A stretch of DNA of 64,000 bases from a bacterium (GTDB lineage Bacteria > Vulcanimicrobiota > JABDET01). Position 1 is the stretch's first letter, and the number at the start of each line of letters is the position of its first letter. The notes under the pieces are model-generated. The model searched no databases, was not told the origin of the DNA, and worked only from the letters and a program-made list of their open reading frames with translations. Below are positions 1 to 64,000 of this stretch, piece by piece. The position numbers were made by a program, and so were the translations under genes. The DNA is taken from positions 78,764-142,763 of the forward strand of contig JAKAVV010000003.1 of assembly GCA_021817145.1 (NCBI GenBank), in the 5' to 3' direction.

Positions 1-5
1 TTCTT

Positions 6-39
6 AAAAGAGGGCTTTTTAAGCCCTCTTTTCTTTTTT
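6..39. terminator. Perfect 10-bp hairpin (aaaagagggc / gccctctttt, 7-nt loop) with A-run upstream and T-run downstream; likely bidirectional rho-independent terminator
   Basis: Read directly: aaaagagggctttttaagccctcttttcttttttta. The stem is perfectly complementary and is followed by a T-tract. Confidence 0.55.
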
Positions 40-169
40 ATAAATGTTTTTTTTCCTCTATTTTTGACAGATTTTTGATCCCCTTGTGTTAAACTGACAA
101 CATAACTGGAAAACAAGCCTTTCACCGGTGAAAAATGCTTGATTCCTAAATTTGAAAGGGGGTCATTTT

Positions 170-523
170 ATGGCATTAGGATTATTAGGTGGATTACTTG
201 GTGGTTTGTTTGGTGGAGGTGGTGGAGGCAGCGCGGGAATGGGGCTTCTTGGCGGGATTACCCAGGGTGGCAGCGCAGAACAAACTGCTTTAGAAGCTTC
301 TATGCTGCAGCAGCAGTATCAGGAACAAGCTCAGAATACTGTGGTTCAAATGGCATCTAACCAGGAGGTTCAAAATCAGTCTATGATTTCAACTCTTGTT
401 TCAACCTCTCAAGGTTTATACAAGCTGCAGCAAGGGTCAAGTGTAGGGTTATTTAAAACTTATATGGGGGCTGCTAGTTCATGGATGCAGGCTCTTGGCG
501 GGGTAGGAGGGCGCATGTATTAA
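170..523 (+). CDS. Small Gly-rich / Gln-rich protein of unknown function (N-terminal GLLGG repeats, Q-rich middle); orphan
   Basis: ORF track 152..523, where 152 is a TTG. An ATG at 170 lies 8 nt after AAAGGGGG and is the more likely start (MALGLLGGLLGG...). The low-complexity Gly tract is followed by a QQQYQEQAQN segment. I recognise no family. Confidence 0.4.
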   Translation: MALGLLGGLLGGLFGGGGGGSAGMGLLGGITQGGSAEQTALEASMLQQQYQEQAQNTVVQMASNQEVQNQSMISTLVSTSQGLYKLQQGSSVGLFKTYMGAASSWMQALGGVGGRMY

Positions 524-535
524 CTGTTTTGATAT

Positions 536-589
536 CTCCCAGGGCATTCTGCCGTTATGCTTGCAAGCATTAGGATGGATGTCCTGGGA
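536..589. repeat. Nested inverted repeat: outer stem TCCCAGG/CCTGGGA enclosing a perfect 14-bp palindrome ATGCTTGCAAGCAT; possible terminator/attenuator or operator between the Gly-rich gene and the asnB-like gene
   Basis: Read directly at 537-543 vs 583-589, with the palindrome core at 557-570. It is followed by tttgtg..tttttgcg. Confidence 0.4.
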
Positions 590-632
590 TTTGTGAAGGC
601 TATTTTTGCGTTTTCTCGAAATTATAATAGAC

Positions 633-2657
633 GTGTGTGGTATTTTCGGGGTTTGGTCTAAAAAAGAACCGCTTCAGCTGTCAATCATAGAAGATTCGGT
701 TAATCGTTTGAAACACAGAGGGCCTGATGATGAAGGATATCTTCTTTTTAACGGGATTACAGGCAGCTGTTGGACAGCTGGAGGAAGAAATACTCCGAAA
801 GCGATCTTTTCCAGCGCATTTTCTTATTCTCCAAAAACTTTGCTCTCCGATCTCTCTGTAAATGATTCGTATCATCTTGTTTTAGGACATCGAAGACTTT
901 CTGTGCTTGATCTTTCTCCCGCAGGACATCAACCTATGTGCAGTCCGGACGGGAAAATATGGATCGTTTATAATGGTGAAATCTATAATTATATTGAGTT
1001 AAGGGATGAACTGAAGGATAAAGGATTTCAATTCATGACAAATTCAGATACCGAAGTTCTTTTAGCTGCTTATCAATGCTGGGGGGAAGAAGCGCTTAAA
1101 AAGTTTAATGGGATGTGGGGGTTCTGTATTTTTGACAGAGAGAAGAAAACCCTTTTTTGTTCAAGAGACAGATTAGGAGTAAAGCCATTTTATTACTGGT
1201 TTGATGGAGAACATTTTGCTTTTGCTTCAGAAATAAAAGCTCTAAGAACACTTCCATTTGTAAAATCTTCCCCTAATAATAAAGTTATTTTTGATCATCT
1301 TCTTTTAGGCTGGCTGGATTTAGGAGAGGATTCTTTTTTTGAGGGAATTCATCAGCTGCCTCCTGGGTATTCTTTAACTCTGAAATTAGATGGGGATTTG
1401 TTTTTAAAGCCTTACTGGAAGCTGACTCCAAACCTGGAAATTGGAGAGTTTGACGAAACACTCTTTCGTTCTTACAAAAGTCAATACAGAAAACTGCTCA
1501 GTGATGCTGTAAAAATAAGGATGAGAAGCGATGTTCCAGTTGGTTCCTGCTTAAGCGGCGGACTTGATTCTTCAGCCATTGTCATGCTCGCCGAAAATTT
1601 GTTCAGAAAAAATGGCGCTTTACAAAATACTTCTCCTCTAAACACCTTTACTTTAACCTATCCTGATGAAAAATCGAGCGAAGGTTTTTTAGATGATCTG
1701 GAATATGCTAAAGAAATCATACAAGCAGTAGGCGCCAATCCTTATTTTATTGATCCTTCCCCTGAAAAAGGAAGTCTGCTTTTCAATTTAAAGACAGTAT
1801 TAAATTATATAGATGAACCTTATGTTTGCATGATTCCATTAGCCGTTTATCAATTGTTTAAAACGATAAGACAGAACAACGTGATTGTCGCATTAAATGG
1901 CCATGGAGCAGATGAACTTTTAGGAGGGTATCTATATATGCTCCCTTCTTATTTAGCTGGCATGGTTCTTGAGAATAAACAGAAAGATATTGTGCAGGAA
2001 GTGATGGATTTCAGCATCATGACAGGGAAAAGCATTCAAGAACTTTTATCAGTTATTGAACTCTGCTCTTCTAAAGAATCTTTTCCCCATCCCGCTGCAA
2101 CTGAAGCAAATCCATTCATTCGATATATGAATAAAGATTTTTTTGAGGCTTATGGGAAAGAAAGGCTTGAAAAAGTGGCTGATGATCTGTATCCATACAA
2201 AAATTTTAATGCTCTGCTTGCTTCATCACTGACAAAAGGGACATTAGCTGTCCAACTGAAGTATGAAGATAGAATGTCAATGGCTTTTTCTGTAGAGGAA
2301 CGGAATCCTTTTGCTGACGATTATCGTTTGATTGAATTTGCAGCTTCTCTGCCTGCTGTTTACAAGGTTCGAAAAGGGTGGACCAAGTACATTCATAGAG
2401 CTGCTCTAGAAGATTTAATGCCCGAGAAAATCACCTGGAGGAAGAAAAAAACTCCTCTTCCTGTGCCTGAAAAAAATATTATTTCTGCTTCTCTTAAGGA
2501 ATGTCGAGAATTGATTTCTGAACCGGATCCCTATTTAAATAGAGAGCTTCTGATGAAAGAGTTTGATTCCATACTTGATTCCTTGAATAATCAGCAGGGC
2601 TATGGGTTTTCATTAACACGGATACTTACTTTAAAATTGTGGCTTTCTGAGATGTGA
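633..2657 (+). CDS. asnB: Asparagine synthetase (glutamine-hydrolysing) family amidotransferase, AsnB-like
   Basis: CGIFGV Ntn-glutaminase N-terminus with Cys directly after a GTG at 633. The ORF track starts at an in-frame ATG at 606, which would put 9 residues before the catalytic Cys. PP-loop SCLSGGLDSS. At 683 aa it is long for the family. Its true substrate is unknown. Confidence 0.8.
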   Translation: MCGIFGVWSKKEPLQLSIIEDSVNRLKHRGPDDEGYLLFNGITGSCWTAGGRNTPKAIFSSAFSYSPKTLLSDLSVNDSYHLVLGHRRLSVLDLSPAGHQPMCSPDGKIWIVYNGEIYNYIELRDELKDKGFQFMTNSDTEVLLAAYQCWGEEALKKFNGMWGFCIFDREKKTLFCSRDRLGVKPFYYWFDGEHFAFASEIKALRTLPFVKSSPNNKVIFDHLLLGWLDLGEDSFFEGIHQLPPGYSLTLKLDGDLFLKPYWKLTPNLEIGEFDETLFRSYKSQYRKLLSDAVKIRMRSDVPVGSCLSGGLDSSAIVMLAENLFRKNGALQNTSPLNTFTLTYPDEKSSEGFLDDLEYAKEIIQAVGANPYFIDPSPEKGSLLFNLKTVLNYIDEPYVCMIPLAVYQLFKTIRQNNVIVALNGHGADELLGGYLYMLPSYLAGMVLENKQKDIVQEVMDFSIMTGKSIQELLSVIELCSSKESFPHPAATEANPFIRYMNKDFFEAYGKERLEKVADDLYPYKNFNALLASSLTKGTLAVQLKYEDRMSMAFSVEERNPFADDYRLIEFAASLPAVYKVRKGWTKYIHRAALEDLMPEKITWRKKKTPLPVPEKNIISASLKECRELISEPDPYLNRELLMKEFDSILDSLNNQQGYGFSLTRILTLKLWLSEM

Positions 2658-2723
2658 TTCATCTCCTCATCACAGATATTTAAAGGAAGGTAAAGCCAAA
2701 AATCGAATGAGAAGAAAGATAAA

Positions 2724-3452
2724 ATGAAAGATAAGAATCCAATCATTTTAGCTCTGGATGTGCGGGATTTAAAAACAGGGCTGAACCTTCTAGAAAAACT
2801 GGATGGACTGGTTCAAAAAGTTAAAGTTGGACCAGGTTTATTTCTTAAGGAGGGTCCTCTCCTTTTGAGATATCTCCATGAAAAAGGGTTTCAAATCTTC
2901 TTGGATTTGAAACTGCACGATATCCCGAATACAGTTTCTTTAGCTGTTCAATCTGCCCAAAAACTTGGAGTCTGGATGCTTTCCATTCATTTGTCAGGCG
3001 GAGAAAAAATGTTAAATCAAGCGGTGAAAACAGCTTCAGGATCCCCTCTTTTAGCAGGAATTACGGTTTTAACCAGTTTTGATGATCAAGAACTCAAAAC
3101 CATTGGGGTTTCTTCATCTGTGGCAAAACAGACTGAATTTTTAGGGAAGCTGGCTGAAAAGACAGGGATCCAGGCAATTGTAGCATCCCCTCTTGAAGCT
3201 TCGTTTTTAAAAAAAGAGTTAGGAGGAAAGATAATGATTATTACCCCTGGGATCAGGTTATTGACAGATCGAAGATTGGATTCTGTTCATGGTTTGCCTG
3301 ATGATCAAGCTCGAATCTCCACCCCATTAAAGGCTGTTCAAGCAGGAGCGGATTATCTTGTGATTGGAAGACCGGTGCTTGAAGCTTCCGATCCAAAAGC
3401 CGTTTTAATCTCTATTTTAGATGGAATTCGCAGCATGGAAACACTGAAATGA
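2724..3452 (+). CDS. pyrF: Orotidine-5'-phosphate decarboxylase
   Basis: ILALDV..KVGPGLF..FLDLKLHDIPNTV motifs. 242 aa. Confidence 0.85.
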   Translation: MKDKNPIILALDVRDLKTGLNLLEKLDGLVQKVKVGPGLFLKEGPLLLRYLHEKGFQIFLDLKLHDIPNTVSLAVQSAQKLGVWMLSIHLSGGEKMLNQAVKTASGSPLLAGITVLTSFDDQELKTIGVSSSVAKQTEFLGKLAEKTGIQAIVASPLEASFLKKELGGKIMIITPGIRLLTDRRLDSVHGLPDDQARISTPLKAVQAGADYLVIGRPVLEASDPKAVLISILDGIRSMETLK

Positions 3453-4018
3453 CAGAAGAAACTCGAAAAATTTTAACCCTTTTTCAAGAGAAAAAAGCGG
3501 TTTTGGAAGGGCATTTTCTGCTGACCTCAGGACTGCACAGCTCTTATTACATTCAATGCGCTAAAATTTTCGAAGATCCTGAAACTGCGGCGAAAATCGT
3601 GAAAGAATTGATTAAGATTTTTGACAATAAAGAGATTTCTTATATTGTTGGTCCTGCTGTTGGAGGAATCCTTCTTGCTTATGAGCTGGCTAAACAATTG
3701 AAAACAAAAACAGTTTATACTGAACGGGAGAATGGGAAAATGTCTTTAAGACGAGGTTTTTTTATTCCTCCTGGAAGCAAAGTTTTAATTGCGGAAGACG
3801 TTTTGACAACCGGCGGTTCTGTTTTAGAGGTAGCGGATCTATTAACAAAACAGGGGATTGAAGTGCTTGGAGTAGCGGCCCTTGTGAATCGCGGCAATGT
3901 CCATTTACCTTATCCTGCTTACTGGCTTTTGACTCTGGATCTGCCTGCTTACAGCGCTGATAATTGTCCTTTGTGCAGAGAAGACAAAGCGCTGGTGAAA
4001 CCTGGAAGCAGAGCATGA
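3449..4018 (+). CDS. pyrE: Orotate phosphoribosyltransferase
   Basis: LLTSGLHSSYYIQC.., VGPAVGGILLAYELA, VLIAEDVLTTGGSV PRPP-binding motif. ATGA overlap with pyrF. Confidence 0.85.
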   Translation: MTEETRKILTLFQEKKAVLEGHFLLTSGLHSSYYIQCAKIFEDPETAAKIVKELIKIFDNKEISYIVGPAVGGILLAYELAKQLKTKTVYTERENGKMSLRRGFFIPPGSKVLIAEDVLTTGGSVLEVADLLTKQGIEVLGVAALVNRGNVHLPYPAYWLLTLDLPAYSADNCPLCREDKALVKPGSRA

Positions 4019-5313
4019 AAGAAAAAAAACCTGATCTTGTAGAATTTTCACCTGACAACACAATTTTCTTACTTTTGTCGTTTGAGGGACCTGATGTTTA
4101 CAGCCAGGCTGGAGGACTTGGTGTAAGAATGGCTGAATTATCGAGATCTCTGGCTGAAGAGAAATATGAAACCCATCTGTTTTTTATTGGAGATCCTTCT
4201 TTTCCTGGAGAGGAAAAACTTTTAAATAATCGTTTGATTTATCACCGCTGGTGCCAGTGGATCAGTCATTATCACCGTGGTGGAGTTTATGATGGAGAAG
4301 AAGGGAAACTTTTAAATTATCAGGATTCTCTTCCACCCTGGATTCTGCAGAATATCTTTTTTCTTCCAAAAAATGGAAAAAAAAACTTTGTGGTATTAAG
4401 TGAAGAATGGCATACAGCCGAAACAACAATTAGACTTCATCGTATGTCGCAGTCTCTAAAATTGAAACCTTTGTTTCTATGGAATGCAAACAATACTTTT
4501 GGATTTCACCGTATTCAGTGGGATGAATTAAAAAGATCGGCTGCTGTCACAACAGTCAGCAAATATATGAAACATTTAATGTGGAAATATCAGGTTGATC
4601 CTCTGGTTATTCCAAATGGAATCCCAAAACGGTTTTTTGCTCCAATTCATAAAGAATCCGTTTCGCTTCTGAGAAAATCTGCAGATACCGATCTTCTGCT
4701 GGCTAAAATCGGGCGGTTTGATCCTGACAAAAGATGGATTATGGCAGTGAAGAGTTTCCATCATTTAAAAAAAATGGGAATCCGCTCTAAATTGATTATC
4801 AGAGGTGGAGTTGAACCCCATGGTTGGGAAGTCAAGAATCTTGCCGAATCGCTTGGGTTAAAAATCGTTCCCGTTAAACTTCCTAAAAATGCCGACTATA
4901 AATTGCTTTGTCAGTTCTTAAAACAAACCCCTGCCGCAGATATTTATGATTTGCAGTTTTTTGTGTCTGAAGAACTGCTCCGCGCTATTTATAAAGCTTC
5001 TGATGCGGTCCTAGCCAATTCAAGACATGAACCATTTGGACTTGTTGGATTGGAAGTCATGGCATGCGGCGGTGTGGCGATTACAGGTAATTCAGGAGAG
5101 GATTATGCGCAGTCTTTTCGGAATGCCATTGTTGTTGAGACAGAGGATCCTTTAGAACTATCCAGTTATTTAATCTCTCTTTATGAAAAACCGACTTTAT
5201 CGGCAAATTTGAGAAAAAACGGAATTGAATCAGCAAAGGCTTTTCTGTGGGAGGTTGTGATTGAAGAATTAAAAAGGAAGCTGATGTATTTAGGAATGGA
5301 ACGGAATTCATGA
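4015..5313 (+). CDS. GT-B fold glycosyltransferase (GT4/GT5-like; glycogen-synthase-like PDVYSQAGGLGV N-terminal motif)
   Basis: The N-terminus resembles the GlgA K-T-G-G-L-A-D-V motif, with a C-terminal GT-B nucleotide-sugar domain. The start is probably the ATG at 4015, which overlaps the pyrE stop as ATGA; the ORF track start at 3964 would overlap pyrE by 55 nt. Specificity is unknown. Confidence 0.6.
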   Translation: MKEKKPDLVEFSPDNTIFLLLSFEGPDVYSQAGGLGVRMAELSRSLAEEKYETHLFFIGDPSFPGEEKLLNNRLIYHRWCQWISHYHRGGVYDGEEGKLLNYQDSLPPWILQNIFFLPKNGKKNFVVLSEEWHTAETTIRLHRMSQSLKLKPLFLWNANNTFGFHRIQWDELKRSAAVTTVSKYMKHLMWKYQVDPLVIPNGIPKRFFAPIHKESVSLLRKSADTDLLLAKIGRFDPDKRWIMAVKSFHHLKKMGIRSKLIIRGGVEPHGWEVKNLAESLGLKIVPVKLPKNADYKLLCQFLKQTPAADIYDLQFFVSEELLRAIYKASDAVLANSRHEPFGLVGLEVMACGGVAITGNSGEDYAQSFRNAIVVETEDPLELSSYLISLYEKPTLSANLRKNGIESAKAFLWEVVIEELKRKLMYLGMERNS

Positions 5314-6293
5314 CAAGTCCATGGGAAATTCTGGCAGATAAAGTTCTTTCCGGCGACGAAATCTCCCATTCAGAAGCGCTCCAAGTTATTTCTGCTTCTG
5401 ACTCTGAAACTTTTTCTCTTGTGGAACAGGCAGCTCGTATTCGAGAACATTTTTGGCAGAATCGGGTTAGATTATATATGCTTTTAAATGCTAAAAGCGG
5501 GTTGTGTCCTGAAGACTGCGGCTACTGCTCTCAGTCTAAAGATTCAAAAGCCCTAATTTCAAAATATCCCCTTCTTCCCGAAGAAACGATTCTTAAAGCA
5601 GCGGAAAAAGCGAAAGAGCTTCAAGTTCATACTTTTTGCCTGGTTGCCAGTGGTCGTTCTCCTGCCGAAAAAGAGCTGGAAAAAGTAGGAGATGTTGTCA
5701 AACAGATTAAATCACATTATAGCTTTAAGGTCTGCGCTTGTTTAGGATTATTAAAAAAGGGGCAGGCTGAGTTTTTAAAATATTCGGGAGTGGATACTTA
5801 TAATCACAACTTGAATACTTCTCGGAATTATTATTCTCAGATCTGCGGGACTCATTCTTTTGATAATCGAGTTCAAACTGTGAATCAAGTGAAAGAAGCT
5901 GGGATTGGAACTTGTTCAGGAGGAATTGTGGGGATGGGGGAAAATTTCCAGGACGCTGTGGATTTAGCTTATGAATTAAAAGCTTTAGGCGTTGATTCCA
6001 TTCCCATTAATTTTCTTCACCCTATTGAAGGGACCTCTTTATCTGCAGTCAATGACCTTACTCCTTTAAAAGCGCTTCGATATTTGTGCTTATTTCGCTT
6101 TGTGAATCCATCAGCAGATTTAAGAATAGCAGGAGGAAGAGAGCTGCATTTGCGCGCTCTTCAACCCCTTGGGCTTAGAGTGGCGAATTCTATTTTTATT
6201 GGAGATTATCTCACAACAAAAGGAGAAGCTCCTGAGGCCGATCTAGAGATGATTAGAGATCTTGGTTTTGTGATCGAGGCGGCATCTGTTTAA
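5310..6293 (+). CDS. bioB: Biotin synthase (radical SAM)
   Basis: CPEDCGYC CxxxCxxC motif. YNHNLNTSRNYY..ICGTHSFDNRVQTV is characteristic of BioB. ATGA overlap with the upstream gene. Confidence 0.85.
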   Translation: MTSPWEILADKVLSGDEISHSEALQVISASDSETFSLVEQAARIREHFWQNRVRLYMLLNAKSGLCPEDCGYCSQSKDSKALISKYPLLPEETILKAAEKAKELQVHTFCLVASGRSPAEKELEKVGDVVKQIKSHYSFKVCACLGLLKKGQAEFLKYSGVDTYNHNLNTSRNYYSQICGTHSFDNRVQTVNQVKEAGIGTCSGGIVGMGENFQDAVDLAYELKALGVDSIPINFLHPIEGTSLSAVNDLTPLKALRYLCLFRFVNPSADLRIAGGRELHLRALQPLGLRVANSIFIGDYLTTKGEAPEADLEMIRDLGFVIEAASV

Positions 6294-6324
6294 ATTTCGA
6301 ATCACGGGTTATCTTCCCCAAGTT

Positions 6325-6576
6325 TTAAGCGTATAAATTGTCAATCAAATAGCGGGCTTGAAGTAAAAAAAACTCTTTCAGCTCCCAGAAAGCCCGAATA
6401 GAGGGGCGAAGATGAAGTTTTGGGAGGCGCTCTTTAATCATCTCTTTGCCAATATCTCTGATATCTCTATCTCCGCCATCTGTTAATACTCGTGAAATGT
6501 AAAAGTTGTTAAAATGCTCATCTTGAGGAGTTTTGTCTAAATCGTAATCCCATAAAAGTTCTTTGCGTATTTTCAT
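6325..6576 (-). CDS. Hypothetical small protein (83 aa)
   Basis: ORF only. It sits alone and antisense in the bioB-bioF spacer. I recognise no family. It may not be expressed. Confidence 0.2.
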   Translation of the reverse strand: MKIRKELLWDYDLDKTPQDEHFNNFYISRVLTDGGDRDIRDIGKEMIKERLPKLHLRPSIRAFWELKEFFLLQARYLIDNLYA

Positions 6577-6804
6577 CTTGATCGTTCACTCAACTTGATT
6601 ACTCTTTAATCCTGTCAGTAAAAGTTTTTTGAGTTCACGATCCTTCTCCTTTCGATAATGACAGGCTCACGGCAGTAAGCTACAATAACAAGTTGGCTAA
6701 TTGTGTAGGAGTTTAATGTATCTTGTCTAATGATAAACTGATTCTATACCGAATCATAAGGAAATAGCGCCTGGAATTAAAGGATTATTTCACGTGATAA
6801 TATT

Positions 6805-7923
6805 ATGAAACTTGAATCTTATACAGATATTCAGCTTAAACTTTTGAAAGAGAAAAATCTTTTTAGGATGACTCCTGTCCATTCAGATATCAGGGCAGTC
6901 TGTTTCTGTTCAAATGACTATCTGGGATTGTCCAATCATGCTGAACTAAAGAAAGCGGCTGTTAAGGCGATTAAAGATTGGGGTATAGGAGGCACGGGTT
7001 CAAGATTGATCTCTGGGACTTTTTCAACTCACCAAAAATTGGAACAGGATATTGCCCATTGGCTTGGAAGAGATTCAGCTCTTTTTTTTAATTCTGGATT
7101 TCATGCAGGGATCGGAATTCTTCCCGCTGTCAGCGAGAAAGGAATAATTTTCTCAGACGAGTTAAATCACGCTTGTTTAATTGATGGTTGCAGACTAAGT
7201 AAAGCAGAAGTGGTTGTTTATAAACATCAAGACATAGAACACCTCGATTTTTTATTAAAACGTAATACAGGGAAATCTCCCGCGTGGATTGTTTCTGAAT
7301 CTGTTTTCAGCATGGAAGGGGAAAAAGCGGATCTTAAAAATTTAGTGAAACTTAAAAAAAAACATGGAGTTTTTCTTTTTCTTGATGAAGCTCATGCCAT
7401 TGGAATTTATGGAGAAAAAGGAGGGGGACTTTCTGAGGAATTGAACCTCTTGAACCAGGTGGATCTTGTGATGGGAACTTTCAGCAAATCCATGGGAAGT
7501 TTAGGGGGATTTGCTGCTGGCAGCAAGAAAATAATTGAGTTGATTCTGAATCGAGCTCGCAGTTTTATTTTTACAACTGCTTCTCCACCGTACTTGCCTG
7601 TAATCAATGCAAAAGCCCTGCAGATTCTTCAGAAGATGCACAGTGAAAGAAAAAAGTTAAAAGAAATTTCCATGAATGTTAGAAAAAGATTGAATAGGAA
7701 ATTTATTGTGAAGGGGGAAGACTCCCCTATTATTCCTGTGATTGTGGGGGAATCATCAGATGCTTTAAATTTTTCAAGAAAATTGCTGAATCATGGGATC
7801 TGGGTTCAAGCCATTAGACCTCCGACTGTTCCTGAAGGAACCAGCAGACTTCGGATCAGCCTTTCTTTATCTCACTCAGGCAAGGATCTGGAAAAGCTGC
7901 TTCAGGCATTTGATAATCTTTGA
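6805..7923 (+). CDS. bioF: 8-amino-7-oxononanoate synthase family (class II PLP aminotransferase; BioF/Kbl-like)
   Basis: GTFSKSMGSLGG PLP-lysine motif and the overall class-II architecture. Proximity to bioB favours BioF. Confidence 0.7.
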   Translation: MKLESYTDIQLKLLKEKNLFRMTPVHSDIRAVCFCSNDYLGLSNHAELKKAAVKAIKDWGIGGTGSRLISGTFSTHQKLEQDIAHWLGRDSALFFNSGFHAGIGILPAVSEKGIIFSDELNHACLIDGCRLSKAEVVVYKHQDIEHLDFLLKRNTGKSPAWIVSESVFSMEGEKADLKNLVKLKKKHGVFLFLDEAHAIGIYGEKGGGLSEELNLLNQVDLVMGTFSKSMGSLGGFAAGSKKIIELILNRARSFIFTTASPPYLPVINAKALQILQKMHSERKKLKEISMNVRKRLNRKFIVKGEDSPIIPVIVGESSDALNFSRKLLNHGIWVQAIRPPTVPEGTSRLRISLSLSHSGKDLEKLLQAFDNL

Positions 7924-7982
7924 TAATCATTCCAAGTCTATCCATTAGACTTGAGTTTAAAATAATTTAGGAGTTTTGTTTT

Positions 7983-10811
7983 ATGCTTAGAATTCCGGTT
8001 TCGACTTATCGCCTCCAGTTTAATAAAAATTTTAAATTTTCAAATGCTGCGGATATTATTACTTATTTATCGGATTTAGGAATCACAGATTTATACTCTT
8101 CCCCTTTGTTTGAAGCAAAACCCGGCAGTATGCACGGCTATGATGTTATTAATCATGGGAATTTAAACCCCGAATGTGGTTCAGAATCGGATTTTAAAAA
8201 TTTAACTTCAATTTTAAAAAAGCATAATATGGGTTTGATTCTGGATCTGGTCCCTAATCACATGGCAGTTGATCATTCTGGGAATCGTTGGTGGAACACA
8301 ATTCTAGAGAATGGGCCAAGCTCCCCTTATTCCGATTTTTTTGATATTAACTGGGAGCCGCCTGTTCCTGATTTATTGAATAAAGTTCTTCTTCCATTTC
8401 TTGGGGATTCTTATGGTAAAATTTTAGAGGAGCAGGAGATCTCTCTTTTGTATGAAAATGGGGAGTTTTTTATCCAATGTTATTCCCTTAAGCTTCCGAT
8501 TGCTCCTAAAAGTTACCTTTCTATTTTGACCCCTGTTCTTGAAAAGATAAAATTGGATCGAAAGGAATCGGATCCTCTGCTTATGGAATTGGAGTCTATT
8601 TTAACAGCTCTTGGTTATTTGCCTGAACGTGTGGAACGTGAGGAAGAAAAGATTCGAGAACGGCAGCGCGAAAAAGAGGTAATAAAAAAAAGGATTTCCC
8701 TTTTGTATGAGCAAGATCCAATTTTTGCAGAGACTTTGAATGGGTATATTCGAAAAGTCAATGGAGAAAAAGGAGTTTCTGAATCTTTTAATGCCCTTGA
8801 AACCCTTCTGAATGAGCAGGCTTTTCGCTTATGTTATTGGGGAGTTGCCGCTGATGAGATTAATTATCGAAGATTTTTTGATATCAATTCTCTAGGAGCA
8901 ATACGAGTGGAAAAACCTGAAGTTTTTAATGCTGTCCATCAGTTGGCATTTGATCTGGCTGATCAAGGTGATGCAACTGGATTTCGGATCGATCACGTGG
9001 ATGGATTGTTTGATCCGGCCATTTATCTCCAAAATCTGCAAAAGGGGTCTCCTGGTTTTTCATCCTCCCTTTCTGATAAACTATTTTATGTGGTTGTAGA
9101 GAAAATTTTAACTGCCAGAGAAAAGCTAAATCAAAAATGGCCGATTTATGGAACAACGGGTTACGATTTTTTAAATTATTCCAATAAACTTTTTGTTAGT
9201 TTAGATGGGTTAGGAAGATTAACTCATTCATACCTGAATTTTACAGGTATTTATGGGAATTTTGCTTTCCATGCAGCGACCTCTAAAAAATTATTTCTGC
9301 TCACGCAGATGGCAAGCGAACTTTACATGCTCACCATCCGGCTGCATAAAATCGCTCGCCAAAATCGTTGGTCCAGAGATTTTACCCTTGAAAGTCTGCG
9401 TTTTGCTCTGCGCGAAGTGATGGCTTATTTTCCTGTTTACCGTACTTATAAAAACGAAAAGGATCCTTACACCCGAGAGGAAAAAATATACATAAAACAA
9501 GCGATTCATCAGGCTGTAGAGTCCAATCCAGCAGTCAGTCCAATAATTTTTAATTTTATCGAAAAGATTCTTCTTTTAGAACAGCCTTTTGGATCTCCAG
9601 AAAATCTGGAGCATCTGGATTTTGTCATGAGATTCCAGCAGCTGACAGGACCTGTGATGGCAAAAGGGCTAGAAGACACCGCATTTTATCGTTATTACCC
9701 CCTTCTTTCTTTGAATGAAGTGGGAGGTGATCCAGGGAAAATTGAGATAGCGCCTCTTGATTTTCATGATTGGAATCAGCACAAAGTGAAAGTATTTCCT
9801 CATTCCTTCAATGCGACTTCAACCCATGACACAAAAAGAAGCGAAGATTCACGAGCTCGATTAAATGTTCTATCTGAAATACCGGAAGAATGGAATGATA
9901 TCCTGGCTCGGTTCCACAGCTTAAATCTTCCTAAAAAATACTGGATTAATGGACAAGAGGTTCCCGATAAAAACGAAGAGTATCTTTTTTATCAGAGTCT
10001 TCTTTGTATCTGGCCATTTAATCCTCCTGACCATCGGACTCATCAAAACTTGATTGTCAGAGTTCAGGATTTTATGGTAAAAGCTCTGCGCGAAGCCAAA
10101 ATCCACACCAGTTGGATTAATCCCGATGAAAGTTATGAAGCAAACGTTAAGAACTATATTTCTCGCTGTTTAAAAAAATCTTCTCAAAATAACTTTTTAA
10201 CTTTGTTTCAAAAATTCACTAAAAAAATTGCGGAATCGGGATTTATTAATGCTTTGTCACAAGTCCTTCTCAAAATGACTGCTCCAGGGGTTCCCGATTT
10301 TTATCAGGGGACAGAGCTTTGGAATTTTTCTCTTGTGGATCCTGACAATCGCAGATCCATTGATTTCTCTAAGCGCAGGGAAGTTTTAGAAGAGATTAAA
10401 AAAATTGATTCCTTAAACTCAATAGATTTAGTCAAAAAATTGACGACTCATTTTGAAGATGGAAAAATTAAGATGTATTTGATTTATAAAACATTGAATT
10501 TTAGGAAATCTCATGTTGAACTTTTCCAAAAGGGGGATTATATTCCAATTAAGGCTATTGGACCAGCAAGAGATCATGTTTTTGCTTTCATGCGGACATA
10601 CAAAGAAAAACGGCTGATTGCTGCGGTTCCACGGTTTTTTACTCTTCTGGAGAAAAAGAAAAAGGCTGACCCTTTATGTTTAGAAAAAACTTCTTTAATC
10701 TTGCCCATAAAAGTTTCTTCACCCTGGACCCATCTTTATACAGGGAAAAAAGTTAAAAAACTTACTCTATCCACTCTTTTTCTCCATTTTCCAGTGAGTT
10801 TGTTATACTAA
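7983..10811 (+). CDS. treY: Malto-oligosyltrehalose synthase (GH13)
   Basis: The N-terminus STYRLQFNKNFKF..DLGITDLYSSPLFEAKPGSMHGYDV closely matches the TreY signature. 942 aa. Confidence 0.85.
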   Translation: MLRIPVSTYRLQFNKNFKFSNAADIITYLSDLGITDLYSSPLFEAKPGSMHGYDVINHGNLNPECGSESDFKNLTSILKKHNMGLILDLVPNHMAVDHSGNRWWNTILENGPSSPYSDFFDINWEPPVPDLLNKVLLPFLGDSYGKILEEQEISLLYENGEFFIQCYSLKLPIAPKSYLSILTPVLEKIKLDRKESDPLLMELESILTALGYLPERVEREEEKIRERQREKEVIKKRISLLYEQDPIFAETLNGYIRKVNGEKGVSESFNALETLLNEQAFRLCYWGVAADEINYRRFFDINSLGAIRVEKPEVFNAVHQLAFDLADQGDATGFRIDHVDGLFDPAIYLQNLQKGSPGFSSSLSDKLFYVVVEKILTAREKLNQKWPIYGTTGYDFLNYSNKLFVSLDGLGRLTHSYLNFTGIYGNFAFHAATSKKLFLLTQMASELYMLTIRLHKIARQNRWSRDFTLESLRFALREVMAYFPVYRTYKNEKDPYTREEKIYIKQAIHQAVESNPAVSPIIFNFIEKILLLEQPFGSPENLEHLDFVMRFQQLTGPVMAKGLEDTAFYRYYPLLSLNEVGGDPGKIEIAPLDFHDWNQHKVKVFPHSFNATSTHDTKRSEDSRARLNVLSEIPEEWNDILARFHSLNLPKKYWINGQEVPDKNEEYLFYQSLLCIWPFNPPDHRTHQNLIVRVQDFMVKALREAKIHTSWINPDESYEANVKNYISRCLKKSSQNNFLTLFQKFTKKIAESGFINALSQVLLKMTAPGVPDFYQGTELWNFSLVDPDNRRSIDFSKRREVLEEIKKIDSLNSIDLVKKLTTHFEDGKIKMYLIYKTLNFRKSHVELFQKGDYIPIKAIGPARDHVFAFMRTYKEKRLIAAVPRFFTLLEKKKKADPLCLEKTSLILPIKVSSPWTHLYTGKKVKKLTLSTLFLHFPVSLLY

Positions 10812-11884
10812 TGCAGCCAGGCATTTTTTTTCTAGAAGATGGAACCTGTTGGAAAGGGGAGCTTTTTGGAGCCTGTCAGGAAACATTGGGAGAAGCTGTT
10901 TTTAATACCGCGTTCACCGGATATGAAGAGATTCTTACAGATCCAAGTTACAAGGGGCAAATTGTTGTGATGGCTTTCCCTCATATTGGAAATTACGGCA
11001 TCACTCTTGAAGATAAAGAATCTTCTGAGTGTCATGTTCGCGGTTTTGTGGTGAAAGAAAAATCCTCTTATTTCTCTCATCGGAGAGGAAAAAGAACTCT
11101 GGAAGATTTTTTAAAAGAATCAGGTGTTACTGGTATTTCAGGAGTGGATACACGAGCTGTTGTCAAACATTTAAGGAATAGGGGAGCTCTGAGAAGCATT
11201 CTTTCTCCAGAAACAAACCTGGATATTCTTCTTCGAAAAGTTCAATCTTCCCACGGAATGGCAGGCTCTAGCTTTTTGGATGAAGTCTCAACTCGGGAAG
11301 TTTGCCATTATGAAAATACAGGACCCAGGATTATTTTGTACGATTTTGGTTTAAAACATTCGATTTTGAAAAGTTTGCTTCATCAAAAGTTTGAAGTATT
11401 TGTTGTTCCAGGGGAAACCCCTGCTCAAAAGGCTCTTTCTTTAAACCCTAAAGGATTTGTATTTTCAAATGGACCAGGGGATCCTGCTGTTCTCTTTGAT
11501 CAAATCGAAACAGTAAAAAAGCTGCTCAAAACAGAATTTCCGGCTCTTGGGATCTGCCTTGGGCATCAACTGCTTGGACTCGCTTTTGGAGGGAAAACAT
11601 ATAAATTGAAATTTGGGCATAGAGGTGTGAACCATCCCGTGAAAAATCTGCAGACAGGGGAAGTCAGCATAACTTCACATAATCATGGATTTGCGGTGGA
11701 TATGAAAACTCTTCCCATTTCATTGATTCCAGCTTATCAAAGCTTGTATGATGGGGTTTTAGAAGGGTTCTGTCATCGGGATTTTCCTTGTGCAGCGGTC
11801 CAGTTTCATCCTGAGGCAGCCCCTGGTCCTCATGATGAAAACAGATTTTTTCAAAAATTCATTGAATTTTTTCCTGAAATCTGA
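10811..11884 (+). CDS. carA: Carbamoyl-phosphate synthase small (glutaminase) subunit
   Basis: FFLEDGT N-terminus. GICLGHQLL catalytic Cys and FHPEA motifs. 357 aa. TAATG overlap with treY. Confidence 0.85.
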   Translation: MQPGIFFLEDGTCWKGELFGACQETLGEAVFNTAFTGYEEILTDPSYKGQIVVMAFPHIGNYGITLEDKESSECHVRGFVVKEKSSYFSHRRGKRTLEDFLKESGVTGISGVDTRAVVKHLRNRGALRSILSPETNLDILLRKVQSSHGMAGSSFLDEVSTREVCHYENTGPRIILYDFGLKHSILKSLLHQKFEVFVVPGETPAQKALSLNPKGFVFSNGPGDPAVLFDQIETVKKLLKTEFPALGICLGHQLLGLAFGGKTYKLKFGHRGVNHPVKNLQTGEVSITSHNHGFAVDMKTLPISLIPAYQSLYDGVLEGFCHRDFPCAAVQFHPEAAPGPHDENRFFQKFIEFFPEI

Positions 11885-11947
11885 TACAATGGATTTAATG
11901 TCGTAAAATGCGGCTCTGATAGAGCCTTAATACAAAAGGAGGTTGTC

Positions 11948-12436
11948 ATGCTGGGAAAGAGAAGAGAATCGGTGCCAGTGGAGACAGCAAGTGTAAAACA
12001 GGAGGTGCCAAAAACAATGTCAGACCAGATATCAACGGTATTAAGCGCTGATACCCATTTTAAAGGAACCCTTTCCTTTGAAAAGTCTTTAAAAATTGAA
12101 GGGGGATTTGATGGCGAAATTAATACCACAGGTTCCCTTTATATTGGGAAAGAAGCAAAAGTAAAAGCTGAAATTAAAGTCGGCGCAGTGTATGTTGATG
12201 GTTCTATTACAGGGAATGTGACAGCTCAAGAAAAAGTGGAACTGAGAAGCTCGTCGCGCTTAATAGGGGATATCAAAGCTTCCAAGCTGGTGGTTGAAGA
12301 GGGAGCAGCTCTGGCAGGCCACTGTGAAATAGGGATTAAATCGACTGCTGAAAAAGAAAGCTCTTCCTTAAAAGGAGGGGGTAATGTTTCGGTGAAAAAT
12401 CCGCCTGTTGAGGCTGGTATAGGTCTCAAATTTTAA
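11948..12436 (+). CDS. Bactofilin (DUF583) cytoskeletal protein
   Basis: Beta-helical repeats: IKVGAVYVDGSITGNVTAQEKVELRSSSRLIGDIKASKLVVEEGAALAG. Confidence 0.75.
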   Translation: MLGKRRESVPVETASVKQEVPKTMSDQISTVLSADTHFKGTLSFEKSLKIEGGFDGEINTTGSLYIGKEAKVKAEIKVGAVYVDGSITGNVTAQEKVELRSSSRLIGDIKASKLVVEEGAALAGHCEIGIKSTAEKESSSLKGGGNVSVKNPPVEAGIGLKF

Positions 12437-12444
12437 AATTTTGA

Positions 12445-12849
12445 ATGGAGGAGTTCCCTTTTTCTCCTCATATTGAATGTCCTTTTTGCAGGGAAGAAAT
12501 CGTTCGTCCTGTAAAAGCGATTACTACGACCTGTCCAAATTGCGGTAAAACTATTTCACTGGACAACCGTATTTTTAACCAAAAGTATGTTTTTTCAGGA
12601 GAAATTGTGACAAGAGGCAATATTTCTGTTGGGGAAAAGGGATTTGTAAAAGGGAATCTTTCAGCAGCAGAGATTGTGATTGAAGGAACTGTGGAAGGAA
12701 ATGTGAAAGCTGTTGAACGGATTCAATTGGGTCATTCCAGCCATTTAACAGGAAATGCGGAAACCGAAAGATTGATTGTTTTGGAAGGAGCCACTCTACT
12801 AGGAGATGTGAAAATAGGATTGAGAAGTAGAAGAAAAGAGAATGTTTAA
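12445..12849 (+). CDS. Bactofilin with N-terminal C4 zinc-ribbon (CPFC..CPNC)
   Basis: CPFCREEI..CPNCGK is followed by the bactofilin repeats GNLSAAEIVIEGTVEGNVKAVERIQLGHSSHLTGNAETERLIVLEGATLLGDVKIG. Confidence 0.7.
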   Translation: MEEFPFSPHIECPFCREEIVRPVKAITTTCPNCGKTISLDNRIFNQKYVFSGEIVTRGNISVGEKGFVKGNLSAAEIVIEGTVEGNVKAVERIQLGHSSHLTGNAETERLIVLEGATLLGDVKIGLRSRRKENV

Positions 12850-12864
12850 TAAAAGGGGGACTTA

Positions 12865-15258
12865 ATGCCTGTTTTAAAAAAAGAGTTTTCAGCCACTGGG
12901 GGACCTGGAATCCCGCCTCGCTGGACACGAAGCGCAAAACAAGGGATTGGCACCTCTTATTTTGCTGGAAGCAAAGTTTGGTTTACGATTTCATCAGGAA
13001 TGATCAATGAAGTTTACTATCCAACCATTGATCATCCGCAAATTCGAGATCTGCAGTTTTTATTTACAGATGGGAAGAGTTTTTTCGCTGATGAACGGCA
13101 TTTAACCCATACAAAAATCGAATATTTGCAGGATCGTGTTTTAGGAATAAACTTGGTTAATTCCGATCCCAAAGGGAATTATCAGATTGAAAAAGAGGTG
13201 ATTGTCAATCCTCATCAATCCGTTCTCCTGATCCATGTAAAATTATCTGGGAATTTGAATTTTTTAAAAACGCTTCGTGTTTTTTCTCTTTTAGCCCCTC
13301 ATCTGGATATTGGAGGTTGGGGGAATAATGGGTATGTTTGTGAAGTTTCAGGGAAAGAGATTCTGGTGGCAAATAAGGGAATCACCTGGTTAGCATTTGG
13401 AGGTACTGTTCCTTTTTTAAAGAGATCTTGCGGCTATGTGGGGACAACAGATGGCTGGCAGGATTTAAAAAGAAATTTTGAAATGGACTGGACTTTTGAC
13501 TGCGCGGAAAATGGAAATATTGCTTTAACTGGGGAGCTGGATCTTTCTAAAACAAAAGAGTTTACTCTTGCTTTAGCATTTGGACATAATTTAGAGGCTG
13601 CTGTTACTCAATTATATCAGTCCCTTGGGGTTCCTTATAAAGAACATAGAGAACGATTTATTGAGCAGTGGGTGAGGGCGGCCCATAATTTGCTGCCTCT
13701 GGGAAAAGTTTCTTCAGATGGTGGTAAATTATACTGCGCCAGTCACAGTTTACTCCTTGCCCATGAAGATAAAACTTACCCTGGAGCCATGATTGCTTCT
13801 TTAAGCATTCCTTGGGGAGAAGCAAAAGGGGATGAAGATTTAGGGGGATATCATCTAGTTTGGACAAGAGATATGGTGAACAGCGCTTCAGCCCTTTTAG
13901 CTTCTGGAAATCTCTCGACCCCGCTCAGAGCTTTAATTTATTTAGCTTGCACTCAAGAATCAGATGGTGGATTTTATCAGAATTTTTGGATTAATGGCGA
14001 GCCTTACTGGAAAGGGGTTCAATTGGATGAATCTGCTTTCCCCATTATGCTGGCATGGAAATTGAAACAAGCGGATGGTCTGGAGGATTTTGATCCTTAT
14101 CATATCATTTTAAAAGCGGCTCGATATTTAATTGCAAAAGGACCCTGTACCCCCCAAGAAAGATGGGAGGAAAACAGCGGATATTCTCCTTCCACCCTTG
14201 CAGCGAATATTGCTGCATTAATTTGCGCTTCTGAGTTTGCTCGTGTAAAAGGGGATTTAAAAGCCGCTCAATTCATTCAAGAATATGCTGATTTTTTAGA
14301 ATGTCATATTGAAGATTGGACTGTGACAACACAGGGGACTCTTGTTCCAGGTATTTCCAGACATTATATTCGTATTCTTCCCGTGGATCCTGTGAATCCA
14401 AAACCCTTAGAGGATCCAAATCAAGGGATTGTGCCAATTCGCAATCGTCCTCCTGGAGAACAATGGGAGTTCCCAGCTAAAGAGATTGTGGATCCAGGAT
14501 TTTTAGAATTGGTTCGCTATGGGATAAGGAAACCAGGGGATCCTTTAATTGAAGATTCCCTTAAAGTGATAGATGCTGTTTTAAAAGTAAAGACTCCTTT
14601 TGGTCCCTGCTGGCACCGCTATAATCATGATGGATATGGACAGAAAGATGATGGCGGTCCTTATACAGGAACAGGAAAAGGGCGCGCATGGCCTCTTCTA
14701 ACAGGAGAAAGAGGGCATTATGAATTTGCCTGCGGGAGAGATGTCAGCCCTTATATTAAAGCGTTAGAAGGATTTTCAATTGCAACAGGACTTCTCCCTG
14801 AACAGATTTGGGATGAAAAAGATCGACCTGAAAGAAAGTTATTTCTTGGCAGGCCTACCGGTTCTGCCATGCCCTTAATGTGGGCTCATGCCGAATACAT
14901 TAAACTTTTAAGATCGGTTCAGGATCATCAAGTATATGATTTTATCCCTCTGGTTGCTGAACGATACTGGAAAAATAGAAAATCTGTTTCTTTAGAAGTA
15001 TGGAAATTCAACCGTCAGCCGAACTCGGTTAAAAAAGGAAGAGCGCTCCGCATTCAAGCAGAAGCCTCTTTTATTCTGCACTGGTCAAAAGATGGCTGGA
15101 ATACCAGTTATGATTCACAATCTATTTCGACTTCTCTTGGGATTGATTATGTTGATCTGCCTATTGGAACAGATCAAAAGGCTCCGATTATGTTTACATT
15201 TTTCTGGGTGCAGTCCAAGCATTGGGAAGGGGAAAATTTTAAAGTGGATGTTTTTTAA
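12865..15258 (+). CDS. GH15-family glucoamylase / glucodextranase / trehalase-like enzyme
   Basis: GYHLVWTRDMVNSA is a GH15 catalytic-domain signature. The N-terminal beta-sandwich domain is typical of bacterial and archaeal GH15. 797 aa. Confidence 0.75.
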   Translation: MPVLKKEFSATGGPGIPPRWTRSAKQGIGTSYFAGSKVWFTISSGMINEVYYPTIDHPQIRDLQFLFTDGKSFFADERHLTHTKIEYLQDRVLGINLVNSDPKGNYQIEKEVIVNPHQSVLLIHVKLSGNLNFLKTLRVFSLLAPHLDIGGWGNNGYVCEVSGKEILVANKGITWLAFGGTVPFLKRSCGYVGTTDGWQDLKRNFEMDWTFDCAENGNIALTGELDLSKTKEFTLALAFGHNLEAAVTQLYQSLGVPYKEHRERFIEQWVRAAHNLLPLGKVSSDGGKLYCASHSLLLAHEDKTYPGAMIASLSIPWGEAKGDEDLGGYHLVWTRDMVNSASALLASGNLSTPLRALIYLACTQESDGGFYQNFWINGEPYWKGVQLDESAFPIMLAWKLKQADGLEDFDPYHIILKAARYLIAKGPCTPQERWEENSGYSPSTLAANIAALICASEFARVKGDLKAAQFIQEYADFLECHIEDWTVTTQGTLVPGISRHYIRILPVDPVNPKPLEDPNQGIVPIRNRPPGEQWEFPAKEIVDPGFLELVRYGIRKPGDPLIEDSLKVIDAVLKVKTPFGPCWHRYNHDGYGQKDDGGPYTGTGKGRAWPLLTGERGHYEFACGRDVSPYIKALEGFSIATGLLPEQIWDEKDRPERKLFLGRPTGSAMPLMWAHAEYIKLLRSVQDHQVYDFIPLVAERYWKNRKSVSLEVWKFNRQPNSVKKGRALRIQAEASFILHWSKDGWNTSYDSQSISTSLGIDYVDLPIGTDQKAPIMFTFFWVQSKHWEGENFKVDVF

Positions 15259-15262
15259 ATAA

Positions 15263-16957
15263 ATGGCTGCCTCCAGAGAAATTTTGTTTTCATCCGATTC
15301 ATTGGAAGATCGAGCCGCTCTTCTCGAAAATGGAAAAATCGTGGAGATTTTTCTTGCTCGTGGAGAAAGGATGGTCGGAAATATTTATAAAGGAAAGATT
15401 GTGAATGTTCTTCCTGGAATGCAGGCGGCTTTTGTGGATATAGGGATTGAAAAAAACGCTTTTTTGTGTCTGGATGACGCTCTCCCCGGTCATTTACACG
15501 AAGAGATTTATGAGAGTGGAAAAAAGAAAAAACCAAAGACCTTGATCCAGAATATTCTTAAACAGGGACAGGAAACTCTGGTTCAGGTTGTTAAAGAGCC
15601 AATTGCTTCAAAAGGGGGAAGAGTAACAACCCATATCACTCTTCCAGGGAAATATTTGATCTTGCTCCCGGTTTCCAATTATATCGGAATTTCTAGAAAA
15701 ATAGAGTCTCATTCAGAAAGAGAAAGATTAAAAAATTTAAGCGCTAAATTAAAACCTGAAAATATGGGGGTTATTATCAGAACAGCCGCAGAATCGAAAG
15801 ATGAAAAAGTTTTAAAACAAGATATTGATTTTCTGCTTGATTTATGGAAAGAGATTTCAAAGCAGTCAAAGAAAATAAAAGCCCCGAGCTTGATTCATCA
15901 GGATTCAGAACTAGTGGATCGAGCGATGCGAGATTTATTCGCAGAAGATGTTCATAAAGTCATGGTTGATTCAAAACCTGTTTTTGAGAAAACATTGGAA
16001 TTTGCGAAAAGGATTAACCCGAAATTAGCATCTAGAGTTTATTACTATGAAGGTGAAAAACCGCTTTTTGAACAGTATGGAGTGGAAGCTGAAATTGAAA
16101 AGTTATTGAAGAAAAAAGTCTGGCTTCCATCAGGAGGGTATCTGATTATAGACACTCTTGAAGCTTTAACTGTGATTGATGTGAATACAGGAAAATATGT
16201 TGGATCTCATTCTTTTGAAAAGACGGTTTTAGAAACAAATTTGGAAGCAGCTGTTGAAATTTCACGTCAGATACGACTGCGCGATTTGTCGGGGATTATT
16301 ATCGTGGATTTTATTGACATGGAGAAAAAAGAGAATAAAGATAAGCTTCTGTCAACACTGGAGGAACATTTAAAAGCGGATCGGATAAGAACAACAATCC
16401 TTGGAATAACAGCTTTAGGACTGGTTGAAATGACTCGGAAGCGTTCAGCTAAAAATCTAGACAGGCTTTTAAGAGAAGGGTGTTTTTACTGTTCAGGCAG
16501 CGGGAGGGTTTTAACCCCTGAAACAACGGCGATTAAACTCGAAAGGGAGCTTCTGCGAAATTTTCGTTTTGAAAAAAGCGAGTCTGTCTTGATCACTGCT
16601 CATCCCCAAGTTTCTTTGACTTTAGCGGGAATGGAAGGGAATAGGATTGAGGACTTGCAGCAGAAAATCGGAAAAACTATCTTTATCAATGCGAATCCTT
16701 TATTTCATATCGAGAAATTTTCTATCCGCTGGGACTCCTGCGCAGAGATACAATCCACGCTTAAATCTTTCAGGGTAGGGGAGGAGATAGAAGTTGAAGT
16801 ACAAGAACCACATCCTCTCTGCTTCCAGAATGGGCTCTCTTTTTTTAATGGTGTTGTTCTGGAAATTCTAAATGCCGGGAATTTAATCGGAGAAAAGGTT
16901 AAAGTCCGTGTTAAAAAGCCGATCTCTTCTTATATTGTGTCTGAAATGCTCCATTAA
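15263..16957 (+). CDS. rng: Ribonuclease G/E family endoribonuclease
   Basis: N-terminal S1 domain GNIYKGKIVNVLPGMQAAFVDIG plus the RNase E/G catalytic core. 564 aa, with no long C-terminal scaffold. Confidence 0.8.
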   Translation: MAASREILFSSDSLEDRAALLENGKIVEIFLARGERMVGNIYKGKIVNVLPGMQAAFVDIGIEKNAFLCLDDALPGHLHEEIYESGKKKKPKTLIQNILKQGQETLVQVVKEPIASKGGRVTTHITLPGKYLILLPVSNYIGISRKIESHSERERLKNLSAKLKPENMGVIIRTAAESKDEKVLKQDIDFLLDLWKEISKQSKKIKAPSLIHQDSELVDRAMRDLFAEDVHKVMVDSKPVFEKTLEFAKRINPKLASRVYYYEGEKPLFEQYGVEAEIEKLLKKKVWLPSGGYLIIDTLEALTVIDVNTGKYVGSHSFEKTVLETNLEAAVEISRQIRLRDLSGIIIVDFIDMEKKENKDKLLSTLEEHLKADRIRTTILGITALGLVEMTRKRSAKNLDRLLREGCFYCSGSGRVLTPETTAIKLERELLRNFRFEKSESVLITAHPQVSLTLAGMEGNRIEDLQQKIGKTIFINANPLFHIEKFSIRWDSCAEIQSTLKSFRVGEEIEVEVQEPHPLCFQNGLSFFNGVVLEILNAGNLIGEKVKVRVKKPISSYIVSEMLH

Positions 16958-16992
16958 GGGGGAAAGTCATGAAAAAAATTAAGGTATGGAGA

Positions 16993-19770
16993 TTATTTAA
17001 TCTCTTCCGGCACTCTTCTTTCCTGGATAAATGGCAGCCCTATGTTTAATACAGGGGAACTGTAAGCAGTTGAGAGATTGGGGTTCCAGTAAGGATCCCC
17101 TTTTTCTATCAGGTCCTTGTATTTTCCTAAAAACCAGCGGGTTTCATTTTCAGAAGGGATATCTTGAGATCCTCGAGTCTGTCTCCCATAATGAAAAAGC
17201 TGAGAATAGGGGGTATAAAGATTAAGATAACCCTTCTTAAAAGCTCTTATGCAGAAATCAACATCTGTATAATTGATTTTGGAGCTTTCGTCAAATCCTC
17301 TCAACTTTTCGAAAATATCTTTTCGCACCATTAAACAGGCTCCTGTGACAGCCATGACATTTTTTATCCAGTTTGCGTCACGATACTCATCTTTCTGATT
17401 TTCGAGTTGATTCGCCGCAGTGCCAATTCCTCCGGTTGAATTAGGAATCCATCCCATTCCTACCACAATCCCTGCATGTTGAATGTTCTTGTCTTGATCA
17501 TATAATTTTGCGCCTACACATCCGATCTCTTTTCTTAAAGCATGCATTAACATTTCTTGAATCCAGTCAGGTGTTATGACTTCTGTGTCATTATTGAGAA
17601 ACAAAAAAACTTCTCCATTCGCATACCGCGCTCCAAAATTATTGATGGCTGACCAGTTAAATGGATTGTTCCACTGAAGAATTCTAATTTTATCATTGGT
17701 TTTTAATGTTTCATAAAAATTGAAGGTTTCTTCTTTTCCGCTGTTATTTTCTATAATTATGATTTCGTAATTAGACCAAGTTGTTTTGTTCAAAATTGAA
17801 TGAATGCACTTTTCAATAAGCCCAGTATTGTCTTTATTTGGGATAAGGATAGAAACTTTTGGATTTCCTTGGATGGCATAACTGGTTTTATAGACACAGA
17901 GATAAAAGCCTGGTTCTACTTCTCCTTGTATTCCTCTTCGTTCCAGATGCTGTTTTAAAGCTTTTATGGAAGATTGAATAGTTCCTGACATTTTGTTTTG
18001 TGAATTTTCGGCAGCTGATCCTTCATGAGCTCTCCAGTGGTACAGGACTTTTGGAATGTGTAAGATTTGCGCCGTTTTCTCGCTAATTCTTAGAAACAAG
18101 TCGTGGTCCTGGCTGAACTCGAAATCTTCTCTGAATCTTCCAATTTCCTTGAACAATTTTTTTCGTATAACAGCTAGATGGTTGATATAATTGTGACTTC
18201 TTAAAAGATCAGGGCTCCAATCTGGTTTGAAGTGGGGGTCATATCTTTTTTTCCCATCTTCAGAAAGGACATCTTCATCTGAATAAATCAAATCGGTATT
18301 TGGATTTTCTTCAATGGCTTTTACGACTTCTGAAAGGGCAAAAGAGGCAAGAGTATCATCATGATCCATCAATGCCACAAATTCCCCTTTTGACATGGAG
18401 ATAGCTTTATTGGTATTTCCCGCAATCCCTAAATTTTGAGCCAAATGCAGTACTTTTATTCTCGCGTCTTTTTGTGAATACTCCTCAAGGATCTCTTTTA
18501 TATGAGGGGATCTGCTCCCACCATTGACAAGACAAAGCTCCCAATTAGGATAGGTCTGACTCAAAACGCTTTCCAGCATTTCAATTAAAAAATTTCGAGG
18601 GGTCTCAAAAATAGGGACTGCAATTGAAATTTTTACTTTATTTGACTCATGGTTAGTGTTGATGACTGGAATAATTTTTTCATTCTGATTTAATTGTTCA
18701 GAGTGGGGTTCATGGAGGTAAATCCACCAGTTGTACTGGTCCAAATCCACTTTTTGTGGTTTTGGATATAAAGAAACTTTTTTTCGGATTGTTTTCTTAT
18801 CCGCTTCATTTAGCCTCTGGGCATTTTCACCAAATCTCTCCTTCAGCATTTTAGGGATTTTTCTTGATAGATCGCGGATACCTGCTTGTTTCTCTTTGGA
18901 AGGGGATAATTTATTCGCTATCTTGAGCATTTCAAGAGCGGTATCATAAGGAGTATCTGGTCGTTTTAAAGAGTCTTTTGAAAGGGTCAAATACTCATTT
19001 GCAATGATTTCATTCCGAAATGGTTCTTTATAATGCAAATAATCAGAAAATAGTTCTTCTGGGGGGAGGCTCCAAAGATGTTTTAAACATGCGTAATCAA
19101 CTCTGTACCTTTGTTTTTGAGCATTGAATATCTGATTCTGGTCATGGACCCGATAAATATATAAAGGAGCTTCCAGTTTTCCGATAGGGAAAAACTGAAC
19201 AGCTCTGCACCAGAAATCAAAATCATCCACTCCTGAAAGATCCTCATCCAGTATTCCAATGGTTTCAAAGACTTCTTTTTTAATTAAAGTTGTTCCAAGC
19301 GGGATAAAACATCCGAGAAAAAGAGTTCTGTAAATTTGAGGTTTTGGAGGGGGAGAGAGCATTTTTGTATAAATGTTTCTTCCTGCATTAACTGCCCAGA
19401 TGATATAATCCCCATACGAGATCCCTACACTCGGATATTTCTGCATAAATTTTAGAGAGTACTCGATTTTGTAAGGAAACATGAGATCATCCTGATCAAA
19501 GAGTTGAATATACTCCCCCTGTGAATTTGCGATCCCTGTGTTTCGAGCTCCAGCCACCCCTTTATTTTTGCTGTGCGAGATTAATCTTACTCGCGAGTCT
19601 TTTTTTTGGTATTCTTTCACGATTTCAGCGGTATTGTCAGTGGATTTGTCGTTCACCACCAGAATCTCTAAATGAGGATATGTTTGGGTTAAACAGCTTT
19701 TTAAAGACTGCTGAATAAACTTTTCTCCGTTAAATGCGGCTATTACAACAGAAACCAGAGGATTGGACAT
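16993..19770 (-). CDS. Tri-modular glycosyltransferase: three GT2 (GT-A) domains in one 925-aa polypeptide
   Basis: Three separate GT2 N-terminal signatures: VSVVIAAFNGEKFI..LVVNDKSTDNT, then ISIAVPIFETPRNF..CLVNGGS, then VSILIPNKDNTGLI..IIIENNS. Each carries DxD-type motifs (DQDD, DHDD, NNDTE). Confidence 0.8.
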   Translation of the reverse strand: MSNPLVSVVIAAFNGEKFIQQSLKSCLTQTYPHLEILVVNDKSTDNTAEIVKEYQKKDSRVRLISHSKNKGVAGARNTGIANSQGEYIQLFDQDDLMFPYKIEYSLKFMQKYPSVGISYGDYIIWAVNAGRNIYTKMLSPPPKPQIYRTLFLGCFIPLGTTLIKKEVFETIGILDEDLSGVDDFDFWCRAVQFFPIGKLEAPLYIYRVHDQNQIFNAQKQRYRVDYACLKHLWSLPPEELFSDYLHYKEPFRNEIIANEYLTLSKDSLKRPDTPYDTALEMLKIANKLSPSKEKQAGIRDLSRKIPKMLKERFGENAQRLNEADKKTIRKKVSLYPKPQKVDLDQYNWWIYLHEPHSEQLNQNEKIIPVINTNHESNKVKISIAVPIFETPRNFLIEMLESVLSQTYPNWELCLVNGGSRSPHIKEILEEYSQKDARIKVLHLAQNLGIAGNTNKAISMSKGEFVALMDHDDTLASFALSEVVKAIEENPNTDLIYSDEDVLSEDGKKRYDPHFKPDWSPDLLRSHNYINHLAVIRKKLFKEIGRFREDFEFSQDHDLFLRISEKTAQILHIPKVLYHWRAHEGSAAENSQNKMSGTIQSSIKALKQHLERRGIQGEVEPGFYLCVYKTSYAIQGNPKVSILIPNKDNTGLIEKCIHSILNKTTWSNYEIIIIENNSGKEETFNFYETLKTNDKIRILQWNNPFNWSAINNFGARYANGEVFLFLNNDTEVITPDWIQEMLMHALRKEIGCVGAKLYDQDKNIQHAGIVVGMGWIPNSTGGIGTAANQLENQKDEYRDANWIKNVMAVTGACLMVRKDIFEKLRGFDESSKINYTDVDFCIRAFKKGYLNLYTPYSQLFHYGRQTRGSQDIPSENETRWFLGKYKDLIEKGDPYWNPNLSTAYSSPVLNIGLPFIQERRVPEEIK
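19541..19631. repeat. Copy 1 of a ~90-bp near-identical DNA segment shared by two paralogous GT2 genes (core aatcttactcgcgagtctttttttt)
   Basis: Read directly. A 50-bp core matches 26214-26262 with 3-4 mismatches. It encodes ..KKDSRVRLI.. in both proteins. Confidence 0.7.
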
Positions 19771-19989
19771 GTCTCTTTTCTTTATATCGGCTGAAAATCT
19801 TATAAGAAAAGAGAGGAATTGGTCATTCAGGATGCCTGAATCCAGGCAATTCTTTAATTAAAAGCTATTCTCCTGTTTGGATCCGCAGCAAAATACGGAA
19901 TCGGAAACGATTTCAATGCTCTGCAGTGAAAAAAAGCTTTATCTTGTTTCACAAAACTTATAAAATCAGTTTTATGTCCGATAAACTAA

Positions 19990-20952
19990 ATGAGGAAGAA
20001 GATGCTGTTTGACAATCCTGCAAGCCAGCCATTAGTCAGCATTGTTATACCCGCTTTTAAGCCAAAATATTTTGATAAAGCTTTATTAAGCGCTGTTAGA
20101 CAAACTTACTCTAATATAGAAATTATTGTAAGTGATGATTCATCTACTGATGAAATAAAAAACATTGTGGATATTTTTTCTGACATGAAACCCATCCGGT
20201 ATTATAAAAATGAGCGCAAAGAATGTAACGATCAGAAATGTTTCGATCTAGCTGAAGGGGAATACATTAAGTTTTTATGTGATGATGATCTGCTGCACCC
20301 TGACTGCGTTAAGCAGATGGTTAGAGTTTTTGAAAAATATGGGAACGAAATTACTCTTGCCACAAGCAAAAGATCGAGGATTGATTCACAGGATCATCCA
20401 CTTCCCGATGATAATGCCACCCAAATTTTATTTGGAAAGGATACAATTGCCAGTGGGAGAGAGACTGTCGATTTTATGCTGATTAATCTTGTCAATGTTG
20501 TTGGAGAGCCGACAACTGTTATGTTTAGAAAAAATGATTTGAAAGAGAATAAACCTTCTTTCTTTTCACTCAATGGAAAAGAGTTCCAGTCCCTCACCGA
20601 TCTTTCAACATGGATTTATCTCTTGAATAGAGGTAATTTTTTTTATTTCGCCAGTACCCTCAGCGCTTTTCGAATTCATTCCGAACAAATTTCCGAGCAA
20701 GGTAACCCTTATCTTAAATTTATGAGTGTTGTTGAATGGTACAATTTAATTAAAGAGGCTCGAATGATGGGCTTTCTGCACGACCCGACACAGTATCAAA
20801 TGGCGCTCTACAATTTAAAAATCGTTCTTTTTTTTAAATTGTCTTTTCCTGATATTCTGAAGCCATATCAGGAAGAATTCAAGAAATATATTAACCTTGT
20901 GGAAAAGGATCTTGCAGAAGTAAATTGCAGTCAGGAGATTTTCCATTCATAA
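19990..20952 (+). CDS. GT2-family glycosyltransferase
   Basis: VSIVIPAFKPKYF..IIVSDDSSTDE and a DDD motif. Divergent from the tri-GT2 gene. Confidence 0.75.
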   Translation: MRKKMLFDNPASQPLVSIVIPAFKPKYFDKALLSAVRQTYSNIEIIVSDDSSTDEIKNIVDIFSDMKPIRYYKNERKECNDQKCFDLAEGEYIKFLCDDDLLHPDCVKQMVRVFEKYGNEITLATSKRSRIDSQDHPLPDDNATQILFGKDTIASGRETVDFMLINLVNVVGEPTTVMFRKNDLKENKPSFFSLNGKEFQSLTDLSTWIYLLNRGNFFYFASTLSAFRIHSEQISEQGNPYLKFMSVVEWYNLIKEARMMGFLHDPTQYQMALYNLKIVLFFKLSFPDILKPYQEEFKKYINLVEKDLAEVNCSQEIFHS

Positions 20953-21869
20953 GTGTCATACACAACAGCGCGCGCTCCAAACTCTTCTTTATAAACAGTC
21001 AAACCAATGTTTAAAAATTTTCCCTCTTTTTCTGTCGAAATTCCAAAATCAAAGTACTCTTTATCTTGGTAAATATGATGAATCAAATAATCAAAAAGGA
21101 AATCAAGGGCATACTTTTCTCTGCCTTCAGGAGTTGAAGCGATGTACTGCGCATGAGCCACTCTTGGATATTCATAAATGACACATCCTCCTCTTATCTC
21201 TCCTTTTTCAGATACAGTGAAAAGCTTGATTTGATTTGGAAAGCGATTTGAAAGAAGTTTTAACTCCTCTGCTGTATGGGTGGGTTTTGTGTTGTATTTT
21301 TCCTTTAACAGCTTTTCTTCAATTTTCATAAAAGATTTATAATCTGAAGATTCCTGCGCGGTGAAATTAAAGTTTTTACTTTTTTTTGTGCTCCAATTTC
21401 TTCCTTTGCTAAAAGGGAGAATATTTTTCATTAAAATGCTTGATGAAACATCTCTTCTCACAAGGACCGCTTCGTTCAAAAAAAGAGCATATCGATCCTC
21501 TTCTGCTGGAACCAGATAGTAGATATATGGCGCTGGTTTATAAATAAGTTTATTAATTTTATGGGTTTGCAAAAATTGTTTTAACGAATTAAAGATCTCC
21601 AGCATCAAGGGGGTTTTCATTTTGCAGTCAGAAGCAATTCCGCCAAAAGTTAATCCTGCATGACTGTAAACAATTCCTTCTTTGCAATTGGCAGGCATAA
21701 TGGCAATCAATTTATCATCTTCGTAAAAGAGAAGTGAAAAATCTTGAAATCGATCTAAATGATACTCCATATAGTCTCGATAAAAAAGAAAAATGCCATT
21801 TTTAGATCGAGCTGCAAACTCATCCCATTGGGTTTTAGCTTGAGCTGTATAAACAGAAACTTTTACCAT
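20931..21869 (-). CDS. FemAB-family / GNAT-fold acyl- or aminoacyl-transferase (BioF2-like acetyltransferase domain type)
   Basis: It matches the length and pattern of the Fem/GNAT-like proteins common in EPS loci. The assignment rests on recall of family features, not on a strong motif. Confidence 0.4.
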   Translation of the reverse strand: MVKVSVYTAQAKTQWDEFAARSKNGIFLFYRDYMEYHLDRFQDFSLLFYEDDKLIAIMPANCKEGIVYSHAGLTFGGIASDCKMKTPLMLEIFNSLKQFLQTHKINKLIYKPAPYIYYLVPAEEDRYALFLNEAVLVRRDVSSSILMKNILPFSKGRNWSTKKSKNFNFTAQESSDYKSFMKIEEKLLKEKYNTKPTHTAEELKLLSNRFPNQIKLFTVSEKGEIRGGCVIYEYPRVAHAQYIASTPEGREKYALDFLFDYLIHHIYQDKEYFDFGISTEKEGKFLNIGLTVYKEEFGARAVVYDTYEWKIS

Positions 21870-22693
21870 TTAACAATCAGAATATCCTCTCTTCTGTTAG
21901 CAAAAGGCAGCTCTTGTTTTTGTGGGAGAAGGTAAGTTTCAAATCCGAAGTTTCGGTAGCGATTTAAAATCGCAAAAATAACAGCATCATCTAATTTTTC
22001 TTCTTCCACTTTTAAAAACTGGACTCCAGGTTTTTCTAATGTTTGAGTAAAGTTTTGGTGATATTGAATCCCAGAAGGGCTAGAAAAAAATCGTTTCCTT
22101 TTTGATACATTGGGTAAATCCCCGATCAGCATTTTTCCGCCTGCTGCTAAAAGCTGTACAGCCTGATCTAAAAAGGTAAAAATGTTAGATGTAAAAGAAA
22201 TAATGTGAATCACACTGTAAACAAGAATAAAATCTACCTTTTCTTTATATTGAGAGAGGAGTTCAGGTGATTCAGGAAATCTACACGGGAACTTTTGAAT
22301 AAAAGGTTTTTCAGGAAGATGTGACAGCATTTCAGAAGAATCCACCAGAAGAAGCTGATGATTTTTTTCTTCACATAATTGAATTAAATTAAAGCTCAAT
22401 TTGCCGCAGCCAGATCCAATATCCATCAAAGTTTTTCGCTCTTGTTTAAGTTCAGGGAGTTTTGAGCAGATATCTTCCAGAATCAATGGTTCGAACCCAT
22501 TACGATACTCTTCTGGAAAGCCGATCTTCTCGCTTGGTGTTAAAGAATCATCTTCAGCCATTTTCTGGTAATCTTCATAAGTCAATCTTTTGAATTTTTC
22601 AAAAAGCTCGGGCTTAGAGATCATGTGAGTTCTCACCCCATTTTTTAAACTGCTCATAGTTTCTGATATAATCTTCCTCTTTATAATAACCAT
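21863..22693 (-). CDS. Class I SAM-dependent methyltransferase
   Basis: LMDIGSGCGKL motif I followed by an acidic motif II. The start may be at an internal Met (MSSLK.. or MISK..), which would remove the overlap with the downstream gene. Confidence 0.65.
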   Translation of the reverse strand: MVIIKRKIISETMSSLKNGVRTHMISKPELFEKFKRLTYEDYQKMAEDDSLTPSEKIGFPEEYRNGFEPLILEDICSKLPELKQERKTLMDIGSGCGKLSFNLIQLCEEKNHQLLLVDSSEMLSHLPEKPFIQKFPCRFPESPELLSQYKEKVDFILVYSVIHIISFTSNIFTFLDQAVQLLAAGGKMLIGDLPNVSKRKRFFSSPSGIQYHQNFTQTLEKPGVQFLKVEEEKLDDAVIFAILNRYRNFGFETYLLPQKQELPFANRREDILIVKW

Positions 22694-23126
22694 CTGTCAG
22701 GACCAGAAGAACGCAGTCAGGGGAAAAATCGTACATTTCTCTCCAAACAAGTCCTTGAATATATAAGCCTGCAGAAGGATTGTTTAACAAATACTCTTTT
22801 TCTTTAATTCCATTATCCACTTTTACTTTGCAGTTTCCATGAATGCTGATTAAGACCTGTTTTAAATTTTGATGAGCGTGTTTTCCCCTGATAACTCCAG
22901 GGGCTGTCCCAAAAATATAATAAACTCTTTTAATTTCAAAGGGGATGTTTTTAAAGGATTCCAAGGAAATTAAGGATCCTTGTTCATCTCCATGAATTTG
23001 GAGAGGAATGATCTTGAAAGCTGAATGAATTTTAGAAGGATCGAATAATTTTGCCGGCATATTAATTTTATCGGCTTTTTTCAGTAATAAATTAACGTTC
23101 GTGCTTTCTGGTTCCAACTTTTTCAA
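22614..23126 (-). CDS. WxcM/FdtA-like cupin: dTDP-4-keto-6-deoxyhexose 3,4-ketoisomerase family
   Basis: IRGKHAHQNLKQVLISIHGNCKV.. core with paired His, as in FdtA (RGEHAH). About 170 aa. Confidence 0.65.
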   Translation of the reverse strand: MKKLEPESTNVNLLLKKADKINMPAKLFDPSKIHSAFKIIPLQIHGDEQGSLISLESFKNIPFEIKRVYYIFGTAPGVIRGKHAHQNLKQVLISIHGNCKVKVDNGIKEKEYLLNNPSAGLYIQGLVWREMYDFSPDCVLLVLTDGYYKEEDYIRNYEQFKKWGENSHDL

Positions 23127-23716
23127 GAACCGTCAATAAATTTTTTGCAGCTTTCCACATCCATTACTCTAAGCCATTCTTTTCCATGTCGAACAAAATC
23201 ATCCCATATTAATTCGTCCCAAGAGGAATTCAGGTTAATCAAATGGCTGTTTGCTCGTTTGAAAATGACTCCACAGCCCCAGTCAAAATCTCCAACAGCA
23301 GTGTCTAAATCATGGAATGTTCTAAAATACGCAATAGCTTTCCAAATATCTCCTGTCCATTCCCCTAAACGATGGGGTCCATCTGATATATCTTGCTGTT
23401 TTTCGGTTTTAGGCAGGCAGTCATGCAGAACAATGCACCCACCTGGATTTAAAAACTTTAAGGCATTTTGCACATCACGGACAGCCTGTGAAGCTTCATG
23501 CAGTCCATCAATAAAAACTAAATCGAAATTCATGCAGTTTACTTTAAAGAATTCGTCTGATATTAATCTTAGAGTACCTCCGCTGACAGGATCAACTCCT
23601 ACTTTCCAGGAAGCCAGAACAGCATTAAAACAGGTGTTTCCAGCGCAGCCAATCTCAAGGTATTTTTCATACCCCTTTGTAATGATTAAGTAATTTAAGA
23701 GTTTAATTCGATCCAT
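23123..23716 (-). CDS. Class I SAM-dependent (O-)methyltransferase, small family-3/TylF-like
   Basis: LEIGCAGNTC motif I. VFIDGLHEA and GGCIVLHDC motifs. Confidence 0.6.
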   Translation of the reverse strand: MDRIKLLNYLIITKGYEKYLEIGCAGNTCFNAVLASWKVGVDPVSGGTLRLISDEFFKVNCMNFDLVFIDGLHEASQAVRDVQNALKFLNPGGCIVLHDCLPKTEKQQDISDGPHRLGEWTGDIWKAIAYFRTFHDLDTAVGDFDWGCGVIFKRANSHLINLNSSWDELIWDDFVRHGKEWLRVMDVESCKKFIDGS

Positions 23717-25481
23717 CAGCCATCTTCCTCCTCTGAGCTGCTGCTCTCTGTTTATTCGGTTCCTCTTGTTTAAAGATTAAGTTCACATAAGTTTTTTTAA
23801 GTTTTTCTTTAAGGGGTTCGGATTGTGGAAAAGCAGAGAAAAGTTCCAGATTCTCATCTAAAAATTCCTCTGCTTTTTCTCGATCAAACTTCCCAAGAAC
23901 GCGGATAATCTTTAATGTTGTTGAGAAATCATGGGGATTCAATTCGTGGGCTTTTATTAAAAACTTACTGCTCTCCCGCAGATCCCCTTTTGTTTCGAGA
24001 AGCTCTCCAAAGCTCTTGAGCAGCAGGTGATTTTCAGGATTTAAAGATAACCCATCCCGATAAAACGCTTCCGCTTTGTTAAGTTCGTTTTTCCATTCAA
24101 AAATCGTCCCAATAAAAAGACATAATTGTTGATAAAGCAGATTTCTCTGTTTTTCTAAGGCCTTATCAGGTCCTTTCCAAAAGGTTTGATGCCAATGTAC
24201 AAAAAAGTAAGACCATCGGGGTAAAATAGGAATATAATTTTCATCTGGCAGGGAACCAGATTTTGCTAAACTGCAAGCTTTTATAAAGAATGCTAAAGCT
24301 TCATCCTGTTGATTTGATTCCATTAAACACCAACCTGCATTAAAATGAAGGATGAGATTGTTAGGGTTTTTGTAAGCCAGATTTTTTAAAGATTCTCCTA
24401 TTTGCTTCAATCTTTCGAGATCCTCTTTCTTCTGTAAAATGACAGATACGATCAAAGAGTATTGATTATTTATTTGACAGTCATTTTGCGGTGGTTCTCC
24501 AAGATAAAAGGGGGACCCAGGAGTATAGAGCTGTGATAAATAAATCTGCAGATTGGGTTCTTTGAAGATTTTTTTTCTATATTTGATTCCTTTAGGTAAT
24601 TCATGGAATCTTTTAAGGAGTTTTTTAATGCGATTCGAATACTCGAATTCTTGAACTTTCTGCAGACTCGCTTGGGCAATCTTTTCTCTTTCTTCCTCAT
24701 GGGTTAAATAATACTCGATCAGTTCTTCCAGATTCTTTTCATTATAGAGAACACAGTGTACTCGATCTTTGAAAAAATCCCGCACCTCTAGATTTTCCTC
24801 ATCGTAAAATAAAAGGGAGCCGCAGGCTGCTGCTTCAAAGGCTCTCATATTCATCTCTTGTCGAATAGAACGATTAAAAACAATCTTCCCTCTTCTTAGA
24901 ATATTGGCATACTCTTCCCCGAATACTGAGGTGAAGATTCCTATTTTATATTTTCTTGAAAGTCGAGCAAGGCGATAAAGCCAGCGGTTTCTTTCTCCCT
25001 GAATTTCACCTGATAAATTTCCAGCAAATACCAGATCATAATCTTTAGCAGCAGATGGATTTGCCCGCATTATTTCTGGATTGTGAAAAAACATTGGAAA
25101 GTATTCAGCCTGGATCCCCCATTTTTTAAAAAATTCAACCCCTGCTTTGTCTGTGAAATTATAATCAATCGCTGTCTGTGAAGCAAGAACTCCATGGCTG
25201 TTTAAATTCCAGTCCCCAACAAGAGCCACAGTGATCCCATTGAACTGCTCGAGATTCTGCGGCAGCAGCCAGTATTCTATATCATATAGCACCACTAAAT
25301 CAGGATAAAAATCAGGAAGTTTTTTTAAAATATCTTGGATTGTCATCCCTGACTGATATACCACATCCCCTCCTAAATTTCCGAAAACTCTGACTTCATC
25401 CCCAAGGGTTCCAAAAACTTTTTTATAATACTCCCATTTGGGTGGATGATCATCCATGCAGAATCCAACTAAAATTTTCAT
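23703..25481 (-). CDS. CgeB-like glycosyltransferase domain (Glyco_trans_1_2/DUF3880-type, ..MRAFEAAACGSLLF..) fused to C-terminal TPR-like repeats
   Basis: N-terminal GT-B C-half signature NMRAFEAAACGSLLFYDE. The C-terminal ~250 aa is helical-repeat, TPR-like. Confidence 0.55.
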   Translation of the reverse strand: MKILVGFCMDDHPPKWEYYKKVFGTLGDEVRVFGNLGGDVVYQSGMTIQDILKKLPDFYPDLVVLYDIEYWLLPQNLEQFNGITVALVGDWNLNSHGVLASQTAIDYNFTDKAGVEFFKKWGIQAEYFPMFFHNPEIMRANPSAAKDYDLVFAGNLSGEIQGERNRWLYRLARLSRKYKIGIFTSVFGEEYANILRRGKIVFNRSIRQEMNMRAFEAAACGSLLFYDEENLEVRDFFKDRVHCVLYNEKNLEELIEYYLTHEEEREKIAQASLQKVQEFEYSNRIKKLLKRFHELPKGIKYRKKIFKEPNLQIYLSQLYTPGSPFYLGEPPQNDCQINNQYSLIVSVILQKKEDLERLKQIGESLKNLAYKNPNNLILHFNAGWCLMESNQQDEALAFFIKACSLAKSGSLPDENYIPILPRWSYFFVHWHQTFWKGPDKALEKQRNLLYQQLCLFIGTIFEWKNELNKAEAFYRDGLSLNPENHLLLKSFGELLETKGDLRESSKFLIKAHELNPHDFSTTLKIIRVLGKFDREKAEEFLDENLELFSAFPQSEPLKEKLKKTYVNLIFKQEEPNKQRAAAQRRKMADGSN

Positions 25482-26401
25482 TTATGATCCTGCGTTTTTT
25501 TTATTTTTTCCGATATTCTTTCTTTCTGGTGATTGTCATAACTCAGTTTATAAGCTTTCTGATATATTTCCAAAAGGGTTTTATAAGGAAGATAAAGATA
25601 AAGCCAGTTTTCTTTGTTCATGGATTCATACTGCGTTTGAATCCGATCCGCTAAAAATTCGTACCCACTGGCAAAATCCTCATCGAAAAGCTCTTCAGGA
25701 GGAGTGTTTGATACTGCTTTTAGGCAGGCTTTGTCAGAGTTTTTATATTGTTCTTCTGTTAAAAGGGTTTGATTTGTAGAGTGAATTCTATAAAAAGCAA
25801 GATAAGAATCGCATCTTTTGTAGTTGCATAATCGCAGAACTCTGAATAGAAATTCCCAATCATCAGAACCGCGCAGTTCTTCATCAAAGAAGCCGATTTT
25901 TTTAACTATTTCTTTTTTTATCATCCATGACAAAGGGGTCCCAAAAGATTTTCCAAACATTTCTTTTAATGCGGTTTTTCGGTTAGGCAGATCCCCATAA
26001 TGGTTCGGGATAATGGCATCCATCATCAGATACCAGCAGAACACTTCGCAGTATAACAAATCGACCTCAGGCGTCATTTGCTTCAGCATAATCTCAGTTT
26101 TATTTGGAAAAAACAGATCGTCCTGGTCTAAAAATTGAAGATAAGTTCCCTTTGAAGCTTTAATTCCTGTATTTCGAGCTGCTGCCACCCCTTTGTTTTT
26201 ATCGTGAACAATCAATCTTACTCGCGAGTCTTTTTTTTCGTATTTTTTCACGATTTCAGGGGTGTGATCTTTTGACCCGTCATCCACAACAAGAATTTCA
26301 AGGTTCGAATAAGACTGATCAAGACAGCTTTCCAGCGCTTCCCTAATAAAATTTTCACCATTATAAGTTGGTATAACAATGGAAATCAGCGGACTGGACA
26401 T
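25478..26401 (-). CDS. GT2-family glycosyltransferase (paralog of the N-terminal module of the tri-GT2 gene)
   Basis: ISIVIPTYNGENFIREALESCLDQSY..LVVDDGSKDHT. KKDSRVRLIVHDKNKGVAAARNTG is near-identical to the 925-aa protein. Confidence 0.8.
   Translation of the reverse strand: MSSPLISIVIPTYNGENFIREALESCLDQSYSNLEILVVDDGSKDHTPEIVKKYEKKDSRVRLIVHDKNKGVAAARNTGIKASKGTYLQFLDQDDLFFPNKTEIMLKQMTPEVDLLYCEVFCWYLMMDAIIPNHYGDLPNRKTALKEMFGKSFGTPLSWMIKKEIVKKIGFFDEELRGSDDWEFLFRVLRLCNYKRCDSYLAFYRIHSTNQTLLTEEQYKNSDKACLKAVSNTPPEELFDEDFASGYEFLADRIQTQYESMNKENWLYLYLPYKTLLEIYQKAYKLSYDNHQKERISEKIKKTQDHK
26172..26262. repeat. Copy 2 of the near-identical GT2 paralog DNA segment
   Basis: Matches 19541-19631, read directly. 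Confidence 0.7.
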
Positions 26402-26414
26402 AGCTCTATTTATT

Positions 26415-26969
26415 TTATCGGCGTTTTTCTGCTGTTCTCAAGATAATCTTTACTGCATCCAGCAAGCTGCCTGCTGTGGAATCAGGTTTACATAAAATTT
26501 TATTATCGTTTTTTCGGGGGGAAGTTTTTAAGAGAATGGTATAAGCCCCGACTTTTTTCCCCATCTCAATATCAGAATCCTTGTCTCCTATAACATAAGA
26601 TTCTTTAAGTTCAAAGTTTAATTCTTGAGAAGCTTTTTGGATTAAAGCGGTTTCAGGCTTTCTGCAGAGGCAATTCTCTTCTGGAGCATGGGGACAAACA
26701 TAAATACCATCTAAAATCACACCCTGTTGAACAAGGAGTTCACGAAATTTCTCATGAACTTTTTCGAGTGATTCCATAGTGGAAAAGCCTCTTCCAATTC
26801 CAGACTGATTCGTCACAACAATCAGCCCAAATCCCGCTTTCTGCAGCTGTTTCAGAGCTTCTGGCGCATTTGGGAAGAACTCAATTTTCTCAGGATCGGA
26901 TAAATAAGGGTGATCCACTAAAATGGTGCCATCTCGATCTAAAATGACAAATAGCTTTTGACTGCGCAT
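26415..26969 (-). CDS. gmhB: HAD-IIIA phosphatase, D,D-heptose-1,7-bisphosphate phosphatase (GmhB)/histidinol-phosphatase-like
   Basis: VILDRDGTI (DxDGT) and VVTNQSGIGRG motifs. 184 aa. Confidence 0.7.
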   Translation of the reverse strand: MRSQKLFVILDRDGTILVDHPYLSDPEKIEFFPNAPEALKQLQKAGFGLIVVTNQSGIGRGFSTMESLEKVHEKFRELLVQQGVILDGIYVCPHAPEENCLCRKPETALIQKASQELNFELKESYVIGDKDSDIEMGKKVGAYTILLKTSPRKNDNKILCKPDSTAGSLLDAVKIILRTAEKRR

Positions 26970-27890
26970 TTAACGCAGCCAGAGCTCTGATGGAAGTTGT
27001 GGATTACTTAAAGCGTTTGCATTCATTCTTTTCTCTGCTTCTTCATAAGCCACTGCCACTGAACAGCATTGAAGTGGAACAATGGATAAAGCGACAATAA
27101 ATGTAAAAAGGCTTACCGGTATAGCAATAAAAGGAGAAAAAGTTTCAAAAAGCTTTCCTCCAATAGATATTAGAATGCCAAATAAAGGAAAATAAATGAA
27201 GAGAATAATGAGGGGAAATAAATTTCTGTCAACCAGGGATCTGCTTTTACTCATAGCTTCTAAAAACCCTGTCTTTTCTTCAGCAAGTATCGGTTTTACA
27301 AATCGATAGGCAAGAAAATAGTAAAAGAAAGCCGTGATCAAAATAAAAAGCCCGATGATGTAAATCGGATTTAGAAAAAATCCATCTATCCATCCGATAA
27401 GACCAAATCCAATGCTTGATAGTAAAAGCCAGGAGAAAAGGAAGGAATGGATGAGATTACCCCAAAATTTTTGAAATTGAAAGAATTCTGGGAATTTTGC
27501 TTCACGATTTTTTAAAACGTTGAATGCCAGCTTATAGCAGCCAATTGAAAATTGTGAAGAAACAATGGCGAAAAAAGGGATGCCAATGATGCAGAAGAGT
27601 GGGAATAAAAGAGTAAAAGAAATTTGAGTCGTGATTTTTGAAGAAAAAATAAAAAGAAAAAATGACCGCAGCAAAGTGGCAATCTGCTGATGGATCATAG
27701 GTTGATGAGATATTGTAAACGGAGAAATAAAAATTGTTGAGATTGAGATGAAGAGGACAAACAGCCCTATAAAATAAACGAATCCGAGAAACCCTGAGAT
27801 TAAAAGATGAGTAAAGATCCAGGCTATAAATAAGCCAGCGCGTTTTCTAAAAATCCCTGCAGCTTTAGAAAGAGAAGCCCAAATTTGCAC
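26970..27890 (-). CDS. Polytopic integral membrane protein, unknown function
   Basis: About 8 hydrophobic segments. It sits at the edge of the glycan island. No family recognised. Confidence 0.45.
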   Translation of the reverse strand: MQIWASLSKAAGIFRKRAGLFIAWIFTHLLISGFLGFVYFIGLFVLFISISTIFISPFTISHQPMIHQQIATLLRSFFLFIFSSKITTQISFTLLFPLFCIIGIPFFAIVSSQFSIGCYKLAFNVLKNREAKFPEFFQFQKFWGNLIHSFLFSWLLLSSIGFGLIGWIDGFFLNPIYIIGLFILITAFFYYFLAYRFVKPILAEEKTGFLEAMSKSRSLVDRNLFPLIILFIYFPLFGILISIGGKLFETFSPFIAIPVSLFTFIVALSIVPLQCCSVAVAYEEAEKRMNANALSNPQLPSELWLR

Positions 27891-27968
27891 GTTTTCTCAT
27901 TACAACGTTTTACTTTGTTATCCTGCTTTAAACCAGCAGTTTTAAAACTAACAAGGAATTTCAGGATC

Positions 27969-29357
27969 ATGCAAAGAACCGTGTCCAAAATGCAAGTTTC
28001 GCCTCAAAAAAGTAAGGTTTCGAATCAAGAAATAGGATTTATCCTTTTAGCTTTGATTCTTCCCCTTCTCTTTTTTCTTATTTCCGCTTTTTTTCTCTTT
28101 AAAAAAAATGAAGGAACAATTTTGATGGCAGGAATTAATACGAATCAGAAATGGATAGTAAAAATTTGCATAAATACAGGTATCAATTTAAATAAACAGT
28201 ACAGCCTTCCTTATGGCATCACTTTTCCTGTTTATCCTAAACCCTTAAATCCATATAAAACAACCCCTCTTATTCTAGCCTGTACTGTAAGAAAATTAGG
28301 AATAGCAAAAATCTTGATTCGTGATGGGGCTCTAATCAATCAGTCTGTTCAGAATGGAACAACCCCTCTTTTAGCTGCTGCTGCAGTTTCCCGCTTGTCC
28401 CCTTTATTCGCTTTAAAGGCAGTAATATATAAAGGAAAAGATTTGAAATTGGTCCGTTTTCTCTTACTCCATGGAGCTGATGTAAGCTGCATAAATCACC
28501 GAGGACAAACCCCTTTAATGTTAGCCGCTCAATCAGGAGATTTTCAAGTAGTTCGCCTGCTTTTAAGAGATCATGCTGCCCTTCATGTCATGGATAAAAA
28601 TGGCAAAACCCCTTTGATGTATGCGGCTCAAGGAGGGAATCTTAAAATTATACGTTTTTTGCTTTCAAAAGGAGTCAGTCCAGCAGCAGAAGATAAAAAC
28701 GGTAGTACAGCAGCAGTTTTGTCCAAAAATTTTAAAGTTGCGAAGTTTCTTCTTTCTCGACTGCCTGTTGGTTTGCGCGGCTTGCAAGCCAGTAAATTTT
28801 ATCTTCTTATGGCTAAAAAAGGCGAGTGGTACTATTTTTATCAACCTGTTTTGCCAGGTGTGAATCTTGCCAATGTAAAAAGTCCTCATTCTGGTATGAC
28901 CCTTCCTTTTTATGCGGTTTTACAGAATAATCTTTATGCGGCTCGGTACCTTCTTTCTCATGGAGCTAATGTTAATGCAAGGGACAATATTGGGCAGACC
29001 CCTTTAATGCTTTCGTGCTTACATGTCGAATATCCGATGACTAAAATGCTTGTAAGAGCAGGAGCTTCCATTAATCTACAAGATAATCAGGGGAGAACCG
29101 CCTTAATGTATTCGATTACATCAGGTCGATATGCCCATTTAACTCCTAATCTTAATATTTCGTTTTATCTTATTTCAAAAGGTGCAAAATTAAATTTAAA
29201 AGATCGGAAGGGTAGAACTGCCTTGTGGTATGCCGAACGTGAAAGCCAGCAGATTATATCGCTTATTAATGGAGTTTACAATTCAGAAGCTACACGGGCA
29301 ACACGGGCTAGAATGAAAAATATCGTAAAAATTTTAAAACAGCACGGCGCACATTGA
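27969..29357 (+). CDS. Ankyrin-repeat protein with N-terminal transmembrane anchor
   Basis: Multiple ..G.TPLM.AA..G....V..LL..GA..N repeats. The ATG at 27969 follows an AAGGAA RBS; the ORF track start at 27885 would overlap the divergent gene. Confidence 0.75.
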   Translation: MQRTVSKMQVSPQKSKVSNQEIGFILLALILPLLFFLISAFFLFKKNEGTILMAGINTNQKWIVKICINTGINLNKQYSLPYGITFPVYPKPLNPYKTTPLILACTVRKLGIAKILIRDGALINQSVQNGTTPLLAAAAVSRLSPLFALKAVIYKGKDLKLVRFLLLHGADVSCINHRGQTPLMLAAQSGDFQVVRLLLRDHAALHVMDKNGKTPLMYAAQGGNLKIIRFLLSKGVSPAAEDKNGSTAAVLSKNFKVAKFLLSRLPVGLRGLQASKFYLLMAKKGEWYYFYQPVLPGVNLANVKSPHSGMTLPFYAVLQNNLYAARYLLSHGANVNARDNIGQTPLMLSCLHVEYPMTKMLVRAGASINLQDNQGRTALMYSITSGRYAHLTPNLNISFYLISKGAKLNLKDRKGRTALWYAERESQQIISLINGVYNSEATRATRARMKNIVKILKQHGAH

Positions 29358-29369
29358 CAGCATAAGTAG

Positions 29370-29444
29370 TGGCGGGCCAGGCAGGACTTGAACCCACGGC
29401 ATTCGGTTTTGGAGACCGACGTTCTACCACTGAACTACTGGCCC
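29370..29444 (-). tRNA. trnW: tRNA-Trp (anticodon CCA), CCA end encoded
   Basis: Reverse complement: GGGCCAGTAGTTCAGTGGTAGAACGTCGGTCTCCAAAACCGAATGCCGTGGGTTCAAGTCCTGCCTGGCCCGCCA. The cloverleaf was folded by hand: 7-bp acceptor stem, GTTC/GAAC D-stem, anticodon loop CTCCAAA, TTCAAGT T-loop. Confidence 0.85.
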
Positions 29445-29526
29445 ATTTTACAAGAACTGTGTACTCACTTGCTCCGTAGTAAATTTTCTCTTTTTCTCCC
29501 TGGATCCTCTTCTGTAGAAGGATTTG

Positions 29527-30648
29527 CTATTTTTGATTTTGCTGCTGCATAATATTTAAAAACTGGCTTCCTAATGCGCGCGCCAGGTTTTTAGATGCTT
29601 TTTTAAACAATCTTCTGATGGTTTTCCGTTGATAATAACGATTTTTATTCCCTGATAATCCAAACATTCCAGATGAAGCTGTACGGGTAAAAGTTGTAAT
29701 GATGCTTCCTGTATTGACATTCATGACTTGAATGACAGCTTTTATGACAGCATCTGCGGTTACAAAGAAGAAATACTGATGATGTTGGATTTGAGCTTTC
29801 CTAATTCTTCCGAGTACCACATCATTCGCCCCAAGTTTTCTGGCTATCCACTGCGCAAAAGCTCCATTTAACGGATCAGCTGGGACTCCACCAATTGCTC
29901 CAATGATACTGTTAGGCCCAATCACTTTTACTTTCCCTAGATCAAATAAGTAATCGGCAATATCTCGAGAGGTCTGCAAACCAAGCCCATTTCCTGTAGA
30001 GTCTTTAAAAGGCATGATTGCAATAGCGGGAATAACAGGCGCAGAAGGGGCTTGTTCTGGTTTTACAGGAACAACCATTCCAGCCATTGGATATCGTTTC
30101 CCATGAAGGGGTGCTGGAATAATGGTTTTAGCTGGTGAATTTTGATTTGAATTTTCAGGGTGTTGGGTTTGAATAAAGGGTTGAATCACTCTCTCCCTGG
30201 GTTTTGCAGCAGGCTTTGTATTTTGATCTGCATTCTGAGAAGTTGTATTTTGGCTTGAACTCTGCTGAGCTTGGGTCTGCTGCTGGAAAGGGTGATATTG
30301 AACAGTATAATGGATAGGGTGGGGGAGAGCGCTGGCTTTTACAGGGATATCCAGGAGAGCTGTCTTTTGAGGAAAGATGTAAAATGCGATTTTTTGGTTA
30401 ACTCCTTGAACAAGAGCAAAATATTGCCCTGGTTCAAGTTTTAAAATAAAGGAACCAAAACTGTCCGTTTCAACCGCAAATTTGGAATGGGGATTTTGGA
30501 TAACAACCTGGAGTCCGCTGATTCCCTGTTTTGACTGTGAATCGAAAATCCTCCCTTTTAAAACGCCAAAATCGCTGGAAGCATAAGTTGGGAAAGCTAA
30601 AATTAAGGAGACCCAGAAAAAAAGAAGCGCTCGATATGTATTATTCAT
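29527..30648 (-). CDS. Secreted protein: signal peptide, carboxypeptidase-regulatory-like beta-sandwich, Q/P-rich linker, C-terminal CsgG/LpoB-like domain (tentative)
   Basis: N-terminal signal MNNTYRALLFFWVSLILAFPTYASS. GRIFDSQSKQGISGLQVVIQN. A low-complexity Gln/Pro stretch. C-terminal IAIMPFKDSTGN.. The domain calls come from recall only. Confidence 0.4.
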   Translation of the reverse strand: MNNTYRALLFFWVSLILAFPTYASSDFGVLKGRIFDSQSKQGISGLQVVIQNPHSKFAVETDSFGSFILKLEPGQYFALVQGVNQKIAFYIFPQKTALLDIPVKASALPHPIHYTVQYHPFQQQTQAQQSSSQNTTSQNADQNTKPAAKPRERVIQPFIQTQHPENSNQNSPAKTIIPAPLHGKRYPMAGMVVPVKPEQAPSAPVIPAIAIMPFKDSTGNGLGLQTSRDIADYLFDLGKVKVIGPNSIIGAIGGVPADPLNGAFAQWIARKLGANDVVLGRIRKAQIQHHQYFFFVTADAVIKAVIQVMNVNTGSIITTFTRTASSGMFGLSGNKNRYYQRKTIRRLFKKASKNLARALGSQFLNIMQQQNQK

Positions 30649-30790
30649 AAAAATCCTCCAGCAGTATTAAATTCGATTTAATTTTTATCAGTCATTTATT
30701 CGCTGTTTAAACTATTTTACCCAAATTTACTAAAAATTGACAAAATACGATTCAGGTTCAGGGTGTTTTAGTTTAGTATTCTTAAATTAT

Positions 30791-32107
30791 TTAGGGGATT
30801 CTTAATTTTATGAAATTTTTCTTTCCCACTTTTATGATGATTCCATTTTTAACTTGAAGAGTCTGGTTCTCATCTCTTAAGGTCTTCCCATCAATTTGAA
30901 CTCCTCTTTGGGCAATCAGTCGTTTTGCATCTCTAATACTGGTTGCTAGTCCTGACATGACAAGAAGTTGGGGAATTGGCACTTTTCCTGGTCCAATGGT
31001 AGGGTTCACGCTTTCTAGAAGATGGAGGGGGACGTGGAACTCTGGAATGATTTCAGGAACTTGTTTGTCTCGATGGACTCGATTAAAGTTTTCTTCTGCT
31101 TTCACTCCTGCATTTTCCCCATGATAAAAATCCACGATTATTTTTGCCAGCCGCGCTTTCCATTCACGAAAATCAACCGAGGCTTTTGAGGTCAATCCAA
31201 CTTTTGTTCCATCTTCCGTTATTCTTTTTACTCCTGATGACAGCGCCTCTTTCAATAACTGGATTTCATCTTCTGAAACATTGGTTAAAAGTTCATAATA
31301 TCGAGGCATGACTAGATCCGGTATGCTCATTAGTTTTCCAAACATCTCATCAGGTGGCTCTGTAATCCCGATATAATTCCCAAAAGATTTGCTCATTTTT
31401 TGAATTCCATCAGTTCCTTCTAAAATAGGAAGAAATAGAGCAACCTGTGGGGATTCCATTCCGAATATACGCTGGAGTTCCCGTCCAATTAAAATATTGA
31501 ATTTTTGTTCTGTAGCTCCAAGTTCGACATCGGACTGAATGGCAACAGAGTCATACCCTTGCATTAAGGGGTAAAAAAATTCATGTAAACCGATCGGAAC
31601 CCCTTTTTCATATCGTTTTTTAAAATCTTCCCGTTCCAGCAGCTGCGCTACTGTAAAATGCTGCGTCAGCTCCAATACTTTTTGGAAGGTTAAAGGAGAA
31701 AGCCATTCCGAATTATATTTTAATTCGAAGAGTTCGGGATTATCTGTTTTTAAAATTTTTTCCAACTGATTTAAATAAGTTTGAATATTCTTTTTAATTT
31801 CTTCTTGAGTTAAAACTTTTCTGGTTTCAGAGCGGCCGGTGGGATCTCCGATCTGCGCGGTAAAATCACCAATAATAAGAATAACTTTGTGCCCTAAATC
31901 TTGAAATTGTCTGAGTTTTTTTAACGTCACTGAATGTCCCAGGTGAAGATCCGGGGCTGTTGGATCGATTCCTAGTTTAATCCGAAGCGGTTTTTGTTTT
32001 TTTAAGCTTTCTTCGATTTTTTGGGTTAATTCTTTCTCGGAAATAATCTCAATGACGCCGCGTTTTAAAATTTCCAGCTGCTCTTTTGTATTTTTGGCAG
32101 GAATCAT
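30791..32107 (-). CDS. tyrS: Tyrosyl-tRNA synthetase (with C-terminal S4 domain)
   Basis: HLGH (HIGH) and KMSKS motifs. C-terminal S4-like LVMSGLATSIRDAKRLIAQRGVQIDG. Confidence 0.85.
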   Translation of the reverse strand: MIPAKNTKEQLEILKRGVIEIISEKELTQKIEESLKKQKPLRIKLGIDPTAPDLHLGHSVTLKKLRQFQDLGHKVILIIGDFTAQIGDPTGRSETRKVLTQEEIKKNIQTYLNQLEKILKTDNPELFELKYNSEWLSPLTFQKVLELTQHFTVAQLLEREDFKKRYEKGVPIGLHEFFYPLMQGYDSVAIQSDVELGATEQKFNILIGRELQRIFGMESPQVALFLPILEGTDGIQKMSKSFGNYIGITEPPDEMFGKLMSIPDLVMPRYYELLTNVSEDEIQLLKEALSSGVKRITEDGTKVGLTSKASVDFREWKARLAKIIVDFYHGENAGVKAEENFNRVHRDKQVPEIIPEFHVPLHLLESVNPTIGPGKVPIPQLLVMSGLATSIRDAKRLIAQRGVQIDGKTLRDENQTLQVKNGIIIKVGKKNFIKLRIP

Positions 32108-32215
32108 AGCTCAGAATTCCAATTCTAGAGAAGAGATTCCTGCCAAAAGTCTAGAATCGCTGTTCCTGCGGATTTATCATTAGATAAATAAAGGAATCAT
32201 AAGAAGGAGGGCAGT

Positions 32216-32968
32216 ATGTTAAAAAGGTTTATTCGAGTGATCCGTTCCTGGTTCGGGTTTATTTTAGGAAAAGCTGAAGACCCTGAATTGATTTTAAATC
32301 AGTATATAGAGGATCAAAGAGCCAATATGAGTAAAATGCAGAATGACGCGGTAGCTGTGATTGCCGCTGAAAAAGAGCTTGAGCACAGTGTTGAGGCTTC
32401 TCAGAATAAGCTGGTTGAACTGGATAACAATGTCAGAACAGCTGTTCAAGCAGGAAGAGATGATCTGGCTTCTTCTTTAATCGCCCAGAAAAATTCTGAG
32501 CAGACAAATCTTGCCAGTTTAAAAGCCCAACTGGAAAAAGCCCGCCAGCACTCAACAGATGTAAAAAATATGCTGCGACAGGCGCAGCTGAATTTCCAAA
32601 AAGCAAGCAGTGAAAGGATGCAGCTGATTGCTGAGAACAGAAGAGCTAAAATGCAGGAAAAAGTGGCGCAGACCATGCAGAGTTTTTCAAGTTATTCTGA
32701 TTCTGACACTCTTGACAGAATGAAAGAAAAAATAAAAGAACGGCAGGCTCGCGCAGAAGCAATGATGGATTTAGGAACTTCCAGCACTCAAGGACAGCTG
32801 GCATCTCTTCAACAGTCCAGCGCCAATGTTGAAGTCCAGGCGCAGCTGCTGGAATACAAGAAACAGATGGGTCTGCTGCCGCAGACCCCTGCCATTGATC
32901 AAACAAGCTCTCAGCCTCAGAAAACTATGGAGCCTTTAAAAATTGAAGAAAAACCTCCTGGAACATAG
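32216..32968 (+). CDS. pspA: PspA/IM30 (phage-shock protein A / Vipp1 family)
   Basis: The N-terminus LKRFIRVIRSWFGFILGKAEDPELILNQYIEDQ is typical of PspA. Coiled-coil throughout. 250 aa. Confidence 0.8.
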   Translation: MLKRFIRVIRSWFGFILGKAEDPELILNQYIEDQRANMSKMQNDAVAVIAAEKELEHSVEASQNKLVELDNNVRTAVQAGRDDLASSLIAQKNSEQTNLASLKAQLEKARQHSTDVKNMLRQAQLNFQKASSERMQLIAENRRAKMQEKVAQTMQSFSSYSDSDTLDRMKEKIKERQARAEAMMDLGTSSTQGQLASLQQSSANVEVQAQLLEYKKQMGLLPQTPAIDQTSSQPQKTMEPLKIEEKPPGT

Positions 32969-32980
32969 TTTTTCCTTTTT

Positions 32981-33748
32981 ATGAATGAAAAGCAGTCCTG
33001 GTTTAAACTGGTAGGAAAAGCATTCCTGGAACCATTGAATTACGGCAGCCTGGCTGTTTTTGCTCTTCTGTCAGGATTAATAGGGCACTGGACCCCTCTT
33101 GTCTTTGCGTTCAGCGCGGAATTAGTCTATCTTGGAATAGCTCCAGGACTTCCTTTTTTAAAAAATCAGGCTCTTCAGGAGTTTTCTCAAAAAAAAGAGG
33201 AAGAGTTCAGTTTAAAACTGCAGAAATTTAGAACACAGCTTAAACCTGACAGCCTGATAAAGGCTGAGAACCTCGATAAAATTCGAATAAAAATTCAAGA
33301 ATCAGGTTTCTCGAATTCATCAGAAAAAATCAACGCTATTTTTTTATCTTATTTAAAGTTTTTGTCTTTAAAAGATCAGTACCAAGATTATTCTCCAGAT
33401 TCTGAGCTTGGAAAAATAGAACAAGAAAAGCAAAATCTATTAAATCAGGAAAACAGCGCAGCGTCTTTTGAAGAAAAACAAGCCATTCAGGAAAATATTG
33501 AGCTTTTAAAGAAGCGGCAGGAACATTTACAAAATATTCAAAATCTTGAGAAACAGTTGGGGATGAGATTGGCGCAGATTGAAAATACAATGCAGCTGGT
33601 ATTAGATCAAACTTTAGAATCAAAAGCAGACACGAATGTTTCAGGATCTTTGAATTCTCTTCTTGCGCAGGTTGATGCCACAGAAGAGGTTGCTCGAGAA
33701 ACAGGTGGCAGCATGCTTCAAGATTTAGATTTGGGAAAAAGGAGTTAG
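32981..33748 (+). CDS. Membrane-anchored coiled-coil protein (possible PspA partner), unknown family
   Basis: N-terminal hydrophobic segments followed by a long heptad-rich region. Lies immediately downstream of pspA. Confidence 0.4.
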   Translation: MNEKQSWFKLVGKAFLEPLNYGSLAVFALLSGLIGHWTPLVFAFSAELVYLGIAPGLPFLKNQALQEFSQKKEEEFSLKLQKFRTQLKPDSLIKAENLDKIRIKIQESGFSNSSEKINAIFLSYLKFLSLKDQYQDYSPDSELGKIEQEKQNLLNQENSAASFEEKQAIQENIELLKKRQEHLQNIQNLEKQLGMRLAQIENTMQLVLDQTLESKADTNVSGSLNSLLAQVDATEEVARETGGSMLQDLDLGKRS

Positions 33749-33829
33749 AAAAAAATCTCAGAAGTTTAAAAATCGCGACAGATGGGTATAACAAAAGTAG
33801 CTTTAACTTCGTGGAAAGGAGGTGAAACG

Positions 33830-34393
33830 ATGAAAAAAGCATTAGGGTATCTTCTTGTTGCCTTCTTTGCTCTCAGCTCTTTTGGATTTGCGGCTGTTGT
33901 AAAAACTCACAAAATGAGCGCTTCCACCAAAGTTATGAGTCCAGCGAATCGCTGGTATTATAATGAGGTTCGCGAGCTTTCTGCAGCAGTAAAAACTCAT
34001 AAATTGTCCTGGAAACAGGCGCATCAAGAACTGCTAGCCGCAATTGGAAAGGCTGAAAAACAAGGAAAGCTTACTAAACTGCAGGCAGGAGCATTAACCC
34101 ATAGAGCTGCTGCAGCTGGTGATCCTCATGAAGGCCTATGGATGAAAAAAGGATACACCAAAGCAGCTCCTAAAGTCATGCCAATGAGCAGAAAACTTCA
34201 CACAGTCAGCCCTGCGAACCGCTGGTATTACAATCAGACACATCAGCTCTGGCAGGAAGTAAAAAACCATAAGCTGACCAGCATGCAAGCTCATAAAGAG
34301 TTATTTGCCCGAATTCAGCAGGCAGAGAGAAAAGGAACATTGACAAAAGCTCAAGCTGAGGTTCTGACAAAAAGAGCTAAAAGCACAAAGTAG
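33830..34393 (+). CDS. Secreted protein with two ~75-aa internal repeats (SPANRWYYN..KTHKL..QAHQEL..)
   Basis: The ATG at 33830 follows GGAGGTG. Signal peptide MKKALGYLLVAFFALSSFGFA. The two repeats read SPANRWYYNEVRELSAAVKTHKLSWKQAHQELLAAIGKAEKQGKLTKLQAGALTHRA and SPANRWYYNQTHQLWQEVKNHKLTSMQAHKELFARIQQAERKGTLTKAQAEVLTKRA. Confidence 0.55.
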   Translation: MKKALGYLLVAFFALSSFGFAAVVKTHKMSASTKVMSPANRWYYNEVRELSAAVKTHKLSWKQAHQELLAAIGKAEKQGKLTKLQAGALTHRAAAAGDPHEGLWMKKGYTKAAPKVMPMSRKLHTVSPANRWYYNQTHQLWQEVKNHKLTSMQAHKELFARIQQAERKGTLTKAQAEVLTKRAKSTK

Positions 34394-34420
34394 CAAATTA
34401 AATTTAAATTGTTTTTGTTA

Positions 34421-34446
34421 AAGCCAGGAGACCCTGGCTTTTTTCT
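34421..34446 (+). terminator. Rho-independent terminator (aagccagg-agac-cctggctt + T6)
   Basis: Read directly: a 8-bp perfect stem, 4-nt loop and a T-run. It lies just after the repeat-protein stop. Confidence 0.65.
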
Positions 34447-34493
34447 TTGTTCAGAAAGGATGGCAGTCCTTTTGACCGTCAATTTATTCTTGA

Positions 34494-36218
34494 ATGAGAG
34501 AGGTAAATCATACGTCTAATGAGAAAAACTCTTGCAGGATGAATCTTGACGTGCAATCTCTTACTCTGCCAGTTTGGGCTCATAAGCTGAGAGAGCAGTA
34601 TCTGGCTGGTATTGCCAGCCAGTTTCTGCTTCATTCCAATATTAATGATCTGGTTCCTTATCAGCAGGAATATTATCCTCTTCGGAAGTTTTTGGGCTTT
34701 TTATTAGGTAAAAAAGAGATTTTAATTTTTTACAATCGTTCAGAAGGATTGACTTTTGCCCAACCTGAGATGAAAGATAAGTTTATTAGAGCTTTGAATA
34801 TTGCTCTTGGACCCCTTAACCCTTATCAAAATTCTCTCCCTCATGAGCCTTCTAAAGTTTTTCCTCTGATTGAATTGGTTTTTTCAATCCACTCGTGCGG
34901 TGTTGTGATTGATTATGTGGAAACCATTGTTCCCGCAGGCGAAGTTTCTTATATGTCGGGTGAGGATAGAAATAATTTGGTAACTCTTAGACGATGGGCT
35001 TCAAGCCCGCAGCTGTTGAATGCGGACAGTGTGGTTATTTTAATTACAGAAAACATGAGCGATGTGCATCCTTCCCTTCGAAATGTGACAAGCAGAATGA
35101 ATATTTTGGAGATTCCTTTTCCAGGTGAACCTGAAAGATTGGATTATATTTCATGGAGAATGAAAAAAGGCTCTTTTGTTCTTGAAGAAATTTCACCTGA
35201 AAGGCTTGCTGCATTGACTTCAGGGTTAAATCGAGTTCATTTGGAGGATGTTTTTTCTCGGGCTGCTTATCAAAGCGGGAAAATAACGTATGATCTGGTA
35301 AAAGAAAGCAAAAAAGCGATTATTGAAAATGAATGTTCAAATTTAGTTGAATTTGTGGAGCCTGAACATGGATTTGAAATTGTAGGAGGATGTCAAGCCA
35401 TCAAAGATATCTTGCTGAAAACCGCAAAATCGGTGAGAGAAGGGAGAACTCGATGGGTTCCCATGGGTATTTTGTTTGATGGTCCTCCTGGAACTGGAAA
35501 AACTTTTTTAGGAGAAGCATTTGCCAAAGAATGCGGTTTAAACTGCTTAAAATTAAAAAATTTCAGAGAAAAATGGGTGGGTTCAACAGAATCGAATCTG
35601 GAAAAAATTTTAAATGTGATTAAAGCATTAGCTCCTGTGATTGTCATTGTGGATGAAATTGACCAATCTCTTGGAAAAAGAGGAGGGGAAGGGGATTCAG
35701 GCACTTCGAATCGAATTTTTGCCATGCTTATTTCTTTTATGGGAGATACCACCCATCGGGGAAAAATTATTTTTATCGGGATGTGCAACCGCCCGGATCT
35801 TCTGGATGAAGCGTTTAAAAGGCCAGGAAGGTTTGATTTAAAAATACCGTTTTTTTATCCTGACACAAAAGAAGAAGTTTTATCTCTGCTTAAGGCTCTG
35901 GTTCAGAAAAATGGAATTTCCCTGTCAGGGGAGTTCCTTGAGAAGTTTTCCAAAAGATTGATTGGATATTCAGGGGCTGAAATAGAGGCGATTTTGCTGC
36001 AGTCAGCCCGGTATGCTGATGATGAAGGACGCTCTTCAATTGAGGAAAAAGATTTAGAAAAAGGGGTTGGGCAGTTTATTTTAAATCGGGATCCAATGGT
36101 TCGATTTATGGAATTAATCAGTGTTAAAGAGTGTTCTTTTCGAGATCTTCTGCCTGTCCGATATCAATCTCTTTCCCCTGACCAGATCGAAGACCAGATC
36201 CAGAGCCTGGGGTTTTGA
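34494..36218 (+). CDS. AAA+ ATPase, classic clade (single C-terminal AAA module) with ~300-aa N-terminal domain of unknown family
   Basis: Walker A GPPGTGKT, Walker B IVIVDEID, SRH-like FKRPGRFD. It is not MoxR-like. Confidence 0.7.
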   Translation: MREVNHTSNEKNSCRMNLDVQSLTLPVWAHKLREQYLAGIASQFLLHSNINDLVPYQQEYYPLRKFLGFLLGKKEILIFYNRSEGLTFAQPEMKDKFIRALNIALGPLNPYQNSLPHEPSKVFPLIELVFSIHSCGVVIDYVETIVPAGEVSYMSGEDRNNLVTLRRWASSPQLLNADSVVILITENMSDVHPSLRNVTSRMNILEIPFPGEPERLDYISWRMKKGSFVLEEISPERLAALTSGLNRVHLEDVFSRAAYQSGKITYDLVKESKKAIIENECSNLVEFVEPEHGFEIVGGCQAIKDILLKTAKSVREGRTRWVPMGILFDGPPGTGKTFLGEAFAKECGLNCLKLKNFREKWVGSTESNLEKILNVIKALAPVIVIVDEIDQSLGKRGGEGDSGTSNRIFAMLISFMGDTTHRGKIIFIGMCNRPDLLDEAFKRPGRFDLKIPFFYPDTKEEVLSLLKALVQKNGISLSGEFLEKFSKRLIGYSGAEIEAILLQSARYADDEGRSSIEEKDLEKGVGQFILNRDPMVRFMELISVKECSFRDLLPVRYQSLSPDQIEDQIQSLGF

Positions 36219-36221
36219 ACA

Positions 36222-38426
36222 ATGATTCCTACGATTGACGAATTTTTAGAAGAAATAAAAAGAGATCATGAAGCCGAAGATTTCGCTGTTATTCGAAAAG
36301 CGTATGATTATGCTTTTAAGGCTCATGAAGGACAAAAACGGAGATCCGGAGAGCCTTTTATTATCCATCCAATTGAAACCGCAAAAATCGTGTCTTCTCT
36401 CGAACTTGATACCCCCACTGTCTGCGCTGCTCTTTTACATGATGTGGTGGAAGACTGCAGTATTCCCATACGTGAAATAGAAAAAGAGTTTGGGGCTGAG
36501 GTGGCTTTAATTGTTGATGGGGTTACCAAGCTCACCTCTATTACTCTCAGGCAGGAAGACAGCAAGCCGGATGCGCGGTTAGCAAAAGAAGAAGAACATT
36601 TCGAAAATTTGCGGCGGATCTTTGTCGCCATGGCAAAAGATATTCGGGTTATTTTAGTGAAGCTGGCGGATCGGCTTCATAATTTGAGAACATTGTGCAA
36701 TTTGTCTCCTGACAGGCAAAAATTCATTGCGAAAGAGACTCTGGAAATTTTCACTCCTCTTGCCCACAGGCTTGGAATCTGGCAAATTAAAGCTGAGTTG
36801 GAAGATCTGGCTTTCAGTTATCTTGAGCCAGAACAGTATCAGGAACTTTTTAAACAGGTTTCCCAAAGAAGAGCGGAACGTGAAAAAGATATTCAAACCG
36901 TTGTTATGACTTTAAACAAACGATTAGAACACTCAGGAATAGAGGCTCATATTGAAGGAAGACCAAAACATCTTTACAGTATCTGGCAGAAAATGGTGAG
37001 AAAAGGGAAAAGCTTTGGAGATATCCATGATTTAACAGCGGTTCGGGTTTTAGTGAACAATGTGGAAGATTGTTATGCCGTCTTAGGAATTGTGCATGGA
37101 CTCTGGCTGCCGATCCATGATCGGATAAAAGATTATATCGCCAAACCTAAGAGCAATAATTATCAGTCCCTTCATACAACGGTTTATGGACCAGGAGGAG
37201 AACCTCTTGAAATTCAGATTCGAACCTGGGAGATGCACCGTGTGGCAGAATACGGCGTTGCTGCTCATTGGCAGTATAAACATATTGCAAAAGATAAAAA
37301 TTTAGAGAAAATGATAGCTCCCTGGACCAAGTATTTAAAAGAGTGGCAGGAAGAAGTTAAAAGCGCAAGAGAGTATGTGAAAGCTTTTAAAATGGACTTT
37401 TTGGAATCACAGGTCTTTGTGTTTACTCCAAAAGGGGATGTGTTTGATCTGCCTTCTGGCTCAACCCCTCTTGATTTTGCTTACAGAATCCATACAGGGG
37501 TTGGAAATCAGTGTATTGGAGCAAAAGTGAATGGAAGAATGGTTCAGATTGACCATCACTTGCAAAACGGGGATATTGTAGAGATCATGACGAGCAAGAC
37601 CTCTCCAGGTCCAAATTGGGATTGGCTGAAAATTTGCAAAACTTCAAGCGCTAAGCATAAAATTCGTATATGGTTGAAAAAAGAGAAAAGAGAAGAAAAC
37701 ATACTCCGTGGAAAAGAAATGTTAGATAAATTTCTAATGAAGTTTAGACAAGAAGATTTACCATCAGGGAAAACAAAAGATGAGTTTATACAGCAGCTGG
37801 CAGAGATGTCTAATTTTACAAAAATAGAAGATTTTTTGGAAGCGTTGGGATATGGCGAAATCAACCTTCCTTCTCTGTCCGCGAAAATTAAAGAGTGCGC
37901 TGGCATTTTAGATAAGCCTGTTCCCGCTCGGAAAGGAAAATCGAAATCCTCTGCTTCGAATCAAGCCGTTCTAGTAAAAGGGATGGATAATCTACTGATT
38001 CGATTTTCGAAATGCTGCAGTCCTCTTCCAGGGGATCCAATTTTTGGTTATGTAACCATTGGAAAAGGGGTGAGCATCCACCAGAAATCTTGCCCCAATA
38101 TGAAAGTTTTGCAAAAAGCGGTTCCTGATAGAATTTTAGAGGTTGCCTGGAACCCTGAATTTTCAAGTGGGGTTTATGAATCTGAGATTGTGGTTGAAGC
38201 CTGGGATAAACCGGGGCTGTTAGGTGAAGTCATGGATAAAGTTTATGCGGAAAATATCTTGACTAAAACGTGCCAGGCATCGGCCAAACAGGATCAAGCC
38301 ACTATTCGATTGGTTCTTGAAATTCAAAATGTCGGCAAACTGCAGCAGCTAATAAAGATTCTTTCACAGATTAAAGAAGTGATCCAAATTCGGAGAGTCA
38401 CTCATATTGAAAAAATAGAGGGTTGA
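36222..38426 (+). CDS. rel: Bifunctional (p)ppGpp synthetase/hydrolase, RelA/SpoT (Rel) family
   Basis: HD hydrolase domain (HPIETAKIV..LLHDVVED). Synthetase domain (YQSLHTTV, RTWEMH). TGS and ACT C-terminal regions. 734 aa. Confidence 0.85.
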   Translation: MIPTIDEFLEEIKRDHEAEDFAVIRKAYDYAFKAHEGQKRRSGEPFIIHPIETAKIVSSLELDTPTVCAALLHDVVEDCSIPIREIEKEFGAEVALIVDGVTKLTSITLRQEDSKPDARLAKEEEHFENLRRIFVAMAKDIRVILVKLADRLHNLRTLCNLSPDRQKFIAKETLEIFTPLAHRLGIWQIKAELEDLAFSYLEPEQYQELFKQVSQRRAEREKDIQTVVMTLNKRLEHSGIEAHIEGRPKHLYSIWQKMVRKGKSFGDIHDLTAVRVLVNNVEDCYAVLGIVHGLWLPIHDRIKDYIAKPKSNNYQSLHTTVYGPGGEPLEIQIRTWEMHRVAEYGVAAHWQYKHIAKDKNLEKMIAPWTKYLKEWQEEVKSAREYVKAFKMDFLESQVFVFTPKGDVFDLPSGSTPLDFAYRIHTGVGNQCIGAKVNGRMVQIDHHLQNGDIVEIMTSKTSPGPNWDWLKICKTSSAKHKIRIWLKKEKREENILRGKEMLDKFLMKFRQEDLPSGKTKDEFIQQLAEMSNFTKIEDFLEALGYGEINLPSLSAKIKECAGILDKPVPARKGKSKSSASNQAVLVKGMDNLLIRFSKCCSPLPGDPIFGYVTIGKGVSIHQKSCPNMKVLQKAVPDRILEVAWNPEFSSGVYESEIVVEAWDKPGLLGEVMDKVYAENILTKTCQASAKQDQATIRLVLEIQNVGKLQQLIKILSQIKEVIQIRRVTHIEKIEG

Positions 38427-38427
38427 T

Positions 38428-39537
38428 ATGCCGAAATACACAAAATGGGTTCTTTTTTTTATGGCTGTTTTTCTTTTATTTGTCGCGATCAATATTCAGA
38501 CAGGCTGGCTCTTTGTTCTGGATTTTACGCTGCTCTCTTTTTTGTTTACAGCATGGATTTTCCCGAAAATAATGACTTATGGAGAGATTAGAGGGGAAAT
38601 CTATGCTCAGCCTGTTTTTGAAGAAGAAAATTTGGATATCATGGCTCGATTTAAGAACCTTTCTTTTTTCAATAAATATTTTTTATTTATCGAATTTGAG
38701 TTTTTTAAAATTTCTCTTTTTCTTCCCTCTCTTCCCAAAAAGAAAACCGTTGAATTATCCTGCAAGGCAAAAGCGGCAAAAAGAGGGGTTTACTCTTCAC
38801 CTGAGCTGACATTAAAGGCAGTAGGGCCTGCCGGGCTTTTTGAACACAAAAAAAAGCTCTCATGTAAAGGAAGGATTGTTGTCTATCCGTCTTTAAACCC
38901 ATTTCCTCTTCCTGCGCAGTCTTCTTCTCCTGTTCCTCTGCTTTCTGATAAGGGAGTTTTTTCAGGAAAAGGGGATGGGGAAGAATTTGCCGGAATTCGC
39001 GATTATACGCCAGGAGACTCTTTAAGAAGTGTTCACTGGCCGTCATCGGCAAAAACGGGAAAATTAATGATTCGCGAAACAATGAAGATTCACCCTTTCC
39101 TTTATACCTTGTATTTAGATCAAAACCAGCGCAGGACAGGATATTCTTTTGAAATAAGTGTAAAACAGGCAGCTTATGCCATTCATGAAATCTCGAAAAC
39201 GGGAAATTGGGTTCAGATTTTCCAAAAAGGGAAGACAGAATTGAAAAGTTTGCAGGGGAATCTGGAGCTTCTGGCTGGAATCCAGGCAGATCAAGCTTTT
39301 CCTTTAAATGAGCAGATAAAACTTTACCTGCCTTTTATACAAGTAAAAAAAGATCTTATTTTTTTTACAGATGTTCCCGAACGATTTATTTCAGAATCCT
39401 GGGTTTTTATCGAGGAACTTTTAGAAATGGAGATTAGAATAATGGTTGTGTTCAGCGGTGAGAATAGAACCGAAGCATCTCGACTCTTATCTTCATGGCT
39501 CCAGCTAAAAGGGATTTTTACCGCTTTTGGAGCATAA
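38428..39537 (+). CDS. DUF58-family protein (vWA-like; usually partnered with MoxR ATPase / transglutaminase)
   Basis: DYTPGDSLRSVHWPSSAKTGKLMIRE is the DUF58 signature (RxYxxGD..I.W..SAR....RE). N-terminal TM segments. Confidence 0.65.
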   Translation: MPKYTKWVLFFMAVFLLFVAINIQTGWLFVLDFTLLSFLFTAWIFPKIMTYGEIRGEIYAQPVFEEENLDIMARFKNLSFFNKYFLFIEFEFFKISLFLPSLPKKKTVELSCKAKAAKRGVYSSPELTLKAVGPAGLFEHKKKLSCKGRIVVYPSLNPFPLPAQSSSPVPLLSDKGVFSGKGDGEEFAGIRDYTPGDSLRSVHWPSSAKTGKLMIRETMKIHPFLYTLYLDQNQRRTGYSFEISVKQAAYAIHEISKTGNWVQIFQKGKTELKSLQGNLELLAGIQADQAFPLNEQIKLYLPFIQVKKDLIFFTDVPERFISESWVFIEELLEMEIRIMVVFSGENRTEASRLLSSWLQLKGIFTAFGA

Positions 39538-39540
39538 ACC

Positions 39541-41883
39541 ATGAGAACTCCTGAAAATTCAATTCCCCTTCGAATATCTGTCTTTTTTGTTGTTTCAATC
39601 TCTTTAGCCGCTCTTCTCCGTGAAGAGTACTGGCCCTTGAGATTAAGTATTGAGGCTTTTCTAGGAGTGGCTGCAGGTTCACTGCTGAGTTGGCTTTTTC
39701 GATACAAACAAACTTTCTGGTTAAGAGCGATTTTAGGAATTTCCATGTTATGGGTAGGATTCCATGGGATTTATCAAATCGTTTCCACCCCCTACGATCC
39801 TCGTGTTCCACTCGCCAATCTTTTGATTAAACTTTTAGCGCTCCACAGTTTTGATATGCCGGCTCGAAAAGATTTGTCTTATTCTCTCCTTGTTTCATTT
39901 ATTTTAATGGCTCTTGCCGCTGTTTTCAGCGTGGATTCAAGTTTTGGGCTGTTTTTAATTTTTTATACTGTAATGGTTATCTTTGTGTCTTTTATCATTT
40001 CTTATGAAGAATCTCGGACCCGCGCGCAGAATCCCTCATTGACCTCCTTTCCAAAATTTTTTTGGCTTTTCACGGGAGCAGCAGTATTGTTTTTAATTCC
40101 ATTAACAGCGGCAAGTCTGTTCCTTTTCCTTTTTTTCCCAAGAATTCAAGGATATACTTTAAGAATTACTCCAATTTCTGTTCATCTGCCAAGTTTTTCA
40201 TTATTTCATGGAAGAGTTGCTAATCCCGATTATCCAGTATTTCCAGGTCCTCAAACCTCTCTTTTTATTTTAAAAAGGGATTATGGAAAATTTAATCCTG
40301 ATTCTTATTTTGGATTTAATCCGTATTTGGATTTAAGATTGAGAGGAAGGTTATCCAATCAAGTGGTGATGAAAGTTAAATCTCAGGAACCGGGTTACTG
40401 GAGAGGAATGGCTTATGACCATTACACTGGAGAAGGATGGACAGTTTCGTTTCGGAAAGCGAAACAGTTGACTTTGTATGATAATTCACTGCAGGTCACT
40501 TATCCAGGAGGAGGGTATCCTCACTCAAGAACAGCCATTCAAACCTATTATGTGACAGCTGCTCTGCCTAATTTAATTTTTTCGATTTATGAGCCAACTA
40601 CGATTTATTTTCCCAGCTCAACTCTTTATCAGAATGTTGGAAATGCGATTTCAGCCCCATTTTATCTTTCACCAGGAACAGAGTACACGGTTATAAGCCA
40701 CGTTCCAACCCATCTGGTTCAATTGTTAAGAAATTCAAATCCAGGTTATCTTCCTTATTTGCGATACCTCCATCTTCACAAGACTTATTTGAGTCTTTCG
40801 AAAGCTGATTTTCCACATACTCCGCAGCAAATCGGTGAGTCTTTTTATCAGAACGAAAAAAACTTATATTCCAGAAAAGGAGTTGTTCTTTATTATGGAG
40901 GAGCCCCAGCCAGATTTTACGCCATGGCGGTAAAAATGTCAAAACTTCCTAGTTTCGTTTATTTGAAATATTACCATCTTCAAAAATACGATTTGCAGCT
41001 TCCCAAAGAGCTTCCGCAAAAAGTCAGAAACCTGGCTGCAGCAATTACGGAAAATCACAAAACCATGCTCGGAAAAATTATGGCGATTCTGGGTTACCTG
41101 CATCAGTTTCCCTATACTCTTAATATTCCACCCCCAGCCCCTGGGGAAGATGCCGTGTCTCAATTTCTATTTCATTTGAAAAAAGGGTACTGTGAACAGT
41201 TTGCTTCCGCATTTGCTGTTTTAGCCCGATGCGTAGGGATTCCGACCAGATTGGCGACCGGGTATGCCACAGGAACCTATAATCCATTTACCATGGAATA
41301 CGTTGTGCGAGAGAAAGATGCTCATGCTTGGGATGAAGTCTATTTTCCTCATATTGGATGGATTCCATTTGACTCTTCTCCTGCCTACAACATGATGCCA
41401 TCTTATCAAAAAAGAGGGATTTTTATTGGACTCCGCACGGTTTTAAATTATTTTAAATCTCTTATTAAAAGATCAGTTTCCAGGAAAACCTTGCAAAGGG
41501 GGGAGCAGTGGCTGGAATTGGCTGCTGCTGTTTTATTGGCAGGGATAATCTTGTTTTTATTTTTCTTTATCCAAAAACTGAATCTTCATTTTCAGTGGAA
41601 AGGATTTCGAAAGTTTTCTAAAAAGTCTGCTGCTGTTTCAAAAAAAAGGTTTTTTAATCTCTATCAAAAGTTAGAGAAATTTTTAACAATGAAGGGATAT
41701 CACAGAAGCATTTCTGAAACTCCGTATGAACTGGCGGAAAAAATTAAAGAAAATGACCTAAAAGCAAGGGTCTGGGATATCCTCCGTATTTACTCGAAAG
41801 TTAGATTTTCTTCAGATCCTGTGGAAGAGGAAGAGATCCGGAAAATGAATGACCTTTTGGGTGAACTGCGACAAAAAAAGTAA
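39541..41883 (+). CDS. Transglutaminase-like (Cys-His-Asp) membrane protein, DUF3488/DUF4129-type
   Basis: GYCEQFASAFAVLARCVGIPTRLATGY (catalytic Cys), then DAHAWDEVYF (His) and GWIPFD (Asp). Multi-TM N-terminus and a second TM near the C-terminus. Confidence 0.75.
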   Translation: MRTPENSIPLRISVFFVVSISLAALLREEYWPLRLSIEAFLGVAAGSLLSWLFRYKQTFWLRAILGISMLWVGFHGIYQIVSTPYDPRVPLANLLIKLLALHSFDMPARKDLSYSLLVSFILMALAAVFSVDSSFGLFLIFYTVMVIFVSFIISYEESRTRAQNPSLTSFPKFFWLFTGAAVLFLIPLTAASLFLFLFFPRIQGYTLRITPISVHLPSFSLFHGRVANPDYPVFPGPQTSLFILKRDYGKFNPDSYFGFNPYLDLRLRGRLSNQVVMKVKSQEPGYWRGMAYDHYTGEGWTVSFRKAKQLTLYDNSLQVTYPGGGYPHSRTAIQTYYVTAALPNLIFSIYEPTTIYFPSSTLYQNVGNAISAPFYLSPGTEYTVISHVPTHLVQLLRNSNPGYLPYLRYLHLHKTYLSLSKADFPHTPQQIGESFYQNEKNLYSRKGVVLYYGGAPARFYAMAVKMSKLPSFVYLKYYHLQKYDLQLPKELPQKVRNLAAAITENHKTMLGKIMAILGYLHQFPYTLNIPPPAPGEDAVSQFLFHLKKGYCEQFASAFAVLARCVGIPTRLATGYATGTYNPFTMEYVVREKDAHAWDEVYFPHIGWIPFDSSPAYNMMPSYQKRGIFIGLRTVLNYFKSLIKRSVSRKTLQRGEQWLELAAAVLLAGIILFLFFFIQKLNLHFQWKGFRKFSKKSAAVSKKRFFNLYQKLEKFLTMKGYHRSISETPYELAEKIKENDLKARVWDILRIYSKVRFSSDPVEEEEIRKMNDLLGELRQKK

Positions 41884-41931
41884 GAGTTCTAGGAAAGGAT
41901 TCTTTTTGCAATCGTCGAACGAGAGAGTTGC

Positions 41932-43086
41932 ATGTTGCTAACAAAACAGCAGAAGCGCTGGCAGGATCTCGCAAGGCAGTTTGCCCAAACAGAAGTTAAG
42001 CCCAGGGTAGATGAAATGGAGAAAAAAGGAGAATTTCCTCTCCAGTTTATGAAAAGGCTGGGAGAGTTAGGGATCCTGGGAATTGGGTTTCCCGAACAAT
42101 ATGGGGGACAGAATGCGGATTCGTTTTCTTTCATATTGGCGGTCAAAGAGATCAGCAAAGTGTGGGCTTCTCTAGGGCTTTCCATTGGAGCGCATTTGCT
42201 TGGCGCCAATCCTATCTATTTTGCTGGGACTGAAGAACAGAAAAAACGATATTTAATTCCACTGGTTCGCGGGGAAAGTTTAGGCGCTTTTGGATTAACA
42301 GAACCTTCCAGCGGTTCAGATGCGGGAAGTTCTCAAACCAGCGCAGTCAGTGAGAATGGAGTTTATGCTTTAAATGGCAGGAAAATTTTTACCACCTCAG
42401 CTTCTTATGCCAGCACTTATGTTGTGTCCGCCTTAACCATAAGAGCCAGGGAAAAAGTAGGAATATCCGCTTTTATTCTGGAGAGGAATTATCCCGGTTT
42501 AGCGATTGCGAAAAAAGAAGAAAAACTTGGGCTGTGGGCTTCAGATACCGCGGGCTTGATTTTGGAAGGCTGCAGAGTTCCAAAAGAGAATCTTTTAGGG
42601 GATGAAGGAAAGGGATTCCGAGTGTTTCTTCAAACCTTAAATGCAGGACGTCTTGGAATCGCAGGATGGGCTCTTGGGATTGCTGAAGCAGCTTTTGAAC
42701 AGATGCTGGAATGGGCTGAGAAAAACGAGATTAAAAAAGATTTAATGAACAACCATGAATGGGAAGCTGGAATGATTGCTGAATCTGCGACAAAGTTAGA
42801 AGCCGCTCTATTGTTAACCCAGGAAGCTTGTCGGGTTAAAGACACAGGGGAACTTTATATAAAAGAAGCTTCCATGGCAAAATATTTCGTTTCTTCTCTA
42901 GCGGTTGAAACGTGCGATTTAGCTTTAAAATTGATTGGCGCCTCTGCTTTAACCAATGACTTGCCTGTTGAGCGTTATTTTAGAGACGCTAAATTAGGAG
43001 AGATTGGCGAGGGAACTTCTGAGATTCAAAAATTAGTCATTGCCCGAGAAGTGCTTCGAAAATCTGAAAAGCTGGTAACAGTGTGA
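41932..43086 (+). CDS. Acyl-CoA dehydrogenase (short/medium-chain type)
   Basis: GLTEPSSGSDAGS motif, C-terminal ..YEGTSEIQ.. motif and catalytic Glu region. 384 aa. Confidence 0.8.
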   Translation: MLLTKQQKRWQDLARQFAQTEVKPRVDEMEKKGEFPLQFMKRLGELGILGIGFPEQYGGQNADSFSFILAVKEISKVWASLGLSIGAHLLGANPIYFAGTEEQKKRYLIPLVRGESLGAFGLTEPSSGSDAGSSQTSAVSENGVYALNGRKIFTTSASYASTYVVSALTIRAREKVGISAFILERNYPGLAIAKKEEKLGLWASDTAGLILEGCRVPKENLLGDEGKGFRVFLQTLNAGRLGIAGWALGIAEAAFEQMLEWAEKNEIKKDLMNNHEWEAGMIAESATKLEAALLLTQEACRVKDTGELYIKEASMAKYFVSSLAVETCDLALKLIGASALTNDLPVERYFRDAKLGEIGEGTSEIQKLVIAREVLRKSEKLVTV

Positions 43087-43102
43087 GGAGGGATAAACTT
43101 AC

Positions 43103-44266
43103 ATGTTAGTAAAAGGACTTGGGATCAGTTTTGATTTATCTGAAGATCATCTGATGATCCAGGATATGATTCGGAAGTTTGCTGAAAAAGAGGTTGCCCC
43201 AGGAGCAGCTGAGAGAGATCGCTCCATGGAGTTTCCGCGAGAAATCTGCATGAAATTGGGAGAACTTGGATTAATGGGAGTTAACACTCCTGTTGAATAT
43301 GGCGGTTCAGGAATGGATTCTATCAGTTATGCGATTATCATTGAAGAACTTTCAAGAGCTTGCGCTTCCACAGGGGTAGTTTCTGCTGTTCAAAACACGC
43401 TGGCTCAGCTTCCGCTGTACCGTTTTGGAAGCGAAGATTTAAGACGTAAATATCTTCCCGATTTAGCCTCAGGAAAGAAAATTGGGGCGTACGGTTTAAC
43501 TGAACCTTCCAGCGGTTCAGATGCAGGGAGCCTTCAAACGTCTGCCGTGAAAAATGGGGACAGCTATCTATTAAACGGACAAAAAGTTTTTGTGACCAAT
43601 GGCACAGCAGCTGATTTATATATTGTTTATGCGACTGTCGATAAAAGCAAAGGAAGCAGAGGAATCTCTGCTTATGTGGTAGAACGAACTTTCCCTGGAT
43701 TCAAAATTGTTCGGAAAGAAGAAATGCTCGGAGTTCGAGCTTCAGGAACAGCCCAAATCGCTTTTGAGAACTGCAAAGTTCCTGCCTCTAATTTGATCGG
43801 TGAGGAAGGGATTGGACTTCGAATCGCGTTAACCACCCTTGATTCAGGAAGGGTGAGTATTGCCGCTCAGGCAGTTGGAATAGCGCAAGCTGCTTATGAA
43901 GCCGCTTTAAAGTATTCAAAAGAGAGATCTCAGTTTGGAAAAACGATTTCAAATTTTCAGTTTATTCAAGGCATGTTGGTAGATATGATAACCTCTATTG
44001 AAGCAGCGCGCCTGTTGGTTTATCGAGCTTCTTATTTGAAAGATAAAGGACTAACTTTTACAAAAGAAGCTTCCATGGCGAAATATTTCGCTTCTACCAT
44101 GTCTGAAAAAGTTACCAGTCATGCTCTTCAAATTCACGGCGGATACGGTTATACAAAAGATTATCCTGTGGAGCGTTTCTACAGGGATGCTAGAGTGACT
44201 GAGATTTATGAAGGCACATCTGAGGTTCAGAAAATGGTGATCGCCAGAAATATATTAGGAGGTTAG
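43103..44266 (+). CDS. Acyl-CoA dehydrogenase (butyryl-CoA dehydrogenase-like), tandem paralog
   Basis: YGLTEPSSGSDAGSLQTSA and ..IYEGTSEVQ... 387 aa. Confidence 0.8.
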   Translation: MLVKGLGISFDLSEDHLMIQDMIRKFAEKEVAPGAAERDRSMEFPREICMKLGELGLMGVNTPVEYGGSGMDSISYAIIIEELSRACASTGVVSAVQNTLAQLPLYRFGSEDLRRKYLPDLASGKKIGAYGLTEPSSGSDAGSLQTSAVKNGDSYLLNGQKVFVTNGTAADLYIVYATVDKSKGSRGISAYVVERTFPGFKIVRKEEMLGVRASGTAQIAFENCKVPASNLIGEEGIGLRIALTTLDSGRVSIAAQAVGIAQAAYEAALKYSKERSQFGKTISNFQFIQGMLVDMITSIEAARLLVYRASYLKDKGLTFTKEASMAKYFASTMSEKVTSHALQIHGGYGYTKDYPVERFYRDARVTEIYEGTSEVQKMVIARNILGG

Positions 44267-44267
44267 G

Positions 44268-44459
44268 ATGATCCCCATACTCTATCTCATTTTTGGCGCT
44301 GCCGGGCTTTTGCTTGCTTTTTTCAAGGTCAGCGGAGGTTATTATGTTTTATGGGCTTTTTCCCTGCTCCTTTTAAATTTATGGATAACTGAAGGGGAAA
44401 AAATTAAGAGGAGGGTATTTAAAATTGAAGATAGCGGTTCTAGTAAAACAGGTTCCTGA
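44268..44459 (+). CDS. Putative small two-helix membrane protein (63 aa)
   Basis: The ATG follows a strong GGAGG RBS 2 nt after the ACAD stop. The product is hydrophobic (LYLIFGAAGLLLAFF.., VLWAFSLLLLNLW). Its 3' end overlaps the etfB start by 35 nt. Expression is unproven. Confidence 0.3.
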   Translation: MIPILYLIFGAAGLLLAFFKVSGGYYVLWAFSLLLLNLWITEGEKIKRRVFKIEDSGSSKTGS

Positions 44460-45204
44460 TACCGCCGCTCAAATTCAGATTAAGCCTGACTGGTCTGGAA
44501 TTGTGGAAGAAGGGATTAAATATATTCTAAGTCCTTATGATGAATATGCGGTAGAAGAAGCGGTAAGATTAAAAGAGAAATTTGAAGGATCTGAAGTTAC
44601 TGCTGTGACTGTTGGTCCTGAAAGAGCAAAAGAAGTGCTGAGAACTTGTCTGGCAGTTGGAGTTGATCGCGCCGTTTTAATTCATGATCAGGAGAACTCT
44701 TTTGATCCTTATTCAACAGCAGAACTTCTAGCTAAAAAGCTTGAGTCCTTGAATCTCGATCTGGTGTTGTGCGGGAAACAGGCTGCTGATGATGATATGG
44801 CTTATATGGGTGGAGCAGCAGCTCAAAAGTTAAATTTTCCGTTTATATCGCTTGTGGTTCAGATTGAAATTTTGAAAGAAACTGGAAAAGCTAAAATAAG
44901 GAGACAAATTGAGGAAGGAGAGGAAATATTGGAAGTAACTCTTCCCTGTGTTCTTTCTGCTCAGAAAGGATTGAACGAACCCAGATATCCTTCCCTTCCG
45001 GGCATGATGAAAGCAAAGAAAAAAGAGATTGAGGAGATAAAACCAGCGGATTTAATCCCTGATTTTGCGAGTCTTGCTAAAACCAGACAGGAGCGCCTGC
45101 AGCCAGTTCCTCCTCGTTCTGCGGGAAGAATTTTAAAAGGATCTCCTGAAGAAATGGTTAAAGAGCTGGTAAAACTTTTGAGAGATGAGGAAAAAGTAGT
45201 ATGA
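44425..45204 (+). CDS. etfB: Electron-transfer flavoprotein beta subunit
   Basis: (M)KIAVLVKQVPD N-terminal signature. The start codon is TTG, preceded by AAGAGGAGG. Confidence 0.8.
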   Translation: MKIAVLVKQVPDTAAQIQIKPDWSGIVEEGIKYILSPYDEYAVEEAVRLKEKFEGSEVTAVTVGPERAKEVLRTCLAVGVDRAVLIHDQENSFDPYSTAELLAKKLESLNLDLVLCGKQAADDDMAYMGGAAAQKLNFPFISLVVQIEILKETGKAKIRRQIEEGEEILEVTLPCVLSAQKGLNEPRYPSLPGMMKAKKKEIEEIKPADLIPDFASLAKTRQERLQPVPPRSAGRILKGSPEEMVKELVKLLRDEEKVV

Positions 45205-46190
45205 TTTTACTTTTAGCCGAAAAAAAAGAAGGGAAGTTTTTAAGATTAACTCAGGAGCTTTTAAGTGAAGCCAGGCGCATCAATGATTCACTTAAAGAGG
45301 AAATCGCTGTTCTTTTTGTTGGATTTCAGGCAGCCCAGGAAGATGTTGTTCAATTAGGAGAATGGGGAGCGGATAAGATAATCAATCCGGTCCATCCTCT
45401 TTTGGAGAAATATGATTCCGAAAATTATGTTCAATTATTTCATGAGATCGCATCCATGAATTCGATTTCGATTATTCTTTTAGGCTCCACAGTTTATGGG
45501 AAAGAGCTTGCGGGCATGATTTCGGCAAAATTAAAAGGGGGATATGCAGGGGACTGTGTTCGCTTATTCTATGAGAAGGGGAAAATTTCAGCTTTAAGAC
45601 CTGTTTATTCAGGGAAAGTTCATGCGGTTGTTTCAGCAGTCAGCGGTCCTTTCACTGCTAGTTTCAGAGCTAACATGTGTAAAGTCGAGGGTCCGATCCC
45701 TGGGAAAAGAGCAGAGGTTGTTCCGTTCGATTTCCATCCAATCAATAATGGGAAGATCAAGATCCTGGAAGTCGTAAAATCTCAAGATCAACTCGCCGAT
45801 CTTTCTGAGGCGAGAATTATTATTTCAGGTGGAAGAGGGTTAAAAGGTCCAGAAAATTTTCGCCTTTTAGAAGAGCTGGCAAAAGTAACAGGTGGAGCGG
45901 TAGGGGCATCCAGAATGGTCGTGGATTCCGGATGGATTGAGCACCAGCATCAGGTAGGGCAAACAGGAAAAACAGTCAGCCCTGATCTTTATATTGCCTG
46001 TGGAATTTCAGGAGCAATCCAGCATTTAGCCGGCATGTCCAGCGCGAAGTGCATTGTTGCCATTAATAATGATCCTGAAGCTCCTATTTTTAAAATAGCG
46101 ACTTATGGTATTGTGGGAGATTTATTTGTGATCCTTCCCCTCTTAATAAAAGAGATGCGGCAGGTTTTCTCTGGAAAAGCAGTGGTTTAG
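45201..46190 (+). CDS. etfA: Electron-transfer flavoprotein alpha subunit
   Basis: C-terminal FAD-binding motif [23 protein letters not shown] overlap with etfB. Confidence 0.8.
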
Positions 46191-47960
46191 CTACTGCCGA
46201 GCTGCTGCAACGACCTGATTTCTTCCTTTTTCTTTGCTTTCATAAAGAGCTTTGTCAGCCTGAAGCAGCAGATCTGATTTATTTGATGAGTCATCGGGAT
46301 AAGAAGCAACTCCAATACTGCTCGTGATTTTTACTTTACTGATTCCTGTATTGATTCTGAGCTCAACCGCTTCTCGGATCCGTTTAGCAATTGAGACTGC
46401 AGTCTCCTTTGTTGTTTCCAGAAGAAGAATCGCAAATTCGTCCCCTCCGTATCGGCATACAATATCTGATTCTCGCGTGCAGTCTTTTAATATCTGGCTG
46501 ATTTTTTTCAAAAGGGCATCCCCCTGTGGATGACCATAAGTATCATTATACTCTTTAAAATGATCCAGATCCAGCATAATTAAACATAAGGGCTGATGGT
46601 ATCGTTCACTTCTTTTGACCTCTTCGACCAGCTTTTCCTGAAAGAAGCGGTGGGTGTAAAGTCCTGTCAGCCCGTCTGTTTTAGCCAGTGTTACTGTTTT
46701 TTCATAATTTTCAGCATGAACTAAAATCATGGTTGCCTGATAGGCAAGGAGAGTCAGCAGTTGGAGATTAGCCTCAGTATAAGCCATAGGTTCCGGACTT
46801 CCGATATAAATGACTCCTTTGACTTCTTCTTCCACAATGAGAGGAACAGCCATTTCTGACAGTTCGTTTTCGATAAGCAGAGAGTAAGAGCGCGCTTTTT
46901 GTTTTGTGCTTAAAAAGCTTTTTTTCTCTTCTGCGCACATTCCAACAATTGTTTCTCTTGAACGCACATGAAGATTTTTACATAGATTTCCATAAGGAGA
47001 GTCAAAGCGGCTGGATTGAAGAACGATAGAAGATTTATCTGGATTAGCAAAAAAAATGATGCAGCTTTGATAATTAAAAAGTTGTTTAAAATACTCCAGG
47101 ATAACCTTAAAAGTGTAATCTAAGGTAAGGTTGGATCCTATTTTTTTGCCAAAGTCTAAAATCAACCCTTGTTCAAAGTTTTTCTTTTCAACGGTTTGTT
47201 CTAAATCTTCAGAATGTTTTTTCTCATGTTCTAGATCTAACTTTGTTTTTTCCAGCTCTTCAAGGATGACAGCGCTTGTTTTTACAGGTTCTTTTTTCAG
47301 CAGAGAGAAAAGAAGCAGCTGAAGAAGAAAAACGCAGATCGCTAAAAGCAAGGCATTCTCCTGATTCTTATAGAGAGCAGCAGCTGTTCCAAGGAAAGGG
47401 GCGGTAAAACTCAAAAGAAGGGTTTGATATCGGGCTTTAAACCACTGCGCCTGAGCTGATTCAAGAAGAGAAGCTCCAATGGCAACTCCTTCTAAAAAAG
47501 CCTCAAAAATAGAGTAAAGCGGAGCAGAACTGAGTATCATCAAGTAATGGATAGTATGGGGCTGAGGTTCTTTCGATAAAATAATAACAGGTATCGCCGC
47601 AAAAAGGACAGTAAGAAGTTTTTGAAAAGGATAGAAAAACTTTAAAGATGCCGGGCTTTGAGGGTCTTTTAAAAAAGCTCTGAGCGAGGCGCCGACAAAT
47701 GCGGTAACAGCGCATAAAAGAATCGCTTGATGAAGGATGAGATACAGATAAAAAGCGCTGGATAAACTTGACCATCCTGAATAGGGGAGGGAAGGGGAAA
47801 AAATTTCCAGGAACAAGGCTGAAATAACCGCTGCGGCAATCGCTGTAGTTTCTCCATTTTGATAGGTTGGAACAATAAAAGCCGTGATCCCAAATCCCAC
47901 CAGGGAAATCAGGATTAAAATGAATAATAAGATTTTAGATTGAACTTGTTCTGTTTTCAA
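46191..47960 (-). CDS. Membrane-anchored GAF-GGDEF diguanylate cyclase
   Basis: About 6 N-terminal TM helices, a GAF-like middle, and the GGDEF domain with GLTGLYTHRFF..RYGGDEFAIL. Confidence 0.8.
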   Translation of the reverse strand: MKTEQVQSKILLFILILISLVGFGITAFIVPTYQNGETTAIAAAVISALFLEIFSPSLPYSGWSSLSSAFYLYLILHQAILLCAVTAFVGASLRAFLKDPQSPASLKFFYPFQKLLTVLFAAIPVIILSKEPQPHTIHYLMILSSAPLYSIFEAFLEGVAIGASLLESAQAQWFKARYQTLLLSFTAPFLGTAAALYKNQENALLLAICVFLLQLLLFSLLKKEPVKTSAVILEELEKTKLDLEHEKKHSEDLEQTVEKKNFEQGLILDFGKKIGSNLTLDYTFKVILEYFKQLFNYQSCIIFFANPDKSSIVLQSSRFDSPYGNLCKNLHVRSRETIVGMCAEEKKSFLSTKQKARSYSLLIENELSEMAVPLIVEEEVKGVIYIGSPEPMAYTEANLQLLTLLAYQATMILVHAENYEKTVTLAKTDGLTGLYTHRFFQEKLVEEVKRSERYHQPLCLIMLDLDHFKEYNDTYGHPQGDALLKKISQILKDCTRESDIVCRYGGDEFAILLLETTKETAVSIAKRIREAVELRINTGISKVKITSSIGVASYPDDSSNKSDLLLQADKALYESKEKGRNQVVAAARQ

Positions 47961-48943
47961 TTTTCGCCTCGAATGAGGAAATCAACAGGATAGGAAGATC
48001 CTCCTTCAGGCATACTGAGAAAATGGATTGTTTTGCATGATTCAGGTTTCAAACGAAAAGTTTCTATCATTTTTTTTTGATAGGGAGCGGTATAATGAAA
48101 AGTAAACAGTTTGTGATTTAAAAAAAAAGTGCCTGTCGCAGACCCTCCTCTTGGTTCAAACCAAAAGGAAACGGTTTTTGTACTGGAATAAGGGTTAAAG
48201 ATTTGAATCCTTCCTTCCCAGATCATTCCATAACATCCCTTTAAGGGTTTGCCAGGAAGAAGATTAGGGAGAGGTAGATCCCCTAAACTGACGATTTCCT
48301 CTGGATCTCCAATTCTGTAGGCAGCAGAAAAAAAGAGGTGAGGAAGGGTATAACCTCCTTTTGCATGAGGATCATTAGAGTACTGCTTAACATAAGTTCT
48401 TTGAACAGGCTGATTCAATTTTTGGGATTCAACCACCAGTAAAAGAGGGGAACCTTTTAATTCCTGGATTTGAATAAAACCTGTGTCTAACTGATTTTGC
48501 TTAAGGATTCGTTTTGAGAGAACCTTGATATGAAGAGGAGGAATATTTGCAATTTTCTGAAGCTTTGCAGAATATTTTTCTAAAAACTGGCGAGTGGCTT
48601 TATGTCCTGTCTCCATAATGCTGTCAGAAGATGGAGGAGAAGCTTTGATATAAGAAATAACTGCTGGAATTGAATGCAGGTTTTCTAGATAGACCAGCAG
48701 CATTCTTTCAGGCTGTCCTTTTCCATCTTGGTGATAGTAATTCAATCGAACAGGTCTTAAAGGAATGATCCCTGCTGAGAAAAGAAGTCCATTCTGGTAA
48801 AGAACTTCAGGATGATCGCTGAAAAGCAGGAATGCGGTCGGAATTTTTGGAACTTTCTGCTGCAAAATGATTTTTGGCGCGGCAGCAGCAAAAGAAATGA
48901 AAACAAGAGGAGTAAGGAATAGAAAAAAGATGAGTTTTTTCAT
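47957..48943 (-). CDS. Secreted hypothetical protein (signal peptide; unknown family)
   Basis: MKKLIFFLFLTPLVFISFAAAAP signal. 4-nt overlaps with both neighbours. Confidence 0.45.
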   Translation of the reverse strand: MKKLIFFLFLTPLVFISFAAAAPKIILQQKVPKIPTAFLLFSDHPEVLYQNGLLFSAGIIPLRPVRLNYYHQDGKGQPERMLLVYLENLHSIPAVISYIKASPPSSDSIMETGHKATRQFLEKYSAKLQKIANIPPLHIKVLSKRILKQNQLDTGFIQIQELKGSPLLLVVESQKLNQPVQRTYVKQYSNDPHAKGGYTLPHLFFSAAYRIGDPEEIVSLGDLPLPNLLPGKPLKGCYGMIWEGRIQIFNPYSSTKTVSFWFEPRGGSATGTFFLNHKLFTFHYTAPYQKKMIETFRLKPESCKTIHFLSMPEGGSSYPVDFLIRGEN

Positions 48944-50295
48944 ATCACGGCCCCTGCTTCTCTTAATTTCCTTTGGATTGTCTGAATCTTAATCTCTCGA
49001 GTTTCCCTTTTTTCTTTAATACAGAGTGCTGCCGCTGTTCCTGCAGCCTGTCCTGAAGCCATTGCAGTTGCCTGAATTCTGCAGGATCCAAGAGCTTCAT
49101 GGGCAGCAGAAAGGCATCTTCCTGTAATCAATAAGTTTGAAATTTTCAAAGGGATAAGACAGGGATAAGGGATTTCATAATAACCATCTCCACCGATTTG
49201 CTTTAAAACGATCTTTTTCCCGGATGGGTCATGGATATCAATAGGATACGCTCCTCTGGCAATTGCATTTTTAAATTTAGATCCTTTCAATACATCTTTT
49301 TCAGTTAAAGTGTATTCTCCATGAATTCTGCGAGATTCGCGAATCCCGACTTGAGCTGCAGCTTGAGCAAGAACACAGTTTTGAAATCCAGGAATGCGTT
49401 TTTTAAGGAATTGAAGCAGAGAAAGGAGCTGTTCCCTTCCTTCTATTTCGGCTTCACTTAAATCCCATGGATTAATGGGGTTTTTATGAATTATTCGAGT
49501 TGTATTGACCATCATTTCTCCTGGCTCTACTCCTGAAAAAAAGAGAAGGCGGTCTCTTGGAATATGAGTTTCACCTGTCTGTTCTCCCTTTTTCCAGAGT
49601 GAAAAAAAGCCTGAAACCCCAATATGGCTCGAGTTTGCCAGTTCATTGAAAAGGGTTTCGGGGTGAAATTCTTCAGGATGGCTCAACATGTACTCCGTAA
49701 TTTCTTTCTGGTTCACCTGTTTAAGTTTGAAAATAAGAGTCATGGGCTGAGGGAGGCCGTTTTGATCCCCTAGACTAAAGGGGACACCACACAATGAGGC
49801 GATATCTCCGTCTCCAGAAGCATCAATAAAGATCTTTCCTTTTAAGATAAGGGGTCCGCCTTTTGTTATAACCTTTAATCCAAGGATTTTATTTTTTTTC
49901 TGAATTACCTCATAAACCCATCCATGGAAAAGCAGTTTAACTCCTGATTTCTTCGCTGTGGTCAGCAGAACCAATTTTAAAATTTCAGGTTCAAAAGGGA
50001 CATAATATGAACAAACGCCAATCGTGTCTTTAACGAATCCTGGGCTTCCTCCATTTTTTATTAATGCCAGGACGATCTCTTCTGGAATTCCGCCAATAAT
50101 CTGTTTCCCTGATTTTGTATGGAAAGTTGCCATAGGTCCAACCATGCTGGCTGCAGCTGTCCCTCCTAAAAAACCGTATCGCTCCACTAAAATAACAGAA
50201 CATCCTGAGCGAGATGCAGCCACAGCGCTGGAAACGCCTGCAGAGCCTCCGCCAACAATAATAACATCAGCTTTTCCTTCGAACGATTCAGTCAT
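48940..50295 (-). CDS. FAD-dependent oxidoreductase (FAD_oxidored family)
   Basis: The N-terminus DVIIVGGGSAGVSSAVAASRSGCSVILVER is a dinucleotide-binding GxGxxG. Confidence 0.7.
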   Translation of the reverse strand: MTESFEGKADVIIVGGGSAGVSSAVAASRSGCSVILVERYGFLGGTAAASMVGPMATFHTKSGKQIIGGIPEEIVLALIKNGGSPGFVKDTIGVCSYYVPFEPEILKLVLLTTAKKSGVKLLFHGWVYEVIQKKNKILGLKVITKGGPLILKGKIFIDASGDGDIASLCGVPFSLGDQNGLPQPMTLIFKLKQVNQKEITEYMLSHPEEFHPETLFNELANSSHIGVSGFFSLWKKGEQTGETHIPRDRLLFFSGVEPGEMMVNTTRIIHKNPINPWDLSEAEIEGREQLLSLLQFLKKRIPGFQNCVLAQAAAQVGIRESRRIHGEYTLTEKDVLKGSKFKNAIARGAYPIDIHDPSGKKIVLKQIGGDGYYEIPYPCLIPLKISNLLITGRCLSAAHEALGSCRIQATAMASGQAAGTAAALCIKEKRETREIKIQTIQRKLREAGAVI

Positions 50296-50346
50296 GACTG
50301 GTCTTTAACTTCTTTGATTTTTTTTTTGCTAATCCTTTAAAAAACA

Positions 50347-50375
50347 ATTGACTCTTAGGATATTTTGTGCTAAAA
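50347..50375 (+). promoter_or_regulatory. Candidate sigma70 promoter TTGACT-17-TAAAAT upstream of rnpB
   Basis: Read directly. It is ~55 nt upstream of my estimated rnpB 5' end. A precursor or a slightly different 5' end would be needed to reconcile the two. Confidence 0.3.
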
Positions 50376-50435
50376 TAAAAAGTAGAAGCAGCAAGGTCTT
50401 TAAAAACTCCTGAATAAAGGGATATATTTGAAATA

Positions 50436-50957
50436 GAGAGCTAGCCGGGTGATCGCGGAGCTGAGAGTCGAGAAGTTAGATTAAGATTCGCGCTTCGAGG
50501 AAAGTCCGAGCTCCACAGGATAAGGTGCTGGGTAATACCCAGTAGAGGCGACTCTAGCAAAGTGCCACAGAAATGTTAACCGCCATAAGATCTTTTACAA
50601 ATCGCCTGTCCGGCAAAAATAAGATCTGTGGTAAGGGTGCAACGGCGGGGTAAGAGCCCACCAGTCATCTGGCGACAGATGAGCTAGGCAAACGCCACCT
50701 GGAGCAAGATCAAGCAGGGGGAACATTTATCGGATCTGTTGATGCAGCTTAGGTATGTGTGTGAAGGGTTGGTCATCAATGGGTTTATAAGATAATGTTA
50801 TGTAATCCTGGCAGTACCCCGGGTCGATCGCTAGAAACTGTCCAGTAATGGCAGTTCAAGATAGATGATCACCTTCTGCTCAATGCCAATAAAAGCTCCG
50901 TTAGAGCTGAAAAATGGCAGGATGCAGAAACAGAACTCGGCTTACAGGTTAACTCTC
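50436..50957 (+). ncRNA. rnpB: RNase P RNA (bacterial type A-like), unusually long
   Basis: GAGGAAAGTCCGAGCTCCACAGG (P4 5' strand). ACAGAAATGTTAACCGCC. GGGTGCAACGGCGGGGTAAGAGCCCACCAG. CCACCTGGAGCAAGATCAAGCAGGGG. ACAGAACTCGGCTTACAGG (P4 3' strand). Covariation with the E. coli M1 RNA pair GUCCGGG/CCCGGCU appears here as GTCCGAG/CTCGGCT. The ends are approximate. Confidence 0.85.
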
Positions 50958-51293
50958 TATTTTTTTTATTTTCTCGCTATCTACTGTTCCATCTTCTCGT
51001 TCTATCTGAATAAAAGGATCCCGATAAAGCGGTGATAATCCACTGTATCTGCACTTAACTTCATTGTGATAACAAGGAAGAATATTGCCGCAGTAAATAG
51101 ATCCCTGTTCCCCTTTAACAGAAGAGTTTTTGTAATCTGGATATTCTACAAGAATCGGCACACTTTTTTGCAAAATAAAACAAAACTTCTCTTGAGGCTC
51201 AAGAGCTTTTTGTTTTAATTGAACTTCAACCGCTTTTTTCCGAAGGCTCATTCTATTGGCTTCATCATACCATAACAAGGGGATAAAAAGCAA
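50949..51293 (-). CDS. Hypothetical protein (114 aa)
   Basis: ORF only. Its 3' end abuts the rnpB 3' end. Confidence 0.3.
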   Translation of the reverse strand: MLFIPLLWYDEANRMSLRKKAVEVQLKQKALEPQEKFCFILQKSVPILVEYPDYKNSSVKGEQGSIYCGNILPCYHNEVKCRYSGLSPLYRDPFIQIEREDGTVDSEKIKKIES

Positions 51294-51377
51294 GAGGGAA
51301 ATTTTCTTGTTTTATCTAATTGTAATTTAATTTGTATAATTTAAGAAGGAATCGGGAACACTGAAAAAGGAGGATGC

Positions 51378-52259
51378 ATGGCAAAGTTTTTTGGGCAGTA
51401 TTTATTGGAGAAAGGAATTCTTACCAGAGAACAGCTTTTAGAAGCTTTAACAAAACAGAGAGAAAAAGTTGAAAAAATAGGGGAACTGGCTGTTCGTAAA
51501 GGGTATTTAAAACCTCGCGACATTGAAGCGATTCAAAGGGAACAGCAGAAAAGCGATCTTTATTTTGGGGAAGCTGCTGTTAAACTTAATCTGCTGACAG
51601 AAGATCAGGTGAGAGAATTATTGAATATTCAAAGATCAAATCATGTTTACCTTGGAGAAATCATTGTGGATTTAAAATTTTTATCTAAAGAATCGGTGGA
51701 AAAAGAATTGAAAAGATTTCAGGAAGAAGAACAAGAAGGGGGAAGTGTCGGTGAACTGCATGTTCCATCTTCCTGCGCTCATCCCGAGCTGTTAAAAGCG
51801 ACGGCAGATTTGGCGATTAAACTTTTTCGGCGTGTTTCAGATTTGCTGGTAAAAGTTTCCACTGTGCTGGATACTGAAAAAGTCGAAAATCCCTATTCCC
51901 TGACTTTTATTAATATCAGCGGGGATTTTAAAGGCTCTCTTGCCCTAGGATGCTCAAAAAATGTCGTTCTTCATATTGCGAAAAATTTTGGAGGCAGCCG
52001 TCTAGATTGGAGCAGTGAAAAATTTGCTCACGACGCTGTTTCGGAATTTTTTAATATTTTCTGCGGAAATTTAATGACAAAATGGATGGAAATAGGGAAA
52101 TCTTGCGAGATTTCGGTTCCTTATTTTTTTCTGAAAACAGAGAAAGACGGTTTAAAAATCGGGAACGGCGCGCGCGTTTTTACTTTGGATTTAGACTCAA
52201 CTGAAGGAAAAGCTTCTGTCAGTCTTATTCCAAATTTTATTTTAGAAAAAACTGTTTAA
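51378..52259 (+). CDS. Tandem MshEN-type (T2SS-E N-terminal, c-di-GMP-binding) domains fused to a CheX-like CheY-P phosphatase domain
   Basis: Four consecutive 24-aa MshEN motifs: FGQYLLEKGILTREQLLEALTKQ, IGELAVRKGYLKPRDIEAIQREQ, FGEAAVKLNLLTEDQVRELLNIQ, LGEIIVDLKFLSKESVEKELKRFQ. The C-terminal half aligns with CheX: INISGDFKGSLALGCSKNVVLHIAKNFGG .. DAVSEFFNIFCGNL .. ISVPYFF, including the E-x-x-N catalytic pair. Confidence 0.65.
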   Translation: MAKFFGQYLLEKGILTREQLLEALTKQREKVEKIGELAVRKGYLKPRDIEAIQREQQKSDLYFGEAAVKLNLLTEDQVRELLNIQRSNHVYLGEIIVDLKFLSKESVEKELKRFQEEEQEGGSVGELHVPSSCAHPELLKATADLAIKLFRRVSDLLVKVSTVLDTEKVENPYSLTFINISGDFKGSLALGCSKNVVLHIAKNFGGSRLDWSSEKFAHDAVSEFFNIFCGNLMTKWMEIGKSCEISVPYFFLKTEKDGLKIGNGARVFTLDLDSTEGKASVSLIPNFILEKTV

Positions 52260-52287
52260 GGAACTCAATGGGAAAGGCGGATTTAAA

Positions 52288-52671
52288 ATGAGCTTACAGG
52301 ATAAAAAAGTAATGATTGTAGATGATTCAAAAGCCATGATTATGCTGCTGAAGCGGATTTTAGAAGAAGGCGGGTATCAAGTTGTGGGAGAGATACAAAC
52401 TGGGGAAGATGCCGTGATTCAGTATGATAAACTGAAACCCGATCTGGTTACAATGGATTTAATCCTACCTGGAATCAGCGGTATTGACGCGATTAAAAGA
52501 ATTTTAGGAAATGATCCCAAAGCTTGCATTGTAGCTGTCAGCTCTGTAGGTGGGACTCCAGAAAAATTAATGGATGCTTTAAAAGCCGGGGCGAGAAATG
52601 TTATTAGCAAACCTTTTGATCCAGAAAAAGTCACTAAAATTTTAAATGATGTTTTAGCTGCTCATAAATGA
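52288..52671 (+). CDS. Single-domain CheY-like response-regulator receiver
   Basis: IVDDS acidic pocket, phospho-acceptor TMDLILPG, conserved T/S and KPF. 127 aa. Confidence 0.8.
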   Translation: MSLQDKKVMIVDDSKAMIMLLKRILEEGGYQVVGEIQTGEDAVIQYDKLKPDLVTMDLILPGISGIDAIKRILGNDPKACIVAVSSVGGTPEKLMDALKAGARNVISKPFDPEKVTKILNDVLAAHK

Positions 52672-53900
52672 GCCCTTCCCCTGAAATTCCTTCCTGGCTT
52701 GAGGAAGAATCAAAAGAGCCTGCTGAAGAGAATTTAAGGGTTCCTATTCAACCTCATGTGCGGCCTATTAAAAAAAGGTCAAATTCAGCCCTGACTTTTA
52801 AAAAAATTTGGGAGGATAGAAGACAGTTAACGGGAAAATGGATCCCCCCTGTATCATTAAAAGTTAGTCTTAAAAACCTTTCCATATTTTCAAAACAGTT
52901 AGGGTTAATGATGGGTTCAGGGGTTACTCTTGTGAAGGCATTTGATATTTTAGGAACTCAAGGGGAAGATAAAAAGTTAAGAGAAGCTGCTCTTAAAGTA
53001 AAAGAAGGAGTTCTTTCAGGGTATGCCATTAGTTCTGCCCTTGAAAAAAAACCTGATATTTTCCCCCCTTTTTTCCGTTTTGCTGTACGCTCTGCTGAAA
53101 CTTCGGGAACTCTGCCCAAGACTCTTCTCAAACTGTCGGATTATTATGAAAAAATCAATTTGCAGAATCAGAAAGTGAAAGGCTCTCTTATTTATCCTGT
53201 TTTTGTTTTTGTGACTACTTTAGCTTTGTTTATGTTTTTGATCTCTTACATTTTTCCAATGTTTTCATCATTTTTTAAAGGGCTCCATTATCACCTTCCC
53301 TTGATTACTCGAATTCTGTTTTTCATTTTCCATTTATTGACAAGCGGCTGGTTTTGGGGGATTATTCTTGTTTTGGTGGTTGGTTTATATGCTGCATGGA
53401 AAACGAGCATAAAACGATCCGATTTTGCTTTATGGCTGAATATTCAGCAGCTGCAGATTCCTTTAGCTGGTCCCTGTTTGCAAAAAATTCAGAGTTCCTA
53501 TTTCTGCCGAACCCTTGCCACAATGCTGAATGCGGGGGTCAATCTTTTGACAGCTTTAGAAGTGTTTCAAAAAGGGATCGGAATGCCAGTCTTTAAAATT
53601 TTTTACAATAATATTCAGGAAGAGTTAAGAGCTGGATCCTCTTTGTCTCAAACCATAAAAGATATCTCTTTTTTTCCGCGGGCTGCTCAGGATCTAATCC
53701 TGGTTGGGGAAGAATCAGGAAATCTCTCGGCAATGTTGGAAAAAGCCGCTGATTTTCTGGATATTGAAATTGATACTTTAATTCAAAACTTAATGACTTT
53801 GATAGAACCCCTGCTTATTCTTTTTTTGGGGGTTATGGTGGCAGCGGTTTTGATAGGGATTTTTCTTCCTTTGTATTCGGCGATCAGCCAGATCCATTAA
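52668..53900 (+). CDS. pilC: Type IV pilus / type II secretion inner-membrane platform protein (PilC/GspF family)
   Basis: Two GspF-type repeats and three TM segments. Motifs LSKQLGLMMGSGVTLVKAFDIL and ..TLATMLNAGVNLLTALEV... ATGA overlap with the CheY gene. The first ~60 aa extend beyond the usual family N-terminus. Confidence 0.75.
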   Translation: MSPSPEIPSWLEEESKEPAEENLRVPIQPHVRPIKKRSNSALTFKKIWEDRRQLTGKWIPPVSLKVSLKNLSIFSKQLGLMMGSGVTLVKAFDILGTQGEDKKLREAALKVKEGVLSGYAISSALEKKPDIFPPFFRFAVRSAETSGTLPKTLLKLSDYYEKINLQNQKVKGSLIYPVFVFVTTLALFMFLISYIFPMFSSFFKGLHYHLPLITRILFFIFHLLTSGWFWGIILVLVVGLYAAWKTSIKRSDFALWLNIQQLQIPLAGPCLQKIQSSYFCRTLATMLNAGVNLLTALEVFQKGIGMPVFKIFYNNIQEELRAGSSLSQTIKDISFFPRAAQDLILVGEESGNLSAMLEKAADFLDIEIDTLIQNLMTLIEPLLILFLGVMVAAVLIGIFLPLYSAISQIH

Positions 53901-54000
53901 CAGGCGCAGCATGATTTCAATTAAATTGCGGGGAAAAGCCGTAAGGCTTTCGTAAATCGAGGTCTGTAGAGGCTGATTGGAATCTGAAATTTTCGGGGAT

Positions 54001-54029
54001 TTGAATTTTTTTCAACTTTGTAGTATAAT
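54001..54029 (+). promoter_or_regulatory. Consensus-like sigma70 promoter TTGAAT-17-TATAAT upstream of the pilin genes
   Basis: Read directly. The -35 is at 54001-54006, the -10 at 54024-54029, and the pilin start is at 54051. Confidence 0.5.
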
Positions 54030-54050
54030 TGGAATAACCGGAAATACTAA

Positions 54051-54452
54051 ATGATAAAATTGAAAGGGAAAAAAGGGATTAGTTTGCTGGAAGCCATGAT
54101 TTCTGTGGTCATTCTTGGAGTGGTTGCAGCGATTATGCTCGGAATTTTTCAAGTTTCATTCAACAGCATTTCGGATTCTTCTAACACTTATCTAGCAACT
54201 CTTATTGCCCAGAACAAAATGGAATATGACACTGAAAGTGGATATGCGGGGGTTGGAGGTCCGTCTATCGGTCCCTGGAAGCCTGTTTCTGTGCCTAATG
54301 GAAATCAGTATGCAACTTTTGAATGGCAGCAGTCTGTTCAGCAGGTAAATCTTGATTTGAAAGAGGTGGATATAACGGTTATGTGGAAGCAAAAAGGAGC
54401 TGCAGGCACATACAGAAAATATGTGATACTGTCCACAAGGATAGCCCAATGA
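54051..54452 (+). CDS. Type IV pilin / pseudopilin (prepilin-type N-terminal cleavage/methylation domain)
   Basis: MIKLKGKKG|ISLLEAMISVVILGVVAAIML: Gly at -1, Glu at +5, and a hydrophobic helix. 133 aa. Confidence 0.75.
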   Translation: MIKLKGKKGISLLEAMISVVILGVVAAIMLGIFQVSFNSISDSSNTYLATLIAQNKMEYDTESGYAGVGGPSIGPWKPVSVPNGNQYATFEWQQSVQQVNLDLKEVDITVMWKQKGAAGTYRKYVILSTRIAQ

Positions 54453-55153
54453 AAAAAGACGGGTTTTCAGGAATGACTTTAGTGGAAGTTTTAGTGGCTA
54501 TGATTGTGGTTGGTATTGTGATGAGCATTACTCTCGGAATTTTTGTTGCCAGCCGCCATTATTATCAGGCAGGATCCAGTCGTGTGGATGCGCAGTCTTC
54601 TGCTGAACTGGCATTAAATCGCTTAGTTCGAGAGATTCAAGAATCGGATCCTTCTGGAATCTCTACCCTTACTCCAGGAACTATTGTTTTAGTTTCGGCT
54701 AGAGAGGCTAATGGTAATCAGTTTGCAATCTATAATGGAATACCCAGCGGAAGCAGTACCCCTCCTTACTGCGGCAGCTCTCCTGCCTCAGATACAGGGA
54801 AGCCATGCTGGCAGAAATGGATTTGCTACTATTTAGCTCCACAGTCAGGGAGCAGTTATCAGGAGCTGATTCGAGTGGAAGGGAATCCAACAGGCTCTTC
54901 TTTCCCGAACACCGTGATCCCACCTTCTATTCCTTCTGCTCCTGCATTCCAGGGGGTTGGGCTTCCTCAAACTGTAATGGCTCGAAATATTAAAACATTT
55001 AATGTTCAGAGTTCCTGCGGTTTACCTGGAATTGATTATATTCAACTGACTGCAGCAGAAAACAACAATGGATTAACCATCACTTATAATCCTGGGTTCC
55101 AGGTTGGAAGCTGCGGGACAGGGAATTGGATTGAAGCGCTGCCGAGAAATTAA
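54449..55153 (+). CDS. Type IV pilin / pseudopilin (prepilin-type), 235 aa
   Basis: Start at the ATG that overlaps the upstream stop as ATGA. MKKDGFSG|MTLVEVLVAMIVVGIVMSI with Glu at +5. The ORF track's upstream extension from 54383 is unlikely. Confidence 0.7.
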   Translation: MKKDGFSGMTLVEVLVAMIVVGIVMSITLGIFVASRHYYQAGSSRVDAQSSAELALNRLVREIQESDPSGISTLTPGTIVLVSAREANGNQFAIYNGIPSGSSTPPYCGSSPASDTGKPCWQKWICYYLAPQSGSSYQELIRVEGNPTGSSFPNTVIPPSIPSAPAFQGVGLPQTVMARNIKTFNVQSSCGLPGIDYIQLTAAENNNGLTITYNPGFQVGSCGTGNWIEALPRN

Positions 55154-55168
55154 GGGGGTGGAACAAAA

Positions 55169-56461
55169 ATGAAGCATAAGAAAGGGATTGTTCTAGCGTA
55201 TGTTTTAATTTTTCTGCTGGTTTTAGTGGTGCTGGGTTTTGCTTTAGGTTCTTCTGGCATTTTTTCATTGTCCCGCTCATTTCAAATTCAAAATTCAACT
55301 TCTGCTCTGTATGCTGCTCAAGCGGGAATTGCTGATGAGGTTTATAATATTGAAGAGAATCAACTTGCGCCTGTTCCTCAATGTCCACCTTCTGTTGGTA
55401 ATAATAGTTATACTCTTCCGAACACCATTCTCCCCAATAATACCAGGATCTCAAATCAAACGATTTTAGCTAATTATGGAAGCGGATGTGCGAGTTCTGC
55501 TGTTATCAATGGGATTACCATCCCTCCTGGAATGGCTTATTTGAGCGCAGTGGGAAGTATTTCAACGACCCATAAAACAGTGAATGAACTGCTTCAAATT
55601 GACAGTTGGCCATTTCAGGGCGCAGGGTTTGGCAGCAGTTCTGTCGCATTAAGTGGAAATGCCTCAACTGATAGTTATGAATCTAAAGCTTGTGGAGGAG
55701 GGATGTATGGTGGAAGTAATATCTCTCAAGATGGAAATATAGGAACTAATTCTTCGTCAAATGGAGCTGTTGACTTAAGTGGAAACGCTGATATCGGAGG
55801 AGCTGTCAGTGTTGGACCTGGAGGAACGGCCGGATCTCCGACTGTTTCCACTTCAGGCAGTGTCAACTGCCCTGGATCTTCATGTTCTGGCGGAGTTAAT
55901 ATTCTTCCTGCTCCTTTTCCAATGCCAGTTATTACAGATCCTTATGGAGGGGCAGGAACAACTAATGTTAACCTTTCTGGAAGCACGAATTATGGAGTTC
56001 TTACCCCAGGGCAGTATGGAAGTATTTCTTTGTCTGGAACCTCTACTCTTGAATTGACTTGCGGGAATTATTCCATTAATAGTTTACAGATGAGTGGAAA
56101 TGGAGAAATCACGATTGATTCTTCATGTTCAGAATCAAACCCCGTAAAACTGTATGTTTACAACTCTTTAACAATTTCAGGGAATGGATTTATCAATAAT
56201 GAGGAAGCTCCTACTTTGTTGATTTACGGGATGCCTACTCTGACCACCGCATCTATTAGCGGCAATGGAAATGGAGGGTATGCCCTTTATGCTCCAAATA
56301 CTAACGTCACGATTACAGGGAATGGGGATCTTTACGGGTCAATTATTGGAAAAACAATCACTAACTCCGGAAACGCTAAAATCCACTATGACACATGTCT
56401 TGGGATAGATGCTTACACAAAACTCAATCTTCCTATTCCTAAAAGCTGGAACTCCCAGTGA
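55169..56461 (+). CDS. PilX-like minor pilin / pilus-tip protein with long Gly/Ser/Asn-rich repetitive (beta-helix-like) region
   Basis: Hydrophobic PilX_N-like N-terminus MKHKKGIVLAYVLIFLLVLVVLGFALGS with no Glu at +5. This is followed by ~350 aa of SGN/GGS-rich repeats (..SGNASTD.., ..SGNADIGG.., ..ISGNGNGG.., ..ITGNGDLYG..). Confidence 0.5.
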   Translation: MKHKKGIVLAYVLIFLLVLVVLGFALGSSGIFSLSRSFQIQNSTSALYAAQAGIADEVYNIEENQLAPVPQCPPSVGNNSYTLPNTILPNNTRISNQTILANYGSGCASSAVINGITIPPGMAYLSAVGSISTTHKTVNELLQIDSWPFQGAGFGSSSVALSGNASTDSYESKACGGGMYGGSNISQDGNIGTNSSSNGAVDLSGNADIGGAVSVGPGGTAGSPTVSTSGSVNCPGSSCSGGVNILPAPFPMPVITDPYGGAGTTNVNLSGSTNYGVLTPGQYGSISLSGTSTLELTCGNYSINSLQMSGNGEITIDSSCSESNPVKLYVYNSLTISGNGFINNEEAPTLLIYGMPTLTTASISGNGNGGYALYAPNTNVTITGNGDLYGSIIGKTITNSGNAKIHYDTCLGIDAYTKLNLPIPKSWNSQ

Positions 56462-56467
56462 AATGGA

Positions 56468-58294
56468 TTGAAAACTTTCCCCGTGATCCTTAATCATCAG
56501 TATGAAATTAAAGAAAAACTGGCTGAAGGGGCTAAAGGAGCTTTTTTTTCCGCTTTCAATCAAAAAAGCGGATCGAACTGTCTTGTTAAAGCTTACAGAA
56601 GCTTTTCAAAAGTGGAAGATTATCGAGGAATTCAGGAAGAGATAGACAGTCTTAAAAAAATTAAAGATAACGCGCCTCCTATTCTCTTAAAAGTTTTAGA
56701 TGTTTTTGAAGAAAACAAAGCCTGGTATGCGATTTTTGAGGAGATAAAAGGGGTTCCTTTAATGAAAGCTTTTTCTCCCTTAAAAGGACAGTTAAGCTCT
56801 GAAGAGACTCTGCGGTATTTTTTAGAACTAGTTGATGGAATTTCCATTTTGGAAAAGGAGAATGAAAATTTGAGAATCACCAGCCTCAGCCCTGAAAATA
56901 TCATCCTGACAGGAGAAGAGATTAAAATCTTGGATTTCGAACAAGACCTGGTCCTAGAGGGAAATCTATCCCCCTTGGAAAACACCCATTTTTTATCAGA
57001 ACAAGAAGTCTTAGAAAGATTGGGAAGAATATTGTATTTTCTCCTGACTCGAGAAACTCCCCCTTTTTCTCTTTCCAATTGGCGGGATCCCCGCGAGTTT
57101 AATCCTGGTTTGCACCCTGGACTGCTGAGCATTTTAAGAAAGTGTGTGGATCCAAGACCAGAAAAGCGGTTCCAAAATCTAGGAAATCTTCAAGCAGAAC
57201 TGCGCAGCCCTGATCTGCTCAAACAAAAAGAGAGAGAAAAAAAACAAGCTGATCTCCTTATTCCACTCAGCCAGATTTTACCCCAGGGAGAAAAAAAGGA
57301 AATTCCTGCCTGGAAAGCCATTTTAGCGATCCCTATCCTTCTTGGGTTTCTGTTTTTAATAAAATACAGTTTTAATTTTTTGTTCAGTTCCCCTTCGAAT
57401 TCTTCCCTTAAAAAGTTCGCTGTTCAAGAAAAAACATTGTGCGCTGCCATTCCAAAAGGGATTGGCTGGTTTAATCTAAAGACAGGAAAAGAGATTAAGT
57501 CCTTTCCACTAGCAGGAAATTTCAATGATCTGATTCCTGTCCCTTCTCTGCAAGAATTTATTGTCACGGACTCTAATTCAAACAGCGCTTTTTTGGTGAA
57601 CCCCAATCAGCCTGAAAATCGCTGGCATTTGATTTTCGACGGCGCTGTAAAAGCGATTGTTTTTAAGGCTTCAGATGGGCTTATCTATGTTTGCAGTGGA
57701 GAGGATCGGCAGATTGTTCAAACAACTCTAGAGGCAGACAGCGTTTTTTCTTCTACCATTCATTTTCCTTATCCACCTGTCCGGCTGATTCTTAATCCAT
57801 CAGGAAAAAAGCTTTATATTGCTTCAAGACATGATTTATCTCTTCGAGTTTTGGATACCAACGCAAACAGCGTGGAAAAGCTCTCTACTTTCCCTGAACC
57901 TCCTGTTCTTTTATATGCAGGGGAAAGCCGTCTAGCGGTTTATCTTCCTCAATCCCAAGTTTTAGAAGTATTAACTGTTTCAGGGAATCCAATCTCTTCA
58001 TTTCCCATTGATTTAAGCAAGGAATCTCAAATGATCTTCTTTCCTCCACATACCGGTATTATCTGGTCTCATGGGAAAAGTTTAAGGATTTTAAATTTAA
58101 AATTGGGTCAGATGATTCAAAGGATAAGACTGAGTTTTTCCCCCTTTCTTGCTGTCAAAGATCCTGGAACAAGGAAATTTTTCATGGCGGGGAAAAGAGG
58201 AGGGATTTATCTTTTTTCTCTTGAGAATCCTGATTCTCCACAAAAAATATTTGTTCTCCCAGGAGTCTCTGCATTGAGTGTCTGGGATCCGTAG
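56468..58294 (+). CDS. Membrane-anchored protein-kinase-like (probably catalytically dead) domain + TM + C-terminal beta-propeller (YVTN/WD40-like)
   Basis: Kinase-like subdomains: LAEGAKGAFFSA, CLVKAY (VAIK-like Lys), SPENIIL (KPEN-like) and ILDFE (DFG-like). The HRD Asp position reads ITS. TM segment AILAIPILLGFLFLI. C-terminal repeats such as LIYVCSGEDRQI.. and KKLYIASRHDLSLRVLD. Confidence 0.55.
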   Translation: MKTFPVILNHQYEIKEKLAEGAKGAFFSAFNQKSGSNCLVKAYRSFSKVEDYRGIQEEIDSLKKIKDNAPPILLKVLDVFEENKAWYAIFEEIKGVPLMKAFSPLKGQLSSEETLRYFLELVDGISILEKENENLRITSLSPENIILTGEEIKILDFEQDLVLEGNLSPLENTHFLSEQEVLERLGRILYFLLTRETPPFSLSNWRDPREFNPGLHPGLLSILRKCVDPRPEKRFQNLGNLQAELRSPDLLKQKEREKKQADLLIPLSQILPQGEKKEIPAWKAILAIPILLGFLFLIKYSFNFLFSSPSNSSLKKFAVQEKTLCAAIPKGIGWFNLKTGKEIKSFPLAGNFNDLIPVPSLQEFIVTDSNSNSAFLVNPNQPENRWHLIFDGAVKAIVFKASDGLIYVCSGEDRQIVQTTLEADSVFSSTIHFPYPPVRLILNPSGKKLYIASRHDLSLRVLDTNANSVEKLSTFPEPPVLLYAGESRLAVYLPQSQVLEVLTVSGNPISSFPIDLSKESQMIFFPPHTGIIWSHGKSLRILNLKLGQMIQRIRLSFSPFLAVKDPGTRKFFMAGKRGGIYLFSLENPDSPQKIFVLPGVSALSVWDP

Positions 58295-59026
58295 TCAGCT
58301 CTTGTTTTGAATTTTAAACTGTTGATAAAGGAGCGGCCTTTGGTTTTCTAAATTGACTACTAAACGAACGCTTTCTCCATCGCAGAAAAACTGGATATGA
58401 ATTCCAGAGTTATGTTCTAGCGAACTCTTTTGAGCTTTTTGAAGAGCATCTAAAAGGCTGACAGCTGGCTCTTGTTCAGGAAGCAGATTGGCTTTTTTCA
58501 TCAACTCTTTTATGAAATCTATCACGGATGGGACAAAGAGCTCTGAATTGATTCTCAGTTCCAGAGAAACATCTTTAATTGTTTTAGAGTGGTTTGATAG
58601 AGATAAAGGTTCGGATTGATTTCTAGCTTCTTTCACTGCTTCATTGGCAAGTCTGTCAGCGATTTTGTTTTTTTCGCGAGGCACATGCTGATAGGTGATT
58701 TCCTTGAATGCGCCGCTTAATTTAACTGCCTGATGATAAAGAATTTTCAACTTCTCGTCTTTGATTTGATAAATTCCTTTGAGCTGATTAATGACTAACT
58801 CGCTGTCAGAAAATACCTGGACTCGTTCAGCTCCTAGATCATGAGCTGCTTGAAGGGCTGTCAAAAGAGCTGTATATTCGGCTTGATTGTTAGTGGCAGT
58901 TCCTATAAATTTTTTGATTTCGCGCTGTCCTTTTGAATTTTCGAACAGAACAGCTCCAATGCCTGCAGGTCCAGGATTCCCTTTTGAAGCTCCATCGAAA
59001 TAAAGGACGATCTCTTTAGCGCTCAT
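58295..59026 (-). CDS. rnhA: RNase H (type 1, RVT_3/RNase-HI-like) with ~100-aa C-terminal extension
   Basis: YFDGASKGNPGPAGIG (Asp), NNQAEYTAL (Glu), VFSDSELV (Asp), ADRLANEA (Asp). The start is probably the ATG at 59026, overlapping the upstream stop as ATGA. The ORF track extends to 59206 in an overlapping frame. Confidence 0.65.
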   Translation of the reverse strand: MSAKEIVLYFDGASKGNPGPAGIGAVLFENSKGQREIKKFIGTATNNQAEYTALLTALQAAHDLGAERVQVFSDSELVINQLKGIYQIKDEKLKILYHQAVKLSGAFKEITYQHVPREKNKIADRLANEAVKEARNQSEPLSLSNHSKTIKDVSLELRINSELFVPSVIDFIKELMKKANLLPEQEPAVSLLDALQKAQKSSLEHNSGIHIQFFCDGESVRLVVNLENQRPLLYQQFKIQNKS

Positions 59027-60198
59027 TTGGTCCGATCCGATTCTGACATTAATTTTTGAATTTTTTGGACTGCTTTTGTTTCTGTGATCTGTTTTCGAAG
59101 AGTGGATTTTACAATTTCCGCTATTGTTTTTAATTCCGACACAGCATGAGGCGAATTTAAGGGTGGGGAAGACCGCGATATTTCCTGAATATAAACTTTC
59201 ATCCACGGGCGTTTTAAGCGTACGTTTTGAAGGTAATCCGGCGAGAGATAGACCTGTTTATTGACAGGTACAGTATTAGTTTTTACAGCCCAGAATTTTA
59301 ACTGGCGGTAATCTGTGATGTAATTGGCAAAATCCCATCCTTTTTTCCCAAAAAAAGCAATCCCTTGAACCTGGAGATATCCCCATAACTTCCCTGCTTC
59401 AGGAAGTGGTTTAACCAGGAATTCGTTTTTAAGAGAAGCTGTTTCATTAGGAAGAAGAATCCAGCTTTTTCCTCGTTTAAAGTCTAATGGGATCGAATAA
59501 GGATGAAGAGTGGTCAAATGGTAACGATTAACCCAGTTCCACCAGACATTTAAAGTGGCTAATTTTTGGTGAAAAAATGTCGAATTTTCTGCTGAGAAAG
59601 TTTTCGAAAAATCTTCCCAAAACTGCCCTAAATCGCTCGAGCTCCATTCGAAAGGAAGAACAATGCCTTCTGTTTTTTCTCCTGGTTCTGTTTTTTTCAC
59701 TAAATTGCTCCACTGACTTAAAGTTGAAATTTGTGCAGAAGGTCTAAAGCTTTTTTTGTTTAGAACCAAAGCAGCTGTTTCTGCTGAAAAAGGGATAATC
59801 CATGCTTGTTTATTGAAAACACAGGACTCCCATATAGGTCTAAAAGTGTCGGATTCAACCATGACCTCAACTGCTGCCCCTGCTTTTTTTAAAATGGTAT
59901 CAGCGGGAAGCAGTTTAGAGCTTAAGCTTCCAATCCACTGGCTGTTAATTAAAGCCAGATCTGGAGATTTGCCTGTTTTAAGGAGATGGAATAAAAGAGC
60001 TGGCGAAGAGATGTTTTTTAATATAACAGGATGATAAGAGTGCTCGGAATTATAATGACGAACAAGTTTTGCCATGACTTTATATTCTGATGGAGAGAGC
60101 GCGGTCCAAAAGCTTCTAGGGCTGACTTGAGCCCATAAACGCGCTGCAGAAAGCCAGAAAAAACAAAATGCAAAAAGGAGAATTGCTCTTTTTATCAC
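59023..60198 (-). CDS. Extracellular solute-binding protein (ABC-type, family-1-like), orphan
   Basis: Signal peptide MIKRAILLFAFCFFWLSAARLWAQ. Size and Trp-rich pattern fit sugar-type SBPs. No permease or ATPase genes are adjacent. Confidence 0.45.
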   Translation of the reverse strand: MIKRAILLFAFCFFWLSAARLWAQVSPRSFWTALSPSEYKVMAKLVRHYNSEHSYHPVILKNISSPALLFHLLKTGKSPDLALINSQWIGSLSSKLLPADTILKKAGAAVEVMVESDTFRPIWESCVFNKQAWIIPFSAETAALVLNKKSFRPSAQISTLSQWSNLVKKTEPGEKTEGIVLPFEWSSSDLGQFWEDFSKTFSAENSTFFHQKLATLNVWWNWVNRYHLTTLHPYSIPLDFKRGKSWILLPNETASLKNEFLVKPLPEAGKLWGYLQVQGIAFFGKKGWDFANYITDYRQLKFWAVKTNTVPVNKQVYLSPDYLQNVRLKRPWMKVYIQEISRSSPPLNSPHAVSELKTIAEIVKSTLRKQITETKAVQKIQKLMSESDRTK

Positions 60199-61394
60199 AG
60201 CACGTTTTTTATTTGAGCCAGAGCTTTCTGAATTTTTTCTATAGAATTGGCATAAGAGAATCGTAGAAATCCTTCCCCTCCGGCTCCAAATGCTTTTCCT
60301 GACAAACAGGCTACACCTGCCTTTTCTAACAGAAAATCAGCCAGCTTCCCGCTGGTCATCCCTGTTTTCTGGATATTAGGGAAGACGTAGAAAGCTCCTC
60401 CAGGGTTTTGGCAGTGGAATCCGGGAATTTCATTTAATCCTTGAACAATACAGTCTCTTCTTTTCTTAAACTCGGCAGTCATTTTTTCAACTTCTTCCTG
60501 AGGTCCTGCCAGAGCTTCTATTCCCGCTTTCTGGACAAAAGTGCAGGTGCAGGCATGGGTATTATTAGCCAGTTTGGTAACTGCTTCTATTAAGGCGTTC
60601 GGCATAATTCCATACCCCAGTCTCCACCCAGTCATCGCATAAGTTTTAGAAAATCCATCAATTAAAATGGTCCTGTTTTTAGGGGGATGTATAGAGTAGT
60701 AAGAAGTATAAGGGGTATCGTAAACAATTCTGCTGTAAATTTCATCGCTGAGAACCCAGAAATCATATTTTTTTGAAAGAAATGCGATTCTTTCTAAATC
60801 CTCGGAAGAAAGCACACTCCCAGTAGGGTTCTGAGGAGAGTTCAAAATTAACATTCTTGTTTTATGAGTGATTTTTCGCTCTAATTCTTTAATATCAAAA
60901 GTGAAGTTTTTATTCTCGTCCAGAGTTAGAAAAACAGGTGTCCCTTCAACAAGCTGGATAAGGGAATGGTAAGTTGGATAAGCTGGATCAGACAAAATAA
61001 CTTCTTCTCCTTTTTCAACCAGAGCCATGATGGCAAAAAAGATCATCATTTTAGCCCCTGGAGTCACAAAAACTTCTTGTGAAGATACTTCTGCATTTCT
61101 CGTGTGGGAGATATAATAGGCGATCTGCTCTTTTAATTCTGGAAACCCGCTGGAAGGAGTATAATATGTTTCCCCTGAGTTTAAAGATTGAATCGCTGCT
61201 TTAGTAATATTATTTGGAGTTTTAAAATCAGGTTCCCCGATCTCCAGATGAATAATCTCTTTCCCTTGTTTTTCCAACTGTTTTGCTTTGGCAAGAACTT
61301 GAAAAGCGCCTTCAAGCCCAAGAAATGAGATCCTGTCTGCGAGTCTGTCATTAGGCTCTCTGCTAATGGAAGGTGAAAGTATCGTTTTGTCCAT
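60195..61394 (-). CDS. Class I/II pyridoxal-phosphate aminotransferase (aspartate aminotransferase family)
   Basis: NSPQNPTG, DEIYSRIVYD and FSKTYAMTGWRLGY (PLP Lys) motifs. 399 aa. Confidence 0.8.
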   Translation of the reverse strand: MDKTILSPSISREPNDRLADRISFLGLEGAFQVLAKAKQLEKQGKEIIHLEIGEPDFKTPNNITKAAIQSLNSGETYYTPSSGFPELKEQIAYYISHTRNAEVSSQEVFVTPGAKMMIFFAIMALVEKGEEVILSDPAYPTYHSLIQLVEGTPVFLTLDENKNFTFDIKELERKITHKTRMLILNSPQNPTGSVLSSEDLERIAFLSKKYDFWVLSDEIYSRIVYDTPYTSYYSIHPPKNRTILIDGFSKTYAMTGWRLGYGIMPNALIEAVTKLANNTHACTCTFVQKAGIEALAGPQEEVEKMTAEFKKRRDCIVQGLNEIPGFHCQNPGGAFYVFPNIQKTGMTSGKLADFLLEKAGVACLSGKAFGAGGEGFLRFSYANSIEKIQKALAQIKNVL

Positions 61395-62172
61395 TGATAT
61401 TTTTTAACATTCCTTTCAATGTTGAATTTTTTGAAAACTTCGGAAAATAAAGATTCCCTTCAATTGTTTCCCCTTCCCGGACAACTTGATTTAAAGCGGG
61501 ATCATAATGGATCAGGTTCACACGCGAGCCAGTAGAAGAATTGATCAGAAAAATATGGGAAGAAAAAGGGGAAAAATCTAGAGGTAAAAAAGAGCGATTC
61601 GTTATTTTGACATGGATAACAATCTCTTTGTTAACAGGGTATTCATATAAAAGCCCCTGGCGATATCTCTGCAATTGAATCAAATCTGAAATTCCATTTT
61701 CTTTAGCAAACTCAAGAGTTTTAGCATCAATTAATCGTTCATTCCAGTGAATTAATGTTATCGTTGTCGCGATATTCGTGAGTTCGCGCCGCACAGAAGA
61801 GGGAAGAGAAAGGTTCTCAACAGCTTTTGCGGTTCCATCATTCTGAGGATAAGCCAGTGAATTCAAGATGGAATTTGCCATAAGATAAGGAGTATTGAAC
61901 GGCATTTGAGGATTATTTGCCGCTTCAAGAATGGATTGTGGAATATTGGGAGGACCCCAAAAAGGTTTTATAGAACCATTAAATCCATTTTCCTGCTGAA
62001 TTGAGGAAAGGGCAAAAATTTGGGTTTGCTGTTTAAGGAGATAATGATAGGTTCGGACAGGTCCTCCTTTTGTAACAATCAGGGGAAGTGGAGCAGGCCC
62101 ATTAGCAAAACTGGAAAAAGGGAAAAACAAGAAAAAAAACGAGAAAAGCGAAATAAAGAGACTCTTTTTCAT
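61363..62172 (-). CDS. Secreted hypothetical protein
   Basis: Signal peptide MKKSLFISLFSFFFLFFPFSSFA. No recognised family. Confidence 0.4.
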   Translation of the reverse strand: MKKSLFISLFSFFFLFFPFSSFANGPAPLPLIVTKGGPVRTYHYLLKQQTQIFALSSIQQENGFNGSIKPFWGPPNIPQSILEAANNPQMPFNTPYLMANSILNSLAYPQNDGTAKAVENLSLPSSVRRELTNIATTITLIHWNERLIDAKTLEFAKENGISDLIQLQRYRQGLLYEYPVNKEIVIHVKITNRSFLPLDFSPFSSHIFLINSSTGSRVNLIHYDPALNQVVREGETIEGNLYFPKFSKNSTLKGMLKNINGQNDTFTFH

Positions 62173-62186
62173 GATGGTTTTCCTCT

Positions 62187-62810
62187 TTGGTTTTCTTCAT
62201 GAAAAAGGAGATTCCCTCTTCGGTTGAGAACAGAAAAAGAAAATTTATGAAATCACAGCGAGAGATCCGGATTAAAAAAGTTCATCCTGGTTCAAAAAAG
62301 AACGGATGGATGGTATTTGTTTTTCTGCTGGTTATGCTTTTGGCATGGATTGTTGTTATGAAACTGTTAATTCACTACCGCTATCCTGTTTACAACCATA
62401 CAAAAATTGTAAAATCGGGTTTACTATACGAGCTCATCATCAACAGAACTCTTTACCGTCCAGGTCAGCCAATAGAACTTAAACTGGTTCTCCAAAACAA
62501 TTCCAATAAAGAGATTGATCTGCGCTTTAAAACAACAGAAAGGGTTAATTTTATCGTTCAAAAAGAGTTAAATTTTATTTTTTTCCACATTCCGACAACA
62601 GTTTGGGAATCTTCGTATGATATTCTGGCAAGGCCTATTCCTAACCGTCTTATTCTAAAACCTAAAAGCAAGAAAATGTTTGAAGCCTCCTGGAATCAAA
62701 AAGACGCGGATGGACATCAGGTATCTCCGGGGTACTATATCATTTCTGCTCGCCTTTTAAATACGGGCTCGAAAACAATTCTGGAACTCCCTGCTGAAAT
62801 GCGCAAGTGA
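62187..62810 (+). CDS. Membrane-anchored hypothetical protein, possible BsuPI-like/Ig-like extracytoplasmic domain
   Basis: TM segment MVFVFLLVMLLAWIVVMKLLI. The C-terminal pattern RPGQPIELKLVLQNNSNKEIDL..VSPGYYIISARL is beta-sandwich-like. The family assignment is weak. Confidence 0.35.
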   Translation: MVFFMKKEIPSSVENRKRKFMKSQREIRIKKVHPGSKKNGWMVFVFLLVMLLAWIVVMKLLIHYRYPVYNHTKIVKSGLLYELIINRTLYRPGQPIELKLVLQNNSNKEIDLRFKTTERVNFIVQKELNFIFFHIPTTVWESSYDILARPIPNRLILKPKSKKMFEASWNQKDADGHQVSPGYYIISARLLNTGSKTILELPAEMRK

Positions 62811-62819
62811 CCTGAGAGG

Positions 62820-63428
62820 ATGATTAAATCTCTTTTAAAGTTCATTATTCATTTTATTTTTCTTTTGGGTTATCCTGGCATTTTTTTTCTGATGCTTCTT
62901 GAAAGCGCCTGTATTCCAATTCCCAGCGAAATTATTCTACCCTTTTCAGGATATCTTGCCAGCATCGGGAAATTGAGCATTGTAGGGGTTATTGCCACAG
63001 CCATTTTAGGAGACTGCGCAGGGGCTGTTCTAATTTATCTAATTGCCAGAAAAAGGGGGATGGCTTTTTTCGAGAGGTACGGAAAGTACGTTTTTATTTC
63101 GAAAAATCATTTACGTCTGGCCGAACGGTTTTTTCAAAAATATGGGAAGTGGGCGGTCTGTCTTGGAAGAATGCTGTCTGTTGTTCGGACTTTTATCGCT
63201 CTTCCCGCGGGAATGACACAAGTGGATTTTTTATCTTTCTGCGGATTAAGCTTTTTAGGCAGCGTGGTTTGGTGTTCAGCTTTGAGTTGCGCGGGTTTTC
63301 TGCTGGGAAAAAACTGGATTCTCCTGCAGCCTTATTTCAGAGCCGCGGAATTTCCTATATTAATAGGAATTGCGGCAGGGATTGGTATCTGGCTGTGGCG
63401 GGGGAAAAAATTAGCAGTTAAAGAGTAA
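62820..63428 (+). CDS. dedA: DedA/SNARE-associated family membrane protein
   Basis: ..KYGKWAVCLGRMLSVVRTFIALPAGM.. DedA signature and 4-5 TM segments. Confidence 0.7.
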   Translation: MIKSLLKFIIHFIFLLGYPGIFFLMLLESACIPIPSEIILPFSGYLASIGKLSIVGVIATAILGDCAGAVLIYLIARKRGMAFFERYGKYVFISKNHLRLAERFFQKYGKWAVCLGRMLSVVRTFIALPAGMTQVDFLSFCGLSFLGSVVWCSALSCAGFLLGKNWILLQPYFRAAEFPILIGIAAGIGIWLWRGKKLAVKE

Positions 63429-63437
63429 GACTGCTAA
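63411..63437. promoter_or_regulatory. CIRCE-like inverted repeat TTAGCAGTT-N9-GACTGCTAA (HrcA-operator-like) upstream of groES, overlapping the dedA stop codon
   Basis: Read directly. Compared with the CIRCE consensus TTAGCACTC-N9-GAGTGCTAA, the centre differs at C and G in a compensated way. A second short palindrome, TTAGC-gatat-GCTAA, sits at 63479-63493 just after a TATAAT at 63466-63471. Confidence 0.5.
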
Positions 63438-63506
63438 AGTTCTGTTTGGATTCCAAAAGAGATGGGTATAATGGAAAAGTTAGCGATATGCTAAAATTTC
63501 AAGGAG

Positions 63507-63821
63507 GTGAAGAAAATGCCTGTTAAAACAGAGCAGAAAGTAAAACCCCTGGGAGATCGGGTCATTGTTGAGCCGATGGAACAGGAAGAAAAGTCTGTCG
63601 GTGGAGTCTATATCCCAGATACAGCGAAAGAAAAACCCCAAAGAGGGAGAATCATGGCGGTTGGAACCGGTCGGGTTCTGGAAAATGGAACCAGAGTTCC
63701 ACTCGAATTAAAAGAAGGACAGCACGTTCTTTATGGCAAGTATTCAGGCACAGAAGTTAAAGTGGATGGGAAAGAGTATTTAATTGTCCGTGAAAGCGAT
63801 GTTCTGGCAGTTTTAGAGTAA
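63507..63821 (+). CDS. groES: Co-chaperonin GroES (Hsp10)
   Basis: [54 protein letters not shown]. 104 aa. Confidence 0.9.
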
Positions 63822-63858
63822 TTCTAAAAAATTAAAATTATTAAGGAGGATTTAAAAG

Positions 63859-64000
63859 TGGCTGCAAAAATGATGGCTCATGATTCAGATGCAAGACAGC
63901 ACATGAAACGAGGGATTGAAGCCCTTGCTAAAGCTGTTCGCACAACTTTAGGTCCAAGAGGCAGAAATGTCGTTCTGGATAAAAAATTTGGTTCCCCCAC
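63859..64000 (+). CDS. groEL: Chaperonin GroEL (Hsp60), 5' end only (truncated by window edge)
   Basis: A GTG start follows AAGGAGGA. The translation (M)[46 protein letters not shown] matches the GroEL N-terminal signature. It is absent from the ORF track because it is truncated. Confidence 0.8.

Follow-up and report, generated by a model that had tools for sequence, protein, structure and literature searches.

The stretch of DNA analysed here (64 kb; hereafter the window) carries on its plus strand four consecutive genes encoding an AAA ATPase, a Rel protein, a DUF58-like protein and a TgpA-like transglutaminase, which, from 5' to 3', are separated by 3, 1 and 3 nt (Table 1). This arrangement is conserved: it is seen in six assemblies of the same species, all independent, and again in a second species (L092) whose Rel is 88% identical. 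A preliminary description of this DNA had reported four genes on one strand with 2-4-nt gaps and a packing like that of an operon, and this packing was confirmed, with the slightly different gaps just given; the domain identities that it gave for the four genes proved correct in Pfam/HMM searches. A Pfam analysis of 20 further ORFs of the window yielded only housekeeping genes, and no rRNA was found within it.

Table 1. Features of the four-gene run and its surroundings (positions within the window)
Feature	Coordinates	Strand	Evidence
PspA/IM30 (ESCRT-III-like), first gene of the upstream module	32216..32968	+	PF04012, 7.9e-34
255-aa TM + coiled-coil-like protein	32981..33748	+	TM prediction, homologues in other loci
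203-aa protein, hydrophobic N-terminus + two repeats	33782..34393	+	Sequence, TM/signal segment
Terminator-like hairpin + T-run, 3' of the PspA sub-cluster and 5' of the AAA gene	34420..34441	+	Terminator scan
Tandem AAA ATPase	34494..36218	+	ORF of 574 aa; PF00004; homologue loci
Bifunctional long RSH (Rel)	36222..38426	+	734 aa; Pfam, TIGR00691, 6yxa alignment
DUF58-type membrane protein	38428..39537	+	369 aa; sub-cut-off PF01882, homologues, TM, fold
TgpA-like polytopic membrane transglutaminase/cysteine peptidase	39541..41883	+	780 aa; Pfam, 6g49 alignment
Two acyl-CoA dehydrogenases (ACAD) + ETF beta + ETF alpha	41932..46190	+	Pfam

Judged by its sequence, the product of the second gene is an ordinary full-length bifunctional long RSH. 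It displays HD hydrolase, synthetase, TGS, AH/RIS and ACT domains and no extra domain (Pfam HD_4, RelA_SpoT, TGS and ACT_4), scores 784 bits with TIGR00691 (cut-off, 499) and aligns with B. subtilis Rel (6yxa) at 2e-177. Catalytic motifs are present for the hydrolase (HD) as well as for the synthetase (RxKxxxSxxxK and ExQIRT), and HDVVED, GRPKHLYSIWQKM (GRPKHxYSIxxKM) and EIQIRT are conserved in that alignment. The product of the fourth gene matched TgpA_N (PF11992), Transglut_core (PF01841) and DUF4129 (PF13559), all above the cut-offs, with a TM segment before DUF4129. When it was aligned with the P. aeruginosa TgpA domain 6g49 (1e-22), the Cys, His and Asp residues coincided, the corresponding segments being GYCeqfA, DAHAW and GWipfD in the window and GFCahyA, DAHAW and GWlsvD in 6g49. 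A K/R-rich segment after the last TM suggests that DUF4129 is cytoplasmic and the catalytic domain external, the latter as reported for P. aeruginosa TgpA (PMC3507681), whereas Zhang et al. predicted a cytoplasmic catalytic domain (PMC3495828).

The DUF58-like protein scored 21.1 bits with PF01882 (cut-off, 23.4), and only the region of the signature motif (residues 190-231) could be aligned with the family. Its homology is clear from proteins P0125-P0128, which carry PF01882 and align with it throughout. It consists of an N-terminal TM hairpin, a beta-sandwich, the signature motif and a C-terminal vWA-fold domain, the first and last of these being the features by which a DUF58 protein is recognized. 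Both the sequence and the structural model showed that the MIDAS DxSxS motif is absent from the vWA domain, which has LYLDQNQRR at the end of beta1. P0126-P0128, the nearest DUF58 homologues beyond the Rel-linked clade, lack the motif as well; among them, P0128 was the only one checked for MoxR linkage.

As to the AAA protein, PF00004 (residues 326-453, 1.6e-34) and AAA_lid_3 were its only Pfam matches, with none to AAA_3/MoxR, and its best NCBIfam families were CDC48, FtsH and PAN. It lies outside the MoxR proteins, which are defined by PF07726 (AAA_3) plus AAA_lid_2 and a length of about 310-330 aa. Translation probably starts at M16 (34539), giving 559 aa, since the gene calls of the six assemblies use M16 and the homologue alignments begin near residue 25. 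The 300-aa N-domain that had previously been described as unknown is a degenerate AAA module: in the fold analysis, the N-terminal half was AAA-like in fold and lacked Walker A, and the C-terminal half was an active classical AAA module with Walker A GPPGTGKT and Walker B VDEID (cf. PMC11237479). Two AAA modules in one chain, the N-terminal one inactive, identify the tandem AAA proteins associated with PspA, and the occurrence of PspA with an 'inactive-Classical-AAA+Classical-AAA' protein has already been described (Ravi et al. 2024, PMC11237479, Text S2.2, Table S3).

In keeping with that association, PspA is encoded 1.5 kb 5' of the AAA gene on the same strand. We surveyed 80 loci with AAA homologues, including those of Acidobacteriota, Myxococcota, Balneolaceae, Treponema, Sericytochromatia and others, and found PspA upstream on the same strand in 32 of them, and in 25 of the 39 whose upstream flank reached 9 kb or more. 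In contrast, Rel, DUF58 and the transglutaminase were near the AAA gene in none of the 80, many phyla being represented, nor in any of the 52 loci with at least 5 kb of downstream flank. In L081, the closest relative not belonging to the window's genus (76% identity in AAA), the order is tyrS (minus strand), PspA, a 260-aa protein, a 119-aa protein and AAA, after which come a 109-aa gene, a strong terminator and the gene of a TonB-dependent receptor; the block from tyrS and PspA to AAA is intact there, and Rel-DUF58-TgpA is on a different contig. On account of the 80-locus survey and of these split contigs, the tandem AAA is assigned to the PspA cluster and not to DUF58/TgpA, and the two modules are independent of each other.

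These data bear directly on the model of the preliminary description, according to which a classical-clade AAA substitutes for MoxR in a DUF58/transglutaminase assembly and rel is embedded between the ATPase and its partners. It is true that the AAA gene ends 3-4 nt before rel and is co-oriented with it in the window and L092, and that unfolding of substrates for the TGL peptidase, which Zhang et al. propose for the ATPase of such systems (PMC3495828), is possible in principle for a classical AAA. Moreover, a second, different classical AAA (Ycf46-like, 511 aa) is found four genes 5' of Rel in L094, another genome with the trio. However, the L094 protein is only 25% identical to the window AAA and has three genes between it and Rel; AAA-Rel proximity recurs in this one case, the trio having no immediately upstream AAA in L100 or L099; and the tandem AAA already has a described partner in PspA (PMC11237479). 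Considering also the zero count among the 80 loci, the frequent PspA linkage and the separate contigs, we regard this model as extremely improbable and the role of the AAA as a MoxR replacement as largely refuted.

The remaining genes of the PspA cluster fit the published system in part. The 255-aa protein has one N-terminal TM (residues 24-42) followed by a long helical, coiled-coil-like tail and yielded no Pfam match at E up to 5. Its homologues lie between PspA and AAA, mostly directly 5' of AAA, in ten distant loci (L004, L034, L042, L050, L052, L057, L061, L062, L075 and L081). It is a candidate membrane-anchored, divergent Snf7-like/alpha-helical partner, the likeness to Snf7 being drawn by literature analogy only (cf. 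PMC11237479, Table S3). The 203-aa protein, with a hydrophobic TM/signal segment at 22-40 and two internal repeats of roughly 60 aa, is conserved in the genus only (L092, 72%). The hairpin that follows it has equivalents in position in L092 (5924-5949) and L081 (4805-4820). Thus, the window shares with the PspA-tandem-AAA system (PMC11237479) the order PspA, TM/coiled-coil protein and AAA of about 560 aa, the inactive N-half and active classical C-half of the latter, and a linkage that recurs across phyla, but differs from it in the terminator-like hairpin between the small genes and AAA and in that, in the window's genus, the 3' end of the cluster is fused to rel-DUF58-tgpA. Taken together, PspA, the TM/coiled-coil protein, the small protein and the tandem AAA (inactive D1, active D2) form an ESCRT-III-like membrane maintenance cluster, whose ATPase, probably Vps4-like as suggested by gene association and fold, would remodel or disassemble PspA-type polymers. 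The cluster is a clean and compact candidate bacterial machine of the ESCRT-III plus Vps4-like type, so far described by comparative genomics only.

The Rel-DUF58-TgpA trio was present in seven lineages (the window, L092, L094/L167, L096, L097, L099 and L100). The Rel proteins of the other six are 88, 71, 71, 67, 66 and 59% identical to that of the window, and the identities of DUF58 and TgpA drop in almost the same order. No Rel relative above 59% identity was found outside this clade. The Rel-linked DUF58 proteins formed a single clade in an NJ tree built from 38 sequences, so the trio has a single origin. Its upstream neighbours are of five different kinds, including AAA, a 7TM-HD_5 protein, L27 and a PLD-like protein, and those downstream also vary (ACAD, pilB and asnB on the minus strand). 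The link between Rel and DUF58-TgpA noted in the preliminary description is therefore an evolutionary one that has been kept in all these contexts. Its upkeep through at least four reshufflings of the flanks, down to 59% Rel identity, exceeds simple synteny inertia and is compatible with a functional dependence on Rel.

Of the outgroup Rel genes, the nearest ones whose flanks could be read (53-55% identical) were in a recJ-rel-dtd or recJ-rel context, the former being the classical context of rel, as in Firmicutes. In P0138 (Rel 58%) the contig stops 118 nt past rel, which makes its downstream context uninformative, and in P0142 the downstream gene is cut. Compared with the classical context, the Rel protein of the clade is the same standard bifunctional long RSH, but DUF58-tgpA is found 3' of the gene instead of dtd, and recJ has gone from the 5' side. 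The preliminary description had reasoned that the adjacency would be coincidental if related genomes showed rel in other, unrelated contexts; such contexts occur in these outgroups but not within the clade.

That DUF58 and transglutaminase genes usually accompany MoxR, as stated beforehand, is borne out by about 60 metagenome loci in which distant DUF58 relatives have MoxR upstream and TgpA downstream. Likewise, nearly all DUF58 proteins outside the Rel-linked clade of the tree belong to MoxR-DUF58-TgpA. In the window, the gene 5' of DUF58 is rel, a genuine MoxR (from L098) found no tblastn match in the 64 kb, and there was no MoxR in the flanks of L094 and L100, an absence that covers the window and the visible flanks. 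In P. aeruginosa, we take PA2875 to be moxR. With the operon of that species (PA2875-PA2874-tgpA; PMC3495828, PMC3507681), the window shares the DUF58 signature motif and vWA fold, the tight spacing, and a polytopic TgpA directly after DUF58 that retains the Cys-His-Asp core and ends in DUF4129. In contrast, MoxR (AAA_3) is missing from the 64 kb and a full-length rel is in its slot, and the DUF58 protein is below the Pfam cut-off and without the MIDAS motif. Loss of moxR from the DUF58-tgpA pair is plausible because PA2875, the gene 5' of the DUF58 gene PA2874, is dispensable in P. aeruginosa, where tgpA is essential (PMC3507681), and because MoxR-less arrangements exist independently elsewhere (lysA-like/DUF58/TgpA in L150 and secretin/DUF58 in L164).

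Promoters or terminators between the genes had been named in advance as evidence against an operon. The scan disclosed no terminator-like site at any junction of the four-gene run, the gaps being too short to hold one, and 18 promoter-like matches against a shuffle expectation of 23.6 +/- 5.2, that is, no excess. Consensus promoter scans, at or below chance, are uninformative for the host organism and were excluded from the evidence. SD-like motifs precede the starts of DUF58 (GAGGG) and TgpA (GGAG) and sit within the ends of the preceding genes, and across lineages the trio junctions are gaps of 1-8 nt or overlaps of 4-8 nt. From these junctions and motifs, DUF58 and tgpA are most likely co-transcribed with rel (a reading of the spacing alone) and translationally coupled to it, and hence likely co-expressed. 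It might be argued that the genes are chance neighbours with independent internal promoters, since such promoters drive P. aeruginosa tgpA without dependence on the upstream gene (PMC3507681) and the uninformative promoter scan would leave room for them. However, gaps of 1-3 nt and overlaps of 4-8 nt leave no intergenic space, and the order of the trio is constant in seven lineages while its surroundings change, so that an adjacency without consequence seems very unlikely.

We believe that the four-gene run probably joins two modules that are conserved independently and fused in the window's genus only; in the second, a moxR-less DUF58-tgpA pair would have been captured behind rel and be co-expressed with it. 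The rel-DUF58-tgpA module would derive from the widespread moxR-DUF58(vWA)-tgpA operon: in the common ancestor of a single small clade of uncultured organisms, the pair would have lost the adjoining moxR and come to stand directly behind the housekeeping bifunctional rel, an order that would since have been inherited vertically. As a result, production of Rel would always entail production of the membrane vWA/transglutaminase system. We infer that the link is this co-expression rather than a Rel-DUF58 complex. If so, the locus exemplifies operon remodelling in which an accessory ATPase gene disappears and the two genes left behind come under a housekeeping promoter, and supports the experimental hint from P. 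aeruginosa that DUF58-TgpA can work without MoxR.

Another explanation is that Rel is a true functional partner of DUF58-TgpA. The vWA protein could bind Rel and tune (p)ppGpp synthesis or hydrolysis, possibly reporting on the state of TgpA's extracytoplasmic domain, or local (p)ppGpp could control TgpA, with Rel replacing MoxR as the nucleotide-handling component. Rel sits exactly in the MoxR slot, the three genes co-diverge from a single origin, and the trio, its genes overlapping or 1-8 nt apart, has persisted in seven lineages and behind five kinds of upstream neighbour. Besides, the soluble domain of DUF58 is predicted from its TM hairpin to face the cytoplasm, where Rel is, and has a vWA protein-interaction fold; its divergence below the Pfam cut-off could be an adaptation to a new partner. 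Long RSH enzymes, moreover, are regulated by small protein partners. Against this, any interaction of Rel with DUF58/TgpA is putative and Rel is of the ordinary full-length type with no domain added. Housekeeping rel has long adjoined functionally unrelated genes too (recJ, dtd), DUF58-TgpA pairs are also found behind other unrelated genes (lysA-like, secretin), and our literature search found no paper linking ppGpp to DUF58. On balance, we consider a functional partnership unlikely. The specific proposal that Rel took over from MoxR the part of cytoplasmic partner in a membrane vWA (DUF58)/TgpA assembly, providing either an envelope input to (p)ppGpp or a (p)ppGpp-controlled envelope enzyme, appears quite doubtful. 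If true, such a partnership would be an envelope link undescribed for any long RSH, and an interaction of Rel with vWA/TgpA would offer both a new cell-envelope sensory input to the stringent response and a handle on the function of the very widespread MoxR-DUF58-TgpA system.

Finally, the ACAD/ETF genes begin 48 nt 3' of tgpA. Because no plus-strand terminator-like site lies in these 48 nt, they may be co-transcribed with the trio, in the window's genus only. They are missing 3' of the trio in L094, L097 and L100 and are outside the conserved trio. As a separate observation, LptF/G and Kdo genes were found in L091, a relative of the window's organism.

The run of AAA, Rel, DUF58-like and TgpA-like transglutaminase genes is a real, tidy operon variant. 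The open reading frames confirmed the tight packing on one strand that the preliminary description had reported. The AAA/rel junction was TGA-aac-ATG, rel/DUF58 was gagggtTGAtATG and DUF58/tgpA was ggagcaTAAaccATG, so that the gaps are 3, 1 and 3 nt; the 3' ends of the preceding genes contain SD-like motifs. No terminator-like site, which had been named beforehand as evidence against the linkage, was found at any of the three junctions, and promoter-like matches did not exceed chance level. Pfam and NCBIfam agreed with the domain assignments proposed earlier (AAA, RelA/SpoT, DUF58 and transglutaminase). The AAA protein matched PF00004 (residues 326-453; top families CDC48, FtsH and PAN) and had no AAA_3 match. 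Rel matched TIGR00691 with 784 bits (NCBIfam), the transglutaminase carried TgpA_N, Transglut_core and DUF4129 (Pfam), and the DUF58 protein scored 21.1 bits, below the Pfam cut-off of 23.4. As a correction, the most likely start of the AAA gene is M16 (34539), which is used by gene callers and also suggested by homologue alignments. Because the tgpA/ACAD gap is 48 nt and lacks a terminator-like site on the + strand, a single long transcription unit into the ACAD/ETF genes may exist; sharing of the tgpA transcript by these genes may be restricted to the window's genus.

Features of the four-gene run and its flanks in the window
Feature	Positions	Strand	Remarks
PspA	32216-32968		directly 5' of the 255-aa gene, in the AAA upstream region
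255-aa protein			between PspA and AAA; one TM segment plus long helical tail
203-aa protein	33782-34393		N-terminal hydrophobic segment, internal repeats
Terminator-like hairpin + T-run	34420-34441		after 203-aa gene, before AAA
AAA	34494-36218	+	ORF; classical AAA
Rel	36222-38426	+	ORF; complete long RSH
DUF58-like	38428-39537	+	ORF; weak DUF58 signature
TgpA-type transglutaminase	39541-41883	+	ORF
Two acyl-CoA dehydrogenases (ACAD) and ETF beta/alpha	41932-46190		48 nt 3' of tgpA

The AAA protein belongs to a large and widespread family of 560-580-aa proteins present in many phyla. We surveyed 80 loci with homologues at 35-46% identity, searching them with all window proteins. Rel, DUF58 and transglutaminase were absent within 10 kb of the AAA homologue at all 80 loci, and absent downstream in the 52 having at least 5 kb of downstream flank. 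PspA, on the same strand as AAA, was upstream in 32 of the 80 (25 of the 39 whose upstream flank reached 9 kb or more), and a homologue of the 255-aa protein lay between both genes in nine surveyed loci, or ten including the separately looked-up metagenomic locus L081. Acidobacteriota, Myxococcota and Balneolaceae are among the groups in which the PspA-AAA linkage recurs. The window ATPase is thus placed in a PspA module, together with PspA and the 255-aa and 203-aa proteins. Ravi et al. 2024 (PMC11237479) reported that bacterial PspA occurs alongside a protein with two AAA+ domains, of which the N-terminal one is inactive, and that in some cases the two are joined by a divergent Snf7 with a membrane anchor or by a different alpha-helical protein. 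The window AAA matches this description and, therefore, the N-domain previously presented as 300 aa of unknown nature is a degenerate AAA module. Such PspA/tandem-AAA clusters have been described so far solely by comparative genomics (PMC11237479); positions 32216-36218 encode a compact cluster that is a candidate for a bacterial ESCRT-III/Vps4-like system. The 203-aa protein, with no family match and with conservation confined to the genus, contains two repeats of about 60 aa (SPANRWYYN...HKL...QAH.EL...KG.LTK.QA). The hairpin that follows its gene may lower AAA expression relative to PspA (attenuation); a hairpin plus T-run of different sequence occupies the equivalent spot in the relatives L092 (5924-5949) and L081 (4805-4820).

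With the DUF58 protein and Rel as queries, the rel-DUF58-tgpA trio was found in seven lineages, including that of the window (L167 is of the same species as L094).

Identity (%) of the trio proteins to those of the window
Locus	Rel	DUF58	TgpA
L092	88	65	63
L094	71	48	~46
L096	71	46	41
L097	67	40	40
L099	66	38	43
L100	59	33	34

Across these lineages, the junctions were gaps of 1-7 nt or overlaps of 4-8 nt. The upstream neighbour was the tandem AAA, a 7TM-HD_5 protein, ribosomal protein L27 or, after a 360-nt gap, a PLD-like protein, and downstream we found ACAD/ETF, pilB, or asnB or unknown genes on the opposite strand. Among 38 DUF58 proteins in a NJ tree, those linked to Rel formed one clade, with L100 basal. 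As for the more distant DUF58 loci with readable upstream sequence (about 60), they upheld the earlier statement that DUF58 and transglutaminase usually travel with MoxR: MoxR was upstream with two exceptions, and TgpA was downstream in most. The exceptions, a lysA-like decarboxylase gene followed by DUF58 and TgpA (L150, 8567-13220) and a secretin gene with DUF58 and no TgpA (L164, 8591-11251), show that loss of the adjacent moxR has happened independently. The suggested survey of rel neighbourhoods gave a divided answer: the trio was kept inside the clade, whereas the two closest Rel proteins outside it with readable flanks (53-55% identical) were in the contexts recJ-rel-dtd and recJ-rel, and in the latter case the contig ended within the gene downstream of rel. 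Rel at an identity of 58% or more was present in only about eight clusters of proteins, which indicates a small and uncultured clade.

The AAA and the trio were also compared in closer relatives. Locus L092, from a second species (AAA 92% identical), presented the gene order of the window, whose own species was represented in 66 collection blocks. In L081 (metagenome 3300054681), the AAA (76% identical) was preceded by tyrS (- strand), PspA and genes for 260 and 119 aa, and followed by a gene for 109 aa, beyond which lay a strong terminator acting in both directions and a TonB-dependent receptor. Locus L094, taken to be the same organism on the basis of the shared metagenome, carried the trio on a different contig, with a 7TM-HD_5 gene 5' and pilB/pilT/pilC 3'. 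The trio was absent near the AAA relatives at 60% and 52% identity. This split and the trio-less distant relatives thus identify the AAA-rel junction as a genus-level fusion, and neither the split nor the 80-locus survey supports the idea of the AAA as a MoxR surrogate that became separated from its partners by the insertion of rel. Upstream of the trio, L094 carries a packed run (4014-7794) of a recN-like gene, a Ycf46-like AAA (511 aa, 25% identical to the window AAA), genes for 229 and 68 aa and the 7TM-HD_5 (HD-GYP-like) gene, whose stop overlaps the rel start, so that a second nucleotide-signalling-type enzyme adjoins rel. In the same locus, the tgpA 3' end contains a perfect match (12/12) to the sigma-70 consensus, with an extended -10 TG (13285-13312), just 5' of pilB.

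In an alignment with the solved TgpA domain of P. aeruginosa (6g49, 1e-22), the TgpA-like protein retained Cys, His and Asp. Its last TM is followed by a K/R-rich segment, which points to a DUF4129 tail in the cytoplasm and a catalytic domain outside; this topology agrees with that of Milani et al. (PMC3507681), whereas Zhang et al. (PMC3495828) predicted a different one. Rel could be aligned with that of B. subtilis (6yxa, 2e-177); its hydrolase and synthetase motifs are both intact, and the domain search disclosed no extra domain. Although the persistence of the trio through repeated turnover of its flanks and the fact that the Rel-linked DUF58 proteins have diverged strongly would fit a functional partnership of Rel with DUF58/TgpA, we regard this as improbable: the Rel architecture is ordinary, recJ and dtd, whose functions are unrelated to that of rel, have also been retained next to it over long periods, and a literature search found no ppGpp-DUF58 link.

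PA2875 is taken here to be moxR. It has been reported that PA2875-PA2874-tgpA are co-transcribed, and that tgpA is essential and PA2875 dispensable (Milani et al., PMC3507681), which makes a DUF58-TgpA pair without an adjacent moxR plausible. According to Zhang et al. (PMC3495828), YebA/TgpA-like transglutaminases are in "strict" association with MoxR and a vWA protein; these authors proposed a membrane-proximal degradation machine. We believe, with moderate confidence, that in the clade ancestor a DUF58-TgpA pair was captured behind a housekeeping rel gene and became reliant on rel transcription and translational coupling, a dependence that would have kept the trio together. In the window's genus, a later rearrangement would have set the trio right after the PspA-module AAA, possibly resulting in one long transcription unit extending into the ACAD/ETF genes.

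Two further genes of the window code for an ankyrin-repeat protein (27885-29357, so annotated at the identical locus L085) and a Ser/Thr protein kinase (56468-58294); in the outgroup locus L180, rel likewise has ankyrin, TPR and kinase genes on its flanks. Outer-membrane genes and genes for LPS transport are present in the relatives L081 and L091, so that the NCBI label of the MAG (Firmicutes/Bacillota) looks doubtful. Finally, a bacterial class A RNase P RNA (50437-50960, 256 bits) spans 524 nt against a model of 367 positions and must, therefore, carry sizeable insertions.

Follow-up and report, generated by a model that had tools for sequence, protein, structure and literature searches.

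A 524-nt type A RNase P RNA with peripheral hairpins expanded at known variable sites in a small clade of uncultured bacteria

Within the 64-kb window, the whole stretch of DNA analysed here, a region with an empty ORF track had been described in a preliminary description as holding an RNase P RNA about 520 nt long with an expanded 3′ half. The locus raised the question of whether it encodes a complete RNase P RNA of a known type, and of what its additional length consists. A cmscan search of the whole window assigned 50437–50960 on the forward strand to rnpB, a gene of 524 nt that matched RF00010 (RNaseP_bact_a) with 255.8 bits and an E-value of 3.5e-82. As the gathering score of RF00010 is 100 bits, the score was 2.5 times the threshold, and both the proposed length and the expectation of an above-threshold covariance-model (CM) score were borne out. 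The match spanned model positions 1–367 without truncation, ranked first among the members of clan CL00002 at this place, and was the single RNase P RNA found by the Rfam scan in the whole window. The previously given limits, 50436–50957, identified the right locus but differed from the cmscan limits of 50437 and 50960. No ORF of 60 aa or more lay inside 50437–50948, in agreement with the empty ORF track; the value for annotation is that this rnpB locus was unannotated and lies in an ORF-free region. The 524-nt sequence was 100% identical in four independent assemblies (the NCBI MAG GCA_027421625.1, Logan, ENA, and a JGI metagenome), and an assembly artefact was therefore excluded.

The full secondary-structure model, in which the Rfam alignment and local folding were combined, comprised 165 base pairs, those of the P4 and P6 pseudoknots among them. 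In it the universal core was intact, with P1–P5, P7–P11, P13–P15, P18, both pseudoknots, and the L15 GGU. All features of rnpB are given on the forward strand. The 5′ strand of P1 (50437–50447) was paired in the Rfam alignment and the pair model with the 3′ strand (50945–50956), with three compensatory pairs among the three species compared below (the window, its sister species L125, and the more distant L144). The 5′ strand of P2 (50448–50454) paired with 50867–50873, and its pair G13–C436 was replaced by A–U in L144. CR-I with the 5′ strand of P4, GAGGAAAGTCCGAG (GAGGAAAGUCCGAG), at 50497–50510, and CR-V, comprising J19/4 and the 3′ strand of P4, ACAGAACTCGGCTTA (ACAGAACUCGGCUUA), at 50930–50944, were invariant in the three species. 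The P4 pseudoknot consisted of 8 bp formed with 50936–50943, with U69 bulged and an A73–U501 pair instead of the consensus G–C, which confirmed the compensatory change noticed earlier in this helix; the covariance model placed the 3′ P4 strand where the preliminary description had placed it, with maximal posterior probability. The P6 strand CAGGAU (50516–50521) formed 6 bp with AUCCUG (50805–50810), and its pair U85–A369 was U–G in L125 and C–G in L144 (GGAC/GUCC, the L144 sequence being read by eye).

Every motif named earlier was likewise present at its place. ACAGAAA..AACCGCC was found at 50567–50586 and GGTAAGAGCCCACC at 50649–50662. P13 and P14 of the specificity domain, a hallmark of type A that includes GGUAAGAGC, occupied 50644–50684 with compensatory pairs in both helices. 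The segment 50701–50711 comprised GGAGCAAG (50701–50708), which forms the 3′ strand of P5 with J5/15, and the P15 5′ strand GAUC, which pairs with 50826–50829. In P16, GGGG (50717–50720) paired with CCCC (50817–50820), and a G–C pair was changed to A–U in L144. The L15 GGU, which binds the tRNA 3′-CCA in E. coli (PMC9945441), lay at 50822–50824, and the surrounding CCGGGU (50819–50824) aligned with the CM consensus ucCGGGU. P18 (50836–50856) was of normal length with a GUAA tetraloop and had three compensatory pairs in L144; both P9 and P18 were canonical in the CM alignment. Type A RNAs are defined by the presence of P6, P16, and P17 and the absence of the type B elements P5.1, P10.1, and P15.1 (PMC7191817). 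The window rnpB had a P6 of 6 bp, a P16 of 4 bp, and a minimal P17, and the CM alignment showed no insertions at the positions of P5.1, P10.1, and P15.1.

To locate the additional length, distances between universal landmarks were compared with those in the M1 RNA of E. coli K-12 (377 nt), which was taken by coordinates; blastn against E. coli genomes gave no match. The window rnpB was 147 nt longer (524 versus 377 nt), and of this excess 72 nt lay between P16 and P17, 52 nt at P19, and 22 nt in the specificity domain, mainly in P12. From the 5′ end to the 5′ P4 strand, both RNAs measured 60 nt, and from the 3′ P4 strand to the 3′ end both measured 31 nt. The other distances, for M1 and the window, respectively, were 182 and 204 nt from the 5′ P4 strand to GGAGCAAG, 38 and 110 nt from GGAGCAAG to CCGGGU of L15, 33 and 34 nt from GGGU to J18/2, and 19 and 71 nt from J18/2 to the 3′ P4 strand. 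Between the end of GGAGCAAG and ACAGAAC, we measured 221 nt in the window and 96 nt in M1, close to the roughly 200 and 95 nt estimated previously for the span from the P15 region to the 3′ P4 strand, and the 3′ half, rightly called expanded, held 125 of the 147 excess nucleotides. The accompanying proposal of one inserted or extended helix in P15–P18 held for P16.1, which lies there, but a second element, P19, lies beyond P18. M1 and the window rnpB had in common helices P1–P18, the P4 and P6 pseudoknots, the L15 GGU, and the P18 tetraloop, whereas M1 has a short linker where the window RNA has P19; in the window RNA, P17 was cut to 3 bp and one P4 pair was A–U instead of G–C.

Four peripheral hairpins were expanded, and each expansion was a single hairpin more stable than shuffled controls (z −2.3 to −4.5). 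P3 (50456–50497) was as long as in E. coli and about 18 nt above the Rfam consensus; its distal hairpin varied between species, with compensatory pairs at 24–57 and 25–56. P12 (50580–50636) was an extended irregular hairpin of 57 nt (z −3.6) with a conserved terminal GCC-UGUCC-GGC; its middle stem was re-paired with a different sequence in L125, and in L144 P12 measured 64 nt. P19 (50874–50929), starting directly after the 3′ strand of P2, was a three-tier hairpin of 56 nt, 52 nt more than in M1 (z −4.5). Its terminal AGCUC-CGUUA-GAGCU was conserved in L125, in which C450–G481 had become U–A, a compensatory change, and G449–C482 had become G–U; the P19 of L144 was shorter, at 31 nt.

P16.1 (50722–50799) was a hairpin of 78 nt, 72 nt in excess, inserted between P16 and P17 at CM position 245/246, and local folding gave a P16/P16.1/P17 three-way junction in the window rnpB. 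This arrangement, with P17 following the branch helix and L17 still paired in P6, recurred in L125 and L144. It folded as a single irregular hairpin in the window and in L125 (z −2.4 against shuffled controls), with basal stems AACAUU/AAUGUU and GGAUCUGUUGAUG/CAUCAAUGGGUUU and a variable distal stem and 15-nt loop. In L125, U294–A356 was changed to C–G and two G–U pairs to G–C, and the internal loop (50727–50731 and 50785–50793) was modelled differently in the two species. The adjoining P17 (50801–50813) was minimal, a 3-bp helix UGU/GCA whose loop carries the P6 3′ strand AUCCUG (50805–50810). In searches of Rfam, P16.1 matched no other family up to E=10 and the matches to P19 were at chance level, with E above 2, and an embedded second RNA family in P16.1 or P19 was rejected on the ground that nothing exceeded chance. 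An origin of the inserts from a mobile element or dispersed repeat was also rejected, since the window and all fetched loci lacked a second copy of them.

Relatives were reached by synteny from the genes flanking rnpB, which encode an FAD oxidoreductase and a CheX-like protein. Synteny with rnpB was lost beyond the sister species, and among the loci reached rnpB was carried only by L125/L139 and L144. In the sister species (L125, also represented by L139 and L140), the flanking proteins were 69–76% identical to those of the window, and rnpB was 523 nt long and scored 253.8 bits. In the more distant L144, the CheX-like protein was 49% identical, and rnpB, at 1758–2252 (+), was 495 nt long and scored 264.3 bits. 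The window and L125 were 85–92% identical overall. The anticipated conservation of the insertion in relatives was found in both: the window, L125, and L144 RNAs were expanded at the same four sites with differing lengths and distal sequences. From P15 to GGGU, the distances were 110, 107, and 99 nt in the window, L125, and L144, respectively, and from J18/2 to the 3′ P4 strand they were 71, 72, and 47 nt. Thus, the four peripheral expansions are conserved in position in a small clade, their bases being conserved and their tips evolving quickly.

Across the three species, 97.5% of the core helices were paired and 15 pairs were changed on both sides, a result reached by none of 500 column shuffles; controls with slid partners were 28–44% paired. 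For the 165 modelled pairs in the window and L125, 94.8% of cells were paired, as against 32–42% with partners slid. This compensatory evolution across three species showed, at the level of the aligned sequences, that the rnpB structure is under purifying selection. For the expansion helices, in which only two species could be aligned, there was one compensatory pair each in P3, P12, P16.1, and P19, besides several changes from G–U to G–C; the four double changes were not significant (94 of 500 shuffles), and the covariation within the expansions is consistent with the modelled helices. These data also bear on the reading of the locus as a decaying or non-functional copy, or a chimera, with the real RNase P encoded elsewhere or being protein-only. 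All conserved regions and helices were intact at a score far above the threshold, the compensatory changes in three species argue against decay, and the four identical independent assemblies argue against a chimera; a pseudogene or chimera was rejected by the covariation and the replicate assemblies, and, with 64 kb of the genome covered, we consider the probability of this reading to be next to nil. We are instead highly confident that rnpB encodes a complete bacterial type A RNase P RNA in which the core is intact and the peripheral expansions most likely have a stabilising or folding role.

In another reading, the P16.1 arm would be a platform for a lineage-specific protein or would make a new tertiary contact, either of which would add a property to this RNase P. 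Its 13-bp stem GGAUCUGUUGAUG / CAUCAAUGGGU, rich in G–U pairs, was invariant between the window and L125, unlike the stems of P3, P12, and P19, which changed between these species. However, between species as similar overall as these two, 26 unchanged nucleotides count for little, and the P16.1 of L144 had a completely different sequence with a GAGA tetraloop, so that the clade as a whole shares no sequence-specific feature. A platform of this kind is thus extremely unlikely in our judgement. Two observations on L144 may be added here: its P16.1, at the same site and of unrelated sequence, measured about 60 nt and carried its GAGA tetraloop, of the GNRA type, where the window P16.1 has a 15-nt loop, and its P17, directly after P16.1, was a well-formed 6-bp hairpin with the loop GGUCC, compared with 3 bp in the window.

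Excision of P12, P16.1, or P19 after transcription, which would yield a fragmented RNase P RNA, has a precedent in Thermodesulfatator indicus, in which a very large P12 expansion is excised in vivo (PMC9945441), and the poor conservation of distal P16.1 and P3 is as expected of dispensable sequence. The T. indicus and window RNAs are both type A with a conspicuous lineage-specific expansion; however, the window P12 was only moderately extended and gave no sign of fragmentation, the expansions as a whole are modest (56–78 nt) and their bases are conserved, processing signals are not known, and expanded P RNAs are for the most part taken to be intact. We accordingly hold excision to be very improbable. 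The broader proposal that P16.1, and possibly P19, has a clade-specific function, whether in protein recruitment, as a folding guide, or through excision, with the 13-bp G–U-rich stem as a recognition element, we regard as improbable. An intact type A RNA with stabilising hairpins remains our preferred reading.

Whether an RNA of this length is unusual was assessed by a genome survey with a pattern that set GGAGCAAG and the 3′ P4 strand 181–241 nt apart. It was matched in at least 120 GTDB species of many phyla, and roughly half of the matches were true expansions of the 3′ half; the other half or so were false because GGAGCAAG also occurs near J11/12. A two-gap pattern applied to JGI metagenomes gave nine matches, none of them related. 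The lengths quoted for other genomes are Rfam-verified, as landmark spans obtained by regular expressions were unreliable in some of them, for example in L031. Seventeen of 18 survey loci checked with Rfam were type A RNAs of 520–578 nt, from MAGs labelled Acidimicrobiia, Pseudomonadota, Nitrospirae, Xanthobacteraceae, Dehalococcoidia, Planctomycetota, Chloroflexi, Deltaproteobacteria, Rhodospirillaceae, Alphaproteobacteria, and Omnitrophota. With type A RNAs of such lengths in other phyla, the window RNA is long but not exceptional.

Insertions at CM position 245/246 were present in three other genomes, with about 93 nt in a Planctomycetaceae MAG, about 140 nt in a Planctomycetota MAG, and 94 nt in an alphaproteobacterium, and folding gave a P16/P16.1/P17 junction and an L17–P6 pairing in these as well. 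Four Planctomycetota MAGs (L020, L025, L069, and L116) had the same insertion site, three-way junction, and pairing of the P17 loop with J5/7 (P6) as the window, and they alone among the matches listed shared with it the J15/16 signature GCAAG-NNN-AAGCAGGG. They differed in being G+C-rich, in a P16.1 of about 93–110 nt, in having no P19 expansion (54 nt from GGGU to P4), and in a core identity to the window of only about 67%. The best core similarity of the window rnpB was mostly to Planctomycetota, and the J15/16 signature hints weakly at a PVC-like affinity of the lineage. In searches with RelA/SpoT homologues and cluster names, the named matches were to Candidatus Xenobium, at 50%, and to Firmicutes. 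Alphaproteobacterium BRH_c36 (L010, 520 nt) and L054 (521 nt) resembled the window in having a 94-nt insertion at CM 245/246 together with an extended P19, but their lineage and insert sequences were unrelated and their G+C content was 63%, so that growth at the same sites was evidently independent (convergent).

Several further observations were made on the surveyed RNAs. Seven type A RNAs of 554–578 nt (L105, L072, L056, L106, L082, L043, and L076, from MAGs labelled Acidimicrobiia, Pseudomonadota, Nitrospirae, Xanthobacteraceae, Dehalococcoidia, Planctomycetota, and Chloroflexi) were at or beyond the range given in PMC7191817. Eight loci from Dehalococcoidia and from some Omnitrophota and Planctomycetota MAGs (L006, L028, L052, L053, L082, L095, L040, and L043) had a normal P15–P17 region (35–42 nt) and 140–163 nt from the L15 GGGU to the 3′ P4 strand, which implies very large expansions of P18 and/or P19. 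In many Alphaproteobacteria, Bacteroidota, Nitrospinota, and Zixibacteria, a further GGAGCAAG lay about 100 nt downstream of the 5′ P4 strand, in P10–P12; because this octamer recurs there, simple motif searches for the P15 region give systematic false positives. In a Desulfobacteraceae MAG (CAZDVV010000016.1; L031, 761–1300, +), rnpB contained a direct repeat, TGTCCCTTCTTA(G/A)AGTTGAGTGCCGGGA, about 30 nt long, with one copy ahead of the 5′ P4 strand (787) and another ahead of the 3′ P4 strand (1255); its reverse complement lies at about 1150–1170, and the Rfam match ended at 1170, before the real 3′ P4 strand. In this RNA, P2/P19 may be unusually long, with a choice of two partners for pairing.

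In the flanks of the window rnpB, a consensus scan gave a promoter-like TTTAAA-18-TATATT at 50399–50428 (+), which stops 8 nt short of the predicted mature 5′ end, and a stronger promoter-like match, TTGACT-17-TAAAAT, at 50348–50376; both rest on the consensus scan. After the P1 stem, a T-rich run (T8 A T4, 50960–50972, +) was read from the sequence as a possible termination signal and was not called by a terminator scan. A 114-aa ORF convergent to rnpB (50949–51293, −) overlapped its last 12 nt. It encodes a conserved small protein that belongs to no Pfam family; the counterpart in L125, an ORF of 121 aa in the corresponding place (1260–1625), showed 79% identity. On the other side, rnpB was adjoined by the gene for the FAD-dependent oxidoreductase (PF12831; 48940–50295, −), which forms a conserved three-gene unit with those for a 328-aa protein of no known family and a GAF-GGDEF protein. 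The oxidoreductase had relatives in the clade down to about 50% identity, and its next named homologues, at 44–47%, were those of Paenibacillus, Cohnella, and Brevibacillus, which suggests horizontal transfer. Downstream of rnpB, 51378–56461 (+) encoded the CheX-like phosphatase, with a long extension at its N-terminus, followed by a single-domain response regulator, a platform protein of the T2SS/type IV pilus (T2SSF), and several pseudopilin-like proteins that carry methylation motifs at the N-terminus. Elsewhere in the window, the sole tRNA, tRNA-Trp (CCA) at 29370–29444 (−), was the only other above-threshold Rfam match, and a trehalose/glucan cluster at 7983–15258 (+) contained the malto-oligosyltrehalose synthase TreY (942 aa) and a glucan 1,4-alpha-glucosidase-like protein (797 aa).

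Type A RNase P ribozymes, together with the small RnpA protein, remove the 5′ leader from tRNA precursors. From what is known of the family, the window RNA would likewise cleave tRNA 5′ leaders with RnpA, its core carrying four lineage-specific peripheral hairpins in the model, a long P3, an extended P12, the 78-nt P16.1, and the 56-nt P19. As P19 begins directly after P2, it probably stacks on P2, and P16.1 would project from the P15–P17 subdomain, away from the substrate. Most likely, the expansions lie away from the tRNA-binding face and stabilise the catalytic domain or help it to fold, adding no new activity. P19 is described as a helix that varies in length and is stacked on P2, with the bacterial expansion segments located away from the tRNA interface (PMC12974513).

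Compared with known P RNAs, which range from 250 to 550 nt and average 374 nt in type A (PMC7191817), the window rnpB, at 524 nt, is at the upper end of the published range. The P RNA of Methylacidiphilum infernorum has P16.1, P18.1, and P19 as expansion elements and retains the L15 GGU; among further members of the PVC group, P19 is described as well as P16.1 or some other departure from the usual P15/P16/P17 (PMC9945441, citing Herrmann 1996/2000 and Butler & Fuerst 2004). The window rnpB had the structural features of this P16.1 and P19 variant, namely a branch helix at P16/P17, an L17–P6 pairing, and a P19 between P2 and J19/4. In a comparison by description only, it shared with the M. infernorum and PVC-group RNAs the type A core, P16.1 with P19, and the L15 GGU, whereas M. 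infernorum has an extended P9 and a rare P18.1 where P9 and P18 of the window are canonical. The pair of P16.1 and P19 was also found in Alphaproteobacteria. The expansion sites are already described and recur across phyla, and no new question is opened by them. Because its extra length consists of hairpins at positions already known to vary, the window rnpB is an ordinary member of the known family. The three uncultured species are one more small clade in which hairpins have grown at the P16/P17 junction and at P19, which lends support to the idea that growth of RNase P RNA recurs at a small set of peripheral sites.

Follow-up and report, generated by a model that had tools for sequence, protein, structure and literature searches.

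A (MshEN_N)2–CheX fusion paired with CheY, adjoining a type IV filament gene cassette in a bacterial genome: comparative genomic analysis

Introduction

To our knowledge, c-di-GMP enters chemotaxis-type phosphorelays in few known cases, namely, the YcgR-type brakes, MapZ–CheR1, the Cle proteins and, recently, PlzC–CheX. In the V. cholerae PlzC–CheX–CheY3 system, the PilZ-domain protein PlzC modulates a CheX-type phosphatase and thus tunes CheY~P (Park et al., 2026, PNAS, PMC12799141). A different architecture, (MshEN_N)2–CheX, was catalogued in 2016, with Geobacter lovleyi Glov_2742 as an example (Wang et al., 2016, Nat Commun 7:12481, PMC5013675, Supplementary Table 4); this is a supplementary-table listing for Deltaproteobacteria and Firmicutes, given with no binding test, partner or function. 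We found no biochemical report in the literature for any member of this family.

Here, we analyze positions 51378–58294 of a 64-kb stretch of bacterial DNA (below, the window), where a first-pass annotation had proposed a novel fusion of this type, acting with CheY at a pilus or secretion platform. In view of the 2016 listing, the novelty of the fusion itself does not hold; what is new here is the conserved CheY neighbor, the triple fusions with a receiver (REC) domain, and a much wider phyletic range.

Results

Organization of the locus

An ORF check of the window recovered all seven same-strand genes that had been proposed, in the following positions (the promoter-like site and the upstream cyclase are included):

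51378–52259, plus strand: gene 1, (MshEN_N)2–CheX fusion, 293 aa (NF053729, PF13690)
52288–52671, plus strand: single-domain CheY-type receiver, 127 aa (Response_reg, PF00072)
52668–53900, plus strand: PilC/GspF platform protein, 410 aa (two T2SSF domains, PF00482)
54001–54029, plus strand: promoter-like TTGAAT-17-TATAAT, a possible internal promoter in the PilC–pilin gap
54051–54452, plus strand: prepilin 1, a weakly GspI/PilV-like minor pilin, 133 aa (G/ISLLE, Glu5; N_methyl)
54449–55153, plus strand: prepilin 2, larger and minor-pilin-like, 234 aa (G/MTLVE, Glu5; N_methyl; gene call in L084)
55169–56461, plus strand: PilX/GspK-like protein, 430 aa (C-terminal DUF7305, PF23981)
56468–58294 (the start may be 56483), plus strand: pseudokinase–TM–β-propeller protein, 608 aa (Pkinase match in the N-lobe)
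46191–47960, minus strand: membrane GAF–GGDEF diguanylate cyclase (Pfam GAF and GGDEF; motif check)

The fusion gene and cheY are separated by 28 nt, and the cheY and pilC frames share 4 nt (ATGA, the pilC start lying on the cheY stop). A gap of 150 nt precedes prepilin 1; the two prepilin frames again share 4 nt, the most likely start of prepilin 2 being 54449, and spacers of 15 and 6 nt precede the PilX-like and pseudokinase genes, respectively. The domains initially assigned to all seven proteins were recovered in profile searches, and checks of residues and folds agree with them. We consider it moderately likely that the region comprises two units turned neighbors, Unit A (51378–52671, the fusion and CheY, with the mechanism discussed below) and Unit B (52668–58294, the pilus cassette).

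The PilC–pilin gap had been described as containing a consensus sigma70 promoter. A site is indeed present, and TATAAT also occurs between pilC and the pilin genes of the sister genome L001, but “consensus” is an overstatement, as the site has 10 out of 12 consensus matches, and such promoter-like sites in the region are not more frequent than expected by chance (20 vs. 15.4 ± 3.7 in shuffled sequences).

As was also noted initially, the ATPase, PilMNOPQ and the secretin are absent from the window: neither the six-frame Walker-A scan nor the Pfam-annotated gene lists yielded a T2SSE ATPase, PilM, PilN, PilO, PilP, secretin or prepilin peptidase in the 64 kb. Of the components of a type IV filament machine, the window encodes no assembly ATPase, secretin, major pilin or prepilin peptidase and neither PilM/N/O nor GspL/M; a kinase for CheY is not encoded either. 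The GAF–GGDEF cyclase reported upstream is present, with the GGDEF motif and the RxxD I-site both intact; it lies on the opposite strand, with the RNase P RNA gene plus two others between it and the cluster, and is a possible but unlinked source of c-di-GMP.

The CheX domain and its CheY partner

Following the N-terminal repeats and a linker, residues ~136–285 of gene 1 form a CheX domain (PF13690, 49.9 bits vs. the cut-off of 27; PF04509, 24 bits vs. 22). It matches the PDB profile of CheX 1xko with the ExxN motifs aligned (E 7e-10), and a Foldseek search yields 3hm4, 1squ and 1xko (E 1e-10, target TM 0.80–0.86), as well as 3hzh_B, the CheX chain of the CheX–CheY3 complex 3hzh. When compared with the signature of the CheC/CheX/FliY proteins, D/S-x3-E-x2-N-x22-P, the active site proves to be intact, with the N-x21-P spacing (D219-x3-E223-x2-N226-x21-P248). 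The glutamate and the asparagine are conserved in at least 90% of the family and align with ExxN (GELGNM) of T. maritima CheX 1xko. The adjacent receiver (PF00072, 91.4 bits) retains all residues expected for a REC domain, D12, D13, D57, S85 and K108, and is ~50% identical to T. maritima CheY 1tmy (E 3e-30).

The (MshEN_N)2–CheX family comprises 533 clusters at 50% identity (E ≤ 1e-30), with proteins of ~285 aa conserved end to end, from Nitrospirota, Binatia, Acidobacteriota, Myxococcota, Gammaproteobacteria, Spirochaetia, Planctomycetota and others; relatives from Geobacter and other Desulfobacterota were also recovered. In the 80 loci (1.21 Mb in total) scanned for gene neighborhoods, a single-domain CheY directly adjoins the fusion on the same strand in 61, being immediately upstream in 46 and immediately downstream in 15. 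In five further loci the receiver is fused into the same protein, as MshEN2–CheX–REC (L007, L011, L014) or REC–MshEN2–CheX (L042, L079), so that it is adjacent or fused in 66 of the 80 loci. Chemosensory genes (CheA–CheW, CheB, CheR, MCP) are found nearby in 22 loci, and a histidine kinase directly upstream of the pair in one (L002); elsewhere the pair also stands alone.

The conserved partner of (MshEN_N)2–CheX is thus CheY rather than pili. Comparative genomics strongly backs the initial proposal that genes 1 and 2 form a c-di-GMP/CheY~P signaling pair, and this genomic association supports gene 1 as a predicted CheX-type CheY~P phosphatase.

The pilus cassette

The platform protein has two T2SSF stretches (PF00482, 190.6 bits) in ~400 aa, as expected for a polytopic membrane protein of the PilC/GspF type, and scores 266 bits with TIGR02120, below the equivalog cut-offs of both the GspF and PilC models. 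Both prepilins carry a class III signal, that is, G followed after cleavage by three hydrophobic residues, E5, and a hydrophobic helix, and exceed the N_methyl cut-off of 21.2 (25 bits for prepilin 1 and 24.4 bits for prepilin 2); prepilin 1 additionally matches TIGR01707 (gspI) under the cut-off (E 1.2e-5). In the PilX-like protein, the hydrophobic N-terminal segment lacks Glu5, and repeats rich in Gly, Asn and Ser are followed by a C-terminal DUF7305 (PF23981, 60.7 bits), with a weak match to PilX_N (E 0.0095). GspK/PilX-type proteins likewise lack E5. Among its homologs, forming 106 clusters, several are labeled PilX by IMG.

The pilus unit had been called non-canonical. This does not apply to its PilC–pilin–pilin–DUF7305 part, which is a recurrent, common cassette of ordinary type IV pilus (T4P) clusters containing PilM, an MshEN–T2SSE ATPase or a secretin, such as PilM–PilB–PilC–pilin–pilin–DUF7305 closed by a REC gene (L091) or pilins–DUF7305–PilM..secretin (L093). 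A sister MAG has a second, paralogous cassette (L090) with a 48% identical paralog of prepilin 2. Only the pseudokinase–propeller is lineage-specific, with homologs found solely in the window lineage.

This last protein consists of a kinase-like domain (residues ~12–250), a TM segment (~279–306) and β-strand repeats (~318–595). Pkinase matches the N-lobe alone (43.6 bits). K41 and N144 are retained; HRD is replaced by I137-T138-S139 (Asn in the sister genome), the catalytic-loop Lys by S141, and DFG by DFE. As the catalytic Asp, the catalytic-loop Lys and the DFG Gly are all substituted, the kinase is predicted to be inactive, in agreement with its initial designation as a pseudokinase. In a low-confidence AF2 model, the C-terminal half matches β-propellers only.

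An alternative to the two-unit reading is that the fusion and CheY are dedicated regulators of the platform, with CheY~P acting on PilC or a docking ATPase and c-di-GMP acting through the fused phosphatase. It would account for the 4-nt overlap of cheY and pilC, which are 3 nt apart in L001 with an internal Shine–Dalgarno sequence, and for the tight packing of seven genes on one strand; besides, T4P motors are known targets of CheY-family regulators (as in Synechocystis, below), DUF4388/PATAN proteins flank the pair in 11 of the 80 loci, and the ordinary T4P cluster of L091 likewise has a REC gene at its end. However, the window lineage and L001 are the only cases in which the pair is followed by PilC and pilins, and L001 shares the gene order of the window throughout the 20 kb, unrelated genes (RNase P RNA, GGDEF, RNase H) included, hence the two constitute one evolutionary observation. 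Four relatives with 45–58% identity keep the fusion and CheY next to other downstream genes, without PilC, and in the 78 other loci of the scan there are no PilB, PilM, secretin or DUF7305 genes and no PilC with the pair, the one exception being a partial PilC ORF that lies 9 kb off, where L005 ends. In Synechocystis, PATAN–REC regulators bind PilB1 and PilC's N-terminal domain, but it is the PATAN domain that does so, and plain CheY-type regulators bound no pilus proteins (bioRxiv 10.1101/2021.06.11.447907); the window CheY lacks PATAN and is ~50% identical to CheYs of flagellar chemotaxis. We therefore regard dedicated platform regulation as rather unlikely, and the module at a pilus or secretion platform, as first envisaged, is not borne out by the neighborhoods. 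The link of the fusion–CheY pair to pili is weakly supported, being one lineage-specific juxtaposition.

The MshEN repeats

MshEN units are defined by two 24-residue motifs RLGxxLVxxGILxxxxLxxxLxxQ with a 5-residue spacer. Gene 1 has exactly this 24+5+24 register, twice: its four motifs (residues 4–27, 33–56, 62–85 and 91–114) are separated by 5-residue spacers. The NCBIfam model NF053729.1 (“c-di-GMP_motif, MshE-related”) matches it in two stretches (75.2 bits vs. the cut-off of 38), and PDB profiles match at 1.4e-4 for MshE 5htl and 8.5e-8 for PilF 6f8l.

Nevertheless, the repeats could be α-hairpin (“α-clip”) modules for protein interaction or dimerization, making the protein a localized, c-di-GMP-independent CheX. 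Position 1, which is Arg (or Lys, Pro, Asn) in the binding motif, is an invariant Phe (F4) in motif 1, which has the family signature FFGQYLLEKG; motifs 3 and 4 begin with Tyr, and Lys occurs at this position only in motif 2, which in turn carries Gln at the otherwise hydrophobic position 21. The turn glycines (equivalents of G18/G47) are present in unit 1 as G13 and G42 and replaced by N71 and K100 in unit 2, where the window protein differs from 70–80% of the family; since both are replaced, the protein may bind a single ligand or no ligand at all. Binding has been lost in some MshEN homologs, e.g., XpsE (PMC5013675), similar α-clip repeats in PATAN and ATPase N1 domains contact inner-membrane pilus components, and the repeats have weak DUF4388 matches. 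On the other hand, motifs 1–3 of gene 1 retain Gly3, both residues of each hydrophobic pair and Gln at the last position (Q24), and these features, like the exact 24+5+24 register, are conserved across phyla in the alignment of 74 sequences. Being aromatic, Phe could still provide the stacking on guanine that Arg9 provides in MshE, where, moreover, mutation of Arg9 changes the affinity less than 5-fold and mutations of hydrophobic residues, more than 10-fold. In the AF2 model of the fusion (pLDDT 83.4), the hairpins superpose on the c-di-GMP-bound PilF GSPII-B with rmsd ~1.1 Å; the pTM of 0.57 means that the predicted structure does not fix the arrangement of domains and, hence, any model of autoinhibition. 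Taking all this into account, we infer that the repeats bind c-di-GMP, and find a non-receptor role improbable, somewhat more so than the platform-regulator explanation above.

An origin of gene 1 from a PilB/GspE gene that was split or has decayed, its MshEN N-terminus detached from the lost ATPase and joined to CheX by accident, is effectively refuted: although the window has no ATPase and in L091 PilM and an MshEN–T2SSE ATPase occupy the slot upstream of PilC, gene 1 is a full-length member of a large family with its own motif 1 signature that keeps its CheY partner in genomes without pilus genes nearby, and the N-terminus of the L091 PilB has no match to it.

Discussion

According to the two-unit reading, which we favor, Unit A would be a CheX-type CheY~P phosphatase with two N-terminal c-di-GMP-receptor MshEN_N units, together with its cognate Thermotoga-type CheY. 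CheY would be phosphorylated by a histidine kinase (CheA, or one encoded elsewhere) and dephosphorylated by the CheX domain via E223 and N226, and c-di-GMP on the repeats, chiefly the near-canonical first unit, would alter the phosphatase activity or access in one direction or the other, so that the lifetime of CheY~P would track c-di-GMP. Unit B comprises the PilC platform and GspI/J/K-like minor pilins, including the DUF7305 PilX-like protein, with the lineage-specific pseudokinase and its extracytoplasmic β-propeller added. Given the cheY/pilC overlap, Unit A and pilC probably share a transcript, which makes pilus assembly a candidate output in the window lineage; such an output is possible there but does not characterize the family as a whole.

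If the prediction is correct, the family, with its hundreds of 50%-identity clusters in many phyla, would represent the most direct wiring possible, with the receptor for the second messenger built into the very phosphatase that acts on CheY~P. The CheY neighbor and the natural REC fusions provide a concrete candidate substrate for a simple in vitro assay.

A bolder scheme, which we consider quite improbable, is that the window lineage recruited the pair as a c-di-GMP-gated switch of a type IV filament: either CheY~P or the fusion's own PilB-N1-like α-hairpin repeats would dock on the N-terminal domain of PilC in competition with the ATPase, c-di-GMP would set the occupancy by motor or regulator, and the pseudokinase–β-propeller would inform this platform about the state of the periplasm or the surface. 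If true, this would be a new c-di-GMP/phosphorelay route to pilus assembly, bypassing the usual MshEN-on-ATPase mechanism.

Comparison with known systems

Unit B resembles the minor-pilin operons of T4aP and T2SS (fimU-pilVWXY1E; gspHIJK) combined with PilC, sharing a small GspI-like pilin, a larger GspJ/PilW-like one, a large Glu5-less PilX/GspK-like protein and a platform with two T2SSF domains, but genes for a major pilin, ATPase, PilMNOPQ or peptidase are missing from its vicinity. The slot of PilY1, also a β-propeller protein, is occupied by the pseudokinase–β-propeller, which is a bitopic membrane protein unrelated to PilY1 in sequence; its overall topology is that of the PknD-type Ser/Thr kinases (kinase–TM–extracellular β-propeller), from which it differs in its predicted inactivity.

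Gene 1 shares the 24-residue tandem motif, the 5-residue spacer and the hairpin structure with the MshE/PilB/PilF ATPases (5htl, 8pdk), differing in the lack of an ATPase domain, in Phe instead of Arg at position 1, and in four serial motifs instead of two. With CheX/CheC/FliY (T. maritima 1xko; B. burgdorferi CheX–CheY3 3hzh) it has in common the fold (target TM 0.70–0.86), the catalytic signature D/S-x3-E-x2-N-x~22-P, and a substrate-type CheY next door; canonical CheX is a single domain of ~150 aa, to which gene 1 adds an N-terminal receptor extension of 120 residues. The order and number of its domains are identical to those of the (MshEN_N)2–CheX architecture listed by Wang et al. (2016), the second MshEN_N unit being degenerate in the window copy. 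Finally, PlzC–CheX provides a precedent for c-di-GMP input to CheX, as both systems combine a protein of a c-di-GMP-receptor family with a CheX-type phosphatase; PlzC is a separate protein that acts in trans, the output being the flagellar motor and the effect on motility being reported as separable from c-di-GMP binding (PMC12799141), whereas in the window protein the receptor is an MshEN repeat fused to the phosphatase in cis.

Gene Organization of the Cluster

All seven plus-strand ORFs reported in the first-pass annotation, which had been read as a c-di-GMP/CheY module at a pilus or secretion platform, were located in the window and form two tight blocks.

Features of the cluster region (window positions)
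46191–47960, minus strand (opposite to the cluster): membrane GAF-GGDEF protein, GGDEF motif and RxxD I-site intact
51378–53900, plus strand: block 1, (MshEN_N)2-CheX fusion (51378–52259, 293 aa), 28-nt gap, CheY (52288–52671), 4-nt overlap with PilC
54051–58294, plus strand: block 2, pilin 1, 4-nt overlap, pilin 2 (start 54449), 15 nt, PilX-like DUF7305 protein (55169–56461), 6 nt, pseudokinase-TM-β-propeller protein (56468–58294)

The 150-nt gap between the blocks contains TTGAAT-17-TATAAT (10 of 12 consensus matches), and TATAAT also occurs in the equivalent PilC–pilin gap of a collinear sister genome (L001). Since promoter-like sites in the region show no excess over chance (20 vs. 15.4 ± 3.7 in shuffled sequences), the consensus sigma70 promoter proposed earlier is better described as a near-consensus site that may serve as a promoter. 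Neither a six-frame motif scan nor the Pfam-annotated gene lists revealed a T2SSE-type ATPase, PilM/N/O/P, secretin, or prepilin peptidase in the 64-kb window, in agreement with the previously noted absence of the ATPase, PilMNOPQ, and secretin.

Upstream of the cluster, a bacterial class A RNase P RNA is found at 50437–50960 (plus strand, 255.8 bits), 85% identical to positions 9057–9579 of L001; it carries large insertions, as it spans 524 nt vs. 367 model positions. Its 3′ end overlaps by 12 nt with an ORF encoding 114 aa (50949–51293, minus strand).

Domain Structure of the Fusion Protein

Profile searches placed both domains of the fusion above the cut-offs, with two matches to the NCBIfam model "c-di-GMP motif, MshE-related" (75.2 bits, cut-off 38) and one to Pfam CheX (49.9 bits, cut-off 27), so that the assignment of two MshEN units and a CheX domain holds. 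The N-terminal 114 residues comprise four 24-residue MshEN motifs (4–27, 33–56, 62–85, 91–114) with spacers that are always five residues long; by the definition of Wang et al. (2016), they make up two complete MshEN_N units. In an alignment of the C-terminal half to T. maritima CheX, the catalytic ExxN residues coincide; this half also features the CheC/CheX/FliY signature D219-x3-E223-x2-N226-x21-P248, whose Glu and Asn are at least 90% conserved. Both halves are supported by the AlphaFold2 model (pLDDT 83.4, pTM 0.57), which matches CheX crystal structures with target-normalised TM of 0.80–0.86 and the CheX chain of the B. burgdorferi CheX–CheY3 complex (3hzh_B) with target TM of 0.70.

Unit 1 is near-canonical, with the guanine-stacking Arg of position 1 replaced by an invariant Phe, and unit 2 of the window protein is degenerate, having lost both turn glycines (N71, K100) at positions where Gly is present in 70–80% of the family. 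These two features favor the repeats being ligand-independent interaction modules, which we consider unlikely; in the model, the N-terminal hairpins fit the GSPII-B domain of T. thermophilus PilF with c-di-GMP bound at 1.1–1.4 Å over 56–58 columns.

CheY as the Conserved Partner

Gene 2 encodes a single REC domain with D12, D13, D57, S85, and K108 all present and approximately 50% identity to the chemotaxis CheY of T. maritima and P. horikoshii (E-values from 3e-30 to 4e-31); by its sequence, it is the CheY type that CheC/CheX/FliY phosphatases serve. Relatives of the fusion were found in 105 loci of a one-genome-per-species scan, of which 80 were examined. In 61 of these 80 loci, the fusion has a single-domain CheY gene as its immediate same-strand neighbor, upstream of it in 46 and downstream in 15, and in five further loci REC is a part of the same polypeptide, C-terminal in L007, L011, and L014, and N-terminal in L042 and L079. 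These triple-fusion ORFs (MshEN2-CheX-REC or REC-MshEN2-CheX, approximately 416–430 aa; Spirochaetia, Elusimicrobiota, unclassified MAGs) mirror the downstream and upstream cheY gene orders, respectively. As natural fusions, they provide Rosetta-stone evidence for joint action of the phosphatase and CheY, and the true conserved partner of the fusion is CheY.

The family forms 533 clusters at 50% identity (exhaustive profile search, E ≤ 1e-30), mostly of approximately 285 aa; two members from the representative search, P0148 and P0236, are 600–700 aa long and contain further domains. The loci of the species scan belong to Nitrospirota/Thermodesulfovibrionia, Binatia, Acidobacteriota/Thermoanaerobaculia, Myxococcota, Desulfobacterota, Gammaproteobacteria (including cultured Pseudoteredinibacter isoporae), Spirochaetia, Planctomycetota, Elusimicrobiota, Sericytochromatia, Verrucomicrobiia, and unclassified MAGs. 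Orthologs in cultured organisms or complete genomes include those of P. isoporae LMG 25246 (L072) and Oceanospirillales CP093399 (L053). The family size and end-to-end conservation effectively exclude a gene split from a fused ATPase, the refuting outcome envisaged in the first-pass annotation.

The fusion combines receptor-type repeats with an intact phosphatase site, the CheY receiver is intact as well, and the two are conserved as a pair or as one polypeptide. The best-supported reading is that the fusion is a CheY~P phosphatase modulated by c-di-GMP and that CheY is its cognate partner: c-di-GMP would bind the repeats, mainly unit 1, and the bound ligand would alter the activity or access of the phosphatase. 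CheY would be fed by a kinase, and CheY~P would act on an output.

Genomic Context of the Pair

The genes for CheA-CheW, CheB, CheR, or MCP are found near the fusion–CheY pair in at least 22 of the 80 loci, a lower bound as the CheB and MCP filters were too strict (two loci each), DUF4388/PATAN proteins are encoded near it in 11, and a HisKA kinase gene is located directly upstream in L002; at the remaining loci, the pair is surrounded by unrelated housekeeping genes. Many genomes show a context that points to a chemosensory pathway. In Thermoanaerobaculia and Sulfomarinibacteraceae (L048, L052, L070, and eight others), the pair is directly flanked by DUF4388/PATAN proteins of 413 and approximately 730 aa (PAS/V4R in the larger one) and adjoins a CheA-CheW/CheB/CheR set. 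Since contacts of PATAN domains with T4P motors are known, any connection to pili or gliding may be better sought in this sub-clade.

Only in the MAG group of the window itself and in L001 (69% identity) is the pair followed by PilC, pilins, the DUF7305 protein, and the kinase. We rejected the L001 gene order as independent support for the pilus link, since L001 is collinear with the window throughout its 20 kb, including the GGDEF gene, two hypothetical genes, RNase P RNA, RNase H, and others; the collinearity reflects common descent, and the two genomes amount to a single observation. Four intermediate relatives (58, 53, 49, and 45% identity) retain the fusion–CheY order and have a Usp/PCP_red protein, MarR, or a convergent (opposite-strand) gene downstream. 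The loci were scanned with the window proteins, the GspE Walker-A pattern, and authentic PilB, PilM, PilC, secretin, and DUF7305 seeds, those for PilB, PilM, secretin, and DUF7305 being genes of the T4P loci L091 and L093. Barring L001 and L005, no PilB, PilM, PilC, secretin, or DUF7305 was found near the fusion in 1.21 Mb of the 80 loci; L005 has a partial PilC ORF (approximately 300 aa, ended by the contig edge) 9 kb from the fusion.

The association with a pilus or secretion platform proposed earlier is a juxtaposition in a single lineage. The 4-nt overlap of cheY and pilC in the window, and their 3-nt spacing with an internal Shine-Dalgarno sequence in L001, argue for probable co-transcription of the pair with pilC in this lineage, which by itself is no proof of shared function. 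Because of this co-transcription, the pilus may be considered a candidate output here, albeit a rather improbable one, and a new kind of pilus regulator has little support.

The Pilus Cassette and the Kinase-Propeller Protein

The DUF7305 protein has 106 homolog clusters, several with PilX_N and IMG "PilX" names, and its relatives occur within recognizable T4P clusters: PilM – MshEN/T2SSE ATPase – PilC – pilin – pilin – DUF7305 – REC in L091, and three pilins – DUF7305 – … – PilM – PilO – secretin in L093. The single-domain REC gene (L091, 9238–9621) ends an otherwise canonical operon flanked by PAS-HK genes; it is only weakly similar to the window CheY, and its acidic pocket has ED in place of DD. 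A sister MAG of the window genome (GCA_027421725.1; L090, 6834–9230) carries another, paralogous cassette of the pilin-pilin-DUF7305 type, with 46, 48, and 40% identity to the window trio; it lacks PilC and the kinase, and 6 kb downstream of it there is a weak PilZ-domain gene.

Judging by size, order, and weak profile matches, the 133-aa pilin 1, which matches GspI weakly, the 234-aa pilin 2, and the 430-aa PilX-like protein without Glu5 resemble a GspI/J/K- or PilV/W/X-type tip set. The pilus unit is mostly an ordinary minor-pilin/PilC cassette, the kinase-propeller being the unusual gene. Its N-lobe matches Pkinase (43.6 bits); K41 and N144 are kept, the HRD Asp is replaced by S139 (Asn in the sister genome), the catalytic-loop Lys by S141, and DFG by DFE. 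One TM helix (approximately 279–306) precedes a C-terminal half of repetitive β-strands, which in the AlphaFold2 model (two-sequence alignment, pLDDT 51) matches only β-propellers, with low confidence; the model is usable for this half alone, and the kinase half relies on Pfam and motif inspection. Among 5.8 billion proteins, its homologs form two clusters, both confined to the window lineage.

Other Features of the Window

Ankyrin-repeat proteins are uncommon in free-living bacteria; one of many repeats (490 aa; 462 aa as called) is encoded at 27885–29357 (plus strand), adjoining tRNA-Trp (29370–29444, minus strand). At 11948–12849 (plus strand), bactofilins of 162 and 134 aa are encoded in tandem, with the gene for the carbamoyl-phosphate synthase small chain on one side and that for a glucodextranase-like GH15 protein on the other. 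A long glycan-synthesis region at approximately 17–27 kb is headed by the gene for a 925-aa protein (16993–19770, minus strand) that has three GT2 glycosyltransferase domains in a row; the other genes of the region include further GT2 as well as GT1-TPR, FdtA, and methyltransferase genes. NCBI labels of more than 90% identical proteins conflict (Candidatus Eremiobacteraeota vs. Firmicutes/Bacillota), and the lineage appears taxonomically unplaced.

Comparison With Known Systems

The fusion is not new as an architecture: (MshEN_N)2-CheX has already been listed (Glov_2742, Deltaproteobacteria, Firmicutes), and a c-di-GMP input to chemotaxis has been suggested for it (Wang et al., 2016; PMC5013675). 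Beyond that study, we found no characterization of MshEN-CheX, DUF7305, or CheX with PilC in the literature; the fusion belongs to a catalogued, uncharacterized family, and the pair lends itself directly to tests of cis-wired c-di-GMP control of CheY~P, for which it is a good candidate. The closest functional analog comes from V. cholerae, where the PilZ protein PlzC modulates CheX and through it CheY-3~P (PMC12799141). The precedent for response regulators on the pilus platform is provided by the PATAN-REC regulators of Synechocystis, which act through the PATAN (DUF4388) domain binding PilB1 and the PilC N-terminal domain, whereas plain CheY-type regulators did not bind these (bioRxiv 10.1101/2021.06.11.447907).

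Follow-up and report, generated by a model that had tools for sequence, protein, structure and literature searches.

A (MshEN_N)2-CheX fusion protein paired with a CheY-like receiver: a candidate for c-di-GMP control of receiver dephosphorylation

Gene neighborhood and domain architecture

Within the window, the 64,000-nucleotide stretch of DNA analyzed here, an open reading frame at positions 51378 to 52259 encodes a 293-residue protein in which two MshEN_N units are followed by a CheX domain. The gene lies directly after an RNase P RNA and a small divergent open reading frame, and opens a run of genes on the same strand:

50437-50960: bacterial class A RNase P RNA
51378..52259, + strand: (MshEN_N)2-CheX gene, 293 aa (open reading frame and translation)
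52288..52671, + strand: single-domain CheY-like receiver (REC), the predicted substrate (Pfam Response_reg, 91 bits)
52668..53900, + strand: PilC/GspF-type platform protein (Pfam T2SSF, 190 bits in two stretches)
54051..56461, + strand: three pilin-like genes (Pfam N_methyl, DUF7305), given singly in the next two lines
54051-54452 and 54383-55153, + strand: pilin-like genes with a prepilin N-methylation motif (N_methyl, 25 and 24.4 bits; cutoff 21.2)
55169-56461, + strand: PilX_N/DUF7305 protein (DUF7305, 60.7 bits)
56468..58294, + strand: Ser/Thr protein kinase with a long C-terminal region (Pfam Pkinase, 43.6 bits)

The ATG of the fusion gene is preceded 4 nt upstream by GGAGG, and all homologues in the family alignment begin with M-x-[KR]-F-F-G, from which we conclude that the annotated start is right. 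The same protein sequence and gene order recur identically on at least 24 public contigs, including the metagenome-assembled genomes GCA_027421625.1 and GCA_027421865.1. The REC gene follows 28 nt downstream, and the start of the PilC gene overlaps the REC stop by 4 nt; matches of the PilC product to the NCBIfam GspF/PilC families stay under their equivalog cutoffs. The run closes with the Ser/Thr protein kinase gene, which keeps its position in L001 and L007. Among the roughly 40 window open reading frames scanned there is neither a PilB/PilT ATPase nor a CheA, CheW, methyl-accepting chemotaxis protein (MCP) or histidine kinase, and a scan for promoters and terminators around the operon gave nothing better than shuffled sequence.

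The fusion protein itself divides as follows:

51387..51545, + strand: MshEN_N unit A, aa 4-56 (best NF053729 stretch aa 5-56); motif 1 FFGQYLLEKGILTREQLLEALTKQ, spacer REKVE, motif 2 KIGELAVRKGYLKPRDIEAIQREQ
51561..51719, + strand: MshEN_N unit B, aa 62-114 (aligned to residues 8-56 of Vibrio cholerae MshE, VcMshE, 5htl); motif 3 YFGEAAVKLNLLTEDQVRELLNIQ, spacer RSNHV, motif 4 YLGEIIVDLKFLSKESVEKELKRF
51720..51782, + strand: acidic linker, aa 115-135, QEEEQEGGSVGELHVPSSCAH (model and family alignment)
51783..52232, + strand: CheX domain, aa 136-285 (Pfam CheX and CheC, PDB CheX, Foldseek)
52032..52055, + strand: predicted phosphatase active-site helix, D219-AVS-E223-FF-N226 (aligned to GELGN of Thermotoga maritima CheX)

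As the original prediction had it, four consecutive 24-residue motifs, of which the first three end in Gln, make up the N-terminal region; the fourth ends in Phe. They stand in register at aa 4-27, 33-56, 62-85 and 91-114, and since exactly 5 residues come after every one of them, the period is 29. Two such motifs with the 5-residue spacer joining them are what constitutes an MshEN_N (Wang et al. 2016, PMC5013675). The NCBIfam profile NF053729, 'cyclic di-GMP-binding domain, MshE-related', matches in two stretches with 75.2 bits against a cutoff of 38 (E=2.6e-21), and the family profile compared with the PDB pairs residues 8-56 of MshE 5htl with aa 61-109 and the PilF GSPII-B and PilB N-domains with aa 5-52. 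An AlphaFold2 model of the 293-residue protein, built on an 11-sequence alignment (mean pLDDT 82, pTM 0.65), runs through eight helices, the linker and then an alpha/beta domain, with the helices of unit A at residues 2-11, 17-30, 34-40 and 46-59. Foldseek superposes c-di-GMP-bound MshE (5htl_B) on unit B of this model with an rmsd of 0.7 A over 56 columns, and PilF-GSPIIB on an N-terminal unit with 1.2 A. The linker, modeled without regular secondary structure over about aa 121-135 and with lower pLDDT, varies in length and sequence across the family alignment. Weak matches of the N-terminal region to FumaraseC_C and DUF4388 fell below their cutoffs and were set aside.

The claim of two complete MshEN domains, on the other hand, does not hold. 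The N-terminal part is two MshEN_N subdomains, each without its MshEN_C half: the MshEN_C/T2SSE_N1 fold is absent from the model, which passes from helix 8 through the linker straight into the CheX fold, in agreement with the lack of any Pfam T2SSE_N match in the 293-residue protein. A profile comparison against T2SSE_N and CheX divides: Pfam does not recognize T2SSE_N, while both CheX and NF053729 score above their cutoffs, far beyond what chance would give. Wang et al. file the (MshEN_N)2-CheX architecture under 'MshEN_N only' (PMC5013675), and the affinity for c-di-GMP is higher for MshEN_N on its own than for the longer construct, MshEN(1-145) (PMC5013675).

The assignment of the C-terminal region to CheX is borne out throughout. 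Pfam CheX (PF13690) scores 49.9 bits against a cutoff of 27 (E=3.3e-13), and CheC (PF04509) 24 bits against 22; profile searches of the PDB retrieve the CheX structures 1xko, 1squ, 3hm4 and 3hzh_B with E values of 1e-10 to 1e-13 (about 1e-12 for 1xko and 1squ), and Foldseek aligns CheX 3hm4_B to the modeled domain with E=4e-10, a TM score (target) of 0.85 and an rmsd of 2.2 A. The fold also resembles that of FliM middle domains and of functionally uncharacterized CheC-like proteins; by structure and by sequence alike, the closest matches are with true CheX enzymes rather than with FliM. Alignment to T. maritima CheX is free of gaps, pairing SEFFN with GELGN, GDFKGSL with GGIEGSL and ISVP with ITPP. 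CheX phosphatases with a single active site carry the consensus D/S-x3-E-x2-N, followed some 21-22 residues on by a conserved Pro; the window protein has D219-x3-E223-x2-N226-x21-P248, P248 standing 21 residues after N226, and its first CheX helix, as read from the sequence, is without a second ExxN. This catalytic signature is under strong conservation: of 76 homologues, 72 retain D219, 74 E223, 75 N226, all 76 G230 and 74 P248. To our knowledge FliM does not carry the catalytic D-x3-E-x2-N signature.

Motif residues and predicted c-di-GMP binding

That the four motifs follow the published MshEN pattern stands in part. The layout, the NF053729 score and the fold all agree with it, but none of the four fits in full the relaxed pattern that Wang et al. 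published, [RKPN]hGxxhhxx[GAS]hhxxxxhxxxhxx[QNKRYWST] (PMC5013675). Motif 1 breaks it by the F at position 1 and motif 2 by the Q at position 21; motif 3 does so twice, at positions 1 (Y) and 10 (N), and motif 4 three times, at positions 1 (Y), 10 (K) and 24 (F). Of shuffled sequences, 3.4% contain one or more matches to a looser hydrophobic-core pattern. With the relaxed pattern unmatched and the loose one found at this rate by shuffling, the evidence for MshEN_N therefore lies in the profiles and the fold, not in a regular expression. The positions of VcMshE correspond to those of the two units as follows:

R9: unit A F4; unit B Y62
L10: unit A F5; unit B F63
G11: unit A G6; unit B G64
G18 (turn): unit A G13; unit B N71 (departs)
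I19: unit A I14; unit B L72
L25: unit A L20; unit B V78
L29: unit A L24; unit B L82
Q32: unit A Q27; unit B Q85
R38: unit A K33; unit B Y91
L39: unit A I34; unit B L92
G40: unit A G35; unit B G93
G47 (turn): unit A G42; unit B K100 (departs)
F48: unit A Y43; unit B F101
L54: unit A I49; unit B V107
L58: unit A Q53 (departs); unit B L111
Q61: unit A Q56; unit B F114 (departs)

Unit A thus departs from VcMshE at R9 (F4) and L58 (Q53), and unit B at both turn glycines (N71 and K100, each Gly in most relatives) and at the terminal Gln (F114). How much such changes may cost can be gauged from isothermal titration calorimetry (ITC) of VcMshE, in which G11L made binding undetectable and G40I reduced it 72-fold, L10A, L39A and L29A cost 28- to 38-fold (Wang et al. 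2016, PMC5013675), L58A cost 10-fold, and Q32A and Q61A cost 9- to 12-fold, Q61A being the 12-fold case (PMC5013675). Where binding has been lost in nature, G40E and F48K have been blamed, and for XpsE a set of changes among which are G11V and I19R (PMC5013675); in XpsE and ABF44566_III, homologous domains lost binding through a few substitutions (Wang et al., PMC5013675). The window protein has none of G11V, I19R, G40E and F48K: the equivalents of G11, G40 and F48 are kept in both units, and the I19 position holds a hydrophobic residue in each (G6, G35, Y43 and I14 in unit A; G64, G93, F101 and L72 in unit B).

Across 76 homologues the positions named in the original prediction are largely, though not entirely, conserved. 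Gly at motif position 3 is found in 67-76 sequences, whichever of the four motifs is considered, and motifs 1-3 have Gln at position 24 in 73-75; the Gln of motif 4 is not kept, its last position being F, Y or H in all 76 and never Gln, whereas the turn positions of unit B that lack Gly in the window protein are Gly in most of the family. The N-terminal F-F-G is present in every homologue, preceded by K or R in 75, and the invariant segment KFFGQ[YF]LL is conserved above the rest of the helical units, which would suit a functional site. Across the family, polar residues predominate at the L58 position of unit A, and the I19 position of this unit is Arg or Lys in 29 of the 76; the latter would count against c-di-GMP binding, as would Q53 in unit A and the lost turn glycines and Gln of unit B. 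Taking these together, we consider it probable that at least one MshEN_N unit binds c-di-GMP, perhaps with micromolar affinity, and unit A appears the more likely candidate.

Family distribution and the receiver partner

The fusion had been put forward as novel, which the record contradicts. Wang et al. (2016, PMC5013675) list '(MshEN_N)2 - CheX' in Supplementary Table 4 with the example Glov_2742, and print its sequence in Supplementary Fig. 3c (MAVKFFGQFLVEQ..., ...HLYIGEALV..., ...LAAF). The signatures of Glov_2742 are those that the family alignment shows to be common to the window protein and its relatives, and on these signatures it is a member of the same family; the architecture is therefore not new, and, judged by its domains, the window protein adds a member to one catalogued in 2016. 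Among 1.84 billion cluster representatives, a profile search finds at least 472 clusters at 50% identity with E<=1e-30; nearly all of the best 150 of these 472 matches span the whole length of the profile, typically in proteins some 280 residues long. The family extends over many phyla, and 92 relatives were confirmed in species-representative genomes, among them members of Nitrospirota, Desulfuromonadales/Geobacter, Binatia, Oceanospirillaceae and Elusimicrobiota as well as Clostridia, Spirochaetia, Sericytochromatia, Planctomycetota and others. In the literature we found the 2016 catalogue entry and no experimental study of a (MshEN_N)2-CheX member. What is new here is the linkage to a REC partner, a histidine kinase fusion, chemosensory flanks at 18 of 80 loci and a lineage-specific PilC/pseudopilin operon.

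The fusion gene is almost always paired with, or fused to, a phosphorylatable CheY-like receiver. A small REC gene on the same strand directly adjoins it at 61 of 80 loci (46 upstream, 15 downstream), and at nine more a Pfam-confirmed REC lies within the same open reading frame (six N-terminal, three C-terminal), so that a receiver adjoins or is fused at 70 of the 80. One family member, P0042, is moreover joined to PAS-HisKA-HATPase_c, a complete histidine kinase (Pfam-confirmed). In the partner RECs D12, D13, D57, K108 and P109 are invariant (70 of 70), and at position 85 Ser is found in 69 of them and Thr in the remaining one. The solved structures closest to the window REC are the CheY proteins of Pyrococcus horikoshii (4e-31) and T. 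maritima (3e-30), with other receivers well behind at E values of about 1e-14; CheY of the Thermotoga type belongs to the class served by CheC, CheX and FliY phosphatases.

The wider context is far less constant. MCP, CheW, CheA, CheR or CheB genes flank 18 of the 80 loci, and the remaining 62 lie outside che clusters and look like stand-alone pairs. The PilC, pseudopilin and Ser/Thr kinase genes of the window recur only in a 69%-identical relative, none of the other 79 genome loci having PilC near the module, and a 53%-identical homologue has REC next and then an unrelated Usp-domain gene; we accordingly rejected the pilus context as a family trait. With a wider context that varies and a REC that persists, what the family conserves is the fusion together with its CheY-like receiver. 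Genes for GGDEF or HD-GYP proteins occur near the module at about 11 of 80 loci in a single-query search, roughly the chance level in GGDEF-rich genomes, and are not clearly above background.

Proposed mechanism, alternatives and known systems

These observations lead us to lean, if only modestly, towards a CheX-type CheY-P phosphatase whose activity, oligomeric state or location would be set by c-di-GMP bound to the MshEN_N region, with the adjacent REC as its substrate. In this model c-di-GMP would occupy one or more of the tandem N-terminal units, and its occupancy would alter the CheX domain in activity, in dimerization or oligomeric state, or in placement. The altered domain would then change the rate at which the partner CheY-P is dephosphorylated and hence its lifetime, so that the level of the second messenger would become a level of CheY-P. 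The substrate would be the single-domain receiver encoded 28 nt downstream, and the output, from the local gene order only, would probably be the co-oriented PilC/pseudopilin apparatus in the lineage of the window and, in some other lineages, a chemosensory pathway. The direct physical link between c-di-GMP sensing and CheY-P dephosphorylation announced in the original prediction is one that we infer, and it is strengthened because the REC partner is conserved, whether adjoining or fused. Binding of c-di-GMP, coupling between the domains and the sign of that coupling we likewise infer from sequence, which does not reveal the direction, activation or inhibition. The lack of a histidine kinase or CheA among the scanned open reading frames of the window, which leaves the REC with no evident local phosphodonor, counts against this model.

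The same protein could instead be a constitutive CheY-P phosphatase whose MshEN_N units bind no ligand and serve only for dimerization, scaffolding or targeting, like the degenerate N-domain of XpsE. We hold this to be unlikely, if less so than the two readings below. It would fit the departure of all four motifs from the relaxed pattern, the missing terminal Gln of motif 4, the mostly polar L58 position of unit A throughout the family, and the precedent of XpsE and ABF44566_III (PMC5013675). However, the substitutions tied to loss of binding do not occur in the window protein, and the MshEN_N of Aeromonas veronii CheA still binds c-di-GMP with a KD of 2.6 uM by ITC despite four substitutions, Arg-to-Met at position 1 and three others (PMC5013675). 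Moreover, the residues at motif positions 3 and 24 contact the ligand, so that their retention, Gly in 67-76 of 76 homologues and Gln in 73-75 for motifs 1-3, is hard to explain by fold alone.

Two further readings, each of which we judge improbable, place the function elsewhere. In one, the CheX-like domain would have no enzymatic activity and would act as a CheY-P-binding adaptor or output recruited by phosphorylated REC together with c-di-GMP, much as the CheC-like fold is used in FliM. The resemblance of the fold to FliM middle domains and to CheC-like proteins of unknown activity suits such a role, as do the 62 of 80 loci outside chemosensory clusters, and the REC fusions are compatible with it. 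It is nonetheless disfavored because the catalytic signature D-x3-E-x2-N-x21-P is conserved, in 72-75 of 76 sequences, and the nearest matches by both structure and sequence are true CheX enzymes rather than FliM. In the other, of which we think no better, the protein would be a component of a pilus or secretion machine, the split-off regulatory N-domain of a missing PilB/GspE ATPase that carries CheX by chance. An MshEN_N is normally the N-terminus of such ATPases (PMC5013675), no ATPase is found nearby among the scanned open reading frames, and the gene, REC and PilC stand close together on one strand, with a 28-nt gap and then a 4-nt overlap, ahead of the pilin-like genes. Yet PilC and the pseudopilins accompany the module only in the closest relative, PilC is absent from the other 79 genome loci, the 53%-identical homologue proceeds from REC to a Usp-domain protein, and what is conserved is the fusion with its REC; this reading is disfavored because the pilus context is not common to the family.

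Returning to a c-di-GMP-regulated CheY-P phosphatase, we tentatively entertain, as a rather doubtful extension, that the lineage of the window recruited the fusion and its CheY to feed c-di-GMP signals into a machine resembling a type IV pilus or a pseudopilus, and that the orphan pairs serve as a general converter of c-di-GMP into receiver phosphate. If so, the apparatus would be controlled through CheY-like phosphorylation and not through an MshEN on the assembly ATPase, as in MshE and PilB, and the mostly orphan pairs (62 of 80) would be a 'c-di-GMP to receiver-phosphate' converter well beyond chemotaxis. With the architecture in the literature since 2016, the protein is a candidate for characterization rather than a discovery. 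For an experimenter the survey supplies a defined candidate substrate, the adjacent REC, together with natural REC and kinase fusions and with carriers in culture, Trichlorobacter (Geobacter) lovleyi SZ and Pseudoteredinibacter isoporae, and the family, which occurs in hundreds of lineages, lends itself to testing whether c-di-GMP can directly control a receiver phosphatase.

The closest known counterpart is Glov_2742 (ACD96455) of Geobacter (Trichlorobacter) lovleyi (Nat Commun 7:12481), which has the domain order of the window protein and belongs to its family. The two share KFFGQ[YF]L, four motifs whose spacers are 5 residues long, and an aromatic residue where the last Gln would stand. While Glov_2742 is a catalogue entry only, the window protein belongs to an uncultured lineage and a PilC/pseudopilin operon, and its identity to members of the Geobacter type is about 30%. 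The CheX enzymes of T. maritima (1xko/1squ) and Borrelia burgdorferi (CheX-CheY3-BeF3, 3hzh) share the fold of the C-terminal domain and, like it, have a single active site with its Glu/Asn pair on one helix; these enzymes act on a CheY-type receiver, and CheX functions in dimeric form. They are stand-alone proteins of about 155 residues without a sensor, whereas the window protein adds some 135 N-terminal residues of c-di-GMP-type modules. For those modules, the N-domain of V. cholerae MshE (5htl) and the GSPII domains of Thermus PilF present the same 53-residue four-helix unit, within 0.7-1.2 A. In MshE and PilF the unit comes with MshEN_C and serves to regulate an ATPase for pili or secretion, in contrast to the window protein with its two MshEN_N units and neither MshEN_C nor ATPase; instead of Arg, three of the four window motifs have Phe or Tyr at position 1.

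Two systems join c-di-GMP receptors to chemotaxis proteins in other ways. The A. veronii CheA considered above likewise places an MshEN_N inside a protein of the chemotaxis phosphorelay, there as a single unit in the kinase and here as two units on a predicted phosphatase. In V. cholerae, the c-di-GMP receptor PlzC modulates CheX acting on CheY-3 (Park et al. 2026, PNAS, PMC12799141), and its control of motility through CheX is reported to be separate from its c-di-GMP-dependent role in biofilms (PMC12799141). This 2026 work speaks to current interest in a link between c-di-GMP and CheX, made there in trans (PMC12799141). PlzC is a separate PilZ protein, whereas the window protein holds receptor module and CheX in one polypeptide; if c-di-GMP does tune its CheX domain, it would be a one-polypeptide bridge between second-messenger signaling and the two-component/chemosensory phosphorelay.

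Predicted cyclic-di-GMP turnover genes near the fusion gene and in its relatives

46191-47960 (-), GAF and GGDEF membrane protein (GGDEF 169 bits)

This gene lies 3.4 kb from that of the predicted c-di-GMP receptor, the (MshEN_N)2-CheX fusion protein, and has a syntenic counterpart in the closest relative, the locus whose fusion protein is 69% identical. Its product retains an intact GGDEF motif with an I-site, RESD (RxxD), five residues ahead of it, and is likely an active diguanylate cyclase. Family-wide, no linkage of a GGDEF gene to the (MshEN_N)2-CheX gene was demonstrated.

Other family members carry additional signalling domains. At two loci from the scan of genomes with relatives, L047 (an Elusimicrobiota MAG) and L074 (an unclassified bacterial MAG), the fusion genes encode REC-(MshEN_N)2-CheX proteins and are followed within ~2 kb by a second gene for REC, the CheY-like receiver domain, and by a REC-HD-GYP gene, the latter assignment being confirmed by Pfam HD_5 in L047 and made by homology search only in L074. 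Since HD-GYP domains are c-di-GMP phosphodiesterases, their proximity to the fusion genes hints at a feedback loop in this clade. In P0042, a 700-aa member found in the representative search, the CheX domain is followed in the same chain by PAS-HisKA-HATPase_c, which thus places a receiver's kinase and phosphatase and the c-di-GMP-type modules on one polypeptide.

Immediate surroundings of the fusion gene

50437-50960 (+), bacterial class A RNase P RNA (Rfam RF00010, 255.8 bits)
50949-51293 (-), 114-aa ORF
52668-58294 (+), single same-strand run: PilC/GspF-like platform gene, two prepilin-motif genes, PilX_N/DUF7305 gene, Ser/Thr kinase gene
58295-59206 (-), RNase H / RVT_3 (reverse-transcriptase-like) domain protein

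The RNase P RNA lies immediately 5' of the intergenic region that precedes the fusion gene; at 524 nt against the 367 positions of the Rfam model, this RNA contains sizeable insertions. Its last 12 nt are overlapped on the opposite strand by the 3' end of the 114-aa ORF, at whose position a gene is also called in the closest relative and in the public contigs with the identical fusion protein. Pfam searches returned no match for either this ORF or its 121-aa counterpart in the relative.

Downstream, the same-strand run, whose Ser/Thr kinase has a long C-terminal region, is a pilus/pseudopilus gene set, incomplete or split: the scan of window ORFs detected neither an assembly ATPase nor a prepilin peptidase nor a secretin. 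The RNase H / RVT_3 gene is convergent with the end of this run and keeps the same location in the closest relative.

Other genes of the window

16993-19770 (-), 925-aa protein, family-2 glycosyltransferase in three stretches
19990-26401, several more glycosyltransferase genes and a TPR-containing gene
27885-29357 (+), 490-aa ankyrin-repeat protein (Ank_2 219 bits, five stretches)
29373-29444, tRNA gene, strand opposite to the ankyrin gene

The gene at 16993-19770 and its neighbours at 19990-26401 look like a polysaccharide biosynthesis cluster. Just beyond the ankyrin gene lies the tRNA gene. Ankyrin repeats make up nearly the whole length of the 490-aa protein, and proteins built almost wholly of such repeats are uncommon in free-living bacteria.
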